IMG/VR virus record: IMGVR_UViG_2879770953_000004 | Length of the DNA stretch: 38,987 nt | Origin: a virus | Taxonomy: Duplodnaviria > Heunggongvirae > Uroviricota > Caudoviricetes | Reading direction: 5' to 3' (one strand) | In this document: in pieces, positions 1 to 38,987 of the stretch | Numbering within the stretch: the first letter of the stretch is position 1 | Layout: the number at the start of each line of letters is the position of its first letter | Program-made: the position numbers and the translations under genes | The notes under the pieces: generated by a model | Told to the model about the DNA's origin: nothing | Seen by the model: only the letters and a program-made list of their open reading frames with translations | Database searches by the model: none

Positions 1-834
1 ATGAGTGATGGGTGGTTAGATTCTACTATGCAAGCAATAAACGATAGGATTAAAAGCCCATTATGGGGATATATCATTCTTGCATGGGTATGGTTCAACT
101 GGCCTAACTTAGCAATGCTCTTTATGAGTGATGCGCCTGTTAAGTTTCGAATAGATTATATACTATCTCAGGAATATTTTTACGCTCATTATCTGCTTGC
201 TCCTGTCTTTTTTGGAGGTGTGCTAGCTGTTATTACTCCTTATGCTCAATGGTTACTTTCTCTTGCTCAAAAATGGGCTACAGATAAACACAATGAAAAT
301 GTTTATCTTACAAAGGAAAAAGAATACTTGGATTCAATCAGGTTAACGGGGTTAAAGGTTCGGGCTGCCAGAGAAGAAGAGAAAGAAAATGCTAAAATTG
401 ATGCTGATATTAAAGCGGAAGTAGAGCGTGGTAAGCGTGAAGAGCTGGTCACAGAAGAGCTACAGACAGAGAAGAAACTGATTCAGAAAGAAATTAATAA
501 TTTAAAGCAGTTAGTATCTAAAGAAAAACAAACCATTGAAAATATCGAGATAGAAAAAGAGAGACTACAGGATTTGATTGTTGCCTCACTTGAGGTAATG
601 GATGATTTCTTTAAAGTTGATAATAGCCGTTCATTACAGCAATTGAAGAGTAGGGTAGAAGAACTTTTAACAGTTTCTGATATTGAAGCTTCTACCATAC
701 GTAACGCGCTACGACAAAAGAAAGAGCTAACTTCATCACAGACAATGAAAATGTTCGATATGGTAGAGGCTAAAATTAAAAAGGAAAAAGAAAAAGGTAA
801 TGATATAGAGTCGGATGAATTAATTAACCAATAA
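1..834 (+). CDS. Hypothetical membrane-anchored coiled-coil protein; may extend upstream of the window
   Basis: 277-aa ORF starting at base 1. The N-terminal third has hydrophobic helices (LWGYIILAWVWFNWPNLAMLF, LLAPVFFGGVLAVITPYAQWLL). The rest is K/E-rich heptad-like sequence. Confidence 0.5.
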   Translation: MSDGWLDSTMQAINDRIKSPLWGYIILAWVWFNWPNLAMLFMSDAPVKFRIDYILSQEYFYAHYLLAPVFFGGVLAVITPYAQWLLSLAQKWATDKHNENVYLTKEKEYLDSIRLTGLKVRAAREEEKENAKIDADIKAEVERGKREELVTEELQTEKKLIQKEINNLKQLVSKEKQTIENIEIEKERLQDLIVASLEVMDDFFKVDNSRSLQQLKSRVEELLTVSDIEASTIRNALRQKKELTSSQTMKMFDMVEAKIKKEKEKGNDIESDELINQ

Positions 835-2656
835 TGCTATGCCTGTAAATAACAGGACATAAACAGGTTAGTACCTATGCAATTTAACGGTATTTTTCCA
901 AGTATCTATGCAATCCTACACAGATTCTATACAGTATCGACATAGCCCCTTTTTATCATAACTTATTGAAATGTATAGAGAATCTGTAAATCCTCTTTTC
1001 AGGGTAAACTATATCGTGTTAGTCGTCCCTCTCCAGACACTACATATAGTGCTATATACAGGGCTATATAACGGTGTCTATGCAGTTGGTCACTATCAAT
1101 ATTCCCTCAAAGTGACTATCAACCTACTTAATAGTTACCTACGTGAAAGTTATGAAGTGATGGTTATAGTTCCTTCGTATCTCCTCTTAAAAAATCACTT
1201 AGAGACATCTTAATCTCTATACAGAATCTACGTAGGTGCTTATTAGTGCGCAAAACAGCTATTATGTTAAAAACATACTGTATACATATCAGTACTGATT
1301 TATAAGGGTTTTGTGTATTGGCTGATAAGAGGCTATACAGCACCTTGAGAGCATGTCTTATAAGTCATTGACACATAAGGTCACAGAAGTTTGTAGCTGT
1401 TACAGAGAAAACTGGATAGGACTTCACAGAACTACAAAATGTTACAGCTATTGATAGGTTAAATCTTCTTGATAGATGCTTTGAAGTGTGATGAAGGTTT
1501 CTTGAGGTGGGGCTAAACAGATATCATGAAGAAAGTCAATAGTTGGTTATAGATATTTTAACTGCTTTTGCAAAGGGAGTGCTATATCGTGAATCTGGGG
1601 TACTTAACAGCCATCAATTGAGTGTAGATATTTTTGAAGATTATCGGTGAAGGGGAATGTAGAGGGGTTACTACGATATTTATAAAAATTTTCAGACTCT
1701 GAAAAGTTACTGTACAGATTTTATACAAACAAAAAAGGACTCCGGTGAAGGAGCCCTCATCAGGTAGATTTTTAATGTGGCTACTACCATCCACCCATAC
1801 CGCACCAAACCTTACCCCACCGAACCGCACCCTACACGACCTTACCTCACCGGACACTGCCATAGAGAGTGTGCTTGGTTGCTTTGGAAGTAAACCTAGT
1901 ACAGTAAGCCATTATACATATCTAGATAGTAACGTCAAGAAACTTTTAACAGGAGGGGTTCCTATGGTCACATATTCCCTCTCTTCCCACTAAGTAAGCC
2001 TTAGCAGCACCTAAGCAACAATTGACTAACAGATTCGGTAGAGTCTATCTCATAGGTCAACTTCATAAACTCAGAGTTAAGTTACCTTGAAAGATTCTAC
2101 CAAGAACTACACAGGTGTTATTTAGTCTAACTGTGAAGGGATATTTAACGGGAGAAGAGATACGATATAACCCGAAGGGAGAGTATCATCTTAACAATTA
2201 TCTTAAGAATAAAAACTGAAAAACTCTTAACAGATAACTACCTAGAAAGAAGGGAACGATAAGACCAGAGGTAGTGACCTGTTAAACAGGCTGTTTCGAA
2301 GTCTCTTAAGAGTCTGTTAAGTAAGGTCATGTGAACAATCTTACCATTTTGTCAATGCCTTTGTCTTTGACCTAAATCAATAAAATGTATCGTTTGATAT
2401 GGTTTTAAGCAAAATAGCTAAAAAATCTTTTTAGAGGGGCGCTTCGCTTGTGTCACCAATATTATTCTTCCCTGTCTAAGGGGGAGGTTACAGAGGTCTT
2501 TCAAACCTCAATAGGCAAACCGAGGAACACGAAGGACGAGGGAAGAAAATCTATTGTGATTACCTTGAACAACGCCTGTAAAGACTGTCAAGAAGGTTGG
2601 TTAAGAATGGCTCTCCCTTTCTGGGGTTATCGCCTTGTATCTTAGTGATGAAGTGG

Positions 2657-3825
<1,169 letters not shown>

Positions 3826-4099
3826 TGGAGCACCTGTGTTGTTCTGAGGTGAGCATATCACCTCTGTTCAGGTGGCCAAATTCAGTGTGCCACTTCATGA
3901 GTCCAGGAAGTTCTCTGTGAAGGGTCTTGTCAGTCCTTTATATTGGGTGATTACAACTCATTGATGAATAAGGGTTTTTCTACAAGCTATCAACTGGATA
4001 GCTTGATGTGACCAACTGAAAGATACAGCTTTCCGGCTTTGTCAAGAGATTTCACTACCCACCAGCTAAAAATATTTCAGAGGCGGGAGTGATTGGAGG

Positions 4100-4288
4100 T
4101 TAGGATGGGTCTTTGTGGTTGTCTTCACGGCCTCTGTCCTTCAGGTCAAACGACCATTCTCGACCGAACAACCGAAACACGATGAACACCCTGACAATGA
4201 CATAGCGAAGTAGTAAGCCTGCGAACAGACCCACACCCCCACCAGCCCATAAATCAGATGACCCCAATTCTTGAGGGAGGTTAAACAT
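4100..4288 (-). CDS. Small single-pass membrane protein (62 aa), function unknown
   Basis: GAAGG Shine-Dalgarno 8 nt upstream of the ATG. One hydrophobic helix (WAGGGVGLFAGLLLRYVIVRVFIVF) and a charged tail. Lies downstream of a strong extended -10 promoter. Confidence 0.35.
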   Translation of the reverse strand: MFNLPQELGSSDLWAGGGVGLFAGLLLRYVIVRVFIVFRLFGREWSFDLKDRGREDNHKDPS

Positions 4289-4371
4289 TCAATGTACCTT
4301 CTGTGTGCAATGCAAAAACATGTGACCAAATACATAGCCACGCTTCATATTTCCCCCTCTCTCATAAACCC

Positions 4372-4380
4372 ATTATACCA
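4372..4380 (-). promoter_or_regulatory. Extended -10 promoter (TGgTATAAT) firing leftward
   Basis: The minus strand reads TGGTATAAT; a perfect TATAAT lies at 4372-4377. Confidence 0.5.
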
Positions 4381-4384
4381 CAAA

Positions 4385-4402
4385 TGTTACGAAATTGTTA
4401 CG
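4385..4402 (+). repeat. Direct repeat TGTTACG x2 with 11-bp period (candidate operator) between divergent promoters
   Basis: TGTTACG at 4385-4391 and at 4396-4402. The second copy runs into the palindrome TTACGTAA. Confidence 0.45.
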
Positions 4403-4409
4403 TAAATGC

Positions 4410-4438
4410 TTGACATTAATCCTTGAAAATGCTAGTAT
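4410..4438 (+). promoter_or_regulatory. Sigma70-like promoter TTGACA-17 bp-TAGTAT firing rightward
   Basis: Perfect -35 at 4410-4415, 17-nt spacer, TAGTAT at 4433-4438. About 50 nt upstream of the ORF at 4491. Confidence 0.5.
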
Positions 4439-4490
4439 TGTATGTATTTAGTTAACAGAATAATAACATTCCATAAGGGTCAGAATATGA

Positions 4491-5042
4491 ATGAACGACA
4501 GAGAATTTCAAAGGTTTCTTGAAGAGAGTAAGGCAAGAAACAAGCACAACTCCTACGCTTACACAAACTCCCCCACCAGCTACGAACTGCCAGCCTTTTC
4601 CAAAACCGAACGTAAAAACATTGAAGCGCTCATTCGTAGCATTACGCCACGGGTAAGACACATGCCAACACGCAAAGAAAAAGAGAACACTTTAAAGACT
4701 TTCCTGATGAGTTTTGATAGCTACGAACAATTACCATCACGAATTGAAGATATTATTATCGGCACTTGTCGCAGCTTTGGAAGAGATAATTATCACCGAA
4801 AAGTTTTCTATTTACTACGAAATATTGACAAGATTAGCTCAAGCACAATAACAAGTTATCTACAGCGTCAAGCGACCCGATTAAGCCATGAGCTACCAAG
4901 TGATAAATATTGCGCTAACTTAGCCACCATTTGCATGAAAGTTATTGAGACAATTAATCATCATGTGGAAGTGGGCAATATTAGCCTTACAACCAGTGAA
5001 CCAGATTTTGAATTTGACCCCTATATTTTGGAGGAATTTTAA
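4491..5042 (+). CDS. Hypothetical protein (183 aa)
   Basis: First ORF of a tightly packed co-directional gene string. No family recognised. Confidence 0.55.
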   Translation: MNDREFQRFLEESKARNKHNSYAYTNSPTSYELPAFSKTERKNIEALIRSITPRVRHMPTRKEKENTLKTFLMSFDSYEQLPSRIEDIIIGTCRSFGRDNYHRKVFYLLRNIDKISSSTITSYLQRQATRLSHELPSDKYCANLATICMKVIETINHHVEVGNISLTTSEPDFEFDPYILEEF

Positions 5043-5043
5043 A

Positions 5044-5322
5044 ATGAATAAACACACTTTGACCCGTATTTCAGAAGAAGCTTTTCACGAGCTTACCCGA
5101 ATTAAACAGACAACTAACCTGCCTCATCAAACTATTATGCAGCTTGCAATTGCTAAAGAGGTCACTGAGTCGGATTTACTGAAATATCCAGTTTCTAAAG
5201 GTCGCAGACACATCAGAATTACTAAGAACGCTCTGGCTACTCTGAAGGAACTGAACAACTTTAAAATTGATATTGCCCGACTATTGAGCATCAAGATTCA
5301 CAAGCTATCGATGGGGGTTTAA
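5044..5322 (+). CDS. Hypothetical small protein, possibly DNA-binding (92 aa)
   Basis: The ATG lies 2 nt after the preceding stop. N-terminus MNKHTLTRISEEAFHELTRIKQTTNLPHQTIMQLAIAKEV has a strand-helix-helix (RHH-like) appearance. This is inference only. Confidence 0.45.
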   Translation: MNKHTLTRISEEAFHELTRIKQTTNLPHQTIMQLAIAKEVTESDLLKYPVSKGRRHIRITKNALATLKELNNFKIDIARLLSIKIHKLSMGV

Positions 5323-5537
5323 TGCTATGCATTACCTTTGAATACCACACAGATAAAATGATTCGCTACATCTCCGACCTCCTGATTAAAGGAAACGGAT
5401 TCGGTGACATCTTTAACTCAAGAGATATTTTCATTAAAGCCATTGGCCCAAATGAAACACTGAAAGCAGCAGTTAAACTGGAATGGTTTGAGCGTCACAA
5501 GATTGAATTAGGTTATTGGGGTGAGGAGGTTTTATGA
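5322..5537 (+). CDS. Hypothetical protein (71 aa)
   Basis: Start overlaps the upstream stop (TAATG). The stop overlaps the next start (ATGA). Confidence 0.45.
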   Translation: MLCITFEYHTDKMIRYISDLLIKGNGFGDIFNSRDIFIKAIGPNETLKAAVKLEWFERHKIELGYWGEEVL

Positions 5538-5821
5538 AACCTTGGCATGAAGATGTTAGGCGATATTTTACAGAACACCTTACCTATGATGAATCCAGTG
5601 ATTCCCTGTGCTGGTCTGATGGAGAGTCGGTCACGATAAATACCGACGACTACGGCAACAAAACATTTAATATAGGTCGATACACATTCTATGTGAAATA
5701 TGTTGTCTGGTTCCTTTATCATGGCTATCAATCCAATAAGCAAATTATCCATCGAAATGGTAACAGAGCCGATACCAGACCAAAAAATCTTATGCAAGTC
5801 CGAGACTTTAAGAGAAATTAG
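5534..5821 (+). CDS. HNH_3-like small nuclease/homing-endonuclease-like protein (95 aa)
   Basis: Motif VVWFLYHGYQSNKQIIHRNGNRADTRPKNL resembles the ...IDHxNGNxxDNRxxNL signature of phage HNH proteins. Confidence 0.5.
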   Translation: MKPWHEDVRRYFTEHLTYDESSDSLCWSDGESVTINTDDYGNKTFNIGRYTFYVKYVVWFLYHGYQSNKQIIHRNGNRADTRPKNLMQVRDFKRN

Positions 5822-5972
5822 AAAAACAGCTTCTCAGACGCTCTCAATCGCATTCTAACGCAAAAAACTACCTTATTTTAGGGTGGACCACTGTACAGGC
5901 TACCCCTGAAAAAGACTGTTTAGCTCGTTACAGAGCGATTGAGGAGGTCTGGTAAAAAGGAGATTTTAGGAA

Positions 5973-6296
5973 ATGAGAGAATATGAATTACAGATTTTCG
6001 TTGATAGCGACACTGCTATGATGGTGCAAAGCTTCATTGATGCAGGTGTGGAAATTGATTTTGATAAATTACTAAAGCTGATGGCTGATAATGCAGAAAA
6101 CATCTCTGACTTTATTCAGTCGGTGGAGTTTAACGAGCCTCGAATGATGTTACCAATTACAGACAGTAATATGAAAAGATTGGTTATTGAGCAAACGAAC
6201 AAATACAGTATTTCCCCAGAGCAATTTTTGAAAGGTGCTGTGACAATCCTGTACAGCGATAATATTTTGGTTACGGATTCCGTGAGGGTTCACTAA
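5973..6296 (+). CDS. Hypothetical acidic protein (107 aa)
   Basis: AAGGAG-type RBS (aaaaggag) upstream. No family recognised. Confidence 0.5.
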   Translation: MREYELQIFVDSDTAMMVQSFIDAGVEIDFDKLLKLMADNAENISDFIQSVEFNEPRMMLPITDSNMKRLVIEQTNKYSISPEQFLKGAVTILYSDNILVTDSVRVH

Positions 6297-6373
6297 TGGG
6301 CTTAATAATTACTTGGACGTTGCTTGGCTTATTTGTTGGTTGCTGGGTGGGTAACACAGTAAATAAGAATTGA
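6296..6373 (+). CDS. Possible 25-aa hydrophobic peptide, translationally coupled (TAATG)
   Basis: MGLIITWTLLGLFVGCWVGNTVNKN read directly from the sequence. Too short for the ORF track. Speculative. Confidence 0.25.
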   Translation: MGLIITWTLLGLFVGCWVGNTVNKN

Positions 6374-6396
6374 TGTTATCAATATGTTAAAAGCTG

Positions 6397-6425
6397 TTGA
6401 CAAATAACCTTAAGCATGAGATGAT
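6397..6425 (+). promoter_or_regulatory. Sigma70-like promoter TTGACA-17 bp-GATGAT
   Basis: Perfect -35 at 6397-6402 but a weak -10. It precedes a ~340-nt untranslated stretch before the ORF at 6769. Confidence 0.35.
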
Positions 6426-6768
6426 GGTAATAGGGGGAGCAACTCTTCCTGAATTAAACTATTAATCATTCTACATCAATGATAGTTATTCTGAGTTGGA
6501 AAGGTGCAATGCTTTTCGTCATGGCCTATTTAGCCCACACTAGATAGGCTATCTCAAAAAGTCTTTGTTCATTCGTTATTGAATCCTTTGGATGTTCTTT
6601 AATTTCTTCACCTTAGCCCTTTATAGCGTTTTAGTTATCTAGGGCTTTTTCAGCTTTTAAAAAGCGCACTTGGCAAACCGCCTTTTAAGTCTCTTCTAAG
6701 TTCGTAGGCTGTCAGGTGTGCTTTTTAAAAACTGAAACATAAATTATCTTAGAAGAGGAAAAATAATA

Positions 6769-7473
6769 ATGTCTATCCGTGATGAACATGAAATGATTAT
6801 CGAAAACAGACCAAGTGCACTTGATATTCACGAATTAAGTTTGCGTGAATCTTTTGATAGAGCTTGGCGGGAATCACACGAAGTAAATAAAGGTCCATAT
6901 ATTCCACCAGAACCACTTGAGATTCCAAGAGTTGAAATTGATTTTTCTATGAACGAACGGTGTGAACTTGATTTGAAGTTGAAGCTACAACGCCGATATT
7001 TCCAAGCTATTAAAGACTCTCAAGAAGCAATGAGAAGTGTTTACGAGAAAATTCAGTCCAAGCTTGAAGACGAAATTGACGAAATGGCTATTTTGATGGA
7101 GCTTCAAACCAATTCTTATGCTTATTTCTCTCGACTAGACCGTGACGGTTGGGGGTATGACCCTGTAGAGATTGGTAAAGTGATTGCAGATTTACCAGAA
7201 GGTCAAAGAGTTGTTCGTACAGAAAGAGCTGTCAGAGCACCACATCGACTGTCTCTAATTGTTGCTGATAAATCACAAGCTGAGCTTGAAGAAATTGCAA
7301 AAGAGAAACTGATGAAAGCAAGAGAAAATGAGATTAATTTGCTGAAATCAAGACTGGCTAAGCTGATTAGTGACCATCAAGCGCTGGCTAAGGAGTACCG
7401 TCAAGAGTTGGCACAGATTATCAGCTTCAATGATTTTCTGAGTGTTCCACGAGAATTTAGCAAGGCTGTTTGA
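6769..7473 (+). CDS. Hypothetical protein with coiled-coil C-terminus (234 aa)
   Basis: GAGGAA RBS upstream. No family recognised. Confidence 0.55.
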   Translation: MSIRDEHEMIIENRPSALDIHELSLRESFDRAWRESHEVNKGPYIPPEPLEIPRVEIDFSMNERCELDLKLKLQRRYFQAIKDSQEAMRSVYEKIQSKLEDEIDEMAILMELQTNSYAYFSRLDRDGWGYDPVEIGKVIADLPEGQRVVRTERAVRAPHRLSLIVADKSQAELEEIAKEKLMKARENEINLLKSRLAKLISDHQALAKEYRQELAQIISFNDFLSVPREFSKAV

Positions 7474-7496
7474 TTATGAATTAAAAGAGGTGATTA

Positions 7497-7709
7497 ATGT
7501 TTGAAGAACGTTTAGAGACTATTCGGTCTGTTTGCGAAAGACTCCAGCTACAACCAAATAGACAAAAGCTACGAATTAAGAATAACCGTCATTACATCAC
7601 CTCACACAAACCAAAAACACGCAAGATTCCAAAGTGGTGTATTGACCGTATTCCTTCTGATGCTCAAATTATAGGTGAAACGGAACTACATTATCTTGTC
7701 CGACATTAA
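7497..7709 (+). CDS. Hypothetical basic protein (70 aa)
   Basis: AGAGGTG RBS upstream. K/R-rich. Confidence 0.45.
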   Translation: MFEERLETIRSVCERLQLQPNRQKLRIKNNRHYITSHKPKTRKIPKWCIDRIPSDAQIIGETELHYLVRH

Positions 7710-7783
7710 AAAAGAATTGGTTGGGTAAATACGGTGAGAGATTATCGAGTGACATCGGTAGTTTCTCCCTTTTTTGTATGTGT

Positions 7784-7850
7784 GCTACGTAAAATCTGTA
7801 AAGTTAATACCCACACTGAAAAATAGAATTTACGTACAACACGCTTAAAG
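7784..7850 (+). promoter_or_regulatory. Leader cassette L1: 8-bp inverted repeat (TACGTAAA / TTTACGTA) bracketing a TAGAAT -10-like box, followed by CACGCTTAA
   Basis: Arms at 7786-7793 and 7829-7836; TAGAAT at 7824-7829. It is a paralogue of the cassette at 10020-10093. Confidence 0.4.
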
Positions 7851-7863
7851 AGGTGAAATATGA

Positions 7864-9930
7864 ATGAGCAGATTTACAGTTGATAGTTTTATCGTTGAGC
7901 TAGGCTTCAATGAAAACGTTATTAAGGGACTGCAAAGAGTTGAAAAGGCAGCTTTGCAGTCAGCACAAAGAATTGAACGTAATTTGAATAGAGCGTTTAA
8001 AGTTAACCCAAAGAGCATGGATAAGGATTTAACAGCCTCTTTGGGAAATATGGAAAAGAAGATTAACCAGACTTTTAATAAGCTGCAGGAAAGAGCCAAA
8101 TCTACGAAGGTCTTTAAGTTCAAAACTCAGGTTGAAGAAACTGTTAAAGCAGCAAGACAGCCACGAATCAGCGGAAGCAGAGCAATTACAGCAGCGCATA
8201 GCGTGAATATGAGCAAGCTTCGTGACTTTAATCCTATGCTTGAGAAGTATTTTAAGAGCCAATATTACAGCTTAAGCAGTAAATCCAAGACACTTGGAAA
8301 CGAAGCTTTTAATCGTGAGTTAGCAAAGTTAAATCAGTCTCTTCGTGAAACACTTTCTAAGTTTAATAAGACCACCAGCAAAAATAATCACAGTGAAAAT
8401 GCTTCGAATGGTCTGGATGTATTAGCTACAAGTGCAATCAAAGCAGGTACAGCCATTTATAGTTTTCAGACAGCCTTAGAAGCTTATAGGAAGATTATGG
8501 AGATTGGTCTGAAAAAAGAAGCATCACAACGAGCGGCACAATTCGTTTTAGGTGATGAAGGTGCTAAACGAGCTACAGAATTTGTTAAGAATCTTGCTGA
8601 TAGTAGTGGTGTAGACCAGATTGAAACATTAAGCAGTTTTGCTAAGTTTTCCGCTGGTGCTGGTGATATGAATGCAGACCAGAAAGAATCCTTATTTTCT
8701 AATGTGATTGGTACATCCAGATTAATGGGGCTAAGCACCGATGAAATTAACGGGATTTTAAAAGCTTTCGAGCAGATGGCATCTAAAGGAAAGATTCAGG
8801 CTGAAGAATTACGCGGTCAGTTAGGGGACAGAATGGCAGGTGCTTTCCAGTTATTTGCCAGAAGCCTTGGAATGACTACGGAAGAATTAGACAAGGCCAT
8901 GAAAGACGGTAAGGTTCTTTCTAAAGATGTTCTCCCTAAAGTATCCGCTGAAATGGGAAGGATGATTGATAAAGCTAGTGGATGGGAAAAGATTATTAAC
9001 TCTACTCAGACGCAGTTAGGCCGCTTAAGTAATTCATGGAACAATAATCTGGCCTTAATGTTCGATGGTTCACAGGAAGGTCTTGTAGATTTTACAAGGT
9101 CACTGACTAATTTACTTAATTCACTGGGTGGTCAATCTAAAAATCTTGGTGAACATTTTGGCGACTTGATGAAAAGCATGTCAAACGGTATTGATGATTT
9201 AACCACGATTAGCTACCGAGTGCAGGGATTCTTTGACAGAGTGACCCTTGCTTACAGAGAATTAAATGACACTCAAAAAGCTGTAGCTGATGGTATCGCA
9301 AATGGCCTGTTAAGTGCATTAAAGGGACTTGCTGGTATTGTCGCTGTAAGGTCTGGTATTGGTGCTGTAGGTGGTATCTGGAACTTAATTAGGGCTATTT
9401 CCACGCTTGGAAATGTCGCAAATACAGCAGCGGGAAGGATTAATTCACGTTCCGGTAGTGTTGAAGGTGGTAAAGGAAAATTATCTGTAGCTGATGCAAT
9501 TACCAGAGTAATGATTGTCGGTATGACGACGGATGTGATTAACTCCATTGTTAAACCACTCTATGAACGTCAGATGAGTAAGTCAGATAATCCGATTGAT
9601 AAAGTTGTAAGGTCAAAGGTGGAACCCACAGACCAGGCATTAACTGGTGACATGAACTCTTTAGCCGCTGTTTTATGGGCTATGGTTCATGGCAAATCAA
9701 AAGATGTTCCACAGTTTTCACCTGAAGCATTAAATAATCTGAAAGGTCGAGTGGAAACATTCACACAAGATTTAAAGGTTATCAAGCCGTCAGTAAATAT
9801 TCAGCCTCAGACAATCAATATCACAACTCAGACGGTACTTGATGGAAAGGTTATTGATGAAAGAACCACATCGCATATTAATCGTATGCAGGAAGATACC
9901 TTGATTAGCTCAGCTTACCCAGAGGAATAA
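7864..9930 (+). CDS. Phage tail tape measure protein (TP901-type core)
   Basis: 688 aa. Helical N-terminus, core ...LMGLSTDEINGILKAFEQMASKGKIQAEELRGQLGDRMAGAFQLFARSLGMTTEEL..., and a glycine-rich hydrophobic segment (GLAGIVAVRSGIGAVGGIWNLI). Confidence 0.75.
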   Translation: MSRFTVDSFIVELGFNENVIKGLQRVEKAALQSAQRIERNLNRAFKVNPKSMDKDLTASLGNMEKKINQTFNKLQERAKSTKVFKFKTQVEETVKAARQPRISGSRAITAAHSVNMSKLRDFNPMLEKYFKSQYYSLSSKSKTLGNEAFNRELAKLNQSLRETLSKFNKTTSKNNHSENASNGLDVLATSAIKAGTAIYSFQTALEAYRKIMEIGLKKEASQRAAQFVLGDEGAKRATEFVKNLADSSGVDQIETLSSFAKFSAGAGDMNADQKESLFSNVIGTSRLMGLSTDEINGILKAFEQMASKGKIQAEELRGQLGDRMAGAFQLFARSLGMTTEELDKAMKDGKVLSKDVLPKVSAEMGRMIDKASGWEKIINSTQTQLGRLSNSWNNNLALMFDGSQEGLVDFTRSLTNLLNSLGGQSKNLGEHFGDLMKSMSNGIDDLTTISYRVQGFFDRVTLAYRELNDTQKAVADGIANGLLSALKGLAGIVAVRSGIGAVGGIWNLIRAISTLGNVANTAAGRINSRSGSVEGGKGKLSVADAITRVMIVGMTTDVINSIVKPLYERQMSKSDNPIDKVVRSKVEPTDQALTGDMNSLAAVLWAMVHGKSKDVPQFSPEALNNLKGRVETFTQDLKVIKPSVNIQPQTINITTQTVLDGKVIDERTTSHINRMQEDTLISSAYPEE

Positions 9931-10019
9931 ACAATGTTAGAACTACTAATATTTATTGCCACACATGGCAATCTATTAATCTTTATCTAGTATGACGATT
10001 CAACTATGAATAGTCGAAT

Positions 10020-10093
10020 GCTACGTGATTTCTTCTGAACAGATACCAACATCAAAAATTAGATTTCACGTAGCTCACGCTTAACAGAATAGG
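10020..10093 (+). promoter_or_regulatory. Leader cassette L2: 9-bp inverted repeat (GCTACGTGA / TCACGTAGC) bracketing TGAACA-18 bp-TAGATT, followed by CACGCTTAACAGAATA
   Basis: Arms at 10020-10028 and 10066-10074. The central part aligns with L1 (ATACC.ACA...AAAAAT.AGA.TT.ACGTA..CACGCTTAA). Confidence 0.4.
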
Positions 10094-10103
10094 AATAACA
10101 ACA

Positions 10104-10877
10104 ATGTTTGACACAAAGCAAATTAGATACTCAGGTAAAGATGGTATCTATTTTCACCTTAGAGATAATGTAGAATCTTTTCTTGCCTTAACAGCTACTG
10201 AACAGATGGACTATGACTCACCGATGATGGTGACAACTCAGGCTATGCAATCGGGGCAAACTATCACTGATAATGTTCAGAGAGCACCTAAGACCATCTC
10301 TATTAGCGGTGTTGTAGTGGTTGATTCGACGGGTTCAGTTCTATTAACCAGACAGGGGCAACTTGTAGAAACCTTTATTTCTACGGTTGAACAATGGCGA
10401 GACCAGAAGCAAATCATCACTATTGTTTGTAGAGATGGAATAGCTATCACTGATAGTATCATTACTCAGTTTAAAGCGAGTAAAGAGCATACCATTGCTA
10501 ACGGTCTTCGTATTCAGATGACCTTCCAAGGTGTAGAGTTTCGTTCAATCGTAGGTCAAACTGATATCTCGGCTGCTACTGGAAAGACAGCTACTACAAA
10601 TGATGGTGGTGCTACCAGCAAAAAGAATACAGGGAACACTACGACAAGCTTAGGTAACGGTATGTTGATGTGTCAGGAGCTATATAATCGCTCTACGAGT
10701 GAACTTTCTAATGAGCAACTTCAAGCCCGTATCAATTGTGGTAGGAATGTCAGAGTTAAGAACGGAAAAAGCACCTTCTCAGATGCCGCTAATGAGCAAG
10801 CTTCAAAGGTGCTTAATAATGCTGGTACAGGTAGTACTTTGAAGAAGTTTTCGGTGAATCCGAATAAGCGCTACTGA
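10104..10877 (+). CDS. Hypothetical tail-associated protein (257 aa)
   Basis: Lies immediately after the tape measure gene. Has a weak pattern resemblance to post-tape-measure tail-tip/baseplate initiator proteins (..ISISGVVVV.....IVCRDG....[11 protein letters not shown]). The C-terminus is low-complexity. Confidence 0.4.
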
Positions 10878-11713
10878 CGATAGAATCTCAACTATATGAT
10901 AACCTCATCAACATCTATTAAACCCCTCTCAGTGACTTCAGAAAGCGACTGTATAGCCTCTGTAACGTTGTCTGAGGGGTTTTCTGTTATTGGTAGGTCA
11001 ATTACCTTACCGTTGTGAAAAGTCACTTTACATCGACGTTTAGCAGTATTTAAAACGACCTCTTTAACAGCACTTTTGATTATCAGTTGTGCTTCAATCC
11101 TTCCCGCCTTTGTAGTCAAGTCACAATCAGACAAACACCCCACATCAATAGATTTAAGGCGTTGTGTCTCCTTCTCGATATCCGCATCAACCTGTGATAG
11201 CTCATTCTTTAGTTGTTTTAGCTTGCTGGTAATAGCTGACAAATCTTCAATTTCAAGTGATAGCTGTACCAGCTTCTCAATATTGCTTGAGATGTGTTCA
11301 CGGTGTAACTTCAGTGTATCGATGGTATTCGTCGTATCGCTATCAAATCGGTCAAGACGAGATAGCAGGGTAAGCAATGTACCATCGGTTTGCTTACGTG
11401 ACAGCCCTTTAGCACTACAACGGTTTTCATTACGAAGGGGACAGCGATAAATCCCGTTTCTTGTATCGCTAAAGCCTGTGATAATCAGAGCATGACCACA
11501 TTCAGAGCAACGGATAACACCTTTGAAAAGATTCACAGCCATTGGCTTATCTGAAGCAGGTTTTCTACCGTAACGAGCATATGATAGTTGCTGGACTTTG
11601 TAGAATGTTGTTTCATCTATAATTGCAGGATAATAATCAGCTATCTCTTCACAGCCTTTAGGTGTGAAGTAACCAATTACAGAGCGATTTTTCAGAAGGT
11701 CTTGTACTGAGGT

Positions 11714-11718
11714 TTGAC
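11714..11718. repeat. IS2 target-site duplication TTGAC (left)
   Basis: Identical pentamer at 13050-13054. Confidence 0.9.
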
Positions 11719-11729
11719 TGGATTTGCCC

Positions 11730-12635
11730 CTATATTTCCAGACATCTGTTATCACTTAACCCATTACAAGCCCGCTGCCGCAGATATTCCCGTGGCGAGC
11801 GATAACCCAGCGCACTATGCGGATGCCATTCGTTATAATGCTCGAACGCCTCTGCAAGGTTCTTTGCTGCCGTTAACCCGTCTGGTTTGGGCATGATACT
11901 GATGTAGTCACGCTTTATCGTTTTCACGAAGCTCTCTGCTATTCCGTTACTCTCCGGACTCCGCACCGCCGTGTTCTTCGGTTCAAGTCCCAACATCCGG
12001 GCGAACTGGCGTGTTTCATTAGCCCGGTAGCATGAACCATTATCCGTCAGCCACTCCACTGGAGACGACGGAAGATCGTTGCCGAAGCGGCGTTCCACCG
12101 CTCCCAGCATGACGTCCTGTACTGTTTCACTGTTGAAGCCGCCGGTAGTCACCGCCCAGTGCAGTGCCTCACGATCACAGCAGTCCAGCGCGAACGTGAC
12201 ACGCAGTCTCTCTCCGTTATCACAGCAGAACTCGAACCCGTCAGAGCACCATCGCTGATTGCTTTCTTTCACGGCCACTCTGCCTGTATGTGCCCGTTTC
12301 GATGGCGGTACAGCAGGTTTTCGCTCAAGCAACAGCGCATTCTGGCGCATGATCCGGTAAACACGTTTGGCATTGATCGCAGGCATACCATCAAGTTCTG
12401 CCTGTCTGCGAAGCAGCGCCCATACCCGACGATAACCATACGTGGGCAGCTCTCCGATAACATGGTGTATACGGAGAAGCACATCCGTATCATCAGTGTG
12501 ACGACTGCGGCGGCCATCCATCCAGTCATCGGTTCGTCTGAGAATGACGTGCAACTGCGCACGCGACACCCGGAGACAACGGCTGACTAAGCTTACTCCC
12601 CATCCCCGGGCAATAAGGGCGCGTGCGCTATCCAC
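11730..12635 (-). CDS. insD: IS2 OrfB (InsD) transposase
   Basis: 301-aa DDE transposase matching IS2 InsD as remembered. Confidence 0.95.
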
Positions 12636-12958
12636 TTTTTTGCCCGTCCATATTCAACGGCTTCTTTGAGGAGTTCATTTTCCATCGTTTTCTTGCCGAG
12701 CAGGCGCTGGAGTTCTTTAATCTGCTTCATGGCGGCAGCAAGTTCAGAGGCAGGAACAACCTGTTCTCCGGCGGCCACAGCAGTAAGACTTCCTTCCTGG
12801 TATTGCTTACGCCAGAGAAATAACTGGCTGGCTGCTACACCATGTTGCCGGGCAACGAGGGAGACCGTCATCCCCGGTTCAAAGCTCTGCTGAACAATTG
12901 CGATCTTTTCCTGTGTGGTACGCCGTCTGCGTTTCTCCGGCCCTAAGACATCAATCAT
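12593..12958 (-). CDS. insC: IS2 OrfA (InsC)
   Basis: [56 protein letters not shown]... matches IS2 InsC as remembered. An A6G slippery run lies at 12635-12641. Confidence 0.95.
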
Positions 12959-13049
12959 CTGTTCTCCAATGACTAGTCTAAAAACTAGTATTAAGACTAT
13001 CACTTAAATAAGTGATACTGGTTGTCTGGAGATTCAGGGGGCCAGTCTA

Positions 13050-13054
13050 TTGAC
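13050..13054. repeat. IS2 target-site duplication TTGAC (right)
   Basis: Identical pentamer at 11714-11718. Confidence 0.9.
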
Positions 13055-13852
13055 CAAATGAACCCGCTTTATATTGGTTAAGCGTCTGGTGACCTTCATC
13101 ATTAAGAGTCCTGACAATCTCCCAGATAGACTTACCCTCTAACCGTAGCTGAAAGCACCTCTTCACAGTCTCCACTTTCTCAGGGATTACAGAGAAGCTT
13201 TTACGGTCATCATTAAGCTTAAGCCATGCAGGACAACGTTTAGAAATCTTGATACCTTCAGAGATGAGTTCTTTTTTACGGTTCCATGCAGCTTGTATAC
13301 GCTCAGACTTCCTCAAACTCTCCTCATGCGACCGCTGCATTATCAGAATGCTTTTAATCAGAGCTAACGGGTCTTTAAGAGATTCTCGTGTGTAATGTTC
13401 ACCATCGGACAAGGTGACCACATCTACACCAGAGCGAAGAATGTTTCTGAGTAGCTCACTTGCTTGGTCTACATCTTGACGTGACAGACGGTCAAGAGAT
13501 TCTATCAAGAGCGTATCACCAGCTTTAACAAGCCCTTTCTCGATAGCGGTTAAAAAGTCACCTAAGCCACCTTTCAAGTGCTTACCAGTGAACCCACTCA
13601 CCCCCAAATCACGGAAGGATAAATCTTGGTCAAGGTAGTACTCAGGATGAGCCTTAAGCCAGTCATTAACCATCTTAGACTGTCTGCGTAGTGAGTCGCC
13701 TTTGGCTTGTCGCTCAGAACTGAATCTGATGTAGCTGATTACACGTTTCATTCTTTACCACCATAAAAACTAATAGCAGTTGGGCTTGTTATGAGGATGC
13801 TTCATCCGAATCATCTACCAACCCCTAGATTGTATCGCTTTAGGTGGTGTAT

Positions 13853-14275
13853 TTAAACGTGTCTGATGAAAATCACCCGATTAACGCCGCGCTGATGTAA
13901 ACCGCGATTAAGCGTTTGTTCCTCTTCCCCTTTGGCGAAAAACTGTGGATGGCGGACTTCCACACCATAATTAAATTCGCCAGGGAGAGAATCGAGAAAA
14001 TGCCAAAGCGCAGGCAGCTCCCGTGGGCCGAATGTGGCAGGCAGTTGCAGCCAGTATTGCCCAATGCGCGGAGCCAACGGTGACATGCGGGTCAAAAATT
14101 CAGTCACTAAATCATCGCAATGTCGTAATGCTGCCTGATGCGAAATGGTCGCCGGAAACTTAAAACAGAAGCGGAAGTCATCTGTGGTCTGTTCACGCCA
14201 GCGCAGGACAACCTCGGGTTTCGGCAGGGCGTAAAGCGTGGTGTTGCCCTCCACGCAGTTAACATGACGGGTATT
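13853..14275 (-). pseudogene. yecE: Internal fragment of yecE (DUF72 family), truncated at both ends by mobile-element junctions
   Basis: Translation ...NCVEGNTTLYALPKPEVVLRWREQTTDDFRFCFKFPATISHQAALRHCDDL...LHQRGVNRVI matches the middle of E. coli YecE as remembered. Similarity is lost after RGVNRVI (~13870) and upstream of ..RH.NCVEG (~14275). Confidence 0.6.
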
Positions 14276-14311
14276 GAAGGCTAACCCACTGATTTTAATA
14301 AGTCTCTTGTG

Positions 14312-15583
14312 TCACTTTGGTGACCATGGGACATAATCTGCCAGCTTCTGATTCAGCATTGCGATCTGTTCTGCATTACTGTCAGTCATCCATGCTCCGT
14401 ATACATTGAACACCATCTGGGCACTTGCATGGCCCATCTAGCTGGCAATGAAGCTTGGGTTTGCTCCGGCAGATAATGACCAGCACGCATAAGTGTGTCG
14501 TGACTGGTATGCTTTCCGGTGCCTGATGCCCGCACGCTTAATGGCTGTTTCCCATGAGTCGCCAATGGAATCTACCTTGTAGATAAAACCTACCTGTTTG
14601 CTTTTTCTAACCACCTGGGGGTTAAATACGAAAGTACATTCATGATTCACTGAACGTCCATATTCACGTAGTTGAACCTTGATGTGGTGCTGCTTACCCA
14701 GTCTTGTCATTTCAGCCTGATTTTTCAGGACACTGATAGCGGGCTGGATAAGATGCACAACCCTGTTTGTACTTGCTTCAGTTTTAGGTAGAGTGAACTC
14801 ACCGAGTTTCGTATAATTGCGCCTGATAGTAATAGTTCCTGCTTTCATATCGATATCTTCCCAGGCCAGGGAGACCAGTTCACCGTGACGCATTCCTGTG
14901 TACACAGCCAATGACCACAGGTTTTTCGTCTGCTGATGTCGGCAAGCATCTATCAGGCGAATAAATTCGTCACGAGTTAACGGATCTGGCTCTGCCCTGG
15001 CTCTTTTAAGAGGCTTAATTCCCTGGAAGGGATTTGCTTCTAAGTAACCGTGATCTGCAGCAAACTGAAACATTCCAGCGATTGTCGTCATGTAATAATT
15101 TACAGTAACGACGCTCCGTCCTTTTGCTGCTGCTTTGTTTTTCGTTGAATTCTGATACCCGGTCAGCAAATCTTTCCTGATATACAGCAATTCCTCTTTG
15201 GTTACCGATGACACCAGTCTGCCGCCTCCAATTTTCGGAACCATCGTTCTTGCAACGGATTCATAGCGATTGAATGCATTTGCAGAGATTTCCATTCGTT
15301 TCAGATCCAGCCACTTTTCTTCAAGTTCCTTCACCGTAATTTCTTTTTTACTTACCCCAAAAGCCTGAAGGTTAGGGGAGTCAGGGAACTGTGCAGCATA
15401 ATCAAAGCTTCCTGTGCGGATGGCAAAACATACCGATGTCCGCAGTTCCCCGGCGATCTTCCTGTTCTTGGCAGTGTCAGGGACACCAAGATTTTCCCTG
15501 ACACGTTTACCTTTAAAATTAAACCAGATGCGTAATGTGCCGCCGTGGTTTTCGACGCCTGTTGGATATTTGACTTTATCCAT
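14312..15583 (-). pseudogene. int: Phage tyrosine integrase with an in-frame TAG removing the catalytic-Tyr segment
   Basis: The ORF ends ...SAGANPSFIAS at TAG 14438-14440. The same frame continues MGHASAQMVFNVYGAWMTDSNAEQIAMLNQKLADYVPWSPK to TGA at 14312-14314. The R (TGMRHGEL) and SRHTYA boxes lie upstream of the stop. Confidence 0.85.
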
Positions 15584-15706
15584 CGATACCTCCAGACGCC
15601 CAAGAGCGATACGAGCTTACATATTTCATGATATTAAATCACTGAGGTAGCCTGAGTTTAACGGACACTCCTTCCTGAAATAGAATGGCATCAGAAGGAG
15701 CTAATA

Positions 15707-16009
15707 ATGAGCAGAAAAACCCAACGTTACTCTAAAGAGTTCAAAGCCGAAGCTGTCAGAACGGTTCTTGAAAATCAACTTTCGATCAGTGAAGGCGCTT
15801 CCCGATTATCTCTTCCTGAAGGCACTTTAGGACAATGGGTTACCGCCGCCAGAAAAGGGCTCGGTACTCCTGGTTCCCGCACGGTGGCTGAACTGGAATC
15901 TGAAATTCTGCAACTGCGTAAGGCGTTAAATGAAGCTCGCCTTGAGCGAGATATATTAAAAAAAGCAACAGCGTATTTTGCACAGGAGTCGCTGAAAAAT
16001 ACGCGTTAA
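15707..16009 (+). CDS. IS600 OrfA
   Basis: MSRKTQRYSKEFKAEAVRTVLENQLSISEGASRLSLPEGTLGQWV... An A7G slippery run lies at 15958-15965. Confidence 0.9.
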   Translation: MSRKTQRYSKEFKAEAVRTVLENQLSISEGASRLSLPEGTLGQWVTAARKGLGTPGSRTVAELESEILQLRKALNEARLERDILKKATAYFAQESLKNTR

Positions 16010-16044
16010 TCGAACAATGGCGACAACAATTTCCCATTGAAGCG

Positions 16045-16863
16045 ATGTGTCAGGTATTTGGTGTATCCAGGAGCGGTTATTACAACTGGGTACAGCATGA
16101 ACCCTCAGACAGAAAACAAAGTGATGAGCGGCTAAAACTGGAGATTAAGGTGGCACATATCCGCACTCGCGAAACATATGGAACCCGGCGGCTCCAGACG
16201 GAGCTGGCAGAGAATGGCATCATCGTTGGTCGTGACCGACTGGCACGTCTTCGTAAGGAGCTGAGGCTACGCTGTAAGCAGAAACGCAAGTTCAGAGCGA
16301 CTACGAACCCGAACCACAATCTGCCAGTTGCGCCAAATCTGCTGAACCAGACGTTCGCTCCTACAGCACCAAATCAGGTCTGGGTGGCGGACCTGACGTA
16401 TGTTGCCACACAGGAGGGATGGTTGTACCTCGCTGGCATCAAAGATGTTTATACGTGCGAAATTGTCGGCTACGCCATGGGAGAGCGCATGACAAAAGAG
16501 CTGACAGGTAAAGCCCTGTTTATGGCGCTCAGGAGCCAGCGCCCACCTGCCGGGCTAATCCACCACTCTGATCGAGGTTCACAGTACTGCGCATACGATT
16601 ACCGGGTCATACAGGAGCAGTTTGGTCTGAAAACATCAATGTCGCGTAAAGGTAACTGTTACGACAACGCTCCGATGGAAAGCTTCTGGGGAACGCTGAA
16701 AAATGAGAGCCTGAGCCACTATCGTTTTAATAACCGGGATGAAGCCATCTCAGTAATACGGGAATACATTGAGATTTTCTACAATCGTCAGCGTCGTCAC
16801 TCTCGTCTGGGGAATATCTCCCCGGCAGCCTTCAGGGAAAAATATCATCAGATGGCTGCTTAA
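16045..16863 (+). CDS. IS600 OrfB frame (DDE transposase)
   Basis: VWVADLTYV...HHSDRGSQYCA...CYDNAPMESFW core. Confidence 0.9.
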   Translation: MCQVFGVSRSGYYNWVQHEPSDRKQSDERLKLEIKVAHIRTRETYGTRRLQTELAENGIIVGRDRLARLRKELRLRCKQKRKFRATTNPNHNLPVAPNLLNQTFAPTAPNQVWVADLTYVATQEGWLYLAGIKDVYTCEIVGYAMGERMTKELTGKALFMALRSQRPPAGLIHHSDRGSQYCAYDYRVIQEQFGLKTSMSRKGNCYDNAPMESFWGTLKNESLSHYRFNNRDEAISVIREYIEIFYNRQRRHSRLGNISPAAFREKYHQMAA

Positions 16864-16906
16864 AAAAAGAACAAATGGTAGTGTCCGCTATTGCCAGTAC
16901 ACCTCA

Positions 16907-17008
16907 CTTATCGACGACGAGCAGTTTGATGAAACCAATATTGTGCGCGGACTGCCTGTTCCTGGTGGTCGGTTGGGGATAAAAATCACAGAGCTGGAGT
17001 GTGCATGA
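16907..17008 (+). pseudogene. 3' remnant of a RusA-like Holliday junction resolvase gene, truncated by IS600
   Basis: ...LIDDEQFDETNIVRGLPVPGGRLGIKITELECA resembles the RusA C-terminus (..[32 protein letters not shown]). ATGA stop/start overlap with the next gene. Confidence 0.5.
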
Positions 17009-17694
17009 ATAACCAGTATTTACAGTTTGTTCGTGAGCAGCTCATTATCGCCACCGCTGATTTGAGTGGGGCGACAAAAGGTCAGCTTGAAGCCTGGCAG
17101 GGGAATGCCATGTTCGATACAGGGCGTTACAGGCGTAAAAAAATCCGGTACCGCGATGAGGTGACCGGAAAAATGATAACGCGGGATAATCCACCAATCC
17201 CGGGAAAACAATCACTGGCGAAGGGGGCGTCAATTCCTCTGGTCAGTCAGGTTGCGTTTTCGACATCATCGTGGCGGCGGGCTGTTCTGTCTCTTGAAGA
17301 GCACCATAAAGCCTGGTTGTTGTGGTGTTACAGCGGAAGTATTTGCTGGGAGTATCAGATCACCATAACCCACTGGGCGTGGGAAGAGTTTAAGGCTCAT
17401 TCTGGCACTAGGAAAATTGCAGAGAAAACACAGGAACGCCTGAAAAAATTAATCTGGCTGGCGGCGCAGGCGGTAAAAGCAGAACTTTTTGGTGGGGAAG
17501 GTTATGAATATCAGGAGCTGGCATTACTGGCGGGAGTAACAACCAAAAACTGGTCCAAAACATTTACTGGTCACTGGGTTGTAATGAAACACATTTTTCA
17601 CCGACTGGATAGTGAGGCTTTATTGTTTGTGATGAGAACACGTTTAGAACAAAAAGCGGCATTTTCAAAGCAAAGTATTGCAAAAGTAGATTAA
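17005..17694 (+). CDS. Late-gene antiterminator Q-like protein
   Basis: Position after ninR-type rusA and before a pR'-like promoter, terminator and tRNA cluster. I recall this family (MNNQYLQFVREQL...) being annotated as antitermination protein Q in O157-type lambdoid prophages, but this is unverified. Confidence 0.55.
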   Translation: MNNQYLQFVREQLIIATADLSGATKGQLEAWQGNAMFDTGRYRRKKIRYRDEVTGKMITRDNPPIPGKQSLAKGASIPLVSQVAFSTSSWRRAVLSLEEHHKAWLLWCYSGSICWEYQITITHWAWEEFKAHSGTRKIAEKTQERLKKLIWLAAQAVKAELFGGEGYEYQELALLAGVTTKNWSKTFTGHWVVMKHIFHRLDSEALLFVMRTRLEQKAAFSKQSIAKVD

Positions 17695-17724
17695 AAGGCA
17701 TATATTTCATGCAAATCTGATACT

Positions 17725-17752
17725 TTGCCGATTTTGTACGCGATGGTAAAGT
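17725..17752 (+). promoter_or_regulatory. Candidate late promoter (pR'-like) TTGCCG-16 bp-TAAAGT
   Basis: Hexamers read 30 nt after the Q stop. The position is analogous to lambda pR'. Confidence 0.35.
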
Positions 17753-17756
17753 AAGC

Positions 17757-17787
17757 AAAACCCGCCGCCGAGCGGTTTTTTTATGCC
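17757..17787 (+). terminator. Candidate intrinsic terminator (tR'-like)
   Basis: Short GC hairpin (CCGC...GCGG) followed by a T7 run. The stem is weak. Confidence 0.4.
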
Positions 17788-17870
17788 TGAAAAATGGCAC
17801 AGGACGTTAAACGTGCTGGTGGTCAGATGAGTTTGCAGATGTGATGACATATGGTTATTATTCTGCCTCC

Positions 17871-17946
17871 GGCCCTTTAGCTCAGTGGTGAGAGCGAGCG
17901 ACTCATAATCGCCAGGTCGCTGGTTCAAGTCCAGCAAGGGCCACCA
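17871..17946 (+). tRNA. tRNA-Ile2 (anticodon CAU, ileX-like; reads AUA after lysidine modification)
   Basis: Cloverleaf folded by hand. Near-identical to E. coli ileX as remembered. CCA is encoded. Confidence 0.85.
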
Positions 17947-17947
17947 A

Positions 17948-18021
17948 CCACCACTAGCTCATCCGGATAGAGCATCAACCTTCTAAGTTGACGGTCCGAG
18001 GTTCAAGTCCTCGGTGGTGGG
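17948..18021 (+). tRNA. tRNA-Arg (anticodon UCU, reads AGA)
   Basis: Hand fold: acceptor CCACCAC/GTGGTGG, D-arm GCTC/GAGC, anticodon stem TCAAC/GTTGA with loop CTTCTAA, T-arm CGAGG/CCTCG with TTCAAGT loop. No encoded CCA. Confidence 0.75.
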
Positions 18022-18026
18022 CCTGC

Positions 18027-18102
<76 letters not shown>

Positions 18103-18105
18103 TAT

Positions 18106-18180
<75 letters not shown>

Positions 18181-18794
18181 GCGAGATTTGAGACGAAGGT
18201 TGTTATTTGCACTGACACAATATTGTGTGGGAATGTCTGACTCCTTACCATCTCCTGTTCTGTGATGTTGTTTTGTTGCAGTTCCAGTGCTCTTTTTTCA
18301 GCACCAGAATGGTGCATTGTCGGTCAGGTTACGTAGTGAACCTCTGGCAGGGGACTGATGATTCATCATTCTGGTGTTGTAAATATCTCTTCGGACAACT
18401 TACAAAATATTCTAAGCAAACCCCGGGGACACACTCTTAACTGCCTTGGCTGGCGGTTTTTTGTACAGCGCTCGGTATGTGTGAGCTGGAAATCAGATTT
18501 TGCATGGACTGGAATCATGCTGTTATTTAGGGGCGAAGAACTGGCTTTTTCTTCCGCCTTCTCAGCAGTAACGATTAGAAAAATAATGAAATGCCCCCCT
18601 CCGGGGAGGAGGACCGTAGAAAAAAGGACCCGCCAGCAAAAACATTGGGGATGAACAGCTTTCGCTACTCAGATTGCTGGCGGGTAAAGTTCCTCATGAA
18701 TTAAGAATGCTACGCGATCTTTTTTAATGGAAATGAAAATTATTGTCAATTAGTCGTGCGTGTTTTTTCATACAATATTGGTAAAGGTGATTCA

Positions 18795-18826
18795 GGTCAT
18801 CAGAGTTTTGCTGATGGCCTTTTTTC
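18795..18826 (+). terminator. Rho-independent terminator
   Basis: 9-bp stem GGTCATCAG/CTGATGGCC (one G-U pair), 7-nt loop, T6 run. Confidence 0.55.
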
Positions 18827-18879
18827 TTTCCGATAGCACAGGTCTGTCGGGGGGGGTCCCTATTAAGTTGTCAAGCATG

Positions 18880-20076
18880 TTATGACCCCTGCGGGGTATA
18901 AAAAGTCCCGTCGCGCATCATGGCGAACAGAACGTCGCAGCGTCGTCTCGCCAGGGCGATAAGCGCCTGATTGTGTCGTTTTCCCTGACTCATTTTGCGG
19001 GTGTAGTAAGCCCTGGAGAGCGGATCCCTGAGCGCGGCGAAGGCCGACAGGAACAACGCCCGTTTGAGAGCTTTATTACCCCGTCGCGAGGGATGCTCAC
19101 CGCGTATTGACGAGCCGGCTCGCCGAGTTACCGGCGCAAGGCCAGCATAAGCAGCGAGATGTGCGGCAGAGGCGAAGGCGCGGCAGGCGACCTCGGTGAG
19201 GAGTCTGGCTGCGGTCCTGACACCGACTCCGGGCATACTGGTCAGGACCGGGTAAAGAGGGTGAGCAAGAACTCGCTGTTCTACCTCAAGCGCCACCTCG
19301 TCTCTTTGCTTACGCAGCGTGATGAGCTGGAGTGCCAGACGTGGCAGTACTACGGCAGCGGCATTCGTGCCGGGAACGACGACGGTTTGTTCGGCCAGTG
19401 CCTGAGCTATGTCTGCTGCAAGGCGTTTACCCAGACGAGGCGCAAGTTTGCAGAGCTGGGCTGCCAGCTTCTTCTCACCCAGCGAAGCGAGTTTTTCTGG
19501 TGAGGGATATCGCTGGAGAAGATCGAGTACCGCCGGGTGCTCAAGTCTCGGACCGAGAACGCGCTCCAGTGCCGGATGTATCTGGGTCAGAAGGCCGCGG
19601 ATACGGTTGCTGGCCTGCGTTGTCTGTGCGGCAAGATCATCATCGAAGCCGCAGAGCATGGAGAGTTCGGCGATTTGCTCGTCAGCCAGTTTCAGCGTGC
19701 GTAGCGCGTGAGGCAGGGTACGGGCAGCTTCGGCAATGATGGCAGCGTCACGAGCATCAGTTTTAGCTTCACCGGCGTGTAAGTCGGCTATGCGGCGCAT
19801 GGCCAGTCCAGGGAGGTATCCGACAAGGACTCCTTCTGAGCGGGCAACGGCGACAGGTAACGCACCGATGGTAGCTGGCTGATCAACAACCAGCAGTATC
19901 TGACCATGTTGTTTCAGGTCAGATATTAGCGACCTGAGTTTGTTTTCGTCGTTGGGTAATGCTTTATCGAACAGGCGTTTACCTGAACGATTAATGGCAA
20001 CAGCGTGATGCGTATCTTTACCGACATCAATGCCGATAAAGACCTGGACGGATTCGCAATCGCTGGATTCGGTCAT
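18880..20076 (-). CDS. IS110-family transposase/recombinase (398 aa)
   Basis: N-terminal RuvC-like DEDD motif (FIGIDVGKDTHH...VVDQP...TDARDA). C-terminal Tnp domain (SMPGVGVRTAARLL...AGLAPVTRRAGSSIRG). Confidence 0.85.
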   Translation of the reverse strand: MTESSDCESVQVFIGIDVGKDTHHAVAINRSGKRLFDKALPNDENKLRSLISDLKQHGQILLVVDQPATIGALPVAVARSEGVLVGYLPGLAMRRIADLHAGEAKTDARDAAIIAEAARTLPHALRTLKLADEQIAELSMLCGFDDDLAAQTTQASNRIRGLLTQIHPALERVLGPRLEHPAVLDLLQRYPSPEKLASLGEKKLAAQLCKLAPRLGKRLAADIAQALAEQTVVVPGTNAAAVVLPRLALQLITLRKQRDEVALEVEQRVLAHPLYPVLTSMPGVGVRTAARLLTEVACRAFASAAHLAAYAGLAPVTRRAGSSIRGEHPSRRGNKALKRALFLSAFAALRDPLSRAYYTRKMSQGKRHNQALIALARRRCDVLFAMMRDGTFYTPQGS

Positions 20077-20270
20077 TCTGTCTCCCTTGTATATGGGTTA
20101 ACCAGATAACCACGGGGAGCAGGTACCGGCATCCACGTTACAGACGGTCCCGGCAAAAGTGCCTGACCTGACCCCTATTAGCGGTTACCAGCGCCCCACC
20201 AGACCCGGTGACATCACCCCCCGGATCATGGACGACTGGGGGCAGTAATCATGCCGGGTCTGGCTGGCTA
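20077..20270 (-). ncRNA. Candidate IS110 bridge/guide RNA region in the 5' non-coding end
   Basis: The minus strand contains a perfect 10-bp stem CCAGACCCGG...CCGGGTCTGG enclosing ~45 nt with an internal CATGAT repeat. The position corresponds to where IS110-group elements encode bridge RNA. Confidence 0.35.
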
Positions 20271-29015: not shown

Positions 29016-32000
29016 ATGGGTAAAGGCAGCAGTAAGGGGCATACCCCGCGCGAAGCGAAGGACAACCTGAAATCCACGCAGTTGCTGAGTGTGATTGATG
29101 CCATCAGCGAAGGGCCGGTTGACGGTCCGGTGGATGGATTAAAAAGCGTGCTGCTGAACGGTACGCCGGTCCTGGACAGCGAGGGGAAGACAAACTTTTC
29201 CGGTGTTACGGTGGTGTTCCGCGCCGGCGAGCAGGAGCAGACACCGCCGGAGGGGTTTGAATCTTCCGGCTCAGAGACTGTGCTGGGTACGGAAGTGAAA
29301 TACGACACGCCGATCACCCGGACCATCACGTCGGCAAACATTGATCGTCTGCGCCTGACCTTCGGTGTGCAGGCACTGGTGGAAACCACCTCAAAGGGGA
29401 CCGGAATCCGTCGGAAGTCCGCCTGCTGGTTCAGATACAGCGTAACGGTGGCTGGGTGACGGAAAAAGACATCACCATTAAGGGCAAAACCACTTCGCAG
29501 TATCTGGCCTCGGTGGTGGTGGGTAACCTGCCGCCGCGCCCGTTTAATATCCGGATGCGTAGGATGACACCGGACAGCACCACAGACCAGCTGCAGAACA
29601 AAACGCTCTGGTCGTCGTACACCGAAATCATCGATGTGAAACAGTGCTACCCGAACACGGCGCTGGTCGGCGTGCAGGTGGATTCAGAGCAGTTCGGTAA
29701 CCAGCAGGTGAGTCGCAATTATCATCTTCGCGGGCGCATTCTGCAGGTGCCGTCGAACTATAACCCGCAGACGCGGCAATACAGCGGTATCTGGGACGGA
29801 ACGCTTAAGCCAGCATACAGCAACAACATGGCCTGGTGTCTGTGGGACATGCTCACTCATCCGCGCTAAGGCATGGGGAAACGTCGTGGTGCGGCAGATG
29901 TGGACAAATGGCGCTGTATGTCATCGGCCAGTACTGCGACCAGTCAGTGCCGGACGGATTTGGCGGCACGGAGCCGCGCATCACCTGTAACGCTTACCTG
30001 ACCACACAGCGTAAGGCGTGGGATGTTCTCAGTGATTTCTGCTCGGCGATGCGCTGTATGCCGGTATGGAACGGGCAGACGCTGACGTTCGTGCAGGACC
30101 GACCGTCGGATAAAGTGTGGACCTATAACCGCAGTAATGTGGTGATGCCGGATGATGGCGCGCCGTTCCGCTACAGCTTCAGCGCCCTGAAGGACCGCCA
30201 TAATGTCGTTGAGGTGAACTGGATTGATCCGGACAACGGTCATGAGACGGCGACAGAGCTTGTGGAGGACACGCAGGCCATTGTCCGTTACGGTCGTAAC
30301 GTCACGAAGATGGATGCCTTTGGCTGTACCAGCCGGGGACAGGCGCACCGCGCCGGGCTGTGGCTGATTAAAACGGAACTGCTGGAAACGCAGACCGTGG
30401 ACTTCAGCGTCGGCGCAGAAGGGCTTCGCCATGTACCGGGTGATGTCATTGAAATCTGCGATGATGATTATGCCGGTATCAGCACCGGTGGTCGCGTACT
30501 GGCGGTGAACAGCCAGACCCGGACGCTGACGCTCGACCGTGAAATCACGCTGCCGTCCTCCGGTACCACGCTGATAAGCCTGGTTGACGGAAATGGCAAT
30601 CCGGTCAGCGTGGAGGTTCAGTCCGTCACCGACGGCGTGAAGGTGAAAGTGAGCTGGGTTCCTGACGGCGTTGCAGAATACAGCGTGTGGGGGCTGAAGC
30701 TGCCGACGCTGCGCCAGCGCCTGTTCCGCTGCGTGAGTATCCGTGAGAACGACGACGGCACGTATGCCATCACCGCCGTGCAGCATGTGCCGGAAAAAGA
30801 GGCCATCGTGGATAACGGGGCACACTTTGACGGTGACCGGCGCGGCACGGTGAATGGTGTCACGCCGCCAGCGGTGCAGCATCTGACCGCCGAAGTCACC
30901 GCAGACAGCGGGGAATATCAGGTGCTGGAGCGATGGGACACGCCGAAGGTGGTGAAGGGTGTGAGCTTCCTGCTTCGCCTGACCGTGGCAGCGGACGACG
31001 GCAGTGAGCGGCTGGTCAGCACAGCCAGGACGACGGAAACCACATACCGCTTCAGGCAGCTGGCGCTGGGGAATTACAGTCTGACAGTCCGGGCGGTAAA
31101 TGCCCGGGGGCAGCAGGGCGATCCGGCGTCGGTATCGTTCCGGATTGCGGCACCGGCAGCGCCTGTCACTATTGAACTGATACCGGGGTATTTTCAGATA
31201 ACGGTGGTCCCGAAACTGGCTGTATATGACCCGACGGTGCAGTTTGAGTTCTGGTTTTCGGAAAAGCGGATTGCGGATATCAGGCAGGTTGAAACCAGCG
31301 CCCGCTATCTTGGCACGGCGCTGTACTGGATAGCCGCCAGTATCAATATCAGGCCGGGCCATGATTATTATTTTTACGTTCGCAGTGTGAACACCGTTGG
31401 CAAATCGGCATTTGTGGAGGCCGTCGGTCGGGCGAGCGATTATGCGGAAGGTTATCTGAGTTTTTATAAAGGGTTGATCAATAAAACGCATCTCGGCAAG
31501 GAGTTGTGGACGCAGATTGATAACGGTCAGCTTGCGCCGGACCTGACTGAAATCAGGACGTCCATTACGAATGTCAGCAATGAAATCACGCAAACCGTCA
31601 ATAAAACACTGGAAAATCAGAGTGCTGCAATCCAGCAGATACAGAAAGTTCAGGTTGATACAAATAATAACCTGAACAGCATGTGGGCTGTGAAGCTGCA
31701 ACAGATGAAGGACGGACGCCTTTATATTGCGGGTATCGGTGCCGGTATTGAGAATACGCCAGCAGGAATGCAGAGTCAGGTGCTGCTGGCGGCAGACAGG
31801 ATTGCGATGATTAATCCTGCGAATGGCAACACAAAGCCGATGTTTGTTGGTCAGAGCGATCAGATATTCATGAACGACGTGTTCCTGAAACGCCTGACGG
31901 CTCCGACCATTACCAGCGGCGGTAATCCTCCGGCATTTTCCCTGACACCTGGCGGACGGCTGACGGCGAAAAATGCCGATATCAGCGGTAACGTGAACGC

Positions 32001-32493
32001 GAACTCCGGGACGCTCAACAACGTCACGATTAATAAGAACTGTCGGGTTCTGGGAAAATTGTCCGCGAACCAGATTGAAGGCGATCTCGTTAAAACAGTG
32101 GGCAAACCTTTCCCACGGGACTCCCGGGCACCGGAGAGGTGGCCATCAGGGACCATTACCGTCAGGGTTTATGACGATCAGCCGTTTGATCGGCAAATTG
32201 TTATTCCCGCGGTGGCGTTTCGCGGTGCTAAACATGAGCGGAAGAATAACAATATTTATTCGTCATGCCGCCTGATAGTGAAGAAAAACGGTGCTGAAAT
32301 TTATAACCGAACGACCCTGGATAATACGCTGATATATACGGGTGTTATTGATATGCCTGCCGGTCACGGTCACATGACGCTGGAGTTTTCTGTATCGGCA
32401 TGGCTGGTAAATGGCTGGTATCCCACAGCAAGTATCAGCGATTTGCTGGTTGTTGTGATGAAGAAAGCCACTGCAGGCATCACGATTAGCTGA
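29016..32493 (+). pseudogene. J: Lambda J-like central tail fibre/host-specificity protein with two frameshifts and one nonsense codon
   Basis: Collinear with lambda gpJ. Frameshift at the G4 run 29396-29399, TAA at 29867-29869 where lambda has Tyr, and a frameshift at ~29909-29911. The C-terminal ~350 aa diverge from lambda. Confidence 0.85.
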
Positions 32494-32512
32494 ATTTTAT
32501 AACCCAGATACG

Positions 32513-32536
32513 GGCACCAGAAATGGTGCCTTTTTT
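32513..32536 (+). terminator. Rho-independent terminator after J
   Basis: GGCACC-AGAAAT-GGTGCC followed by T6. Confidence 0.6.
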
Positions 32537-32560
32537 ATTGCAGAAAAGCGAGAGGTAATT

Positions 32561-33160
32561 ATGCGTAAAGTTTGTGCAGCCATTTTGTCCGCAGCCATCT
32601 GTCTGGCTGTATCCGGTGCGCCTGCATGGGCGTCTGAACATCAGTCCACGCTGAGCGCCGGGTATCTTCAGCCCCATACTGATATGCCAGGCAGCGATGA
32701 CCTGAAGGGCATTAACGTGAAATACCGTTATGAGTTTACGGACACGCTGGGGCTGGTGACGTCATTCAGCTATGCCAACGCTGAAGATGAGCAAAAAACG
32801 CATTACAGCGATACCCGCTGGCATGAGGATTCCGTGCGTAACCGCTGGTTCAGCGTGATGGCGGGGCCGTCTGTGCGCGTGAATGAATGGTTCAGCGCGT
32901 ATGCGATGGCGGGCGTGGCTTACAGCCGTGTGTCGACCTTCTCCGGGGATTATCTCCGCGTAACTGATAACAAGGGGAAAACGCACGATGTGCTGACCGG
33001 GAGTGATGACAACCGCCACAGCAACACGTCTCTGGCGTGGGGGGCTGGCGTGCAGTTTAACCCGACCGAATCCGTGGCCATTGACCTTGCTTATGAAGGT
33101 TCCGGCAGTGGCGACTGGCGCACTGACGGTTTCATTGTGGGTGTCGGTTATAAGTTCTGA
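32561..33160 (+). CDS. lom: Lom/Ail-family outer membrane beta-barrel protein
   Basis: Signal peptide MRKVCAAILSAAICLAVSGAPAWA, alternating beta-strand pattern, C-terminal ...GVGYKF. Position after J as in lambda. Confidence 0.85.
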   Translation: MRKVCAAILSAAICLAVSGAPAWASEHQSTLSAGYLQPHTDMPGSDDLKGINVKYRYEFTDTLGLVTSFSYANAEDEQKTHYSDTRWHEDSVRNRWFSVMAGPSVRVNEWFSAYAMAGVAYSRVSTFSGDYLRVTDNKGKTHDVLTGSDDNRHSNTSLAWGAGVQFNPTESVAIDLAYEGSGSGDWRTDGFIVGVGYKF

Positions 33161-33186
33161 TTAGCCAGGTAACACAGTGTTATGAC

Positions 33187-33212
33187 AGCCCGCTGGTTCA
33201 GGCGGGCTTTTT
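33187..33212 (+). terminator. Rho-independent terminator after lom
   Basis: AGCCCGC-8 nt loop-GCGGGCT followed by TTTTT. Confidence 0.6.
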
Positions 33213-33223
33213 GTGGGGTGAAT

Positions 33224-34276
33224 ATGGCAGTAAAGATTTCAGGTGTACTGAAAGATGGGGCGGGTAAACCTGTCGTAAATTGTGCGATTGAACTGCGGGC
33301 CAGAAGAACCAGTCCGACCGTTGTGGCACACGTTGTTGCCACTTGCGTGACGGACAATAACGGTGCTTATGTGATTGAGGCTGAGCCGGGGTATTACGAG
33401 GTTGCGCTTCACTGTAACGGCTGGCAGCCAACCCGTGTCGGGGATATTGATGTGGCACCGACTGATGCACCGGGGACACTGAACGCGTTTCTGAATGCAC
33501 CAAAGGATGGTGATTTACGTCCGGAGGTGATGAAGCGCTTTGAGGAAATGGTGGCGCAGGCGCAGCAGAGTGCCGGGGCTGCAGCCGGAAACGCACAGCA
33601 GACGGCGCAGGATGTGGCGGCAGCCGCAACGGCCCGTGATGATGCACAACGTTTTGCGGAGAAAGCCCGACAGGATGCAACCGTCACAGCTGAGGACAGA
33701 AAGGCCACTGCGGAAGATGTGACAAGCACAGGAGCAAATGCAGCCGCAGCCGGACAGAGCGCACAGGATGCCGCAGGTTATGCCCGCGCAGCAGAACAGG
33801 CCAAAAATGACATTGATGCTGCGCTGACCGGCACCCTGAAAACGGCTAACCATCTGTCTGAAATCGCAGCAGCAGGCGAAAAGGCACAACAGAAGTCCCG
33901 GGATAATCTGGGGCTGAAAAGTGCGGCCACGATGGAAGCACAGAGCGACATTTACGACCGGACAAAAGGCCGTCTGGCGATACCCGGCGCATTCGGCTTT
34001 GGGTGTGCTTTTCTGCCTGAAGATGTTATCCGTTTTGACACTAAGAGTGATTTCCTGGCCTGGGTAAGGAATGCGCTGCCAGGTGAATATTCCGTTGCTG
34101 GCCCTTACGGCATCATCATACCCGACACACGGTTTGAAGGGGTGCTCAGCATCCGGTGGACTGATGCACGCCCTGAGACAACAGAACCGCGGTACAGAGC
34201 CAAATCCCTTACTTTTTACGGCATTAACGGCCCATTTATCATACCCGCTACTGCTACTGGCCCATATCCAGACTGA
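33224..34276 (+). CDS. stf: Side tail fibre protein (Stf N-terminal homologue), C-terminus probably disrupted
   Basis: MAVKISGVLKDGAGKPVVNCAIELRARR... matches the lambda Stf N-terminus, followed by an Ala/Gln-rich shaft. The reading frame ends at 34276 while related sequence seems to continue in other frames. Confidence 0.7.
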   Translation: MAVKISGVLKDGAGKPVVNCAIELRARRTSPTVVAHVVATCVTDNNGAYVIEAEPGYYEVALHCNGWQPTRVGDIDVAPTDAPGTLNAFLNAPKDGDLRPEVMKRFEEMVAQAQQSAGAAAGNAQQTAQDVAAAATARDDAQRFAEKARQDATVTAEDRKATAEDVTSTGANAAAAGQSAQDAAGYARAAEQAKNDIDAALTGTLKTANHLSEIAAAGEKAQQKSRDNLGLKSAATMEAQSDIYDRTKGRLAIPGAFGFGCAFLPEDVIRFDTKSDFLAWVRNALPGEYSVAGPYGIIIPDTRFEGVLSIRWTDARPETTEPRYRAKSLTFYGINGPFIIPATATGPYPD

Positions 34277-34284
34277 CTGGCTGG

Positions 34285-34509
34285 GTGAAAATAAATATAA
34301 CCACAGAAGATATTATTTACAGAATCGTGGCGAGCTCTGTCCGCAACAGATGGGGAGACCCTGACATTGGCGGGCTGATTATTGCTGCGTACCAGGGAGA
34401 AGCTGACGGTGATAAAGTCATCAGACTTGTCAGGGGCAGTCATACAGAGGCTCACGACTGGGACCGGTGGGGATTTCAGTGCCCAGTACTCCCACCGGAA
34501 CGTATATAG
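34285..34509 (+). other. Orphan 74-aa frame directly after stf, possibly a displaced fibre C-terminal fragment
   Basis: No RBS. Abuts the stf stop in a different frame, and a third frame spans the junction (..DWLGENK..). Confidence 0.25.
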
Positions 34510-34647
34510 CATCCCCACAATTTTTCATTACGGGATGTTCAGAGCATTCATTACCGGGGTCATATTGCGCCCTGTCCGGGGTGCCGGATGCACATGTCTC
34601 TGGCGCAATGCCCGGGCTTTTTATTCGCACATCGTGAGGAATGCACC

Positions 34648-35211
34648 GTGGAAATTAAAAAAATCATTAATCCCCGTTATACCGAAAGTGGCGCAGTAGA
34701 CTGTGACGTTTTTTTTGACGACAGGGACCAGGCAGTCCCCTACACAGCCACCGCTGATGATGTCGCACCGACGGGTCAGCAAATCTGGCAGGAACTGCAA
34801 AGTGGCAAATGGGGTGAGATAGCACCATTCACTGTGACACCAGAAATGCTGGAAGCGGCCAGAGAGGCCAGACGTCAGGAAATTGAAGCATGGCGCACAG
34901 AACAGGAGGCGAAGCCGTTCACGTTTGCATGGAACGGTCGCACGTGGAACGCTGACTCCTCGTCAGTGGCCCGCCTGTCCCCGGTGGTCATGCTGGCAAA
35001 ATCTGTCGCGGCACAAACACATATGGTGTGGAGTGATGCGGATAATCAGCAGGTGAAACTGTCGATGCCGGAACTGGAAGAACTGGCGGCAGCAATGGTG
35101 CAGGCGCAGGTCGATCGCAACGATGAGATTTATCGCCGTCAGCGTGAAATGAAAGAGGAGCTGAGCAGTCTGGATGATTTGGCTTCAATTCGGGCGTTTG
35201 ACGTTGAGTAA
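34648..35211 (+). CDS. DUF4376-like protein (tail-fibre-associated), GTG start
   Basis: TGAGGA RBS then GTG. The pattern ...FAWNGRTWNADSSSVARLS....VWSDADNQQVKLSMPELEELAAAMVQAQVDRNDEIY... resembles the DUF4376 domain found next to prophage fibre genes. Confidence 0.5.
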   Translation: MEIKKIINPRYTESGAVDCDVFFDDRDQAVPYTATADDVAPTGQQIWQELQSGKWGEIAPFTVTPEMLEAAREARRQEIEAWRTEQEAKPFTFAWNGRTWNADSSSVARLSPVVMLAKSVAAQTHMVWSDADNQQVKLSMPELEELAAAMVQAQVDRNDEIYRRQREMKEELSSLDDLASIRAFDVE

Positions 35212-35326
35212 TGAATAAGCCGCAACTGGCGGAATCACAGAAGACCGCTTTGCTTACCGAAGCGGAGTCTGTCATCCGGCAGCCGGGGCGTGCTGTCAGG
35301 CTGAACAGGGAAACGGATGAATCAGG

Positions 35327-35355
35327 GGAGGCCCGGGGGCGGGCCTCCGTTTTTC
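35327..35355 (+). terminator. Rho-independent terminator
   Basis: GGAGGCCC-GGGG-CGGGCCTCC followed by GTTTTT. Confidence 0.6.
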
Positions 35356-35390
35356 CGGAGTCAGTCCGGTCTGTGGTTTATGCGATGTGA

Positions 35391-37142
35391 TTATGAATGG
35401 TGCAGTTGTGAGCCGTTTTCAGACAATCGCAGGGCCAGTACCTCGTCAGTCAGCTGACGGTAAATCTGCTGTTCAGTCTCACGCATCACCTGTGCACCGG
35501 CTTCCCTCTCCGCATCCGCATCACCGCTCAGACCGGATGCTTTCAGCCGGTCAGCCACCCTCTGAGGGTACTCATTCTCCAGCATCTCATATTTCTGCTC
35601 TTCTGCCAGCGCCCAGCGGTCAGCTTCCGTACGCTTCAGTACAGCATGCCATGGTCCCCAGAGGGAGAACCAGTCCGTAAATTCATTCTCTTCACGGCTT
35701 CTGACCATGGCTTCGGCAGTGCGGAGGTCATTTGCTGTCACTCCCGACACGCCATAGAAACGCATTTCCTTCACGGCAGTGGAGAGCTGAAGTTTCTCTG
35801 CGAGCATGGTCTGGAAGGCCAGGTAGACTTCTATCTCATCCACAAAATGGAGAGTTCTGACTTTATCCCGGGCAATATCCTCCAGAATTTCGAGGCGGAA
35901 CATTTCCCTGCCCAGGGAGAGCAGAGCGCCGGTATCATTATCGAAAAGGCCTTCTGATGCCTGATGGACCAGGAGGGTTTTCCGGAGATTGTTCCATGTG
36001 AGCGCGACACGGTCCTCACAGCTTTCAGTGGCATCAGCAGCAACAGCGAAAGACTGCTGTCGAAGCTCCGCAGAGGCACTGAGTTTTTCCAGCCATGCAG
36101 CGACCTGTTCACGGAATCCGGAGGTATTGCGTGCAGAGACGGTATCGGAAAGGCGGTCAAGGAACGCGGAAAAGGTGTTGGCGTGCTCTTCATGTTCAAA
36201 AGCATGCCATATCTGTGATACATCAGATTGTTTGTTTTCCGGGAACCATGCTGTCACGGCATCAGCCAGGGGGCGATGGAGTGTATTCTGTTGTCTGTCA
36301 CTCATGGAGAAGTAAATCTGCGGGCCGTGGTAGTCCGGCGAAGATGTTAATCTTTGCAGGGATTGCAGAGCATGGGATGACAATGGGTTATCACTAATAT
36401 CTATTGAACATTCATTCCTCAGATTAAGAATGCTTTCCGGGATATGACTTATCTGATTTATGTCAAAATAACCGTTCCTTAAATTTTCCGGCAGGTATGG
36501 AATATCGGTTAACATATTGTCGATTGCCCATATGGAGTGAATGTTGTGAGGTAGAGGGGGGAGTTCACTAAGAAGATTCCCTATTGCGCTAATCTCTTGT
36601 AAAGAAAATGGTAAAGGTGGTAAAACTGCCAGCCCATTACATGATACATCTAATGTTTCCAGTAGTTCTGGTAAAACAGGAAGAGAACATAATTGATTAT
36701 TTGAGACATGAAGCTCCTTCAAAGATATGGGGAGTGTGGGTAGTGTGATTAGTTGATTGTGGGACGCATTCAATAATTTAAGTCCTTGAGGCAAAGCAGG
36801 CAGTTCAATAAGTCTGTTATAGCTGACATTAAGTTGTGTAAGGGACGCAGGCAATGGGGAGATTAAGCTTAAATTATTTTTACTTATATTAATTGATTTA
36901 ATTCCCGGGGGGATTTCAGGTAATGTTGTCAGGCCTAATTCAGACAAGTCCAGGTTCGTCTCTTGGTTTTGTAGACATGATACTAGTCGCTGAAAAGCGA
37001 TGTCTCGTTGTTCTTCTTGTATGCGGTTGTTTTTCCATTCAGTCCAATGGGTTAGATAATTTTCATATGCGCGGCTAGTGTCGATTGAATAAGTGGAGAA
37101 CGAATTTGAAATTAATCTGTGATTGTTATTTGTCGGGAGCAT
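35391..37142 (-). CDS. ipaH: IpaH-family type III secreted effector (N-terminal LRR domain + C-terminal NEL E3 ubiquitin ligase)
   Basis: 583 aa, MLPTNNNHRLISNSF... LRR repeats (LxxLPxLPxxLxxLxxxxNxL). The conserved C-terminal domain has the catalytic Cys motif ATESCEDRVALTW and ends ...LRLSENGSQLHHS. Confidence 0.95.
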   Translation of the reverse strand: MLPTNNNHRLISNSFSTYSIDTSRAYENYLTHWTEWKNNRIQEEQRDIAFQRLVSCLQNQETNLDLSELGLTTLPEIPPGIKSINISKNNLSLISPLPASLTQLNVSYNRLIELPALPQGLKLLNASHNQLITLPTLPISLKELHVSNNQLCSLPVLPELLETLDVSCNGLAVLPPLPFSLQEISAIGNLLSELPPLPHNIHSIWAIDNMLTDIPYLPENLRNGYFDINQISHIPESILNLRNECSIDISDNPLSSHALQSLQRLTSSPDYHGPQIYFSMSDRQQNTLHRPLADAVTAWFPENKQSDVSQIWHAFEHEEHANTFSAFLDRLSDTVSARNTSGFREQVAAWLEKLSASAELRQQSFAVAADATESCEDRVALTWNNLRKTLLVHQASEGLFDNDTGALLSLGREMFRLEILEDIARDKVRTLHFVDEIEVYLAFQTMLAEKLQLSTAVKEMRFYGVSGVTANDLRTAEAMVRSREENEFTDWFSLWGPWHAVLKRTEADRWALAEEQKYEMLENEYPQRVADRLKASGLSGDADAEREAGAQVMRETEQQIYRQLTDEVLALRLSENGSQLHHS

Positions 37143-37337
37143 AAATATCAGGGCGTATTCTTTATGTTGAGAGGTGTTGGATTCTTTTTTATCTGCTTTG
37201 CAATGTTATTGGTTCCCTTCAGCAGTAGACAGGAACTTCTGGAGGAGGCGGATATATAGTTTGTGTAAGCATATTAACTCCATATGTTATATATTGAAGA
37301 ACTTCTGCTTTACACTATCCTAAACTGGATCGGTTTA

Positions 37338-37354
37338 ATGTAAAAAAACGATAC
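37338..37354 (-). promoter_or_regulatory. MxiE box upstream of ipaH
   Basis: The minus strand reads GTATCGTTTTTTTACAT. This matches 16 of 17 positions of the consensus GTATCGTTTTTTTANAG and lies ~200 nt upstream of the ATG. Confidence 0.75.
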
Positions 37355-37758
37355 TTTTTGGGGGAGGGGGCAATTTTTCCTTAAGGTATGAAAAAAGGAG
37401 CTGAAGCTATATAATAGCTATTAATGCCACTGGTATCAGTGAATCATGTATATAAAAAACTGTGTTAAGGAGGCTGTCCATTAGCGGTTTTTTATTCTTC
37501 TGGAACCGCGGCATCTTTGCGTATCTTTTTGTCTTCTCACCGTCTGGTCGGTGTTTTGCTGAGACTGCTAATTTCCTGTCTTTGCTAGTGCTGTACTGGT
37601 ACTGCCCAATCATGATTGGCGGGGGCGGGCGGAGTTGAGACCGCAGACACGTCGTATGCAAGAACGTGCTGCGGCTGGCTGGTGAACTTCCGATAGTGCG
37701 AGTATTGAATGATTTCCAGCCGTTACTGATTTTACGTGCTAATTAGTTGGATTTGCCC

Positions 37759-38664
37759 CTATATTTCCAGACATCTGTTATCACTTAACCCATTACAAGC
37801 CCGCTGCCGCAGATATTCCCGTGGCGAGCGATAACCCAGCGCACTATGCGGATGCCATTCGTTATAATGCTCGAACGCCTCTGCAAGGTTCTTTGCTGCC
37901 GTTAACCCGTCTGGTTTGGGCATGATACTGATGTAGTCACGCTTTATCGTTTTCACGAAGCTCTCTGCTATTCCGTTACTCTCCGGACTCCGCACCGCCG
38001 TGTTCTTCGGTTCAAGTCCCAACATCCGGGCGAACTGGCGTGTTTCATTAGCCCGGTAGCATGAACCATTATCCGTCAGCCACTCCACTGGAGACGACGG
38101 AAGATCGTTGCCGAAGCGGCGTTCCACCGCTCCCAGCATGACGTCCTGTACTGTTTCACTGTTGAAGCCGCCGGTAGTCACCGCCCAGTGCAGTGCCTCA
38201 CGATCACAGCAGTCCAGCGCGAACGTGACACGCAATCTCTCTCCGTTATCACAGCAGAACTCGAACCCGTCAGAGCACCATCGCTGATTGCTTTCTTTCA
38301 CGGCCACTCTGCCTGTATGTGCCCGTTTCGATGGCGGTACAGCAGGTTTTCGCTCAAGCAACAGCGCATTCTGGCGCATGATCCGGTAAACACGTTTGGC
38401 ATTGATCGCAGGCATACCATCAAGTTCTGCCTGTCTGCGAAGCAGCGCCCATACCCGACGATAACCATACGTGGGCAGCTCTCCGATAACATGGTGTATA
38501 CGGAGAAGCACATCCGTATCATCAGTGTGACGACTGCGGCGGCCATCCATCCAGTCATCGGTTCGTCTGAGAATGACGTGCAACTGCGCACGCGACACCC
38601 GGAGACAACGGCTGACTAAGCTTACTCCCCATCCCCGGGCAATAAGGGCGCGTGCGCTATCCAC
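37759..38664 (-). CDS. insD: IS2 OrfB (InsD) transposase, copy B
   Basis: Protein identical to copy A. Confidence 0.95.
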
Positions 38665-38987
38665 TTTTTTGCCCGTCCATATTCAACGGCTTCTTTGAGG
38701 AGTTCATTTTCCATCGTTTTCTTGCCGAGCAGGCGCTGGAGTTCTTTAATCTGCTTCATGGCGGCAGCAAGTTCAGAGGCAGGAACAACCTGTTCTCCGG
38801 CGGCCACAGCAGTAAGACTTCCTTCCTGGTATTGCTTACGCCAGAGAAATAACTGGCTGGCTGCTACACCATGTTGCCGGGCAACGAGGGAGACCGTCAT
38901 CCCCGGTTCAAAGCTCTGCTGAACAATTGCGATCTTTTCCTGTGTGGTACGCCGTCTGCGTTTCTCCGGCCCTAAGACATCAATCAT
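38622..38987 (-). CDS. insC: IS2 OrfA (InsC), copy B
   Basis: [13 protein letters not shown]... (121 aa). The start codon is at the last bases of the window. Confidence 0.95.

What the first reader, a model, noticed from the sequence alone, without database searches (positions are those of the whole stretch)
1781..1864. Isolated C-rich, G-poor tract with imperfect tandem repeats in the AT-rich non-coding region
By hand count over 1781-1860, 40 of 80 bases are C and 7 are G, in a region that is otherwise AT-rich. ACCGCACC occurs at 1799-1806 and at 1824-1831. CCTTACC(C/T)CACCG occurs at 1810-1822 and at 1840-1852. On a rightward transcript this is the classic composition of a Rho utilisation (rut) site. 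On the leftward transcript it is a GG-rich, G/U-rich tract (GGTGAGGTAAGG...GGTGGGGTAAGG) that could fold into two-tetrad G-quadruplexes or bind a protein. The 93-aa antisense ORF across it looks like a by-product of the skewed composition.
Basis: seen in the sequence. Interest (0 to 1): 0.5.

Follow-up and report, generated by a model that had tools for sequence, protein, structure and literature searches.

The report
Orphan VIPR guide RNA on satellite
The C-rich tract is the antisense image of a small guide-RNA gene (a vrRNA of the recently described VIPR RNA-guided DNA-binding system), carried without its protein partner by a phage satellite, and its code points at the host's own REP repeat elements rather than at a virus.

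Summary
The base counts and repeats are real, but the true pattern is a strict 5-nt period: 13 units of NNACC on the + strand, which read GGYNN on the - strand (1797-1861). On the - strand the tract lies between the best sigma-70 promoter of the gap (1938-1911) and its only intrinsic terminator (1758-1725). It is followed by a 34-nt tail (1796-1763) identical to the vrRNA1 tail of Felix-O1-like phage XTG1 and one base from that of SUSP1. This matches the vrRNA of VIPR systems (two 2026 bioRxiv preprints): 9-16 GGY/NN repeats plus a 3' pseudoknot tail. Each repeat binds one Vipr protomer, and the NN pairs read DNA while skipping every third base.

The window has no vipr gene. Its first ~13.8 kb is the E. 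coli phage satellite that those preprints name as the target of SUSP1's VIPR. Phage and rival-satellite guides do hit this window under the skip rule.

The window's own guide hits nothing in the window, in SUSP1 or in IMG/VR. It matches host Z2-type REP elements at 25/26 positions in E. coli K-12 and 26/26 in two related species.

The rut-site reading is not supported. The class is known. The REP-directed orphan guide, possibly a decoy for the helper's Vipr, appears unreported.

The parts
1911..1938 (-). Sigma-70 promoter of the vrRNA gene. The -35 hexamer TTGACG is at 1938-1933, the spacer is 16 nt and the -10 hexamer TATAAT is at 1916-1911. The predicted start is near 1904.
   Evidence: It is the best promoter match (11/12) in 835-2660. 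The sequence is conserved in all seven satellites that carry this guide.
1862..1904 (-). 5' leader of the primary transcript, about 43 nt, presumably trimmed off. The 5' end is predicted, not mapped.
   Evidence: It lies between the predicted start and the first repeat and is conserved among the satellites. Mature SUSP1 vrRNAs are about 100 nt, i.e. repeats plus tail.
1797..1861 (-). Guide region: 13 pentamer units GGYNN (11 exact GGY, 2 TGT). The NN code, 5'->3', is AG CC GA AA CG AG GC TC GG AA TT GC AT.
   Evidence: In related satellites the only changes inside the array are T<->C at the Y position.
1763..1796 (-). Invariant 3' tail GGGUGGAUGGUAGUAGCCACAUUAAAAAUCUACC forming an H-type pseudoknot. 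S1 pairs 1794-1791 with 1780-1777. S2 pairs 1788-1784 with 1767-1763.
   Evidence: It is identical over 34 nt to the vrRNA1 tail of phage XTG1 and differs by 1 nt from that of SUSP1. On an 8-tail alignment 98.6% of cells pair, 7 of 9 pairs show changes on both sides, and slid controls give 31-53%.
1725..1758 (-). Intrinsic terminator: a 9-bp stem with a 6-nt loop, followed by UUUUUUGUUUGU.
   Evidence: It is the only terminator-like site in 835-2660. It is kept, with compensatory variants, in the other satellites.
1582..1863 (-). 93-aa ORF across the vrRNA gene, judged non-coding.
   Evidence: It runs through the tail and the terminator. The frame is not kept in satellites whose arrays have a different unit number.
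1..13751 (.). Body of the roughly 12-kb phage satellite that carries the vrRNA gene, interrupted by two IS3-family insertions at 2657-3861 and about 11756-13040. Genes: hypothetical gene 1-834, HNH 5534-5821, tape measure 7864-9930, baseplate hub/Dit-like 10104-10877, and a split large serine recombinase at 10892-11755 plus 13047-13751. In relatives the element is integrated in yecE (DUF72); the yecE fragment here is at 13853-14254.
   Evidence: The baseplate protein is 72% identical to the SUSP1 hub and the tape measure protein 33%. Relative L015 carries the exact protein accessions that the VIPR preprint gives for its 'SUSP1 satellite'.
1054..1080 (+). Predicted target site of a rival satellite's vrRNA (L018 guide, 16/18 NN positions).
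1248..1283 (-). Predicted target site of rival satellites' vrRNAs (L019 guide 21/24, L021 guide 20/24).
1335..1361 (+). Predicted target site of a rival satellite's vrRNA (L017 guide, 15/18).
2266..2295 (+). Predicted target site of a phage wV8 vrRNA (18/20).
8256..8291 (+). Predicted target site of phage XTG1 vrRNA1 (20/24), inside the tape measure gene.
8943..8963 (+). Predicted target site of a short wV8 vrRNA (14/14), inside the tape measure gene.
11693..11731 (+). Predicted target site of a wV8 vrRNA (22/26), in the serine recombinase gene next to the IS junction.

Best explanation
The tract is the template-strand image of a vrRNA gene, the guide RNA of a type II (SUSP1-clade) VIPR system. 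The gene is transcribed leftwards from its own sigma-70 promoter (start near 1904) to an intrinsic terminator (about 1727). The mature RNA would be about 100 nt: 13 GGYNN repeats (1861-1797) plus a 34-nt pseudoknot tail (1796-1763). [quoted passage not shown] The gene is an orphan. It sits in a phage satellite that has no vipr gene. I infer that it can act only when a Felix-O1/SUSP1-like helper phage brings in Vipr, because its tail is identical to that phage's vrRNA1 tail. Its 26-base code has no target in the satellite, in SUSP1 or in the viral collection. It matches host Z2-type REP (BIME) elements almost perfectly. My inferred function, still to be tested, is that the pre-made satellite RNA captures incoming Vipr (about 13 protomers per RNA) and parks it on harmless extragenic host repeats. 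That would weaken the helper's and rival satellites' VIPR attack on this satellite, which is demonstrably targeted. Shown here: anatomy, homology, covariation, lack of vipr, and target matches. Inferred: expression, loading by helper Vipr, and the decoy role.
For: Array: 5-nt phase with 10/12 exact ACC against a background maximum of 4/12; 13 GGYNN units on the - strand.
Transcription signals: promoter 11/12 and the only terminator, both on the - strand, conserved in the satellites.
Tail: identical to XTG1 vrRNA1 and 1 nt from SUSP1 vrRNA1. The pseudoknot is supported by covariation: 98.6% paired and 7/9 pairs with double changes.
Published definition: 9-16 YNNGG repeats plus an invariant tail with a pseudoknot, about 100 nt, co-purifying with Vipr, obeying the 1-nt skip rule. 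One protomer binds per repeat, and the pseudoknot caps the filament.
Vipr gene: the SUSP1 195-aa protein has 13/14 of the residues named in the cryo-EM preprint. A Vipr HMM from 118 homologues finds it at 6e-85 and finds nothing in the window or in four satellites. tblastn is also negative.
Satellite identity.
The skip rule works on these data: phage and rival-satellite guides hit the window at 80-100% of NN positions only with a 1-nt skip.
Own guide: maximum 16/26 in the window and 17/26 in SUSP1. It scores 25/26 at two K-12 REPs, 21-23/26 at others, and 26/26 in E. whittamii and an Enterobacteriaceae genome. A contiguous 37-nt version is present at >=99% identity in 4952 E. coli records. Guides with shuffled unit order reach only 16-20/26. 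No match was found in IMG/VR.
Against: No expression data exist for this locus. The 5' end, the processing and the loading by Vipr are all inferred. VIPR itself is known only from two 2026 preprints. This satellite copy is probably immobile, because IS elements sit in its recombinase gene and in its non-coding region, so the gene could be a stranded remnant. The decoy idea does not by itself explain why the NN code should match REPs so well, since a pure protein sponge would not need a target. Only about 156 kb of chromosome was scanned for REP sites, so the number of sites per genome is a rough extrapolation. Only the Vipr family of the SUSP1 type was searched, so a very divergent Vipr of another type cannot be excluded. 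NN conservation among satellites (0/26 changed, against 2/13 Y positions) rests on seven closely related copies and is not significant.
Confidence: 0.8

Rival explanations
1. The tract is a functional orphan vrRNA whose purpose is to act on the host chromosome, not to act as a decoy. Helper Vipr programmed by the satellite would form roadblocks at dozens of REP/BIME sites. This would perturb host transcription, gyrase binding or replication to the satellite's benefit, or abort infection.
For: The same identity evidence applies. The REP match is too good to be chance: 25-26/26 against 16-20/26 for shuffled guides. VIPR blocks transcription from either strand. The NN code is unchanged in seven satellites, while Y positions and the tail vary.
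Against: REPs lie outside genes, mostly at 3' ends; the matched sites are pitA-uspB, hycI-ascB and torZ-cmoB. Promoter repression is therefore not expected, and no phenotype data exist.
Confidence: 0.25
2. The tract is a functional vrRNA whose real target is a rival satellite or phage that I did not sample, and the REP match is incidental.
For: [quoted passage not shown] Other satellites' guides do exactly that. I scanned only 15 satellite loci and one complete helper genome.
Against: By my own calculation from the pattern, the chance of a 25/26 match in a 5-Mb genome is about 1e-7. Exact 26/26 matches exist in related species. There is no hit >=75% inside any satellite or in SUSP1, and no exact 11- or 12-unit hit in IMG/VR.
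Confidence: 0.08
3. The tract is a decaying relic: a phage vrRNA1 captured by recombination that no longer has a function.
For: The tail is identical to phage vrRNA1, and the first two units (AG, CC) are shared with XTG1 vrRNA1. This satellite copy is riddled with IS elements. Some satellites lack a vrRNA (L003, L004), and L015 carries a 3-unit deletion variant.
Against: The promoter, array phase, pseudoknot and terminator are all intact in seven copies at 92-99% identity. The tail shows a compensatory A-U to C-G change, and substitutions inside the array fall only at Y (T<->C), which keeps GGY. The REP match also argues for selection.
Confidence: 0.1
4. One reading: the C-rich, G-poor tract is a Rho utilisation site on a rightward transcript.
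For: The composition (50% C, 9% G over 80 nt) is typical of rut sites. Rho could load incidentally on any antisense read-through from the upstream gene at 1-834.
Against: No good + strand promoter lies nearby; the best are 9/12. A rut site does not explain the exact 5-nt phase, the conserved tail with covarying pseudoknot, the - strand promoter and terminator, or the homology to phage guide RNAs.
Confidence: 0.03
5. The leftward G/U-rich RNA acts through two-tetrad G-quadruplexes, or the 93-aa ORF is a real gene.
For: GG runs every 5 nt could in principle form G-quadruplexes. An ATG-initiated ORF spans 1863-1582.
Against: In the published structures the GG bases are flipped out and held by Vipr. 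The third position is constrained to a pyrimidine, which a quadruplex does not require. The ORF is not conserved where unit numbers differ, and it reads through a terminator.
Confidence: 0.02

Closest known systems
vrRNA1 of Escherichia phage SUSP1 / Felix-O1-like phages (type II VIPR; bioRxiv 10.64898/2026.04.26.720920 and 10.64898/2026.04.26.720927)
   Same: GGYNN pentamer array within the 9-16 unit range. The 34-nt tail is the same (0-1 differences) with the same pseudoknot. The length class is the same, and the tail implies the same protein partner.
   Different: There is no vipr or vap gene next to it. It is a stand-alone gene with its own near-consensus sigma-70 promoter, a 43-nt leader and an intrinsic terminator, not part of a phage array. 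It is carried by the satellite that the phage system attacks. Its predicted target is a host REP element, not a mobile element.
vrRNAs carried by related E. coli satellites (mentioned in the VIPR preprint; loci L016-L021 here)
   Same: Same position in the satellite's non-coding cargo region, the same tail family and terminator, and orphan status.
   Different: Those guides match the non-coding region of window-type satellites at ATACAG-initiated sites, including three sites in this window. The window's guide matches no satellite; it matches REPs.
Class 1 CRISPR crRNA with Cas7-type RAMP backbone; phage ICP1 CRISPR-Cas versus the PLE satellite of Vibrio cholerae (from my own knowledge)
   Same: An RNA guide coated by repeating RAMP-fold subunits, with periodic flipped-out bases. 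A helper phage uses an RNA-guided system against its satellite.
   Different: The guide information is discontinuous: 2 of every 5 RNA bases read 2 of every 3 DNA bases. There is no CRISPR array, no adaptation genes, no PAM and no cleavage in type II.
RNA anti-CRISPRs (Racr) / solitary repeat units of phages, which mimic crRNA repeats and sequester Cas proteins (from my own knowledge)
   Same: A mobile element carries only the RNA half of its enemy's RNA-guided system. This is the logic of the decoy hypothesis.
   Different: Here the RNA is a complete guide with a precise host target. Sequestration is my inference and is not shown.
Rho utilisation (rut) sites
   Same: About 80 nt, C-rich and G-poor, on the + strand.
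   Different: rut sites have no fixed phase, no conserved flanking structure and no sequence homologues in other genomes. The transcription signals here are on the other strand.
TRAP-binding leader RNA of the Bacillus trp operon (11 (G/U)AG triplets with 2-3 nt spacers; from my own knowledge)
   Same: Conserved triplets separated by 2 variable bases, each triplet held by one subunit of a protein oligomer.
   Different: Different triplet, different protein fold and a different function (attenuation, not DNA targeting). In TRAP RNA the spacers carry no information.

Membership tests
VIPR vrRNA (type II, SUSP1 clade) | 9-16 tandem pentamers with conserved GGY alternating with NN | tested here: met
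   13 units at 1861-1797 (- strand), 11 exact GGY and 2 TGT. Internal degeneracy is described as frequent in the preprint.
VIPR vrRNA (type II, SUSP1 clade) | GGY kept while NN differs between homologous RNAs | tested here: met
   Across phage and satellite vrRNAs the GGY phase is kept and NN differs. Among copies of this guide, the only array changes are T<->C at Y.
VIPR vrRNA (type II, SUSP1 clade) | Invariant 3' tail folding into a hairpin plus pseudoknot | tested here: met
   The tail is identical to XTG1 vrRNA1. All 9 pairs form in the window; 7/9 pairs covary across 8 tails, with 98.6% of cells paired against 31-53% when slid.
VIPR vrRNA (type II, SUSP1 clade) | Encoded beside a vipr gene (a RAMP homologue of about 20 kDa), usually with a vap gene | tested here: not met
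   tblastn with the wV8 homologues found nothing better than E = 0.8. An HMM of 118 family members found no hit at E <= 10 in six-frame ORFs of the window and four satellites, against 6e-85 for SUSP1. This does not exclude membership as an RNA, because the preprint itself reports satellite-borne vrRNAs.
VIPR vrRNA (type II, SUSP1 clade) | Resides in a phage, provirus or other mobile element | tested here: met
   It lies in the roughly 12-kb yecE-integrated satellite whose tape measure and baseplate genes are homologous to SUSP1's.
VIPR vrRNA (type II, SUSP1 clade) | Natural target with >=80% NN match under the 1-nt skip rule, and no self-target in its own element | tested here: met
   25/26 and 26/26 at REP elements; a maximum of 16/26 in the window. 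The target class (host REP) differs from the mobile-element targets reported.
VIPR vrRNA (type II, SUSP1 clade) | Expressed as an RNA of about 100 nt that co-purifies with Vipr and directs DNA binding | not testable with these tools
   Only promoter and terminator predictions are available.
Rho utilisation site | C-rich, G-poor, unstructured stretch of about 70-80 nt on a nascent RNA, causing Rho-dependent termination downstream | tested here: inconclusive
   The composition is met on the + strand. No convincing + strand promoter was found. Termination cannot be tested here. Every conserved feature is explained by the - strand RNA.
RNA G-quadruplex | Four or more G-runs with short loops that fold into stacked tetrads | not tested
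   The sequence permits two-tetrad quadruplexes. In VIPR structures, however, the GG bases are bound individually by protein.
Protein-coding gene (93-aa ORF 1582-1863) | Reading frame conserved in homologues | tested here: not met
   The stop-free length over the array falls to 22-63 aa in satellites with other unit numbers.

The most novel reading that the evidence does not exclude
A phage satellite carries only the RNA half of its helper phage's RNA-guided silencing system. It uses that RNA to reprogram the helper's own Vipr protein onto the host's REP/BIME repeats. This would be an RNA 'anti-VIPR' that both soaks up about 13 protomers per molecule and locks them on dozens of harmless chromosomal sites. 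Alternatively it would be a deliberate satellite-directed manipulation of the host chromosome. Either way it would be the first natural RNA-guided system aimed at REP elements, and the first counter-defence against VIPR.
Probability: 0.35. Interest if true: 0.8.

Novelty: new member of a known kind. Interest (0 to 1): 0.6.

Why it matters
VIPR was described only in 2026, as a minimal RNA-guided DNA-binding system that may be older than CRISPR. This locus shows what its guide-RNA genes look like in raw sequence: an unannotated C-rich or G-rich 5-nt-phased tract in 'non-coding' DNA. It is unannotated in all 153 E. coli genomes that carry it and is absent from Rfam. It also places one window inside a three-sided conflict. 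Helper-phage guides hit the satellite, rival satellites' guides hit its regulatory region, and the satellite answers with an orphan guide that depends on the enemy's protein. If the REP-directed guide is confirmed as a decoy or a host-directed tool, it would be a new kind of counter-defence, and the first link between an RNA-guided system and bacterial REP elements. The result also gives a practical rule for genome scans. Strong strand-skewed composition with an exact 5-nt phase followed by a small pseudoknot should be read as a candidate vrRNA before a rut site or a G-quadruplex is invoked.

Tried and rejected
- **Rfam:** nothing at the gathering threshold over the whole window except four tRNAs. 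At E <= 10 over 835-2660 there were only chance hits.
- **Plasmid collection:** no match.
- **sRNA ideas from memory:** an anti-GcvB-type C/A-rich sponge, a GcvB-like G/U-rich sRNA, a CsrA/TRAP-type protein-binding RNA, origin iterons, Chi-like or RecA-preferred GT-rich DNA, and a ribosome-binding SD-like decoy. All were dropped once the literature search on 'pentanucleotide repeat' found the VIPR preprint.
- **PhageMaP paper on Bas63:** nothing relevant.
- **Self-targeting:** the guide does not match the window at any skip length other than trivially matching itself at skip 3.
- **Targeting of the helper:** SUSP1 whole genome, maximum 17/26.
- **Viral targets:** exact 11-unit and 12-unit patterns give 0 hits in IMG/VR. 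The contiguous REP composite in the phage collection hits only records that contain host DNA.
- **Rejected argument:** REP variants appear to differ only at the skip positions, but this is circular, because the sites were selected for matching at the NN positions.
- **Satellite-encoded Vipr:** rejected by tblastn and by an HMM search. I did not fold the 183-aa first operon protein, so a RAMP fold there is not formally excluded.
- **Supplements:** the preprint's supplementary target tables are not held. I could not check whether the authors already list REP hits.
Full report
**1. The observation.** The counts are exact. Positions 1781-1860 hold 40 C, 22 A, 11 T and 7 G. ACCGCACC lies at 1799 and 1824, and CCTTACC(C/T)CACCG lies at 1810-1822 and 1840-1852. 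The tract sits in an ORF-poor gap of about 35% GC between a 277-aa gene (1-834) and an insertion sequence (2657-3861).

Read in one register, the + strand is NNACC thirteen times. Ten of twelve consecutive phased triplets are exactly ACC, whereas no other place on either strand of the 39-kb window exceeds four of twelve. This is far beyond chance.

**2. Strand and boundaries.** Within 835-2660 the best sigma-70 promoter match is TTGACG-16-TATAAT (11/12) at 1938-1911. The only intrinsic terminator is a 9-bp stem plus U-run at 1758-1725. Both are on the - strand and bracket the tract.

The leftward transcript would run from about 1904 to about 1727. It would consist of a 43-nt leader, then (GGYNN)x13 at 1861-1797, then the 34-nt sequence GGGUGGAUGGUAGUAGCCACAUUAAAAAUCUACC at 1796-1763, then the terminator. 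Rfam has no family for it.

**3. Relatives.** Window 1763-1864 matches 117 phage records, all Felix-O1-like (Felixounavirus/Suspvirus), at about 76-82% identity in unannotated intergenic DNA. In XTG1, wV8 and SUSP1 there are four or five such arrays. They flank two small genes and lie on the strand on which the RNA reads GGYNN.

Each array is followed by one of three tail types. The window's tail is identical over 34 nt to the tail of the array upstream of the genes in XTG1, and differs by one base from that of SUSP1.

**4. What it is.** A full-text search for 'pentanucleotide repeat' with 'phage' and 'small RNA' returned a 2026 bioRxiv preprint (10.64898/2026.04.26.720920), and there is a cryo-EM companion (10.64898/2026.04.26.720927). 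They describe VIPR systems as follows.

- **Components:** a roughly 20-kDa minimal RAMP protein (Vipr) and vrRNAs of about 100 nt.
- **RNA architecture:** 9-16 YNNGG repeats followed by an invariant 3' tail, with a pseudoknot in the SUSP1 clade.
- **Assembly:** one Vipr protomer binds each GGY, and the pseudoknot caps the filament.
- **Recognition:** the NN dinucleotides pair with double-stranded DNA while every third target base is skipped.
- **Outcome:** transcriptional repression without a PAM, on either strand.

SUSP1 is their model phage. Its locus (one vrRNA upstream of the genes and three downstream) is the one I recovered at 27499-29511 of KT454805.2. The 195-aa gene there carries 13 of the 14 residues named in the structural paper (H17, K33, R39, E71, M72, K82, G87, K88, R138, C173, D177, W178, R179). 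It is therefore Vipr.

**5. Membership tests.**
- **Repeat number and GGY phase:** met.
- **GGY conserved while NN varies among homologues:** met.
- **Tail pseudoknot:** met. I aligned eight distinct tails without gaps and specified two helices. S1 pairs GUGG with CCAC. S2 pairs GGUAG with CUACC. 98.6% of cells pair. Seven of nine pairs show changes on both sides: GUGG/CCAC, AAGG/CCUU and GUAG/CUAC for S1, and A-U to C-G and U-A to C-G changes in S2. Sliding the partner columns drops pairing to 31-53%.
- **Adjacent vipr/vap genes:** not met. tblastn with the wV8 proteins gives nothing better than E = 0.8. An HMM built from 118 family members (from 529 hits) finds SUSP1's gene at 6e-85, but finds nothing at E <= 10 in any six-frame ORF of the window or of four related satellites.

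The RNA gene is therefore an orphan.

**6. The carrier.** The first ~13.8 kb of the window is not part of the lambdoid prophage that fills the rest. The prophage shows an integrase at 14438-15583, Q at 16999-17694, tRNAs at 17871-18177 and lambda-like tail genes from about 21 kb.

The left part is an island of about 12 kb. In intact relatives it is integrated into yecE (DUF72), or next to tonB or wrbA, by a large serine recombinase. It carries a hypothetical first gene, a non-coding stretch of about 2.6 kb, small ORFs, an HNH endonuclease, a tape measure protein and a baseplate hub. The backbone occurs in 480 of 5426 complete E. coli genomes, and the vrRNA unit in 153, of which 54 are full length.

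The window's baseplate protein is 72% identical to the SUSP1 hub, and its tape measure protein is 33% identical. Relative L015 (strain SCU-387) carries exactly the accessions WP_096972664.1 and WP_096972663.1. [quoted passage not shown] In the window copy, IS3-family elements interrupt the non-coding region (2657-3861) and the recombinase gene (about 11756-13040). This copy is therefore probably immobile, although the vrRNA gene itself is intact.

**7. The skip rule reproduces on these data.** I replaced each GGY with one wildcard, as in the preprint's method. Phage guides then hit the window only at skip = 1.
- A wV8 guide scores 18/20 at 2266-2295.
- XTG1 vrRNA1 scores 20/24 at 8256-8291, inside the tape measure gene.
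- A short wV8 guide scores 14/14 at 8943-8963.
- Another wV8 guide scores 22/26 at 11693-11731, in the recombinase gene.
- SUSP1 guides reach 26/30 in sister satellites.

Satellites of a second lineage (L016-L021) carry other guides. These match the non-coding region of window-type satellites, including the window at 1054-1080 (16/18), 1248-1283 (21/24) and 1335-1361 (15/18). All of these sites begin with ATACAG. The window is thus a target of both helper and rival guides.

**8. The window's own guide.** The code nAGnCCnGAnAAnCGnAGnGCnTCnGGnAAnTTnGCnAT is shared unchanged by six other satellites at 92-99% identity; L015 carries a three-unit deletion variant. The only substitutions inside the array are T<->C at the Y position. 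The tail shows a compensatory A-U to C-G change.

The guide scores at background level in all three places where a mobile-element target was expected.
- **Window:** 16/26.
- **All satellite bodies:** no hit >=75%.
- **SUSP1 genome:** 17/26.

Its best hits are chromosomal REP elements of the 25-nt 'Z2' type, GCCTGATAAGCGTAGCGCATCAGGC, plus their flank.
- torZ-cmoB REP: 21-23/26.
- ymdF-rutG REP: 21/26.
- K-12 pitA-uspB and hycI-ascB REPs: 25/26 each.

In 156 kb of sampled chromosome, the two 25/26 sites stand against 16-20/26 for 200 guides with shuffled unit order. Y-type REPs score 11-13/26. The exact 26-base pattern occurs in Escherichia whittamii and in an unnamed Enterobacteriaceae genome, again at REPs. 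A contiguous 37-nt version is present at >=99% identity in 4952 records, and every one of the 5426 E. coli genomes holds a place covering at least 80% of the query. No exact 11- or 12-unit match exists in the IMG/VR collection. The preprint text does not mention REP elements or decoys, and its supplementary tables are not available to me.

**9. Mechanism.** The gene structure, its homology, the pseudoknot, the lack of vipr, the satellite context and the target matches are shown. The following is inferred.
- The RNA is made constitutively from its near-consensus promoter.
- It is trimmed to about 100 nt.
- It can be assembled only when a VIPR-carrying helper supplies Vipr, which the identical tail suggests.

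Because one protomer binds per repeat, each molecule would take up about 13 protomers. Engagement starts at the units next to the pseudoknot. Here those units read the REP's right arm and its flank, so a subfamily of BIMEs would be bound.

My preferred reading is a decoy that diverts Vipr from the guides attacking the satellite and parks it on extragenic host repeats. A host-directed function is the main alternative. The data do not separate the two. A relic, or an unsampled mobile-element target, is less likely.

The rut-site idea fits only the base composition. The G-quadruplex idea is superseded by protein-held GG bases. The ORF is a by-product. The suggestion of a protein-binding leftward RNA was on the right track.

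**11. Novelty.** The kind of element has been known since 2026, and satellite-borne copies are mentioned in that work, so this is a new member of a known kind. What appears new is the stand-alone gene architecture and, above all, a guide directed at host REP elements.

Noticed in passing
window 900-1400 (e.g. 1054-1080, 1248-1283, 1335-1361): The non-coding region upstream of the vrRNA gene is studded with (C)TATACAG-type motifs. Three of them are the 5' ends of predicted target sites for rival satellites' vrRNAs. They may be operators, promoters or origin repeats of the satellite.
   Followed up: partly
window 2657-3861; about 11756-13040; 15707-16863; 18880-20076; 37759-38987: There are five insertion sequences in 39 kb: four of the IS3 family and one of the IS110 family. 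One splits the satellite's serine recombinase gene and one sits in its non-coding region. The copies at about 11756-13040 and 37759-38987 have the same ORF layout.
   Followed up: partly
window 13853-17694: A yecE (DUF72) fragment is followed directly by a lambdoid integrase, an IS, and then antiterminator Q. The prophage's early region is missing or replaced. The satellite and the prophage appear to share the yecE area, as in strain EC12 (L007).
   Followed up: partly
window 17871-18177: A cluster of four tRNA genes lies downstream of Q in the lambdoid prophage. This arrangement is typical of Stx-like phages.
   Followed up: no
L003 13193-13717; L015 10829-11497; L017 10776-11438: The satellite slot that holds the vrRNA gene is a variable cargo region. 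Some relatives carry an AP2/ERF-domain gene instead, and others carry an N6-adenine DNA methyltransferase beside the vrRNA. This suggests a hot spot for conflict-related cargo.
   Followed up: no
L022 40874-40952; L013 2431-2528: Both 25/26 REP targets are the Z2 member of a Y+Z2 pair (a BIME), with the flank GGCAATTT(T/A)GC. The guide therefore seems tuned to one BIME subfamily and not to all REPs.
   Followed up: partly
L001 1620-1830 and 3018-3245; SUSP1 27621-27966: In the phages, successive vrRNAs are separated by a conserved spacer (UUAAAAGGUCUUUAAACAGGGUCUUUUAAUAA) that the satellite genes lack. It may be the processing signal of the phage arrays.
   Followed up: no
window 4491-5042: The first gene of the satellite's rightward operon encodes a 183-aa protein with no Pfam or PHROG match. 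The sites just upstream of its homologues are hit by the XTG1 phage guide (20/22 in L004 and L009) and by the L020 satellite guide (16-17/20 in nine satellites), which suggests this is the promoter the attackers aim at.
   Followed up: partly

What the first reader, a model, noticed from the sequence alone, without database searches (positions are those of the whole stretch)
4100..4462. Divergent promoter pair with phased TGTTACG repeats, resembling a genetic switch that lacks a repressor gene
The leftward TGgTATAAT (4372-4380) and the rightward TTGACA-17-TAGTAT (4410-4438) are about 30 bp apart. Two TGTTACG copies spaced 11 bp apart (4385-4402) lie over the -35 region of the leftward promoter and just upstream of the rightward -35, ending in the palindrome TTACGTAA. 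This is the layout of a phage immunity switch. However, the leftward transcript encodes only a 62-aa single-pass membrane protein (4100-4288, good GAAGG RBS) and then runs into ORF-free DNA and IS911, with no cI-like protein. The rightward transcript leads into the orphan gene string and carries TTAACAGAATA (4452-4462), the same 11-mer seen in the leader of the gene at 10104.
Basis: partly seen in the sequence, partly recalled or inferred. Interest (0 to 1): 0.55.

Follow-up and report, generated by a model that had tools for sequence, protein, structure and literature searches.

The report
Control switch of a phage-parasite island
The flagged DNA is the conserved on/off control region of a 12-kb mobile island that seems to parasitise Felix-O1-type viruses, and its repeated TGTTA words are the same words that those viruses carry in long arrays.

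Summary

Three details need correcting:
- The conserved unit is TGTTA, not TGTTACG. The TTACGTAA palindrome is not conserved.
- The "TTAACAGAATA" in the rightward leader is half of a second, inverted TGTTA pair.
- A third pair sits at the same distance upstream of a second rightward promoter, 2 kb downstream.

No relative has a cI-like gene, and IS911 is a simple insertion with a 3-bp duplication, so nothing was deleted.

The element is a ~12-kb integrative island present in 406 of 5426 complete E. coli genomes. Its tape-measure and tube-initiator genes match Ounavirinae (Felix O1-like) virulent phages. Those phages carry 13-15 TGTTA-N6-TGTTA pairs in one 1.6-kb non-coding region.

The best candidate binder is the island's 92-aa protein, which models as a single-chain double ribbon-helix-helix fold (TraY-like). 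A phage-encoded iteron-binding protein is the main rival. Binding was not tested, and the sign of regulation is inferred only.

I found no published description of this island in the library searched.

The parts
4100..4288 (-). 62-aa small membrane protein gene (p62), the first gene of the leftward transcript
   Evidence: Intact in 16 of 16 relatives, with in-frame indels only and dN/dS of 0.17. One hydrophobic segment. No Pfam or PHROG match.
4372..4401 (-). Leftward promoter PL: extended -10 TGGTATAAT (4372-4380) and -35 GTAACA (4396-4401). The -35 reads TTAACA in most relatives.
   Evidence: Consensus scan. CCATTATACC is essentially invariant in 17 unique versions of the region.
4385..4400 (+). 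Operator pair O1: TGTTA-N6-TGTTA. It lies at -22/-33 of PL and -47/-58 of PR1.
   Evidence: Both pentamers are invariant in 19 of 20 relatives.
4410..4438 (+). Rightward promoter PR1: TTGACA, 17-nt spacer, TGcTAGTAT
   Evidence: CTTGACATTA and TGCTA..ATTGTAT are conserved.
4453..4468 (-). Operator pair O2: an inverted TGTTA-N6-TGTTA (TAACA-N6-TAACA on the + strand), at about +8 to +24 of PR1
   Evidence: The leader RNA is unstructured.
4491..5042 (+). 183-aa first gene of the PR1 operon. Hypervariable, function unknown.
   Evidence: 1072 clusters at 90% identity. All-helical, low-confidence model. No family match.
5044..5322 (+). 92-aa single-chain tandem ribbon-helix-helix protein (p92), the candidate TGTTA-binding regulator
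6374..6389 (+). Operator pair O3: TGTTA-N6-TGTTA, 7-8 bp upstream of the PR2 -35
6397..6425 (+). Second rightward promoter PR2: TTGACA, 17-nt spacer, TGaGATGAT (TGaCATAAT in most relatives)
6432..6768 (+). Strongly structured leader of the PR2 operon
   Evidence: Minimum free energy -102.6 kcal/mol, z-score -6.9.
6769..10877 (+). PR2 operon: 234-aa gene, 70-aa gene, tape measure protein (7864-9930) and tube-initiator or Dit-like protein (10104-10877)
   Evidence: Pfam TMP_3 and Dit_like. The tube initiator is 73% identical and the tape measure protein 34% identical to phage SUSP2. Role assigned from the Bas63 structure paper.
835..2648 (.). ORF-free left arm of the island. It continues at 3901-4099, beyond IS911.
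   Evidence: Unannotated in all relatives. 9-mer sharing with the SUSP2 non-coding region is 242 against 95.5 +/- 22 for other blocks. Colinear blocks with Felix O1 12306-13927.
2649..3897 (-). IS911, a simple insertion with a TGA target-site duplication
10892..13751 (-). Large serine recombinase gene, split by IS2 (11719-13049)
   Evidence: Pfam Resolvase, Recombinase and Zn_ribbon_recom. Intact in relatives.

Best explanation
Window 4100-4470 is the control hub of a ~12-kb integrative island. The island behaves like a satellite or parasite of Felix O1-type (Ounavirinae) virulent myophages.

**Layout**
- Two back-to-back sigma-70 promoters, with start sites about 80 bp apart.
- PL drives a conserved 62-aa membrane protein.
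- PR1 drives a five-gene operon whose second gene encodes a 92-aa single-chain double ribbon-helix-helix protein (p92).
- Three pairs of TGTTA half-sites, one helical turn apart, are the operators:
  - O1 overlaps the -35 and spacer of PL, and lies at -47/-58 of PR1.
  - O2 is inverted and lies at +8 to +24 of PR1.
  - O3 lies at -45/-56 of a second promoter, PR2, which drives the island's tape-measure and tube-initiator genes.

**Proposed mechanism (inferred)**
- p92 binds one asymmetric TGTTA per pseudo-dimer, side by side.
- Binding shuts PL by occlusion and sets the level of PR1 (its own operon) and PR2.
- So there is no leftward cI: the regulator is encoded on the right and autoregulates, as Arc, CopG, omega and ParR do.
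- The same word, at the same 11-bp phase, fills a 1.6-kb non-coding array in the presumed helper phages. Infection therefore brings in either dozens of competing sites per phage genome or a phage protein with the same specificity. Either would flip the island's promoters.

**Shown:** anatomy, conservation, fold, the link to the phage, and the absence of a repressor gene.
**Inferred:** who binds, and whether binding activates or represses.
For: **The switch is conserved and specific**
- Promoters and repeats are at the stated coordinates.
- The core is largely invariant across 17 unique versions (85 of 149 alignment columns identical), while dS in the adjacent p62 gene is 0.65-1.2.
- Exactly three phased pairs occur per island, at the same three places, in E. 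coli, E. albertii and Citrobacter relatives. The chance expectation is 0.06.
- O1 and O3 sit 7-9 bp from a consensus TTGACA at both rightward promoters.

**p92 is a plausible binder**
- p92 is in every island, and its strand residues are invariant despite overall identity as low as 53%.
- A distant island with changed strand residues (P0337) has no TGTTA pairs. One with conserved strands (P0335) keeps them.

**No repressor gene was lost**
- No relative has a cI-like gene, and IS911 is a simple insertion.

**Link to Felix O1-type phages**
- The tube initiator is 70-73% identical to Ounavirinae homologues.
- SUSP2 has 15 pairs against 0.52 expected, 14 of them in 70739-72407.
- Felix O1 has 13 pairs in 12306-13927.
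- Nine metagenomic Ounavirinae contigs have 7-15 pairs at the same place.
- The Hafnia-type island pairs with a Hafnia phage whose array uses TGTAAAG instead of TGTTA.
Against: - No binding or expression data exist. Promoter calls are consensus matches only.
- p92 has no homologue in the phages. The phage arrays must therefore be bound by some other protein, and that protein could equally be the ligand of O1-O3.
- The covariation rests on a single independent switch. The Hafnia-type island does not place TGTAAAG pairs upstream of its -35.
- The O1-O2 distance varies from 78 to 83 bp, so rigid looping is unlikely.
- Both rightward promoters have consensus -35 and extended -10 elements, so neither activation nor repression can be read from the sequence.
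- O2 is reduced to one half-site in the P0335 islands.
Confidence: 0.55

Rival explanations
1. The TGTTA pairs are promoter-linked copies of the helper phage's own iteron. A phage-encoded TGTTA-binding protein, the one that uses the 1.6-kb array in Felix O1-type genomes, binds O1-O3 on infection. It switches PL off and PR1/PR2 on. p92 has some other job.
For: - The same word and the same 11-bp phase occur in the arrays of SUSP2, Felix O1 and nine metagenomic Ounavirinae contigs.
- No p92 homologue exists in phages, so another TGTTA binder must exist.
- O1 and O3 hold a fixed position upstream of the -35 at two promoters, which is typical of activator sites.
- PLE satellites are likewise switched on by cues from their lytic helper (abstract of PMC13060381).
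Against: - In SUSP2 and Felix O1 the TGTTA pairs are not next to TTGACA promoters, so a transcriptional role in the phage is not evident.
- The candidate phage protein is unidentified.
- This rival does not explain why p92's strand residues and the operator change together. A change of helper phage would, however, explain both.
Confidence: 0.3
2. This is a degenerate temperate-phage immunity region that lost its cI-like repressor to IS911 or a deletion.
For: The layout is a divergent promoter pair, and an IS element lies 200 bp beyond the leftward gene.
Against: - IS911 has a clean 3-bp duplication, and its flanks are contiguous in relatives.
- More than 20 IS-free relatives at three or more integration sites, in Escherichia and Citrobacter, have no repressor gene there.
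- The left-arm genes are variable cargo: small serine recombinase, Dam methylase and HNH-AP2 nuclease.
Confidence: 0.02
3. A host response regulator that reads direct repeats binds the pairs and ties the island to host physiology. Candidates are the OmpR/PhoB family, for example PhoP, whose box is TGTTTA-N5-TGTTTA at an 11-bp period.
For: From general knowledge, the direct repeats at an 11-bp period and a 5-of-6 match per half-site to the PhoP box.
Against: - Position 5 is A in every half-site of every island and in all 35 SUSP2 phage sites tallied. None reads TGTTTA.
- PhoP boxes normally replace the -35, whereas here a consensus TTGACA follows.
- The word changes with the phage lineage.
Confidence: 0.05
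4. The leftward unit is a type I toxin-antitoxin-like module. A small hydrophobic toxin would be controlled by a divergent RNA, and the repeats would be incidental.
For: A 62-aa conserved hydrophobic protein with a ~75-nt or longer 5' UTR and a divergent promoter.
Against: - The two leaders share sense sequence, not complementary sequence.
- Neither leader is significantly structured.
- The UTR tolerates 45-100-nt insertions.
- This does not explain O3 at PR2.
Confidence: 0.05

Closest known systems
ParR/parC of plasmid R1, and related ribbon-helix-helix (RHH) autoregulators (omega of pSM19035, Arc/Mnt of P22, CopG)
   Same: - An RHH protein encoded downstream of the promoter it controls.
- Operators made of short repeats phased about one helical turn apart, flanking the core promoter on both sides (parC has 11-bp iterons on either side of the par promoter).
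- One protein controls several promoters (omega).
These points come from general knowledge. Omega and Arc also appear among the fold matches.
   Different: - p92 is a single chain with two RHH repeats, so it would read asymmetric sites as a monomer.
- There are only two half-sites per operator.
- No partition or copy-control partner genes are present.
- There is no sequence similarity to any of these proteins.
TraY of the F plasmid (also AvtR and VirC2): single-chain tandem RHH DNA-binding proteins
   Different: 4% sequence identity. The island has no relaxase or conjugation genes. TraY's sites are not TGTTA repeats.
PLE of Vibrio cholerae, a satellite of the virulent phage ICP1
   Same: - A small island of mostly orphan genes bounded by a large serine recombinase.
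- No repressor-based immunity; activation depends on cues from a lytic helper.
- A non-coding region with repeats.
- A hypervariable gene content, suggesting an arms race.
   Different: - No shared genes.
- This island carries the helper-type tape measure and tube initiator, and no recognisable replication initiator.
- The presumed helpers are Ounavirinae.
- Induction, replication and packaging are all untested here.
Lambda-type CI/Cro immunity switch
   Same: Divergent promoters a few tens of bp apart, with operator repeats between and over them.
   Different: No leftward repressor gene. The operators are direct pentamer repeats, not 17-bp palindromes in triplets. The element is not a temperate phage.
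P4 satellite control (no protein repressor; helper transactivation at sites upstream of the -35)
   Same: A satellite without a classical repressor. Helper and satellite share a promoter-proximal recognition word (the TGT-N12-ACA sites of Ogr and Delta, from general knowledge).
   Different: No CI RNA-like element was found. The motif and the proteins differ. The helper would be a virulent phage.

Membership tests
Lambdoid CI/Cro immunity switch | Divergent promoters with operators between or over them | tested here: met
   PL and PR1 have -35 elements 8 bp apart, with the O1 pair over PL.
Lambdoid CI/Cro immunity switch | A repressor gene (HTH, cI-like) transcribed from the leftward promoter | tested here: not met
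   The leftward gene is a 62-aa membrane protein. No HTH repressor in more than 20 relatives.
Lambdoid CI/Cro immunity switch | Palindromic operators bound by a dimeric HTH protein | tested here: not met
   The conserved unit is a direct TGTTA repeat. The one palindrome, TTACGTAA, is not conserved.
Ribbon-helix-helix autoregulatory operator systems | Regulator with an RHH fold | tested here: met
Ribbon-helix-helix autoregulatory operator systems | Short repeated subsites, phased about one turn apart, at the regulator's own promoter | tested here: met
   O1 and O2 flank PR1, which transcribes p92. The 11-bp phase is invariant.
Ribbon-helix-helix autoregulatory operator systems | Sequence-specific binding of the protein to those subsites | not testable with these tools
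   Only indirect support: strand residues and operator are both invariant, and both change in the P0337 islands.
Phage satellite (PLE-, PICI- or P4-like in the broad sense) | Integrase and att sites; a small size that lacks a full virion or replication gene set | tested here: met
   A large serine recombinase (a tyrosine integrase in L018). Three or more chromosomal insertion sites. ~12 kb with only the tape measure and tube initiator as structural genes.
Phage satellite (PLE-, PICI- or P4-like in the broad sense) | A specific relationship to a helper phage lineage | tested here: met
   Tube initiator 70-73% identical to Ounavirinae. Shared non-coding blocks and iteron word. The Hafnia-type island matches Hafnia Ounavirinae.
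Phage satellite (PLE-, PICI- or P4-like in the broad sense) | Helper-dependent induction, replication and packaging | not testable with these tools
   No experimental data. The four IMG/VR contigs carrying the island are 25-54 kb, far longer than the ~12-kb island, so they are not evidence of packaging.
Phage satellite (PLE-, PICI- or P4-like in the broad sense) | Marker genes of the four described families (P4 psu/delta/sid/alpha, PICI alpA/pri-rep/terS, cfPICI capsid genes, PLE genes) | tested here: not met
   No Pfam, PHROG or PADLOC match for the core genes apart from HNH, TMP_3 and Dit_like.
Type I toxin-antitoxin | A small hydrophobic toxin plus an RNA complementary to its mRNA | tested here: inconclusive
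   A small hydrophobic protein is present. No complementary divergent RNA is evident.

The most novel reading that the evidence does not exclude
The island may detect its helper phage through the phage's DNA rather than through a phage protein. p92 would hold PR1 and PR2 down by binding six TGTTA half-sites. An infecting, replicating Felix O1-type genome brings about 35 TGTTA sites per copy, which would titrate p92 off the island and switch it on. The same binding could also jam whatever the phage array does (replication or packaging). That would be a repressor-decoy switch, in which the inducer is the helper's own iteron array.
Probability: 0.15. Interest if true: 0.85.

Novelty: new variant of a known kind. 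Interest (0 to 1): 0.7.

Why it matters
If this reading is right, about 7.5% of complete E. coli genomes carry a previously uncharacterised satellite-like island aimed at Felix O1-type phages. So do Shigella, Citrobacter, Salmonella and E. albertii. Felix O1-type phages are widely used for Salmonella typing, biocontrol and therapy.

- The control region gives a compact, testable circuit: three operators, one 92-aa protein and three promoters. It could show how a satellite of a virulent phage stays quiet and then wakes up.
- It points to a 1.6-kb iteron array in Ounavirinae genomes. I found no described function for that array in the Felix O1 genome paper I read.
- It would also explain resistance or transduction phenotypes of strains that carry the island.

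Tried and rejected
- **Rfam.** A scan of 1-14500 at E <= 1 gave only two chance microRNA hits.
- **LexA box.** The TTGT...ACAG spacing around PR1 is 12-13 nt, not 8, by reading the sequence.
- **TTACGTAA palindrome and the TGTTACG 7-mer.** Neither is conserved.
- **TTAACAGAATA at 10081 as a shared operator.** It is present in only one allele group.
- **RNA structure in the PL and PR1 leaders.** Neither is significant (z +0.69 and +1.25). The terminator-like hairpin at 4322-4341 loses its T-run in relatives.
- **The 12-nt inverted repeat 4325-4336 / 4441-4452.** It gives the same sense in both RNAs and is not conserved.
- **p183 as a hidden repressor.** No family match. The AlphaFold2 model is too poor (pLDDT 61) to search with.
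- **Sequence searches with p92.** Nothing against the PDB. Only 12 hits among 1.84 billion representative proteins, and the full-length matches followed up lie in islands of this family. Nothing against 50,697 phage records.
- **PADLOC on left-arm and core proteins.** Nothing.
- **Genome-contig scan with p183.** Only E. albertii fragments.
- **Literature searches for the island.** Terms covered yecE, SpLE2, satellite plus tape measure, and Felix O1 plus satellite. No description was found.
- **TGTTA pairs next to TTGACA promoters in SUSP2 or Felix O1.** None found.
- **Viral-contig scan for p92.** Only contigs of 25-54 kb, far longer than the island, so uninformative about packaging.

Full report
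**1.

Reading the sequence and the consensus scan confirm every coordinate.
- The leftward promoter (PL) has an extended -10, TGGTATAAT, as the reverse complement of 4372-4380. Its -35, GTAACA, lies 18 nt upstream (4396-4401).
- The rightward promoter (PR1) is TTGACA (4410), a 17-nt spacer, then TGcTAGTAT (ending at 4438).
- TGTTACG occurs at 4385 and 4396.
- The 62-aa ORF (4100-4288, minus strand) is a real gene. It is intact in 16 of 16 relatives, with only in-frame indels, and the median dN/dS is 0.17 while dS reaches 0.65-1.2. It has one hydrophobic segment.

**2. What is actually conserved**

I aligned the region from 20 relatives, which gave 17 unique versions. They come from E. coli, E. 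albertii and Citrobacter. Five blocks are invariant:
- the PL -10;
- two TGTTA pentamers 11 bp apart;
- CTTGACATTA;
- TGCTA..ATTGTAT;
- GTTAACAG followed by a second TAACA 11 bp on.

A pattern search found a third pair (O3, 6374-6389). It lies 7-8 bp upstream of a second near-consensus promoter, PR2 (TTGACA at 6397, 17-nt spacer, TGaGATGAT), ahead of the 234-aa gene.

Nearly every relative locus of 12-31 kb has these three pairs and no others. The island has 3 pairs against 0.06 expected by chance, and none of 2000 shuffles reached 3. The 11-mer copy at 10081 is present in only one allele group of that spacer.

**3. The element**

Window 1 to about 14274 is a ~12-kb island once IS911 and IS2 are removed. 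The p183 protein is 100% identical to a Shigella flexneri entry.

The switch region matches 406 of 5426 complete E. coli genomes. The island sits at three or more sites: inside yecE, between yciI and tonB, and next to ymdF. It is bounded by a large serine recombinase, or in one Citrobacter case by a tyrosine integrase at the other end.

The right arm is conserved:
- PR1 operon: p183, p92, p71, an HNH protein, p107.
- PR2 operon: p234, p70, tape measure protein, Dit-like protein.

The left arm holds variable cargo (small serine recombinase, Dam methylase, HNH-AP2 nuclease) plus 1.5-2.8 kb that no annotator calls as genes.

IS911 (2649-3897) is a simple insertion with a TGA duplication, and the flanks abut in relatives. 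No relative has a repressor gene left of the switch. The idea that a repressor was lost is refuted.

**4. The candidate regulator**

p92 has no Pfam, PHROG or PDB sequence match. It nevertheless models confidently (pLDDT 92) as strand-helix-helix repeated twice in one chain.

The strand residues (HTLTR and RxHxRI) are invariant even though identity falls to 53%. The family is tiny: 12 hits among 1.84 billion representative proteins. The full-length matches I followed up (P0335, P0337) lie in islands of this kind.

Two distant members give a small covariation test:
- P0335 keeps the strand residues, and its islands keep TGTTA pairs at PR1 and PR2.
- P0337 has different strand residues (HTNTKIY and LHSVQIT), and its 12.5-kb locus has no TGTTA pair at all.

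**5. The link to Felix O1-type phages**

The Dit-like protein is 70-73% identical to the gene immediately after the tape measure gene in Ounavirinae such as SUSP2, SUSP1, Felixounavirus and the Shigella Sf13-type phages. In the Bas63 structure the protein encoded right after the tape measure protein is the tube initiator. The island's tape measure protein is 34% identical to that of SUSP2.

The phages carry the same word in long arrays:
- The whole SUSP2 genome has 15 TGTTA-N6-TGTTA pairs against 0.52 expected. Fourteen lie in one 1.67-kb convergent non-coding region, 70739-72407. There TGTTA reaches 21 per kb against 3.5 per kb genome-wide, mostly spaced 11 bp apart.
- Felix O1 has 13 pairs in the homologous ORF23-ORF24 gap, 12306-13927.
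- Nine metagenomic Ounavirinae contigs have 7-15 pairs at the same place.

The island's ORF-free left arm is related to that phage region. It shares far more 9-mers with it than with any other phage block (242 against 95.5 +/- 22, maximum 162). It also has short colinear blocks at window 1535-1585, 1679-1731 and 2244-2285.

The P0337-type island's tube initiator is closest (69%) to Hafnia Ounavirinae. In those phages the homologous region has no TGTTA pairs, but it has TGTAAAG iterons at a 10-bp phase. That island carries a TGTAAAG pair and one copy in its PR1 leader. So phage iteron, island word and RHH strand residues change together. This rests on a single independent switch.

**6. How it most likely works**

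The geometry is shown by the sequence:
- O1 covers the -35 and spacer of PL (-22/-33) and lies at -47/-58 of PR1.
- O2 is in the PR1 initial transcribed region.
- O3 is at -45/-56 of PR2.

Any protein bound at O1 must interfere with PL. The same protein reaches both rightward operons.

The rest is inferred. I favour p92 as an autoregulator encoded in the PR1 operon, which would explain the missing leftward repressor. The helper would enter the circuit through its TGTTA array, either as a sink for p92 or through a phage protein of the same specificity.

The second option is the main rival. p92 has no phage homologue, so some other protein must use the phage array.

The fixed position of O1 and O3 upstream of the -35 fits activation. 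O2, and the near-consensus promoter elements, fit repression. The sign of regulation is open. The O1-O2 distance varies from 78 to 83 bp, which argues against a rigid loop.

**7. Comparison with known systems, and novelty**

The region works most like RHH-operator autoregulation: ParR/parC, omega, Arc/Mnt, and TraY for the fold. It sits in an element that resembles the PLE satellites of the virulent phage ICP1. It fails the defining tests for a CI/Cro switch and carries none of the marker genes of the four described satellite families.

Six literature searches found no description of the island or of the Ounavirinae TGTTA array. The Felix O1 genome paper says that temporal regulation of transcription is unknown, and it does not mention these repeats in the passages I read. 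The library is incomplete, so prior description cannot be excluded.

I rate this a new variant of a known kind, with interest 0.7.

Noticed in passing
window 6432-6768: The ~335-nt leader between PR2 and the 234-aa gene folds very strongly: -102.6 kcal/mol, z-score -6.9 against shuffles. It includes a long hairpin at about 6650-6735. This could be an attenuator or processing site for the tail-gene operon.
   Followed up: partly
window 835-2648 and 3901-4099; L013 3697-5993; L010 3217-5993: 1.5-2.8 kb of unannotated DNA in every relative. It is full of repeated modules (94-bp tandem units in L013 at 5697-5873; words such as CTGTTAAG, CTATGAAG and TTGATAG). It shares short colinear blocks with the Felix O1 ORF23-ORF24 non-coding region. 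It may be a replication or packaging signal borrowed from the helper.
   Followed up: partly
window 1763-1849: A C-rich segment (CCACCCATACCGCACCAAACC...) matches three intergenic spots of phage SUSP2 (27608-27666, 27740-27813, 28986-29082) at 72-82% identity. Its function is unknown.
   Followed up: no
window 11719-13049; L001 22386-23614; L002 22373-23601: An IS2-type IS3-family element interrupts the large serine recombinase gene in the window and also in relatives sitting at different chromosomal sites. This could be a recurrent hotspot or inheritance of a disabled island.
   Followed up: no
window 4491-5042: The first PR1 gene (183 aa) is hypervariable, with 1072 clusters at 90% identity against 94 hits in the equivalent p92 search. 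Invariant Cys and His positions are scattered along it. This suggests an arms-race interface with the phage.
   Followed up: partly
phage SUSP2 70739-72407; Felix O1 12306-13927; Hafnia phage Zyzzx 48215-50277: Ounavirinae genomes have a 1.6-2-kb convergent non-coding region packed with lineage-specific iterons: TGTTA at an 11-bp phase, or TGTAAAG at a 10-bp phase. In Zyzzx, iteron pairs are followed by TTGACA-like or TTGATA-like hexamers.
   Followed up: partly
L018 2813-4000: One Citrobacter island has a tyrosine integrase at the left end in place of the large serine recombinase at the right end. The integration module is therefore exchangeable.
   Followed up: no
window 14438-38987: A separate lambdoid-type prophage, with a tyrosine integrase at 14438-15583, is integrated in the yecE remnant right next to the island.
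   Followed up: no
L010, L011, L012, L004 (5' UTR of the p62 homologue); L003, L013 and others: The p62 leader tolerates a ~100-nt insertion and/or a 45-nt hairpin insertion in different relatives, while short flanking blocks stay conserved.
   Followed up: no
L147 (contig 12,866 bp): The Hafnia-type relative was assembled as a contig of island size with a different gene order: the recombinase sits in the middle and the tail genes are inverted. This could be a circular or rearranged form.
   Followed up: no

Follow-up and report, generated by a model that had tools for sequence, protein, structure and literature searches.

The DNA analysed here, below called the window, is a virus record (IMGVR_UViG_2879770953_000004, Caudoviricetes) of 38,987 nucleotides, whose first ~13.7 kb consist of an AT-rich island with a serine integrase. 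Relatives of the island are integrated at yecE, and base 1 of the window aligns to the start codon of the first island gene of one relative (L002). An earlier, sequence-only reading of this DNA had placed the rest of the element to the left of the window, where almost none of the island lies. Matching DNA is found in 480 of 5426 complete E. coli genomes (~9%), with a query coverage of at least 80% in only 60. It is a satellite-like chromosomal island and the owner of the two short non-coding cassettes, L1 and L2, that are described here. In the literature we found neither a paper describing the island nor one linking any satellite to Felixounavirus. The features referred to below are:

1139..1245, plus strand: remnants of further cassette copies, in an iteron-like non-coding region
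4410..4438, plus strand: canonical sigma-70 promoter P4410 (TTGACA-17-TAGTAT, TG ahead), not a cassette
5044..5322, plus strand: gene for a 92-aa tandem ribbon-helix-helix (RHH) protein, by predicted structure
7736..7775, plus strand: intrinsic terminator (13-pair hairpin and T run) that ends the upstream operon, directly 5' of L1
7783..7848, plus strand: cassette L1, TGCTACGTAAAATCTGTAAAGTTAATACCCACACTGAAAAATAGAATTTACGTACAACACGCTTAA, ahead of the tape-measure gene
7850..9930, plus strand: tape-measure gene (start 7864, 688 aa), including its Shine-Dalgarno sequence GAGGTGA at 7850-7856
10019..10084, plus strand: cassette L2, TGCTACGTGATTTCTTCTGAACAGATACCAACATCAAAAATTAGATTTCACGTAGCTCACGCTTAA, ahead of the hub gene
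10104..10877, plus strand: Dit-like baseplate hub gene (257 aa; Pfam Dit_like, phrog_3721)

Judged from sequence similarity, the two genes served by the cassettes derive from Ounavirinae phages (Felix O1, SUSP2). The DNA of the tape-measure gene matches the ORF66-ORF68 region of Felix O1 with a mean identity of ~73-74%, in three pieces that cover 22% of the query; the region includes ORF67, the tape-measure gene of Felix O1. The hub protein shares ~73% amino-acid identity with its Ounavirinae counterparts. An ATG at 7860 is out of frame with the tape-measure gene and meets a stop after 7 codons. Upstream, P4410 serves an operon (4491-7709) that ends at the terminator before L1, and is conserved in five islands; the terminator is likewise kept in relatives, with a different loop sequence.

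Both cassettes consist of the same parts in the same order. In L1 these are a left arm (7784-7797), a mid element ATACCCACAC (7807-7816), an A-tract (7819-7823), the hexamer TAGAAT (7824-7829), a right arm (7825-7837) and a box CACGCTTAA (7840-7848), which directly adjoins the Shine-Dalgarno sequence GAGGTGA. L2 has its left arm at 10020-10033, the mid element ATACCAACATC at 10043-10053, the hexamer TAGATT at 10060-10065, the right arm at 10061-10074 and the same box CACGCTTAA at 10076-10084. The arms are exactly complementary over TACGTAAA (7786-7793) and TTTACGTA (7829-7836) in L1, and over GCTACGTGA (10020-10028) and TCACGTAGC (10066-10074) in L2. Reading the sequence confirmed the inverted repeats, hexamers and boxes where the sequence-only reading had placed them. 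The arms it described as an 8-9-bp repeat are real, and only their length has to be revised: the repeat extends up to 14 bp, without mismatch in some relatives (GCTACGTGAAATCT / AGATTTCACGTAGC), and the hexamer therefore overlaps the inner part of the right arm.

L1 and L2 are true paralogs, as first proposed by eye. Their local alignment score of 26 compares with 8.3 +/- 1.7 (maximum 19) in 2000 shuffles, each is the other's best non-self match within the island, and in a MAFFT alignment the mean column identity is 76% over the aligned ~100-nt stretches. The pattern TACGT-N30-55-ACGTA occurs at L1 and L2 only in the 39 kb (expected 0.33), and arm words of the form [CT]TACGT[AG]A occur nine times in the island against 1.2 +/- 1.2 expected. 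Three related words had been pointed out elsewhere in the window. Those at 1139 and ~1229 belong to cassette remnants: CCTACGTGAAAGTTAT at 1139 corresponds, in reverse complement, to the right arm of a copy in reverse orientation that other islands carry in full, and TATACAGAATCTACGTAGGTGCTTATTAG at 1216-1245 is a forward half cassette. The third, at 4398, reads TTACGT, is specific to the window and is not kept in relatives. In total the window holds two complete cassettes and two remnants. We also considered an operator shared with P4410; the adjoining TTACGTAAA is specific to the window and not conserved in four other islands. A homology between P4410 and the cassette core (TGAAAA..TAGnAT..TTAACAGA) found no support from MAFFT and amounts to a weak resemblance.

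That the cassettes recur and are conserved beyond this island is borne out by the 50 variants collected (a deleted copy in L129 lies outside the set), all of which keep the core elements. The 3' half, that is the mid element ATACCCAC, A-tract, hexamer, right arm and box, is intact in 50 of 50. The hexamer stands in one fixed register, as TAnnnT in 48 of the 50 (TATTTT 24, TAGAAT 14, TAGATT 8, TAGTTT 1, TAATTT 1) and as CAGAAT in the other two; elsewhere in the cassette interiors TAnnnT has a background of 0.4%. Information is high at its outer T, A and T, whereas its middle bases, like most of the interior, are variable. The left arm is shifted by +27 nt in copies of the L002 type and by -14 nt in L098. 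The non-coding cassette is better conserved than the adjoining coding sequence: over 1485 pairs it is 83.6% identical, compared with 76.6% for the 5' end of the hub gene and 69.5% for the 3' end of the tape-measure gene, and it is still 81% identical where the hub gene is only 50-70% identical. The register of the hexamer is also held in a divergent reverse-oriented copy (TAACTT) and in a distant copy, L031 (TATTTT).

Two distant copies may be recorded here. L133, a chromosomal copy between convergent genes, has a perfect 17-bp repeat, and L031 comes from an AT-rich metagenome contig. They share arm spacing and box with the island copies, in a search whose pattern required right arm and box, and L133 may in part be an effect of this ascertainment.

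The cassettes are also discrete and appear to be mobile. L1 is inserted between GTATG and AGGTG; Citrobacter L006 and APEC O18 L008 lack it, L129 has an internally deleted form, and the tape-measure gene is kept in some islands without it. No spacer separates the tape-measure and hub genes of Felix O1 and SUSP2, and the cassettes are therefore island-specific. Reverse copies occur in L008, L086 and L132, each with a terminator upstream; downstream of the one in L008 lie ~230 nt of repeat-rich non-coding DNA and no protein gene. Identical interior alleles are found at the L1 or the L2 position depending on the island, the same 27-nt insertion is found in cassettes at different positions, and 25 loci show 20 distinct combinations of L1 type, tape-measure gene ends, L2 type and hub gene leader. 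Since the copies are alike, they are places where modules can be exchanged between islands, and recombination between copies probably shuffles the flanking modules. The cassettes mark the exact points at which the tape-measure and hub modules are swapped.

A short module with terminal-like inverted repeats that is present or absent at exact borders might be a selfish miniature inverted-repeat element, or a neutral duplication, of no function for the island. We regard this as very improbable. The insertion borders show no target-site duplication of the kind expected of such elements, and cassette orientation and position relative to genes are constant. Among the 40 matches listed, copies are confined to at most six places per genome, chromosomal and under no annotated feature, and the loci that were inspected lie in the island family. 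The cassette, moreover, outdoes its coding neighbours in conservation.

Their location at the very borders of shuffled modules also suggests that the cassettes may be DNA sites with a role in recombination or in some other non-transcriptional process, their promoter-like look being incidental. They could, for example, be where an HNH endonuclease or a small recombinase of the island cleaves or promotes crossover, or sites bound in the course of replication or packaging. The islands do encode HNH and HNH-AP2 endonucleases, some also a small serine recombinase, alleles and the 27-nt insertion move between the L1 and L2 positions, and extra copies lie within the iteron-like region; exchange bounded by homing endonuclease genes has been documented between phages and satellites (PMC10055350). 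For the shuffling, however, homologous recombination between conserved promoter modules suffices, as has been proposed for the PeSLs of T4-like phages (PMC2839356). A recombination site would not be expected to face its gene strictly, to keep a fixed place by the ribosome-binding site or to conserve TAnnnT, and no similarity to hix/gix or att sites was apparent. We consider such a role improbable.

These same properties bring us to the reading that we prefer, at about even confidence: L1 and L2 would be copies of a portable, factor-dependent promoter of ~66 bp that lacks a -35 element and has operator-like arms, and that in addition marks the recombination junctions at which islands swap gene modules. 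The cassettes point toward their genes and end at the ribosome-binding site. L1 follows directly on a strong 13-pair terminator with a T run, and since the reverse copy likewise follows a terminator, the cassettes stand at the heads of transcription units. Of the sigma-70-type signals, a -10 with conserved A2 and T6 is found at a constant position, whereas a TTGACA-like -35 is missing 16-18 bp upstream. The -35 had been described as weak or absent, and this holds throughout: none is conserved across variants, where the region differs by allele (AAGCTA, GAACAG/TGAACA), and a consensus promoter scan, finding no sigma-70 -35, called neither L1 nor L2. Hence they are not ordinary constitutive promoters, and as promoters with no -35 element they would need a factor. 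We note that the hexamer overlaps the inverted repeat, so that it may owe some of its conservation to the repeat and not to service as a -10. The islands that keep the tape-measure gene without L1, and the reverse copy in L008 that faces no protein gene, also speak against a promoter. As other candidate signals, an ECF-sigma reading (GAAC ... CGTA) has the wrong spacing (28 nt), with GAAC absent in two allele types, and an IHF site in the A-rich part does not fit by eye and is not conserved.

We infer promoter activity, start position, factor dependence and the identity of the binder from these patterns, and the proposed mechanism is as follows. The -10 would be TAGAAT or TAGATT, with the A-tract at about -17 to -13 and an element of the ATACCCAC type at about -29 to -20, in place of a -35. 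Transcription would start within the right arm, and the transcript would open with the conserved ...ACGUAGCUCACGCUUAA(C)AG that leads into the ribosome-binding site. The two ACGT-core arms, of which one would cover the start point and the other lie near -48, may be operator-like sites, with CTACGTGA/TCACGTAG as putative operator words; the left-arm shifts of +27 and -14 nt break helical phase, which argues against a rigid two-site loop. The binder may be encoded by the island, with the tandem RHH protein as one candidate, or come from an infecting Ounavirinae phage. The RHH protein is predicted by AlphaFold2 (pLDDT 91.6) to contain two beta-alpha-alpha units; its best Foldseek matches in the PDB are chains of the F-plasmid relaxosome, which we take to be TraY, followed by DndE and AvtR, at E-values of 0.07 or weaker and TM-scores of 0.46-0.63 for the top DNA-binding matches. 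Homologs of it are found in Escherichia, Salmonella and Citrobacter only. The module would give the captured tape-measure and hub genes controlled starts of their own, apart from the sigma-70 operon that ends before L1.

The sequence-only reading had offered RNA stem-loops as an alternative. The arms would then pair in read-through transcripts to an 8-14 bp stem with an A-rich loop of ~25-35 nt, followed by single-stranded CACGCUUAA, and the element could bind a regulator, stabilise the transcript or direct its processing, or control translation of the next gene. Plus-strand folds indeed beat shuffles (L2 -18.0 kcal/mol, z -5.1; L1 -10.6, z -2.65; the L2 copy of L007 -12.3, z -2.75), minus-strand folds are weaker, and the +27 nt (itself a small hairpin) and -14 nt indels are tolerated, as a hairpin loop would allow. 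With no terminator ahead of it, L2 probably shares a transcript with the tape-measure gene. At arm position 8 the pairs are G-C 16 times, G-U 23 times, A-U once and A-C never, a pattern that is uninformative since 39 of the 40 sequences have G as the left base. Covariation of the 14-bp stem, however, is not above that of shuffles (83.4% paired vs 82.4%, with 97 of 500 shuffles as high; score 0.098 vs 0.087), so the alternative gains nothing from it. Seven of the 14 pairs are uninformative (six invariant, one varying on one side only), and outer and inner pairs are often broken. Nor does Rfam lend support: the covariance models of Rfam 15, searched over 1-11800 at E <= 5, gave no relevant match, only generic miRNA-hairpin matches elsewhere. 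An efficient-looking terminator precedes L1, a classical RNase III site would need a longer stem, and with no U-tract after it the stem is probably not an intrinsic terminator. A structural role alone would also leave the fixed-register TAnnnT and the conserved 3' half of the 'loop' unexplained. Taken by itself, an RNA element is thus possible but unlikely in our view.

The box had also been likened to boxA, whose consensus is CGCUCUUA or UGCUCUUUAACAA. As in the boxA-boxB arrangement of lambda nut and rrn sites, a hairpin adjoins a short C/U-rich single-stranded motif ending in UUAA(C)A. The resemblance does not extend further: the UC of CGCUCUUA is missing from CACGCUUAA, which agrees with the 3' part of rrn boxA at only 6 of 9 positions, and the L1 box is also without the trailing CA. 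In contrast to nut and boxA sites, the motif is 3' of the hairpin, the loop of ~25-35 nt is no pentaloop, and L1 lies immediately downstream of the terminator at 7736-7775, whereas an antitermination site follows a promoter and precedes the terminators that it overrides.

If the cassettes are promoters, they might be copies of helper late promoters that respond solely to the transcription machinery of an infecting Felix O1-type phage, comparable to the dependence of P4 on Ogr of P2. Both genes served are helper-derived tail genes, and the missing -35 implies a need for some factor. The timing of transcription in Felix O1 is unexplained (PMC3185647), which leaves room for a helper factor. No such cassette was seen in phages, however. 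A blastn search of both cassettes against 50,697 phage records returned noise only, a cassette profile HMM together with pattern and sub-motif scans found nothing in the intergenic DNA of the Felix O1 genome, and chosen early and late intergenic regions of SUSP2, inspected by eye, held neither cassette nor sub-motif. The regions upstream of late genes in both phages look different from the cassette, and the repeated cassettes that these phages do possess differ in sequence. The latter, of ~87 nt, precede consecutive small early genes (Felix O1 8629-8717 and others; SUSP2) and, like L1 and L2, embed a -10 hexamer in an inverted repeat (GGGGYTTA...TAAGCCCC). Unlike them, they have a good -35 (TTTACA), G/C-rich arms, another conserved leader (CCTAAACTGGAGATTC) and a different sequence throughout. 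The box was also compared with a Felix O1 iteron: arrays of CTGTTAAG, to which CTTAACAG is the reverse complement, occur in Felix O1 and SUSP2, and because CAG is missing at L1 and the word is common, this is a lead only. A copied helper promoter therefore appears rather improbable. Of the earlier suggestion of activator-dependent late promoters, the promoter part is supported by the fixed hexamer, the lack of a conserved -35, the terminator before L1 and the orientation, whereas a late promoter of the helper type is not, given that the phages searched gave no match.

A more far-reaching version of the factor-dependent promoter, tentative and on balance doubtful, is that the cassette senses infection and acts as a switch, in a satellite family that lives at the expense of Felix O1-type (Ounavirinae) phages. 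A protein present upon helper infection, either from the phage or the tandem RHH protein of the island, would recognise the ACGT-core arms and ATACCCAC and thereby switch on, at the proper time, the satellite genes for tape measure and hub; as a portable, infection-responsive promoter, the module could be placed before any captured helper gene. The satellite tape measure has 688 aa and that of Felix O1 742 aa, a difference by which satellite tail parts could redirect or sabotage the assembly of helper tails. If the cassettes do respond to infection, they exemplify how tail genes taken from phages come under the control circuit of a small chromosomal island, and they would provide a reporter handle for what signals infection by Felix O1-type phages, whose transcription timing is unexplained (PMC3185647). 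The cassettes overturn no principle, and we consider their value to be moderate.

Several known systems share individual traits with the cassettes. The late promoters of P2 and P4 depend on Ogr/Delta, combine a poor -35 with a small activator and a dyad element, and tie satellite expression to the helper cycle. Their dyad, TGT-N12-ACA, is centred near -55, ahead of the core promoter, and recurs in the helper genome; the arms of the cassette, in contrast, flank the core promoter (~-48 and ~+1), and the motif is absent from the helper-type phages examined. The middle promoters of T4 consist of a MotA box at -30 and a sigma-70 -10, and other phage promoters that lack a -35 exist. The cassette resembles T4 middle promoters in its TAnnnT -10 and in a substitute element for the -35 (here ATACCCAC, at about -29 to -20), although its upstream element has another sequence. 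Ten island ORFs, a set outside which the RHH ORF falls, were scanned with Pfam and PHROGs and gave no homologs of MotA or AsiA, and Ounavirinae are reported to be without factors of this type (PMC3185647). A related idea has been put forward for satellites of phi92-like phages, satellites with genes for a tape-measure and for a baseplate protein (PMC10055350). Those of Barth et al. have their matches in phi92-like phages rather than in Ounavirinae.

The closest precedent is the promoter-early stem-loop (PeSL) of T4-like phages (Arbiol et al. 2010, PMC2839356; Comeau et al. 2014, PMC4122927), to which the cassette is analogous without being a member. PeSLs carry a consensus sigma-70 -35 and -10 and a G/C-rich terminating stem-loop, whereas the cassette has neither a -35 nor a U-tract, and its inverted repeat brackets the core promoter rather than standing beside it. 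The terminator at L1 and at the reverse copy is a separate upstream hairpin, none is found at L2, and the cassette has no sequence similarity to PeSLs. That the sequence-only reading knew of no described element with this architecture still applies to the sequence family, whereas in function the PeSLs come close. In both systems a short conserved intergenic module is repeated before successive genes, provides each gene module with an expression signal of its own, combines a stem-loop or terminator with promoter elements, and sits at junctions where homologous recombination shuffles modules. The idea of a mobile regulatory cassette is thereby extended from T4-like phages to a satellite-like element.

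The two cassettes that the sequence-only reading placed before the tape-measure gene and the gene after it are present as described, as confirmed by reading of the sequence, alignment and shuffling. They lie in an AT-rich island (window bases 1 to ~13,750; 35-44% GC) that is ~12 kb in size and encodes a large serine integrase, HNH endonucleases and only two tail genes; it is apparently a satellite of phages of the Felix O1 type.

Features of the island, in window coordinates
4410-4438, canonical sigma-70 promoter driving an operon of small genes without known function and an HNH gene
5044-5322, plus strand, gene of a 92-aa protein, a predicted tandem ribbon-helix-helix
7736-7775, 13-pair terminator closing the operon of the promoter at 4410-4438
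7783-7848, cassette L1, read in sequence
7864-9930, tape-measure gene, Ounavirinae-like
10019-10084, cassette L2, read in sequence
10104-10877, Dit-like hub gene, Ounavirinae-like

Past the terminator the order is L1, tape-measure gene, L2 and hub gene, and each cassette points toward its gene with its 3' end at the ribosome-binding site. Aligned over ~100-nt stretches (MAFFT), L1 and L2 have a mean column identity of 76%; their local alignment score of 26 compares with 8.3 +/- 1.7 (maximum 19) for 2000 shuffles, and each is the best non-self match of the other within the island. The pattern TACGT-N30-55-ACGTA occurs only at L1 and L2 in the 39-kb window (0.33 expected), and the island has 9 words of the type found in the arms of the inverted repeat, [CT]TACGT[AG]A (1.2 expected). 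At the 5' end of the tape-measure gene ATGs overlap (7860-7866): the one at 7860 is out of frame and reaches a stop after 7 codons, the real start being at 7864.

At the DNA level the tail genes are ~73-74% identical to Felix O1 relatives, in three pieces that make up 22% of the 4.3-kb query; for the hub protein, identity to that of SUSP2-type phages is ~73%, and the tape measure is shorter than the helper's (688 versus 742 aa). No spacer separates the two genes in Felix O1 or SUSP2, so the cassettes are additions made within the island. Related islands are integrated at yecE (DUF72) or in the lafU-dinB interval, and 480 of 5426 complete E. coli genomes contain a match, only 60 of these with at least 80% query coverage. 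In this window a 1331-bp insertion sequence, presumably IS2-like (ORFs of 136 and 301 aa), interrupts the integrase gene at 11719-13049, with an identical second copy from 37748 onward. With its integrase split and a further, IS3-family element in its left part (~2650-3900), this copy of the island appears immobilised. The region 14000-37700, with long plus-strand ORFs and a higher GC content (50-60%), belongs to a different element, probably another prophage.

Viral and metagenome contigs scanned with an exact pattern, plus E. coli, E. albertii and Citrobacter loci, yielded 50 distinct cassette variants, 46 of which have the same arm-to-arm distance. There are at least four interior alleles, and a given allele may occupy either position, L1 or L2, depending on the island. 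L1 type, tape-measure ends, L2 type and hub leader combine in 20 different ways among the 25 loci with both cassettes. Conservation within the cassette (83.6%) exceeds that of the flanking coding DNA (76.6% and 69.5%; 1485 pairs). L1 forms a discrete module, missing between GTATG and AGGTG in the Citrobacter and APEC O18 islands. A 27-nt mini-hairpin is inserted 3' of its left arm in islands of the L002 type, 14 nt are deleted at the same place in L098, and in L129 the hexamer and right arm are lost. Further copies were found by profile HMM: some islands have, in their left part, a full cassette in reverse orientation, with the box (the short conserved motif 3' of the right arm) on both sides, and the words at 1139 and 1216-1245 in the window are remnants of such copies. 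A terminator lies directly upstream of L1 and of the reverse-oriented copy.

The same mini-hairpin, TGATTCGGATAAGAATTATCCTCATGA, with TGA repeats on either side, follows the left arm in L002 (15119-15145) and in the APEC O18 island L008 (~2425-2455, minus strand). The cassettes that carry it are not in the same position in the two islands, which reflects either conversion between cassettes or mobility of the insert itself. Many islands have a long L2 leader, with an extra ~70 nt before the hub gene (e.g. 11073-11148 in L007), whose hairpin CAAAGGCTTGG...CTAAGCCTTTG encloses a 5-codon mini ORF, ATGATTAAAATACACTAA. Two distant matches, L133 (7518-7590, minus strand) and L031 (69-136, minus strand), have the arm sequence, arm spacing and box with unrelated interiors. 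The former, which has a perfect 17-bp repeat, is chromosomal and intergenic between convergent NlpC/P60 and GGDEF-EAL genes; the latter, on an AT-rich metagenome contig, lies upstream of an ORF. Both may belong to a wider cassette family, or the search pattern may have biased their detection.

Within the cassette, a hexamer ends two bases 5' of the right-arm ACGT in all 50 variants. It reads TAnnnT in 48 and CAGAAT in 2, against a TAnnnT background of 0.4% at other interior positions. Almost no variation is seen in its T, A and final T, in contrast to its middle bases, as is characteristic of a -10 element. A conserved A-tract lies 5' of it, as does a ATACCCAC-type element at about -29 to -20; a promoter scan and variant comparison found no conserved -35 in the cassettes. 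With the hexamer in this register, the start point would be covered by the right arm, and the left arm would lie near -48. All variants keep an intact 3' half, and the left arm is movable in position. Together with the orientation, the end abutting the ribosome-binding site and the terminators ahead of L1 and the reverse copy, the hexamer pattern, its fixed register and the intact 3' half fit a factor-dependent promoter that has no -35 and whose arms are operator-like. The late promoters of P4 and P2 and the middle promoters of T4 are analogies for such factor dependence.

Alternatively, the cassette could act as an RNA stem-loop. The plus strand does fold better than shuffles (L2 -18.0 kcal/mol, z -5.1; L1 -10.6, z -2.65), but the 83% pairing of the 14-pair stem over 40 variants is reached by 97 of 500 shuffles, and 7 of the 14 pairs are uninformative (six invariant, one varying on one side only). 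Rfam gave no match, no U-tract follows the stem, and a classical RNase III site would need a longer one. The cassette may therefore still have an RNA role, for which the inverted repeat itself is the one positive support. The likeness to boxA is superficial: CACGCUUAA lacks two core bases of CGCUCUUA, and it lies 3' of the hairpin and, at L1, past the terminator. The earlier interpretation is partly supported: its promoter-like part holds, its RNA part may apply, and boxA is set aside.

A plausible candidate for binding the pseudo-palindromic, ACGT-core arms is the 92-aa protein, predicted with high confidence (pLDDT 91.6) as a single-chain tandem ribbon-helix-helix. Its top PDB matches, with weak Foldseek E-values (0.07 or worse), are F-plasmid relaxosome chains, which we take to be TraY, followed by DndE and the viral regulator AvtR; a homolog search returned Escherichia, Salmonella and Citrobacter only. 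Window 860-1340 is a conserved non-coding region with about eight CTAT(G/A)CA(G/A) repeats and embedded half cassettes, and may be the island origin or a regulator-binding array. In L008 the reverse-oriented cassette is directed into ~230 nt of this repeat-rich region, and may thus promote transcription of a non-coding RNA.

Searches for the cassette by blastn against 50,697 phage records, and by pattern and HMM in the Felix O1 genome, gave no hit; for SUSP2, selected early and late intergenic regions were inspected by eye. Upstream regions of late genes in both phages differ from the cassettes on inspection. According to the Felix O1 genome paper, temporal transcription control is unknown and polymerase-modifying factors were not recognised (PMC3185647). 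Ounavirinae have repeated modules of their own (~87 nt) before consecutive small early genes.

Early-gene modules of Ounavirinae
Felix O1: 8629-8717, 9229-9316, 10300-10387
SUSP2: 19839-25491

In these, TTTACA is followed by a G/C-rich inverted repeat, GGGGYTTA...TAAGCCCC, around a -10 (TAAAGT, TAAGAT or TAGTAT) and by a conserved leader, CCTAAACTGGAGATTC. They share with the island cassette the -10 embedded in an inverted repeat, but not the sequence, and resemble the PeSLs of T4-like phages. Dense TGTTAAG/CTGTTAAG repeat arrays mark a large non-coding region in Felix O1 (12306-13930) and SUSP2 (71200-72300), possibly the origin. The island has a small cluster of this word (window 1610, 2197, 2233, 2279, 2314), and the L2 tail holds one as CTTAACAG (reverse complement).

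We found no description in the literature of the present Ounavirinae-related island or of its cassette. Other E. coli satellites encoding a tape measure and a baseplate protein have been reported (PMC10055350); like the island they carry a tape measure, but their helper match is to phi92-like phages rather than Ounavirinae. For the cassette, the nearest functional precedent is the PeSLs, conserved promoter and stem-loop modules ahead of successive genes that mediate modular shuffling in T4-like phages (PMC2839356, PMC4122927). Both are repeated, portable and mark junctions; the island cassette, however, lacks the consensus -35/-10 promoter and terminator stem-loop that define PeSLs, so it would work like a PeSL without being one.

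Follow-up and report, generated by a model that had tools for sequence, protein, structure and literature searches.

Large serine integrases such as those of A118, TP901-1, phiC31 and Bxb1 share an order of domains, a zinc ribbon with an inserted helical hairpin, a catalytic Ser/Arg/Asp set, a 2-bp crossover and imperfect inverted arms in attP. Integration between attP and attB, from which attL and attR arise as hybrids, is an activity of the serine integrase, and excision requires a directionality factor. The virulent myovirus ICP1 has a satellite in Vibrio cholerae, PLE, that likewise integrates by a serine integrase. In Shigella, inactivation of genes by IS2 is widespread. The host gene yecE is among those disrupted by prophage integration (PMC3603311) and is the site of Stx2a phages (PMC6256406). 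The yecE island analysed here has the disruption of this gene in common with Stx2a and other lambdoid prophages, and differs from them in recombinase family, in its site within yecE and in a size of only 11-13 kb. The features named above for the four serine integrases recur in its predicted integrase, the inserted helical hairpin as a tentative prediction; the protein is distant from them in sequence and has its target inside the yecE coding sequence. We are highly confident that IS2 entered this integrase gene at codon 234/235, in an 11.4-kb yecE element of S. flexneri, in a simple and recent event that most likely represents neutral decay.

The window (the whole stretch of DNA that was analysed, 38,987 nucleotides) matches S. 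flexneri FDAARGOS_74, with no mismatch to CP026098.1 over 20.8 kb. The island within it measures 13,967 bp including two IS elements, or 11,369 bp once these are subtracted, and the element found between the yecE halves of five genomes is 11.4-13.4 kb long. It begins with p277 and about 2 kb without an ORF, followed by IS911 (2636-3897), small unknown ORFs and an HNH endonuclease, and it ends with a tape-measure protein (7864-9930), a Dit-like homologue of tube initiators (10104-10877) and the integrase. A conserved core, running from p184 to the tape-measure protein, the tube-initiator homologue and the integrase, is accompanied by variable left-hand cargo, and the GC content of the whole is ~38%. 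Searches of the island ORFs against Pfam, PHROGs and NCBIfam recognised only the tape-measure, Dit-like, HNH and integrase proteins, and no capsid, portal, terminase, lysis, repressor or replication genes. The only named NCBIfam families to match the island proteins were that of the tape-measure protein and, weakly, an XisF type for the integrase, PADLOC matched no defence system among them, and profile searches recognised no recombination directionality factor among the ORFs. With its 11.4 kb, the island is smaller than a normal prophage, and it is not a complete temperate prophage. Identity with SpLE2 of O157 Sakai was considered and rejected, as SpLE2 sits between cobU and yeeB, and the literature on yecE with serine recombinases and on E. 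coli satellites with serine integrases held no description of the yecE island. The lack of a recognised directionality factor and the IS911 already within the island count against assuming that it was mobile before the arrival of IS2.

The features of the region, in coordinates of the window, are as follows.

1-13868: body of the yecE island, which starts 99 bp to the left of the window
10892-11718, minus strand: 3' portion of the split integrase gene; its codons 235-507 and stop cover the latter half of the recombinase domain together with zinc ribbon, coiled-coil region and C-terminal tail
11714-11718: left copy of the TTGAC target-site duplication
11719-13049, minus strand: IS2, an IS3-family element of 1331 bp whose direction of transcription is that of the integrase gene
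11719-11760: right inverted repeat (IRR) of IS2
12635-11730, minus strand: IS2 orfB, matching rve and rve_3 (E 1e-18)
~12641-12635, minus strand: A6G motif of IS2 (AAAAAAG, -1 frameshift), within the orfA/orfB overlap
12958-12593, minus strand: IS2 orfA, matching HTH_Tnp_1 (E 2e-19)
13049-13009: left, orfA-proximal inverted repeat (IRL) of IS2
13050-13054: right copy of the TTGAC target-site duplication
13047-13751, minus strand: present 5' portion of the integrase gene; its 234 codons encode the catalytic domain, the alpha-E helix and the initial half of the recombinase domain
13845-13895: integrase-proximal att junction in yecE, with a phage-type arm, TAAATACACC, on the island side
13869-14262, minus strand: internal fragment of yecE (DUF72), gene nt 86-479, between the serine-integrase island and a second inserted element

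The inserted element was confirmed, by reading the sequence and by script, to be exactly 1331 bp long with TTGAC on either side. It starts TGGATTTGCCCC... at 11719 and closes ...GGCCAGTCTA at 13049; its terminal inverted repeats (TGGATTTGCCCC / TAGACTGGCCCCC) are imperfect, matching at ~29/42 positions with one gap, and over its 1331 bp it is 100% identical to elements annotated as 'IS3-like element IS2 family transposase'. Its length, orfA/orfB pair, A6G motif, terminal repeats, 5-bp duplication and empty site in relatives are all shared with known cases of gene inactivation by IS2. There is no mechanistic difference from those cases here, and only the target is particular, namely the integrase of a little-known yecE island.

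When IS2 and one TTGAC were removed in silico, joining 11718 to 13055, an ORF of 1524 nt and 507 codons with a single terminal stop was restored, reading ...KAGSFGQ up to the junction and TSVQDLLKNRS... beyond it, exactly as the original prediction had it. The restored protein is identical at 507/507 residues to an intact RefSeq protein of E. coli ZH177 (WP_024235211.1), whose gene adjoins yecE'-yecD-aspS. By our own estimates, the chance of a flanking 5-bp match is 1/1024, and that of an open frame of 507 codons in DNA of 38% GC is ~1e-15.

A Pfam search of the restored protein, proposed together with the reconstruction, found contiguous domains, whose absence had been named as grounds for refuting the proposal: Resolvase (PF00239) at residues 4-160 (E 4e-20), Recombinase (PF07508) at 190-276 and then Zn_ribbon_recom (PF13408) at 296-349. 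Alignment with the TP901-1 integrase and gamma-delta resolvase places the catalytic motifs (R9, S11, D87-R88-x-x-R91), with YIRFSSERQ opposite YTRVSTTNQ of TP901-1 and DRLSR opposite DRLGR of gamma-delta, and the cysteines of the zinc ribbon are C303, C306, C325 and C333. Residues 239-454, in the C-terminal half, align with the A118 integrase structure 4KIS (PDB matches at E ~3e-4). For the stretch matching the A118 coiled-coil region, single-sequence AlphaFold2 predicted long helices at 343-386 and 393-421 (pLDDT ~70-78), in a model that is poor as a whole (mean pLDDT 41) and moderately confident only in the helical hairpin at ~343-421. The best match in the phage collection, at 36% identity, was to YbcK-type recombinases of lambdoid coliphages. 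By its domains and motifs, the gene split by IS2 is predicted to encode a large serine recombinase (serine integrase), as had been proposed. One detail had to be corrected: the insertion was thought to separate the catalytic domain from the zinc-ribbon/coiled-coil domain, whereas the break, at residue 234/235, lies inside the recombinase (RD) domain defined by Pfam. The 5' fragment takes its stop codon, TAG, from the last three bases of IS2 (13047-13049).

The att sites could be read to the base pair. Identity to yecE begins at 13869, in keeping with the junction suspected at ~13870, and the crossover dinucleotide occupies 13869-13870 (AA on the plus strand, TT in the yecE sense). Both the left and the right yecE junctions of the island are intact, and they overlap by exactly 2 bp (TT). 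The attB junction reads ...GGGTGATT-TT-AGACAGCC... and the attP junction ...CTTGCTAATC-TT-CATCAGACAC..., with only the central TT dinucleotide in common, and in the reconstructed attP the inverted arms (GGTGTATTTA / TAAATACACC) are imperfect, with 17/24 inner positions matching. Because both junctions are intact, IS2 is the only visible lesion in the recombination machinery. A tyrosine-integrase element is also inserted in yecE, from 14263; the two sites differ, the serine-integrase island lying at nt 478-479 of the gene and the tyrosine-integrase element at ~nt 85.

Relatives without the insertion were found close at hand. In four draft contigs from sister isolates (L004-L007) the IS2 site is empty: TTGAC occurs once and the integrase gene runs through without a break. 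Over 10.4 kb they show 1-5 changes relative to the window, counting SNPs and single gaps, and they share with it the boundaries of IS911 and IS600 as well as the junction of yecE with the tyrosine integrase. In E. coli ZH177, too, TTGAC is single and the integrase uninterrupted. Because drafts of the same lineage with so few changes carry the empty, single-TTGAC site, the insertion of IS2 is a simple one-step transposition without rearrangement, and a recent one, having occurred within the S. flexneri lineage and later than the insertion of IS911, which is common to all sampled relatives. Both adjectives had been part of the original prediction; the exact 5-bp duplication and collinear flanks bear out the first, and the second gains from the identity of IS2 to its other copies and from integrase halves that show no difference from an intact allele. 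An intact 507-aa integrase gene was present in 24 of the 25 contigs read, a sample that favours long contigs and therefore uninterrupted genes. The int/IS2 junction is absent from 5,426 complete E. coli genomes (a collection without Shigella), and an exact-sequence look-up of the 234-aa N-terminal fragment returned no record, probably because such fragments are annotated as pseudogenes.

A staggered 5-bp cut at the target, followed by repair, left the TTGAC duplication around IS2, which landed after IS911 was in place in the S. flexneri lineage. It follows from the sequence that the split gene yields at most a 234-residue fragment, comprising the catalytic domain but only half of the recombinase domain, and that the remaining 273 codons, for the rest of the recombinase domain, the zinc ribbon and the coiled coil, lack a start of their own. 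Going by the established biology of large serine recombinases, neither piece should be able to bind and synapse the att sites, in which case the element would no longer excise or reintegrate by its own enzyme. It is plausible from the domain architecture that IS2 has 'locked' the island through loss of function, and the case for such a lock is strengthened because both of its att junctions are intact in the FDAARGOS_74 genome. Our analysis covered the window; beyond it, the genome could encode a related recombinase that acts in trans. Most likely, the insertion was not selected as a 'lock' but is neutral decay in a Shigella genome rich in IS elements. Besides IS911, the window holds IS600, an IS110-family element and a second IS2, and the neighbouring tyrosine integrase has a premature stop ahead of its catalytic Tyr.

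Selection is the best placed of the other explanations, and we consider it improbable while giving it some weight. It holds that loss of the integrase was advantageous, fixing a useful island (for example an anti-phage one) in the chromosome, and that insertions were kept for this reason. The orthologous gene has been hit independently at other positions in E. coli, by IS2 in EC45, IS1203 in 08-3914 and IS3 in GPEC1292, and the island ORFs other than the integrase are intact in S. flexneri, with lengths equal to those of the E. coli copies, both of which speak for it. However, only four hits are known, against ~198 E. coli genomes with the locus, and most sampled Shigella relatives have the gene intact. 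The integrase gene is moreover AT-rich (~38-40% GC), and low-GC DNA may, on our assumption, simply draw IS3-family insertions.

Very little credence is given to a gene that still functions in its split state, whether through fragments that are expressed, the downstream one from an outward promoter of IS2 and a GTG within the IS at 11755, and complement each other, or through rare precise excision of IS2 as a reversible switch. The shared direction of IS2 and the integrase gene would suit it, and a 287-codon ORF does begin at that GTG near the end of IS2 and continue, without a change of frame, into the 3' integrase fragment. The break, however, falls within the recombinase domain (190-276) and not in a linker, and we are not aware of any large serine recombinase that is divided in this manner. 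Precise excision of an IS is, in addition, very rare. A rearrangement, in which recombination between IS2 copies or a composite or replicative event fused unrelated fragments and the restored ORF is a coincidence, has a next to negligible probability: a second IS2 copy does lie 24.7 kb away in direct orientation with 1/1240 positions different, but TTGAC is the same on either side, the protein restored from the two halves equals a natural intact one at every residue, the flanks are collinear with ZH177 and the four empty-site contigs, and recombination between IS2 copies is refuted by the intact ZH177 allele and those same contigs.

The IS2 event, a simple and recent insertion, is an ordinary gene knock-out for an IS-rich Shigella; the unusual part is the host island. 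The event adds one more IS-mediated pseudogene in Shigella, in a gene family already annotated in RefSeq, and the presence or absence of IS2 provides a clean, recent marker within S. flexneri. It also yields a complete predicted serine integrase with exact attB, attP, attL and attR and a TT crossover in yecE, which together form a candidate recombination tool.

The island shares only three things with the virulent Felix-O1-like phages (Ounavirinae): the tape-measure protein, at 38-50% aa identity; the tube-initiator homologue encoded beside it, at 69-73% aa identity; and a non-coding segment of ~95 bp with ~12 ACCNN pentamers, an (ACCNN)~12 array that in those phages lies in the early/replication region. 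Otherwise, homologues of the two proteins and the array occur in virulent Felix-O1-like phages only. A satellite would fit the element's small size, its integrase and att sites, and the genes and non-coding array in common with virulent Ounavirinae, all of which are circumstantial evidence. We tentatively raise the possibility, on balance a doubtful one, that the yecE element is a self-contained parasite or blocker of Felix-O1-like myoviruses, mobilised by its serine integrase, and not a decayed prophage. The conserved core with its variable left-hand cargo, the GC content of ~38% and the three features in common with those phages speak for it. On that reading, the IS hits here and in the three E. 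coli strains may ground a satellite or an island that interferes with tail assembly.

The island, though not the IS2 event, invites comparison with PLE. Both are small elements of the chromosome that have a large serine integrase, lack capsid, terminase and replication genes recognisable by profile search, and carry sequences related to a group of virulent myoviruses, in the case of the island the Ounavirinae. The island differs in having tail genes (the tape-measure and tube-initiator homologues), none of which we know of in PLE. The literature on satellites of Felixounavirus or Ounavirinae described no such element, and a satellite or interference island here, if real, would be the first that we could find for Felix-O1-like phages. 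It would bear on phage therapy and biocontrol, for both of which these phages are in use. A scan of IMG/VR with the island protein p234 returned seven contigs of 20-55 kb.

An IS2 element of exactly 1331 bp occupies positions 11719-13049 of the window, opening with TGGATTTGCCCC and closing with GGCCAGTCTA, and the target-site duplication TTGAC lies directly on either side (11714-11718 and 13050-13054). These figures, obtained by reading the sequence from 10700 to 14100 and with a script, are all as originally predicted. The full-length insert is 100% identical to S. flexneri plasmid copies annotated "IS3-like element IS2 family transposase". Its minus strand codes for an HTH_Tnp_1 protein and an rve (DDE) protein, with an AAAAAAG frameshift motif where the two frames overlap, and its terminal inverted repeats are imperfect. 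A second IS2, truncated at the edge of the window, occupies 37748-38987; the two elements are directly oriented and differ at 1 of 1240 positions. If they recombined homologously, ~26 kb would be lost, including the lambdoid remnant, the yecE fragment and the 5' part of the integrase gene.

Removal of IS2 and one TTGAC by script joined 11718 to 13055 and yielded the predicted in-frame ORF of 1524 nt (minus strand, 507 codons, single terminal stop), with the junction reading ...KAGSFGQ/TSVQDLLKNRS.... A profile search of the restored protein recovered the contiguous large serine recombinase architecture implied by the original prediction, with all three Pfam domains above their curated cut-offs:

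Residues 4-160, Resolvase (E 4e-20)
Residues 190-276, Recombinase (E 9e-16)
Residues 296-349, Zn_ribbon_recom (E 5e-7)

Comparison of the N-terminus with TP901-1 integrase and gamma-delta resolvase placed R9, S11 (the nucleophile position), D87, R88 and R91 on the catalytic motifs. The DNA-binding region of A118 integrase (PDB 4KIS) aligns with restored residues 239-454, and cysteines 303, 306, 325 and 333 form the zinc-ribbon pattern. When 5,426 complete E. coli genomes were searched with the restored gene and its flanks, at least 80% of the query was present in 198. Among the matches listed, the gene is annotated "recombinase family protein" throughout, with a truncated DUF72 (yecE) gene on one side and, on the other, a gene that is hypothetical or annotated "phage baseplate protein". 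WP_024235211.1 of E. coli ZH177 equals the reconstruction at 507 of 507 residues. Judged from these sequence comparisons, the restored ORF is a real gene. The 50,697-record phage collection contained no close relative of the integrase, the nearest being 36% identical, and the enzyme with its att sites is a new, uncharacterized member of a known family.

The original prediction that IS2 splits the integrase was borne out, but the break falls within the recombinase domain (190-276) rather than between the catalytic domain and the zinc ribbon. The coding strand at the break reads GGT CAA TAG, such that the upstream fragment terminates after Q234, its stop codon coming from the end of IS2. In large serine recombinases of the A118, phiC31 and Bxb1 family, binding to the att half-sites is the task of the recombinase and zinc-ribbon domains, and synapsis that of the coiled coil. 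Given these domain roles, both the 234-residue fragment and the start-less 273-codon remainder should be inactive.

The window matches CP026098.1, found through the neighbouring 257-aa protein, without a single mismatch from 104 to 20877, and since the adjacent accession CP026099 is the FDAARGOS_74 plasmid, we infer that it derives from the S. flexneri FDAARGOS_74 chromosome or a near-identical one. Four draft contigs (L004-L007), found through that protein as well, have three boundaries in common with the window, those of IS911 at ~3761/3900, of IS600 at 15639 and of yecE with the tyrosine integrase, and therefore belong to its lineage. As strains lacking IS2, they supplied the comparison called for in the original prediction: 11718 continues directly at 13050 with a 5-bp overlap, the single TTGAC, and only 1-5 changes (SNPs or single gaps) separate them from the window over 10.4 kb. 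The empty site and this small divergence show a simple and recent insertion, in agreement with the transposition first proposed. Because IS911 is common to these empty-site contigs, the IS2 insertion is younger than IS911. An intact 507-aa integrase was found in 24 of 25 contigs read, a sample biased to long contigs and hence to uninterrupted genes, and none of the 5,426 complete E. coli genomes carries the same integrase/IS2 junction.

The att junctions were obtained from alignment to MG1655 yecE. On the integrase side the match ends at yecE nt 479, or window position 13869, in agreement with the ~13870 predicted; at the far junction, read from CP026098.1 itself and from four E. coli genomes, yecE sequence begins at nt 478, 99 bp beyond the left edge of the window. 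The junctions share exactly 2 bp, TT, giving attB as ...GGGTGATT-TT-AGACAGCC... and a reconstructed attP of ...GGTGTATTTAGACCTTGCTAATC-TT-CATCAGACACGTTTAAATACACC..., whose inverted arms match at 17 of 24 inner positions. The central TT is the sole sequence common to both sites, the hallmark of a serine integrase. Both junctions are intact in FDAARGOS_74, so that no lesion other than IS2 is visible in the recombination apparatus, which makes it more credible that the split gene would lock the island in place. Trans-complementation could still move it. Some E. coli islands share with the window 48 bp at 13778-13825, between the start codon of the integrase and the att junction, that ZH177 lacks; these bases fall outside the ~50-bp att core and probably belong to the integrase promoter region.

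Decay is widespread in the window. IS elements and other features of the island and of a second element, inserted in the same yecE gene at ~nt 85, are:

2636-3897, IS911, inserted in non-coding island DNA, with 99.6% identity to copies from S. flexneri
14263-~37700, second yecE element
14438-15583, its tyrosine integrase, cut short by a premature stop (IAS*MGH) ahead of the catalytic Tyr
~15640-16915, IS600, in the second element
~17005-17694, Q antiterminator, in the second element
17871-18177, four tRNA genes, in the second element
18880-20076, IS110-family transposase, in the second element

The second element, which also contains lambda-type head-completion genes, is a decayed lambdoid prophage at a known Stx2a phage site. 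With IS911, IS600, the IS110-family transposase, the second IS2 and the tyrosine-integrase stop all present, neutral IS expansion is the simplest reading of integrase loss, and the event is ordinary IS2 pseudogenization. That selection has kept the integrase inactive, grounding the island, appears improbable, although inactivation of the orthologous integrase is recurrent, with independent hits at other positions in E. coli EC45 (IS2), 08-3914 (IS1203) and GPEC1292 (IS3).

The island itself begins 99 bp left of the window and covers positions 1-13868, with a GC content of ~38%. The yecE halves lie from 11.4 kb (S. flexneri, minus IS elements) to 13.4 kb apart. Profile searches recognized an HNH endonuclease, the integrase and two tail genes:

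7864-9930, tape-measure protein
10104-10877, Dit-like/tube-initiator homologue

The same searches found no capsid, portal, terminase, lysis, repressor or replication genes in the island, nor were known defence systems found there. It is thus an 11-kb element and not a prophage, which corrects the first reading; a literature search returned no description of it. Island copies have in common a conserved core running from p184 to the integrase, and their left-hand cargo differs (p277 here, a Dam methylase in ZH177, a 306-aa protein and an AP2/ERF-type regulator in O157:H7 Rafaela_II).

The Dit-like protein, matched by 299 phage records in all, is 69-73% identical to the protein coded directly after the tape-measure gene in virulent Felix-O1-like myoviruses (e.g. 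SUSP1/2, Sf14), and the tape-measure proteins share 38-50% identity. By gene position the Dit-like protein would correspond to gp18 of Bas63, the tube initiator of that phage (PMC12609058). Within the island's ~2-kb ORF-free stretch, a ~95-bp piece (1763-1856) matches an intergenic early/replication-region segment of 115 Ounavirinae phages at 75-93% identity, located in SUSP2 at 28987-29081 between gp040 and DNA ligase. A hairpin precedes its core of ~12 tandem ACCNN pentamers (1794-1853), the ACC being conserved and the NN variable. The array is unique within the window, none is expected in 100 shuffles, and its candidate roles are those of an array that binds protein or RNA, of a rut site or of iterons. 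Beyond the tape-measure protein, the Dit-like protein and this segment, the 88.7-kb SUSP2 genome shares nothing with the island. Such sharing of tail genes and pentamer array with virulent Ounavirinae suggests as a lead that the island may be a satellite or interference (anti-phage) element directed at these phages. In the ORF-free region of one E. coli island copy (L009, 12672-12853), a 95-bp unit is repeated 1.9 times with an 82% match.

Follow-up and report, generated by a model that had tools for sequence, protein, structure and literature searches.

An internal piece of yecE lies between two integrated elements

The stretch of DNA analyzed here (the window, 38,987 nt) contains a 394-bp internal piece of yecE on the minus strand at 13869..14262, both crossover sequences included. 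It corresponds to yecE nt 86-479 and is 98.7% identical to K-12, where its counterpart lies at 1501-1894 of the reference locus (L001; yecE at 1161..1979, minus strand). Its translation spans YecE residues ~30 to 159, from NCVEGNTTLY to RGVNRVI, and 5419 of 5426 complete E. coli genomes contain it. The left neighbor is an integrative element with a large serine recombinase (LSR), which fills positions 1..13868 and is collinear with an element in E. coli PEC1009; the window begins 93 bp inside the left end of this element. The right neighbor is a defective lambdoid prophage.

A first-pass annotation had described a yecE fragment sandwiched between a serine-integrase element and a tyrosine-integrase prophage. 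All three identifications hold: 394 bp align to K-12 yecE, the left element encodes a protein with Resolvase, Recombinase, and Zn_ribbon_recom domains, and the prophage on the right has an arm-binding tyrosine integrase. The interval assigned to the fragment (13853-14311) was too wide, as 13853-13868 is the end of the LSR element and 14263-14311 is phage DNA. The alignment to K-12 that had been recommended places both breakpoints to the base. The left one, approximated as ~13870, falls on a crossover AA at 13869-13870, while the right one, put at ~14275, is an 11-bp core at 14252-14262. The distance from the left breakpoint to the start of the serine recombinase had been well estimated at ~120 bp; the start codon is at 13751, 117 bp from the junction.

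The first 6834 bp of the window are identical to one database locus (L013, CP026098.1), and 25396-38987 shows 99.95% identity to another (L005, CP054892.1). A published strain table names these two accessions S. flexneri serotype 3a FDAARGOS_74 and FDAARGOS_713 (PMC9455713). Judged by its sequence, the window matches S. flexneri 3a FDAARGOS_74, and an IpaH-type effector gene (LRR_TTSS and NEL domains) at 35391-37142 fits Shigella.

In this lineage yecE is present as three pieces: 342 nt of the 3′ end beside yecN (in L013), 392 nt in the middle (counted with the AA dinucleotide assigned to the 3′ piece), and 85 nt of the 5′ end beside yecD (in L005). When joined, they form an exact 819-nt ORF of 272 codons that is identical to K-12 at 811 of 819 positions. 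The gene order in relatives is yecN, yecE 3′ piece, LSR element, yecE middle piece, prophage, yecE 5′ piece, yecD, aspS, and the two crossover sites are 381 bp apart within yecE. In FDAARGOS_713, a further IS110-family element is inserted in yecD.

The locus had been expected to give both junction sequences for att-site definition. The window does supply one junction per element, but the other two lie outside it, that of the LSR element 93 bp to the left and that of the prophage ~0.6 kb past the right end. We read these far junctions in the close relatives L013 (0 mismatches over 6.8 kb), where the boundary between the yecN-side yecE 3′ piece and the element is 93 bp upstream of window position 1, and L005 (99.95% over 13.6 kb), where the prophage can be followed as far as the second att core and, beyond it, the 5′ piece of yecE and yecD.

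The serine-recombinase gene and its attachment site

The LSR gene is on the minus strand and is interrupted. Its 5′ part (13050..13751) encodes the resolvase catalytic domain (PF00239, E 1.1e-18 on 13047-13751), and its 3′ part (10892..11718) encodes the Recombinase and zinc-ribbon domains (PF07508 and PF13408 on 10892-11755). The protein begins with MKRVISYIRFSSERQ and contains the motif YIRFSSERQ. In E. coli 2011C-4315 and PEC1009 the gene is intact (507 aa), and the 3′ part matches these copies at 95-97% identity; intact relatives of this length match phrog_95, annotated "integrase" (E 1.5e-78).

The interruption is a 1331-bp insertion sequence (IS; 11719..13049, minus strand) with HTH_Tnp_1 and rve ORFs and a 5-bp target duplication, TTGAC. 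The insertion shows as a 5-bp overlap in the alignment to the intact LSR gene, and we read its ends and the duplication directly. Its length, its ends, and the sizes of its ORFs point to IS2; the other IS names used for the window are likewise based on size, end sequences, and ORF lengths. Because IS2 splits the gene, the LSR copy in the window cannot be active.

We defined the left junction by comparing the K-12 attB with both junctions in PEC1009, with the more diverged copy of 2011C-4315, and with the left end as it appears in L013 and the right end as it appears in the window. In the variant found in the window and PEC1009, target and element share only the AA at 13869-13870 (yecE nt 478-479; TT on the coding strand), next to an attP-derived arm at 13843-13868. 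Joining the two ends of the element gives a reconstructed attP of ~54 bp, GGTGGTGTATTTAAACGTGTCTGATG-AA-GATTAGCAAGGTCTAAATACACCTCC. Its 26-nt arms are imperfect inverted repeats that match at 19 of 26 positions after one is reverse-complemented (hand count). A repeat finder reports 14-nt inverted arms, 93% complementary, that are symmetric about the TT/AA dinucleotide.

The predicted attP exists in an excised form. A scan of public metagenome contigs returned a single match to it, an 11,473-bp contig (L019) that is a circular permutation of the whole element; the right end is joined to the left via the dinucleotide, and there are no yecE flanks. The final ~43 bp of the contig are sequencing adapter, and the remainder forms a circle, give or take a few bases, whose length matches that of the 11,434-bp integrated copy in 2011C-4315. 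A search of IMG/VR for the attP gave no match.

LSRs of the phiC31, Bxb1, and TP901-1 class have the domain order Resolvase, Recombinase, zinc ribbon, and they use an attP of ~50 bp, in which imperfect inverted arms flank a non-palindromic 2-bp crossover, together with an attB located inside a gene. The recombinase and site described here are alike in all of these respects. Unlike the members of that class, this LSR is encoded on a 12-kb element that is no complete phage. The half-sites of attP and attB form imperfect inverted repeats about the 2-bp crossover and have no long stretch in common, and the left edge of the fragment appears to be a genuine LSR att junction. We identified no recombination directionality factor for the element.

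Searches for related recombinases produced few informative matches. In a tblastn search against 50,697 phage records, the best matches were YbcK-like recombinases of lambdoid coliphages at ~36% identity. We had considered a yecE-integrating Stx2e phage as a carrier of this LSR and rejected the idea, since nothing in those records exceeds 36%. A 12.7-kb virome contig (MT836130) was dropped as a relative because it shares only a 30%-identical recombinase. A scan of species representatives gave just two matches, both uninformative for yecE: a paralogue (80% nucleotide identity) elsewhere in the genome of S. flexneri SFBU1023, and a short contig from Escherichia. In the literature searched, we met no account of a serine recombinase that uses yecE.

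The tyrosine-integrase junction and the defective prophage

At the right edge, the 11-bp sequence CACGCAGTTAA (14252..14262; yecE nt 86-96) is common to attB, to the int-side junction in the window, SE11, and 2011C-4315, and to the far junction in SE11 and S. flexneri FDAARGOS_713. Some BLAST matches to yecE extend to 14274 because the adjoining phage stretch, 14263-14274, resembles yecE for ~12 bp; it is phage DNA all the same. As the first-pass annotation had stated, yecE is a known integration site for lambdoid and Stx phages (PMC8112680, PMC10657854). A 21-bp att has been reported there (PMC8112680), with which our site agrees by description. In O26 strains, the 5′ yecE piece comprises bases 1-96 and the yecE homology of a hybrid gene starts at base 71, so that bases 71-96 are reported as shared (PMC10657854), and CACGCAGTTAA lies within this shared stretch. 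The right edge thus has the appearance of a lambda-type tyrosine-integrase junction.

The adjoining integrase gene (14281..15583, minus strand) encodes an N-terminal Arm-DNA-bind_2 domain (PF12167, E 7.5e-24) and a C-terminal Phage_integrase domain (PF00589, E 6e-13). Its DNA is 97.8% identical to that of the int gene in the SE11 yecE prophage, and the orthologues in SE11 and 2011C-4315 are intact at 437 aa. Relative to the 437-aa SE11 integrase, the window copy has a C>T change that turns Gln382 into a stop and an 11-bp deletion of nt 1250-1260. The stop falls upstream of the catalytic tail (MGH...NVYG), leaving no intact tail with the tyrosine nucleophile. These two lesions make the window int a pseudogene of a family member. 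The end previously given for this gene, 14312, was mistaken, as the ancestral stop is at 14281-14283.

Upstream of int, an IS600-like member of the IS3 family (1265 bp; 15643..16907, plus strand) encodes ORFs of 100 and 272 aa with HTH_Tnp_1 and rve domains; we read its boundaries directly. Similarity to SE11 and 2011C-4315 ends at 15642-15648, the 3′ end of xis. Since it stops where the IS600-like element begins, xis is missing, as is everything in the early region before the Q antiterminator. The rest of the prophage (16999..38987, plus strand) was recognized from Pfam matches, tRNA calls, and similarity to the SE11 tail module. It contains the Q antiterminator, four tRNA genes (17871-18180), head-tail and tail genes, an IS110-family element (18848-20310), the ipaH gene (35391-37142, minus strand), and a second copy of IS2 from 37748 to the window end (38987). 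Across the whole window, Rfam reported the four tRNAs only.

The prophage is in the same gene, and at the same site, as the yecE lambdoid and Stx prophages, among which are P12, an Stx2a prophage of the O145:H28 strain 112648, and stx2 prophages of O26:H11. It differs from them in carrying ipaH rather than stx and in being heavily deleted and IS-ridden, with int a pseudogene and xis gone. A review table also lists the aspS-yecN interval in Shigella and EIEC as an island site, "PAI sit" (PMC7545054). Compared by that listing, both occupy the same chromosomal interval, an island insertion site in enteroinvasive strains, but the window ORFs examined include no sit genes, and the cargo here is ipaH.

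Two att sites probably account for the three pieces of yecE

Given the two junctions, it is very probable that yecE contains two independent att sites and that both are occupied in the S. flexneri lineage. The LSR of the ~12-kb element would have recombined its symmetric attP with an attB centered on the AA at nt 478-479. The lambda-like prophage, which now contains ipaH, would have entered at CACGCAGTTAA by means of its arm-binding tyrosine integrase. Both reactions are conservative and would leave yecE in the three observed pieces with target bases neither lost nor gained; the window would then hold the middle piece plus one junction of each element. Both elements appear to have been locked in place later. 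The LSR element would have been fixed when IS2 split its recombinase gene, and the prophage when int acquired the premature stop and the deletion and the IS600-like element removed xis and most early genes. Both recombinases are dead in the window genome. The junctions, their cores, the solitary occurrences, and the decay of the two genes are directly evident from the sequences, while we infer in which order the elements arrived and that the recombinases are active where the elements are intact.

A fragment of this kind could also arise if a prophage carried a yecE-like copy of attB and one element had integrated into the other. Such a copy is known, as a 100-bp yecE-like prophage segment, 87% identical, has been described as a secondary attB (PMC8112680), and the phage side of the right junction is itself yecE-like for ~12 bp. 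However, our fragment matches K-12 over 394 bp at 98.7%, not 87%, and in relatives it is continuous with pieces on the yecN and yecD sides, which together with it restore the exact gene. The identity and the flanking context led us to reject this reading as highly improbable.

Less probable still, and effectively refuted, is an origin of one or both breakpoints by deletion or inversion between IS copies: the window does contain five such copies, with IS2 820 bp from the left junction and the IS600-like element abutting int, but neither breakpoint coincides with an IS end, identical junctions occur in E. coli genomes that lack these IS copies, the predicted attP exists in excised form, and the yecE pieces rejoin into the exact ORF without base loss or duplication. 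The doubts raised in the first-pass annotation, that the fragment might not be yecE or that a breakpoint might be an IS-mediated rearrangement, are thus answered in favor of yecE and of two probable att junctions.

Each element occurs alone, and double occupancy is uncommon

The first-pass annotation had proposed a survey for each insertion alone, and we carried this out on 5426 complete E. coli genomes, with Shigella sampled via exact-protein look-ups. The LSR element is alone in yecE in PEC1009 (L003 17908-29976) and also in ECE218 and ECE228. The prophage is alone in yecE in SE11 and many STEC strains. These solitary occurrences, in PEC1009 and SE11, led us to reject the idea of a single composite element. 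E. coli 2011C-4315 carries both elements, as do no fewer than 13 further genomes of the species.

By counts that depend on BLAST coverage thresholds, the serine site is uninterrupted in 5139/5426 genomes (~287, or 5.3%, interrupted) and the tyrosine site in 4903/5426 (~523, or 9.6%, interrupted); 450/5426 genomes have an int junction of the window type. Both junctions were seen directly in at least 14/5426. At most 30/5426 have no match spanning at least one edge of the middle fragment, an upper bound that takes in a few genomes with other lesions, such as PK8217. Double occupancy thus lies between 14 and 30 of the 5426 genomes (0.26-0.55%), against ~28 expected under independence, a comparison that is rough because the genomes are not phylogenetically independent. 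By this measure, double occupancy is uncommon but not surprising, and it is neither avoided nor favored. The tandem occupation had been called unusual, and this description fits its absolute frequency but not its frequency relative to expectation.

The double configuration also creates a 133-aa ORF that is found in 1898 blocks of public assemblies. At all ten places listed of these 1898, int is on one side of the ORF and the serine recombinase is on the other.

The serine-recombinase element has sequence ties to Felix O1-like phages

Intact relatives of the LSR element are 11.4-12 kb long. In the window lineage it reaches 13.96 kb because of two IS insertions, the IS2 in the recombinase gene and a 1255-bp IS3-family element (2646..3900, minus strand; HTH_Tnp_1 and rve; inverted repeats TGATGAAGTGG...CCACTTCATGA) that is missing from the PEC1009 copy. 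Its recognizable genes encode a tape measure protein, a tube initiator, a Dam methylase, an HNH endonuclease, and the recombinase. Pfam and PHROGs gave no matches to capsid, portal, or terminase in the element, and 6-8 ORFs, among them ones of 277, 183, 234, and 107 aa, have no assignable function. We found no recognizable replication gene in it, a PADLOC search of its proteins for defense systems returned nothing credible, and a PDB sequence search with three of the unknown ORFs returned nothing.

Two adjacent genes and one non-coding segment point to Felix O1-like phages. The tape measure gene (7864..9930, plus strand; 688 aa) matches Pfam TMP_3 and phrog_4036 (E 1.8e-97), and its product is related to the tape measure protein of SUSP2, a Felix O1-like phage, parts of the two being 38-51% identical. 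It is followed by a gene for a 257-aa tail tube-initiator homologue (10104..10877, plus strand; Pfam Dit_like), which matches PDB entry 9ndy_A, "Tube initiator protein (gp018)", over its full length (E 4.6e-106). The role of the tube initiator is set out in the Bas63 structure paper (PMC12609058). The homologue shows 69-73% amino acid identity to the gene directly downstream of the tape measure gene in SUSP2, Sf13/14, and related Felix O1-like phages. SUSP2 has no homologues of the element's proteins besides these two.

The non-coding segment (1763..1865, plus strand) consists of GATTTTTAATGTGGCTACTACCATCCACCC followed by short repeats of the NNACC type (tandem-repeat calls). Unannotated intergenic DNA from 111 phage records, almost all of them Felix O1-like, aligns with it at 77-95% identity and E values down to 8e-19; the SUSP2 match occupies 28990-29057, where it is flanked by gp040 and the gene for DNA ligase. 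The element variants of 2011C-4315 and L019 have a different 30-bp sequence in common with a divergent intergenic region of SUSP2. The GC content of the element is 39.4%, compared with 39.9% in SUSP2.

These tail homologues, the intergenic sequence, and the excised circle suggest that the element is a satellite of virulent phages. At a confidence only a little short of even, we propose that it represents an undescribed family of satellites, or hyperparasites, of the virulent Felix O1-like myoviruses (Ounavirinae). Such a satellite would integrate by an LSR, as the Vibrio PLEs do, and would bring its own tape measure and tube-initiator genes. Its copy of the conserved phage intergenic sequence could be an origin or another cis-acting site, and the element might be mobilized by Felix O1-like phages, or interfere with them, during infection. 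The excised circular form was seen once, in one metagenome. About 5% of complete E. coli genomes have the element's site interrupted, and in the S. flexneri lineage the element is fixed. In the literature we found no description of a Felix O1 satellite.

PLEs, as they are presented in abstracts, are V. cholerae satellites of the virulent phage ICP1. On that outline, PLEs and the present element are alike in several ways: both are small chromosomal islands that integrate by a large serine recombinase, have sequence ties to a virulent myovirus rather than a temperate phage, and occur as a circle. The present element differs in host and presumed helper, has no sequence relation to PLE genes, and has tail-gene homologues, the tape measure and tube initiator.

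We also give a substantial chance, though one clearly short of even, to the element being the decayed remnant of a temperate prophage, with neither a function of its own nor a relation to virulent phages. Few of its genes are recognizable as phage genes, most of its ORFs have no family match, the capsid, terminase, and replication genes are among those not found, and IMG/VR holds no attP-containing contig. Against this reading, diverged variants of the element retain the 11.4-12 kb size, the gene order, and intact ORFs, with dN/dS of 0.14-0.33. Between variants, the recombinase is ~94% conserved, while divergent variants are 43-50% identical in the tape measure protein and 62-79% in the tube initiator. 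The excised circle, the match of the structural genes to strictly virulent phages, the conserved Felix O1-like intergenic sequence, and a GC content equal to that of Felix O1-like phages also argue against decay. A conserved helper-independent island, or an unusually stable prophage remnant, is possible as well.

Discussion

Taken together, the double hit in yecE is real but ordinary, and its significance is modest: the gene is dispensable, and both elements have been immobilized. The tyrosine-integrase site was already known, while for the serine site we found no published description. Both att sites are now fixed to the base, at AA, nt 478-479, for the serine recombinase and at CACGCAGTTAA, nt 86-96, for the lambdoid integrase, and occupation of one does not exclude occupation of the other. 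The double insertion explains the three yecE pseudogene pieces in S. flexneri 3a and some E. coli, and it should help prophage typing that uses yecE occupancy as a marker. The attP/attB pair of the LSR is a candidate integrase system for genome engineering.

The LSR element is more interesting than the double hit itself. Should it prove to be a satellite of Felix O1-like phages, enterobacteria would have their own counterpart to PLE-ICP1 in Vibrio. Such a satellite would also matter for phage therapy and biocontrol, fields in which Felix O1-like phages see wide use.

The serine-recombinase element

The 11.47-kb metagenome contig L019 (ERZ1090866 NODE-760) contains the whole serine-recombinase element in circularly permuted form, and its final ~43 bp are Nextera adapter. 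At positions 2941-2972 of this contig, the predicted attP connects the two ends of the element. The contig thereby shows that the element occurs excised in nature.

The element carries homologues of a tape measure protein and a tube initiator (window 7864-10877) whose relatives belong to the strictly virulent Felix O1-like phages. Its non-coding stretch at 1763-1865 is conserved in intergenic DNA of 111 phage records, nearly all of them Felix O1-like, and the element's GC content equals that of these phages. The element, both in the window and as the intact copy in E. coli PEC1009 (L003 17908-29976), may be an undescribed satellite of Felix O1-like phages.

A paralogous large serine recombinase gene, with ~80% nucleotide identity across the first 580 bp, is found in S. 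flexneri SFBU1023 (CP182556.1; L014 3001-3915), where it is interrupted by the IS600-like element that is also present in the window. Since this locus differs from yecE, the recombinase family may use more than one attachment site.

The lambdoid prophage

In E. coli SE11, where the lambdoid prophage is the sole insertion in yecE, the RefSeq annotation includes a 256-aa DUF72 ORF (L004 48829-49599) that starts in phage DNA, overlaps the int stop codon and continues into yecE. The phage end may supply yecE with a substitute 5' end.

The defective prophage in the window carries a low-GC gene for a 583-aa IpaH-type effector (35391-37142, minus strand; LRR_TTSS and NEL E3 ligase domains) as cargo at its tail-fibre end. 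Given this cargo, we conclude that the yecE prophage is an ipaH island.

An IS600-like element (15643-16907) is flanked by int on one side and directly by the Q antiterminator gene region (16999-17694) on the other. This junction suggests an IS-associated deletion that took out xis together with the genes for immunity and replication. Terminase, portal and capsid genes are missing as well, in the stretch from the IS110-family element (18848-20310) to the FI packaging gene (20340). Downstream of Q, four tRNA genes (Met-CAT, Arg-TCT, Thr-TGT and Gly-TCC; 17871-18180) are clustered in the remnant; the similarity to the SE11 prophage is confined to the Gly region.

Insertion sequences around yecE and yecD

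In the close relative S. flexneri FDAARGOS_713 (L005 5445-7087), another copy of the IS110-family element found at window 18848-20310 interrupts yecD, next to the 5' piece of yecE. The window also contains two IS2 copies (11719-13049 and 37748-38987) that are 99.9% identical and share the same orientation. The stretch that they enclose holds the 5' part of the recombinase gene, the yecE fragment and the entire prophage remnant. If the two IS2 copies recombined, ~26 kb would be deleted, and with it the yecE fragment and both of its junctions.
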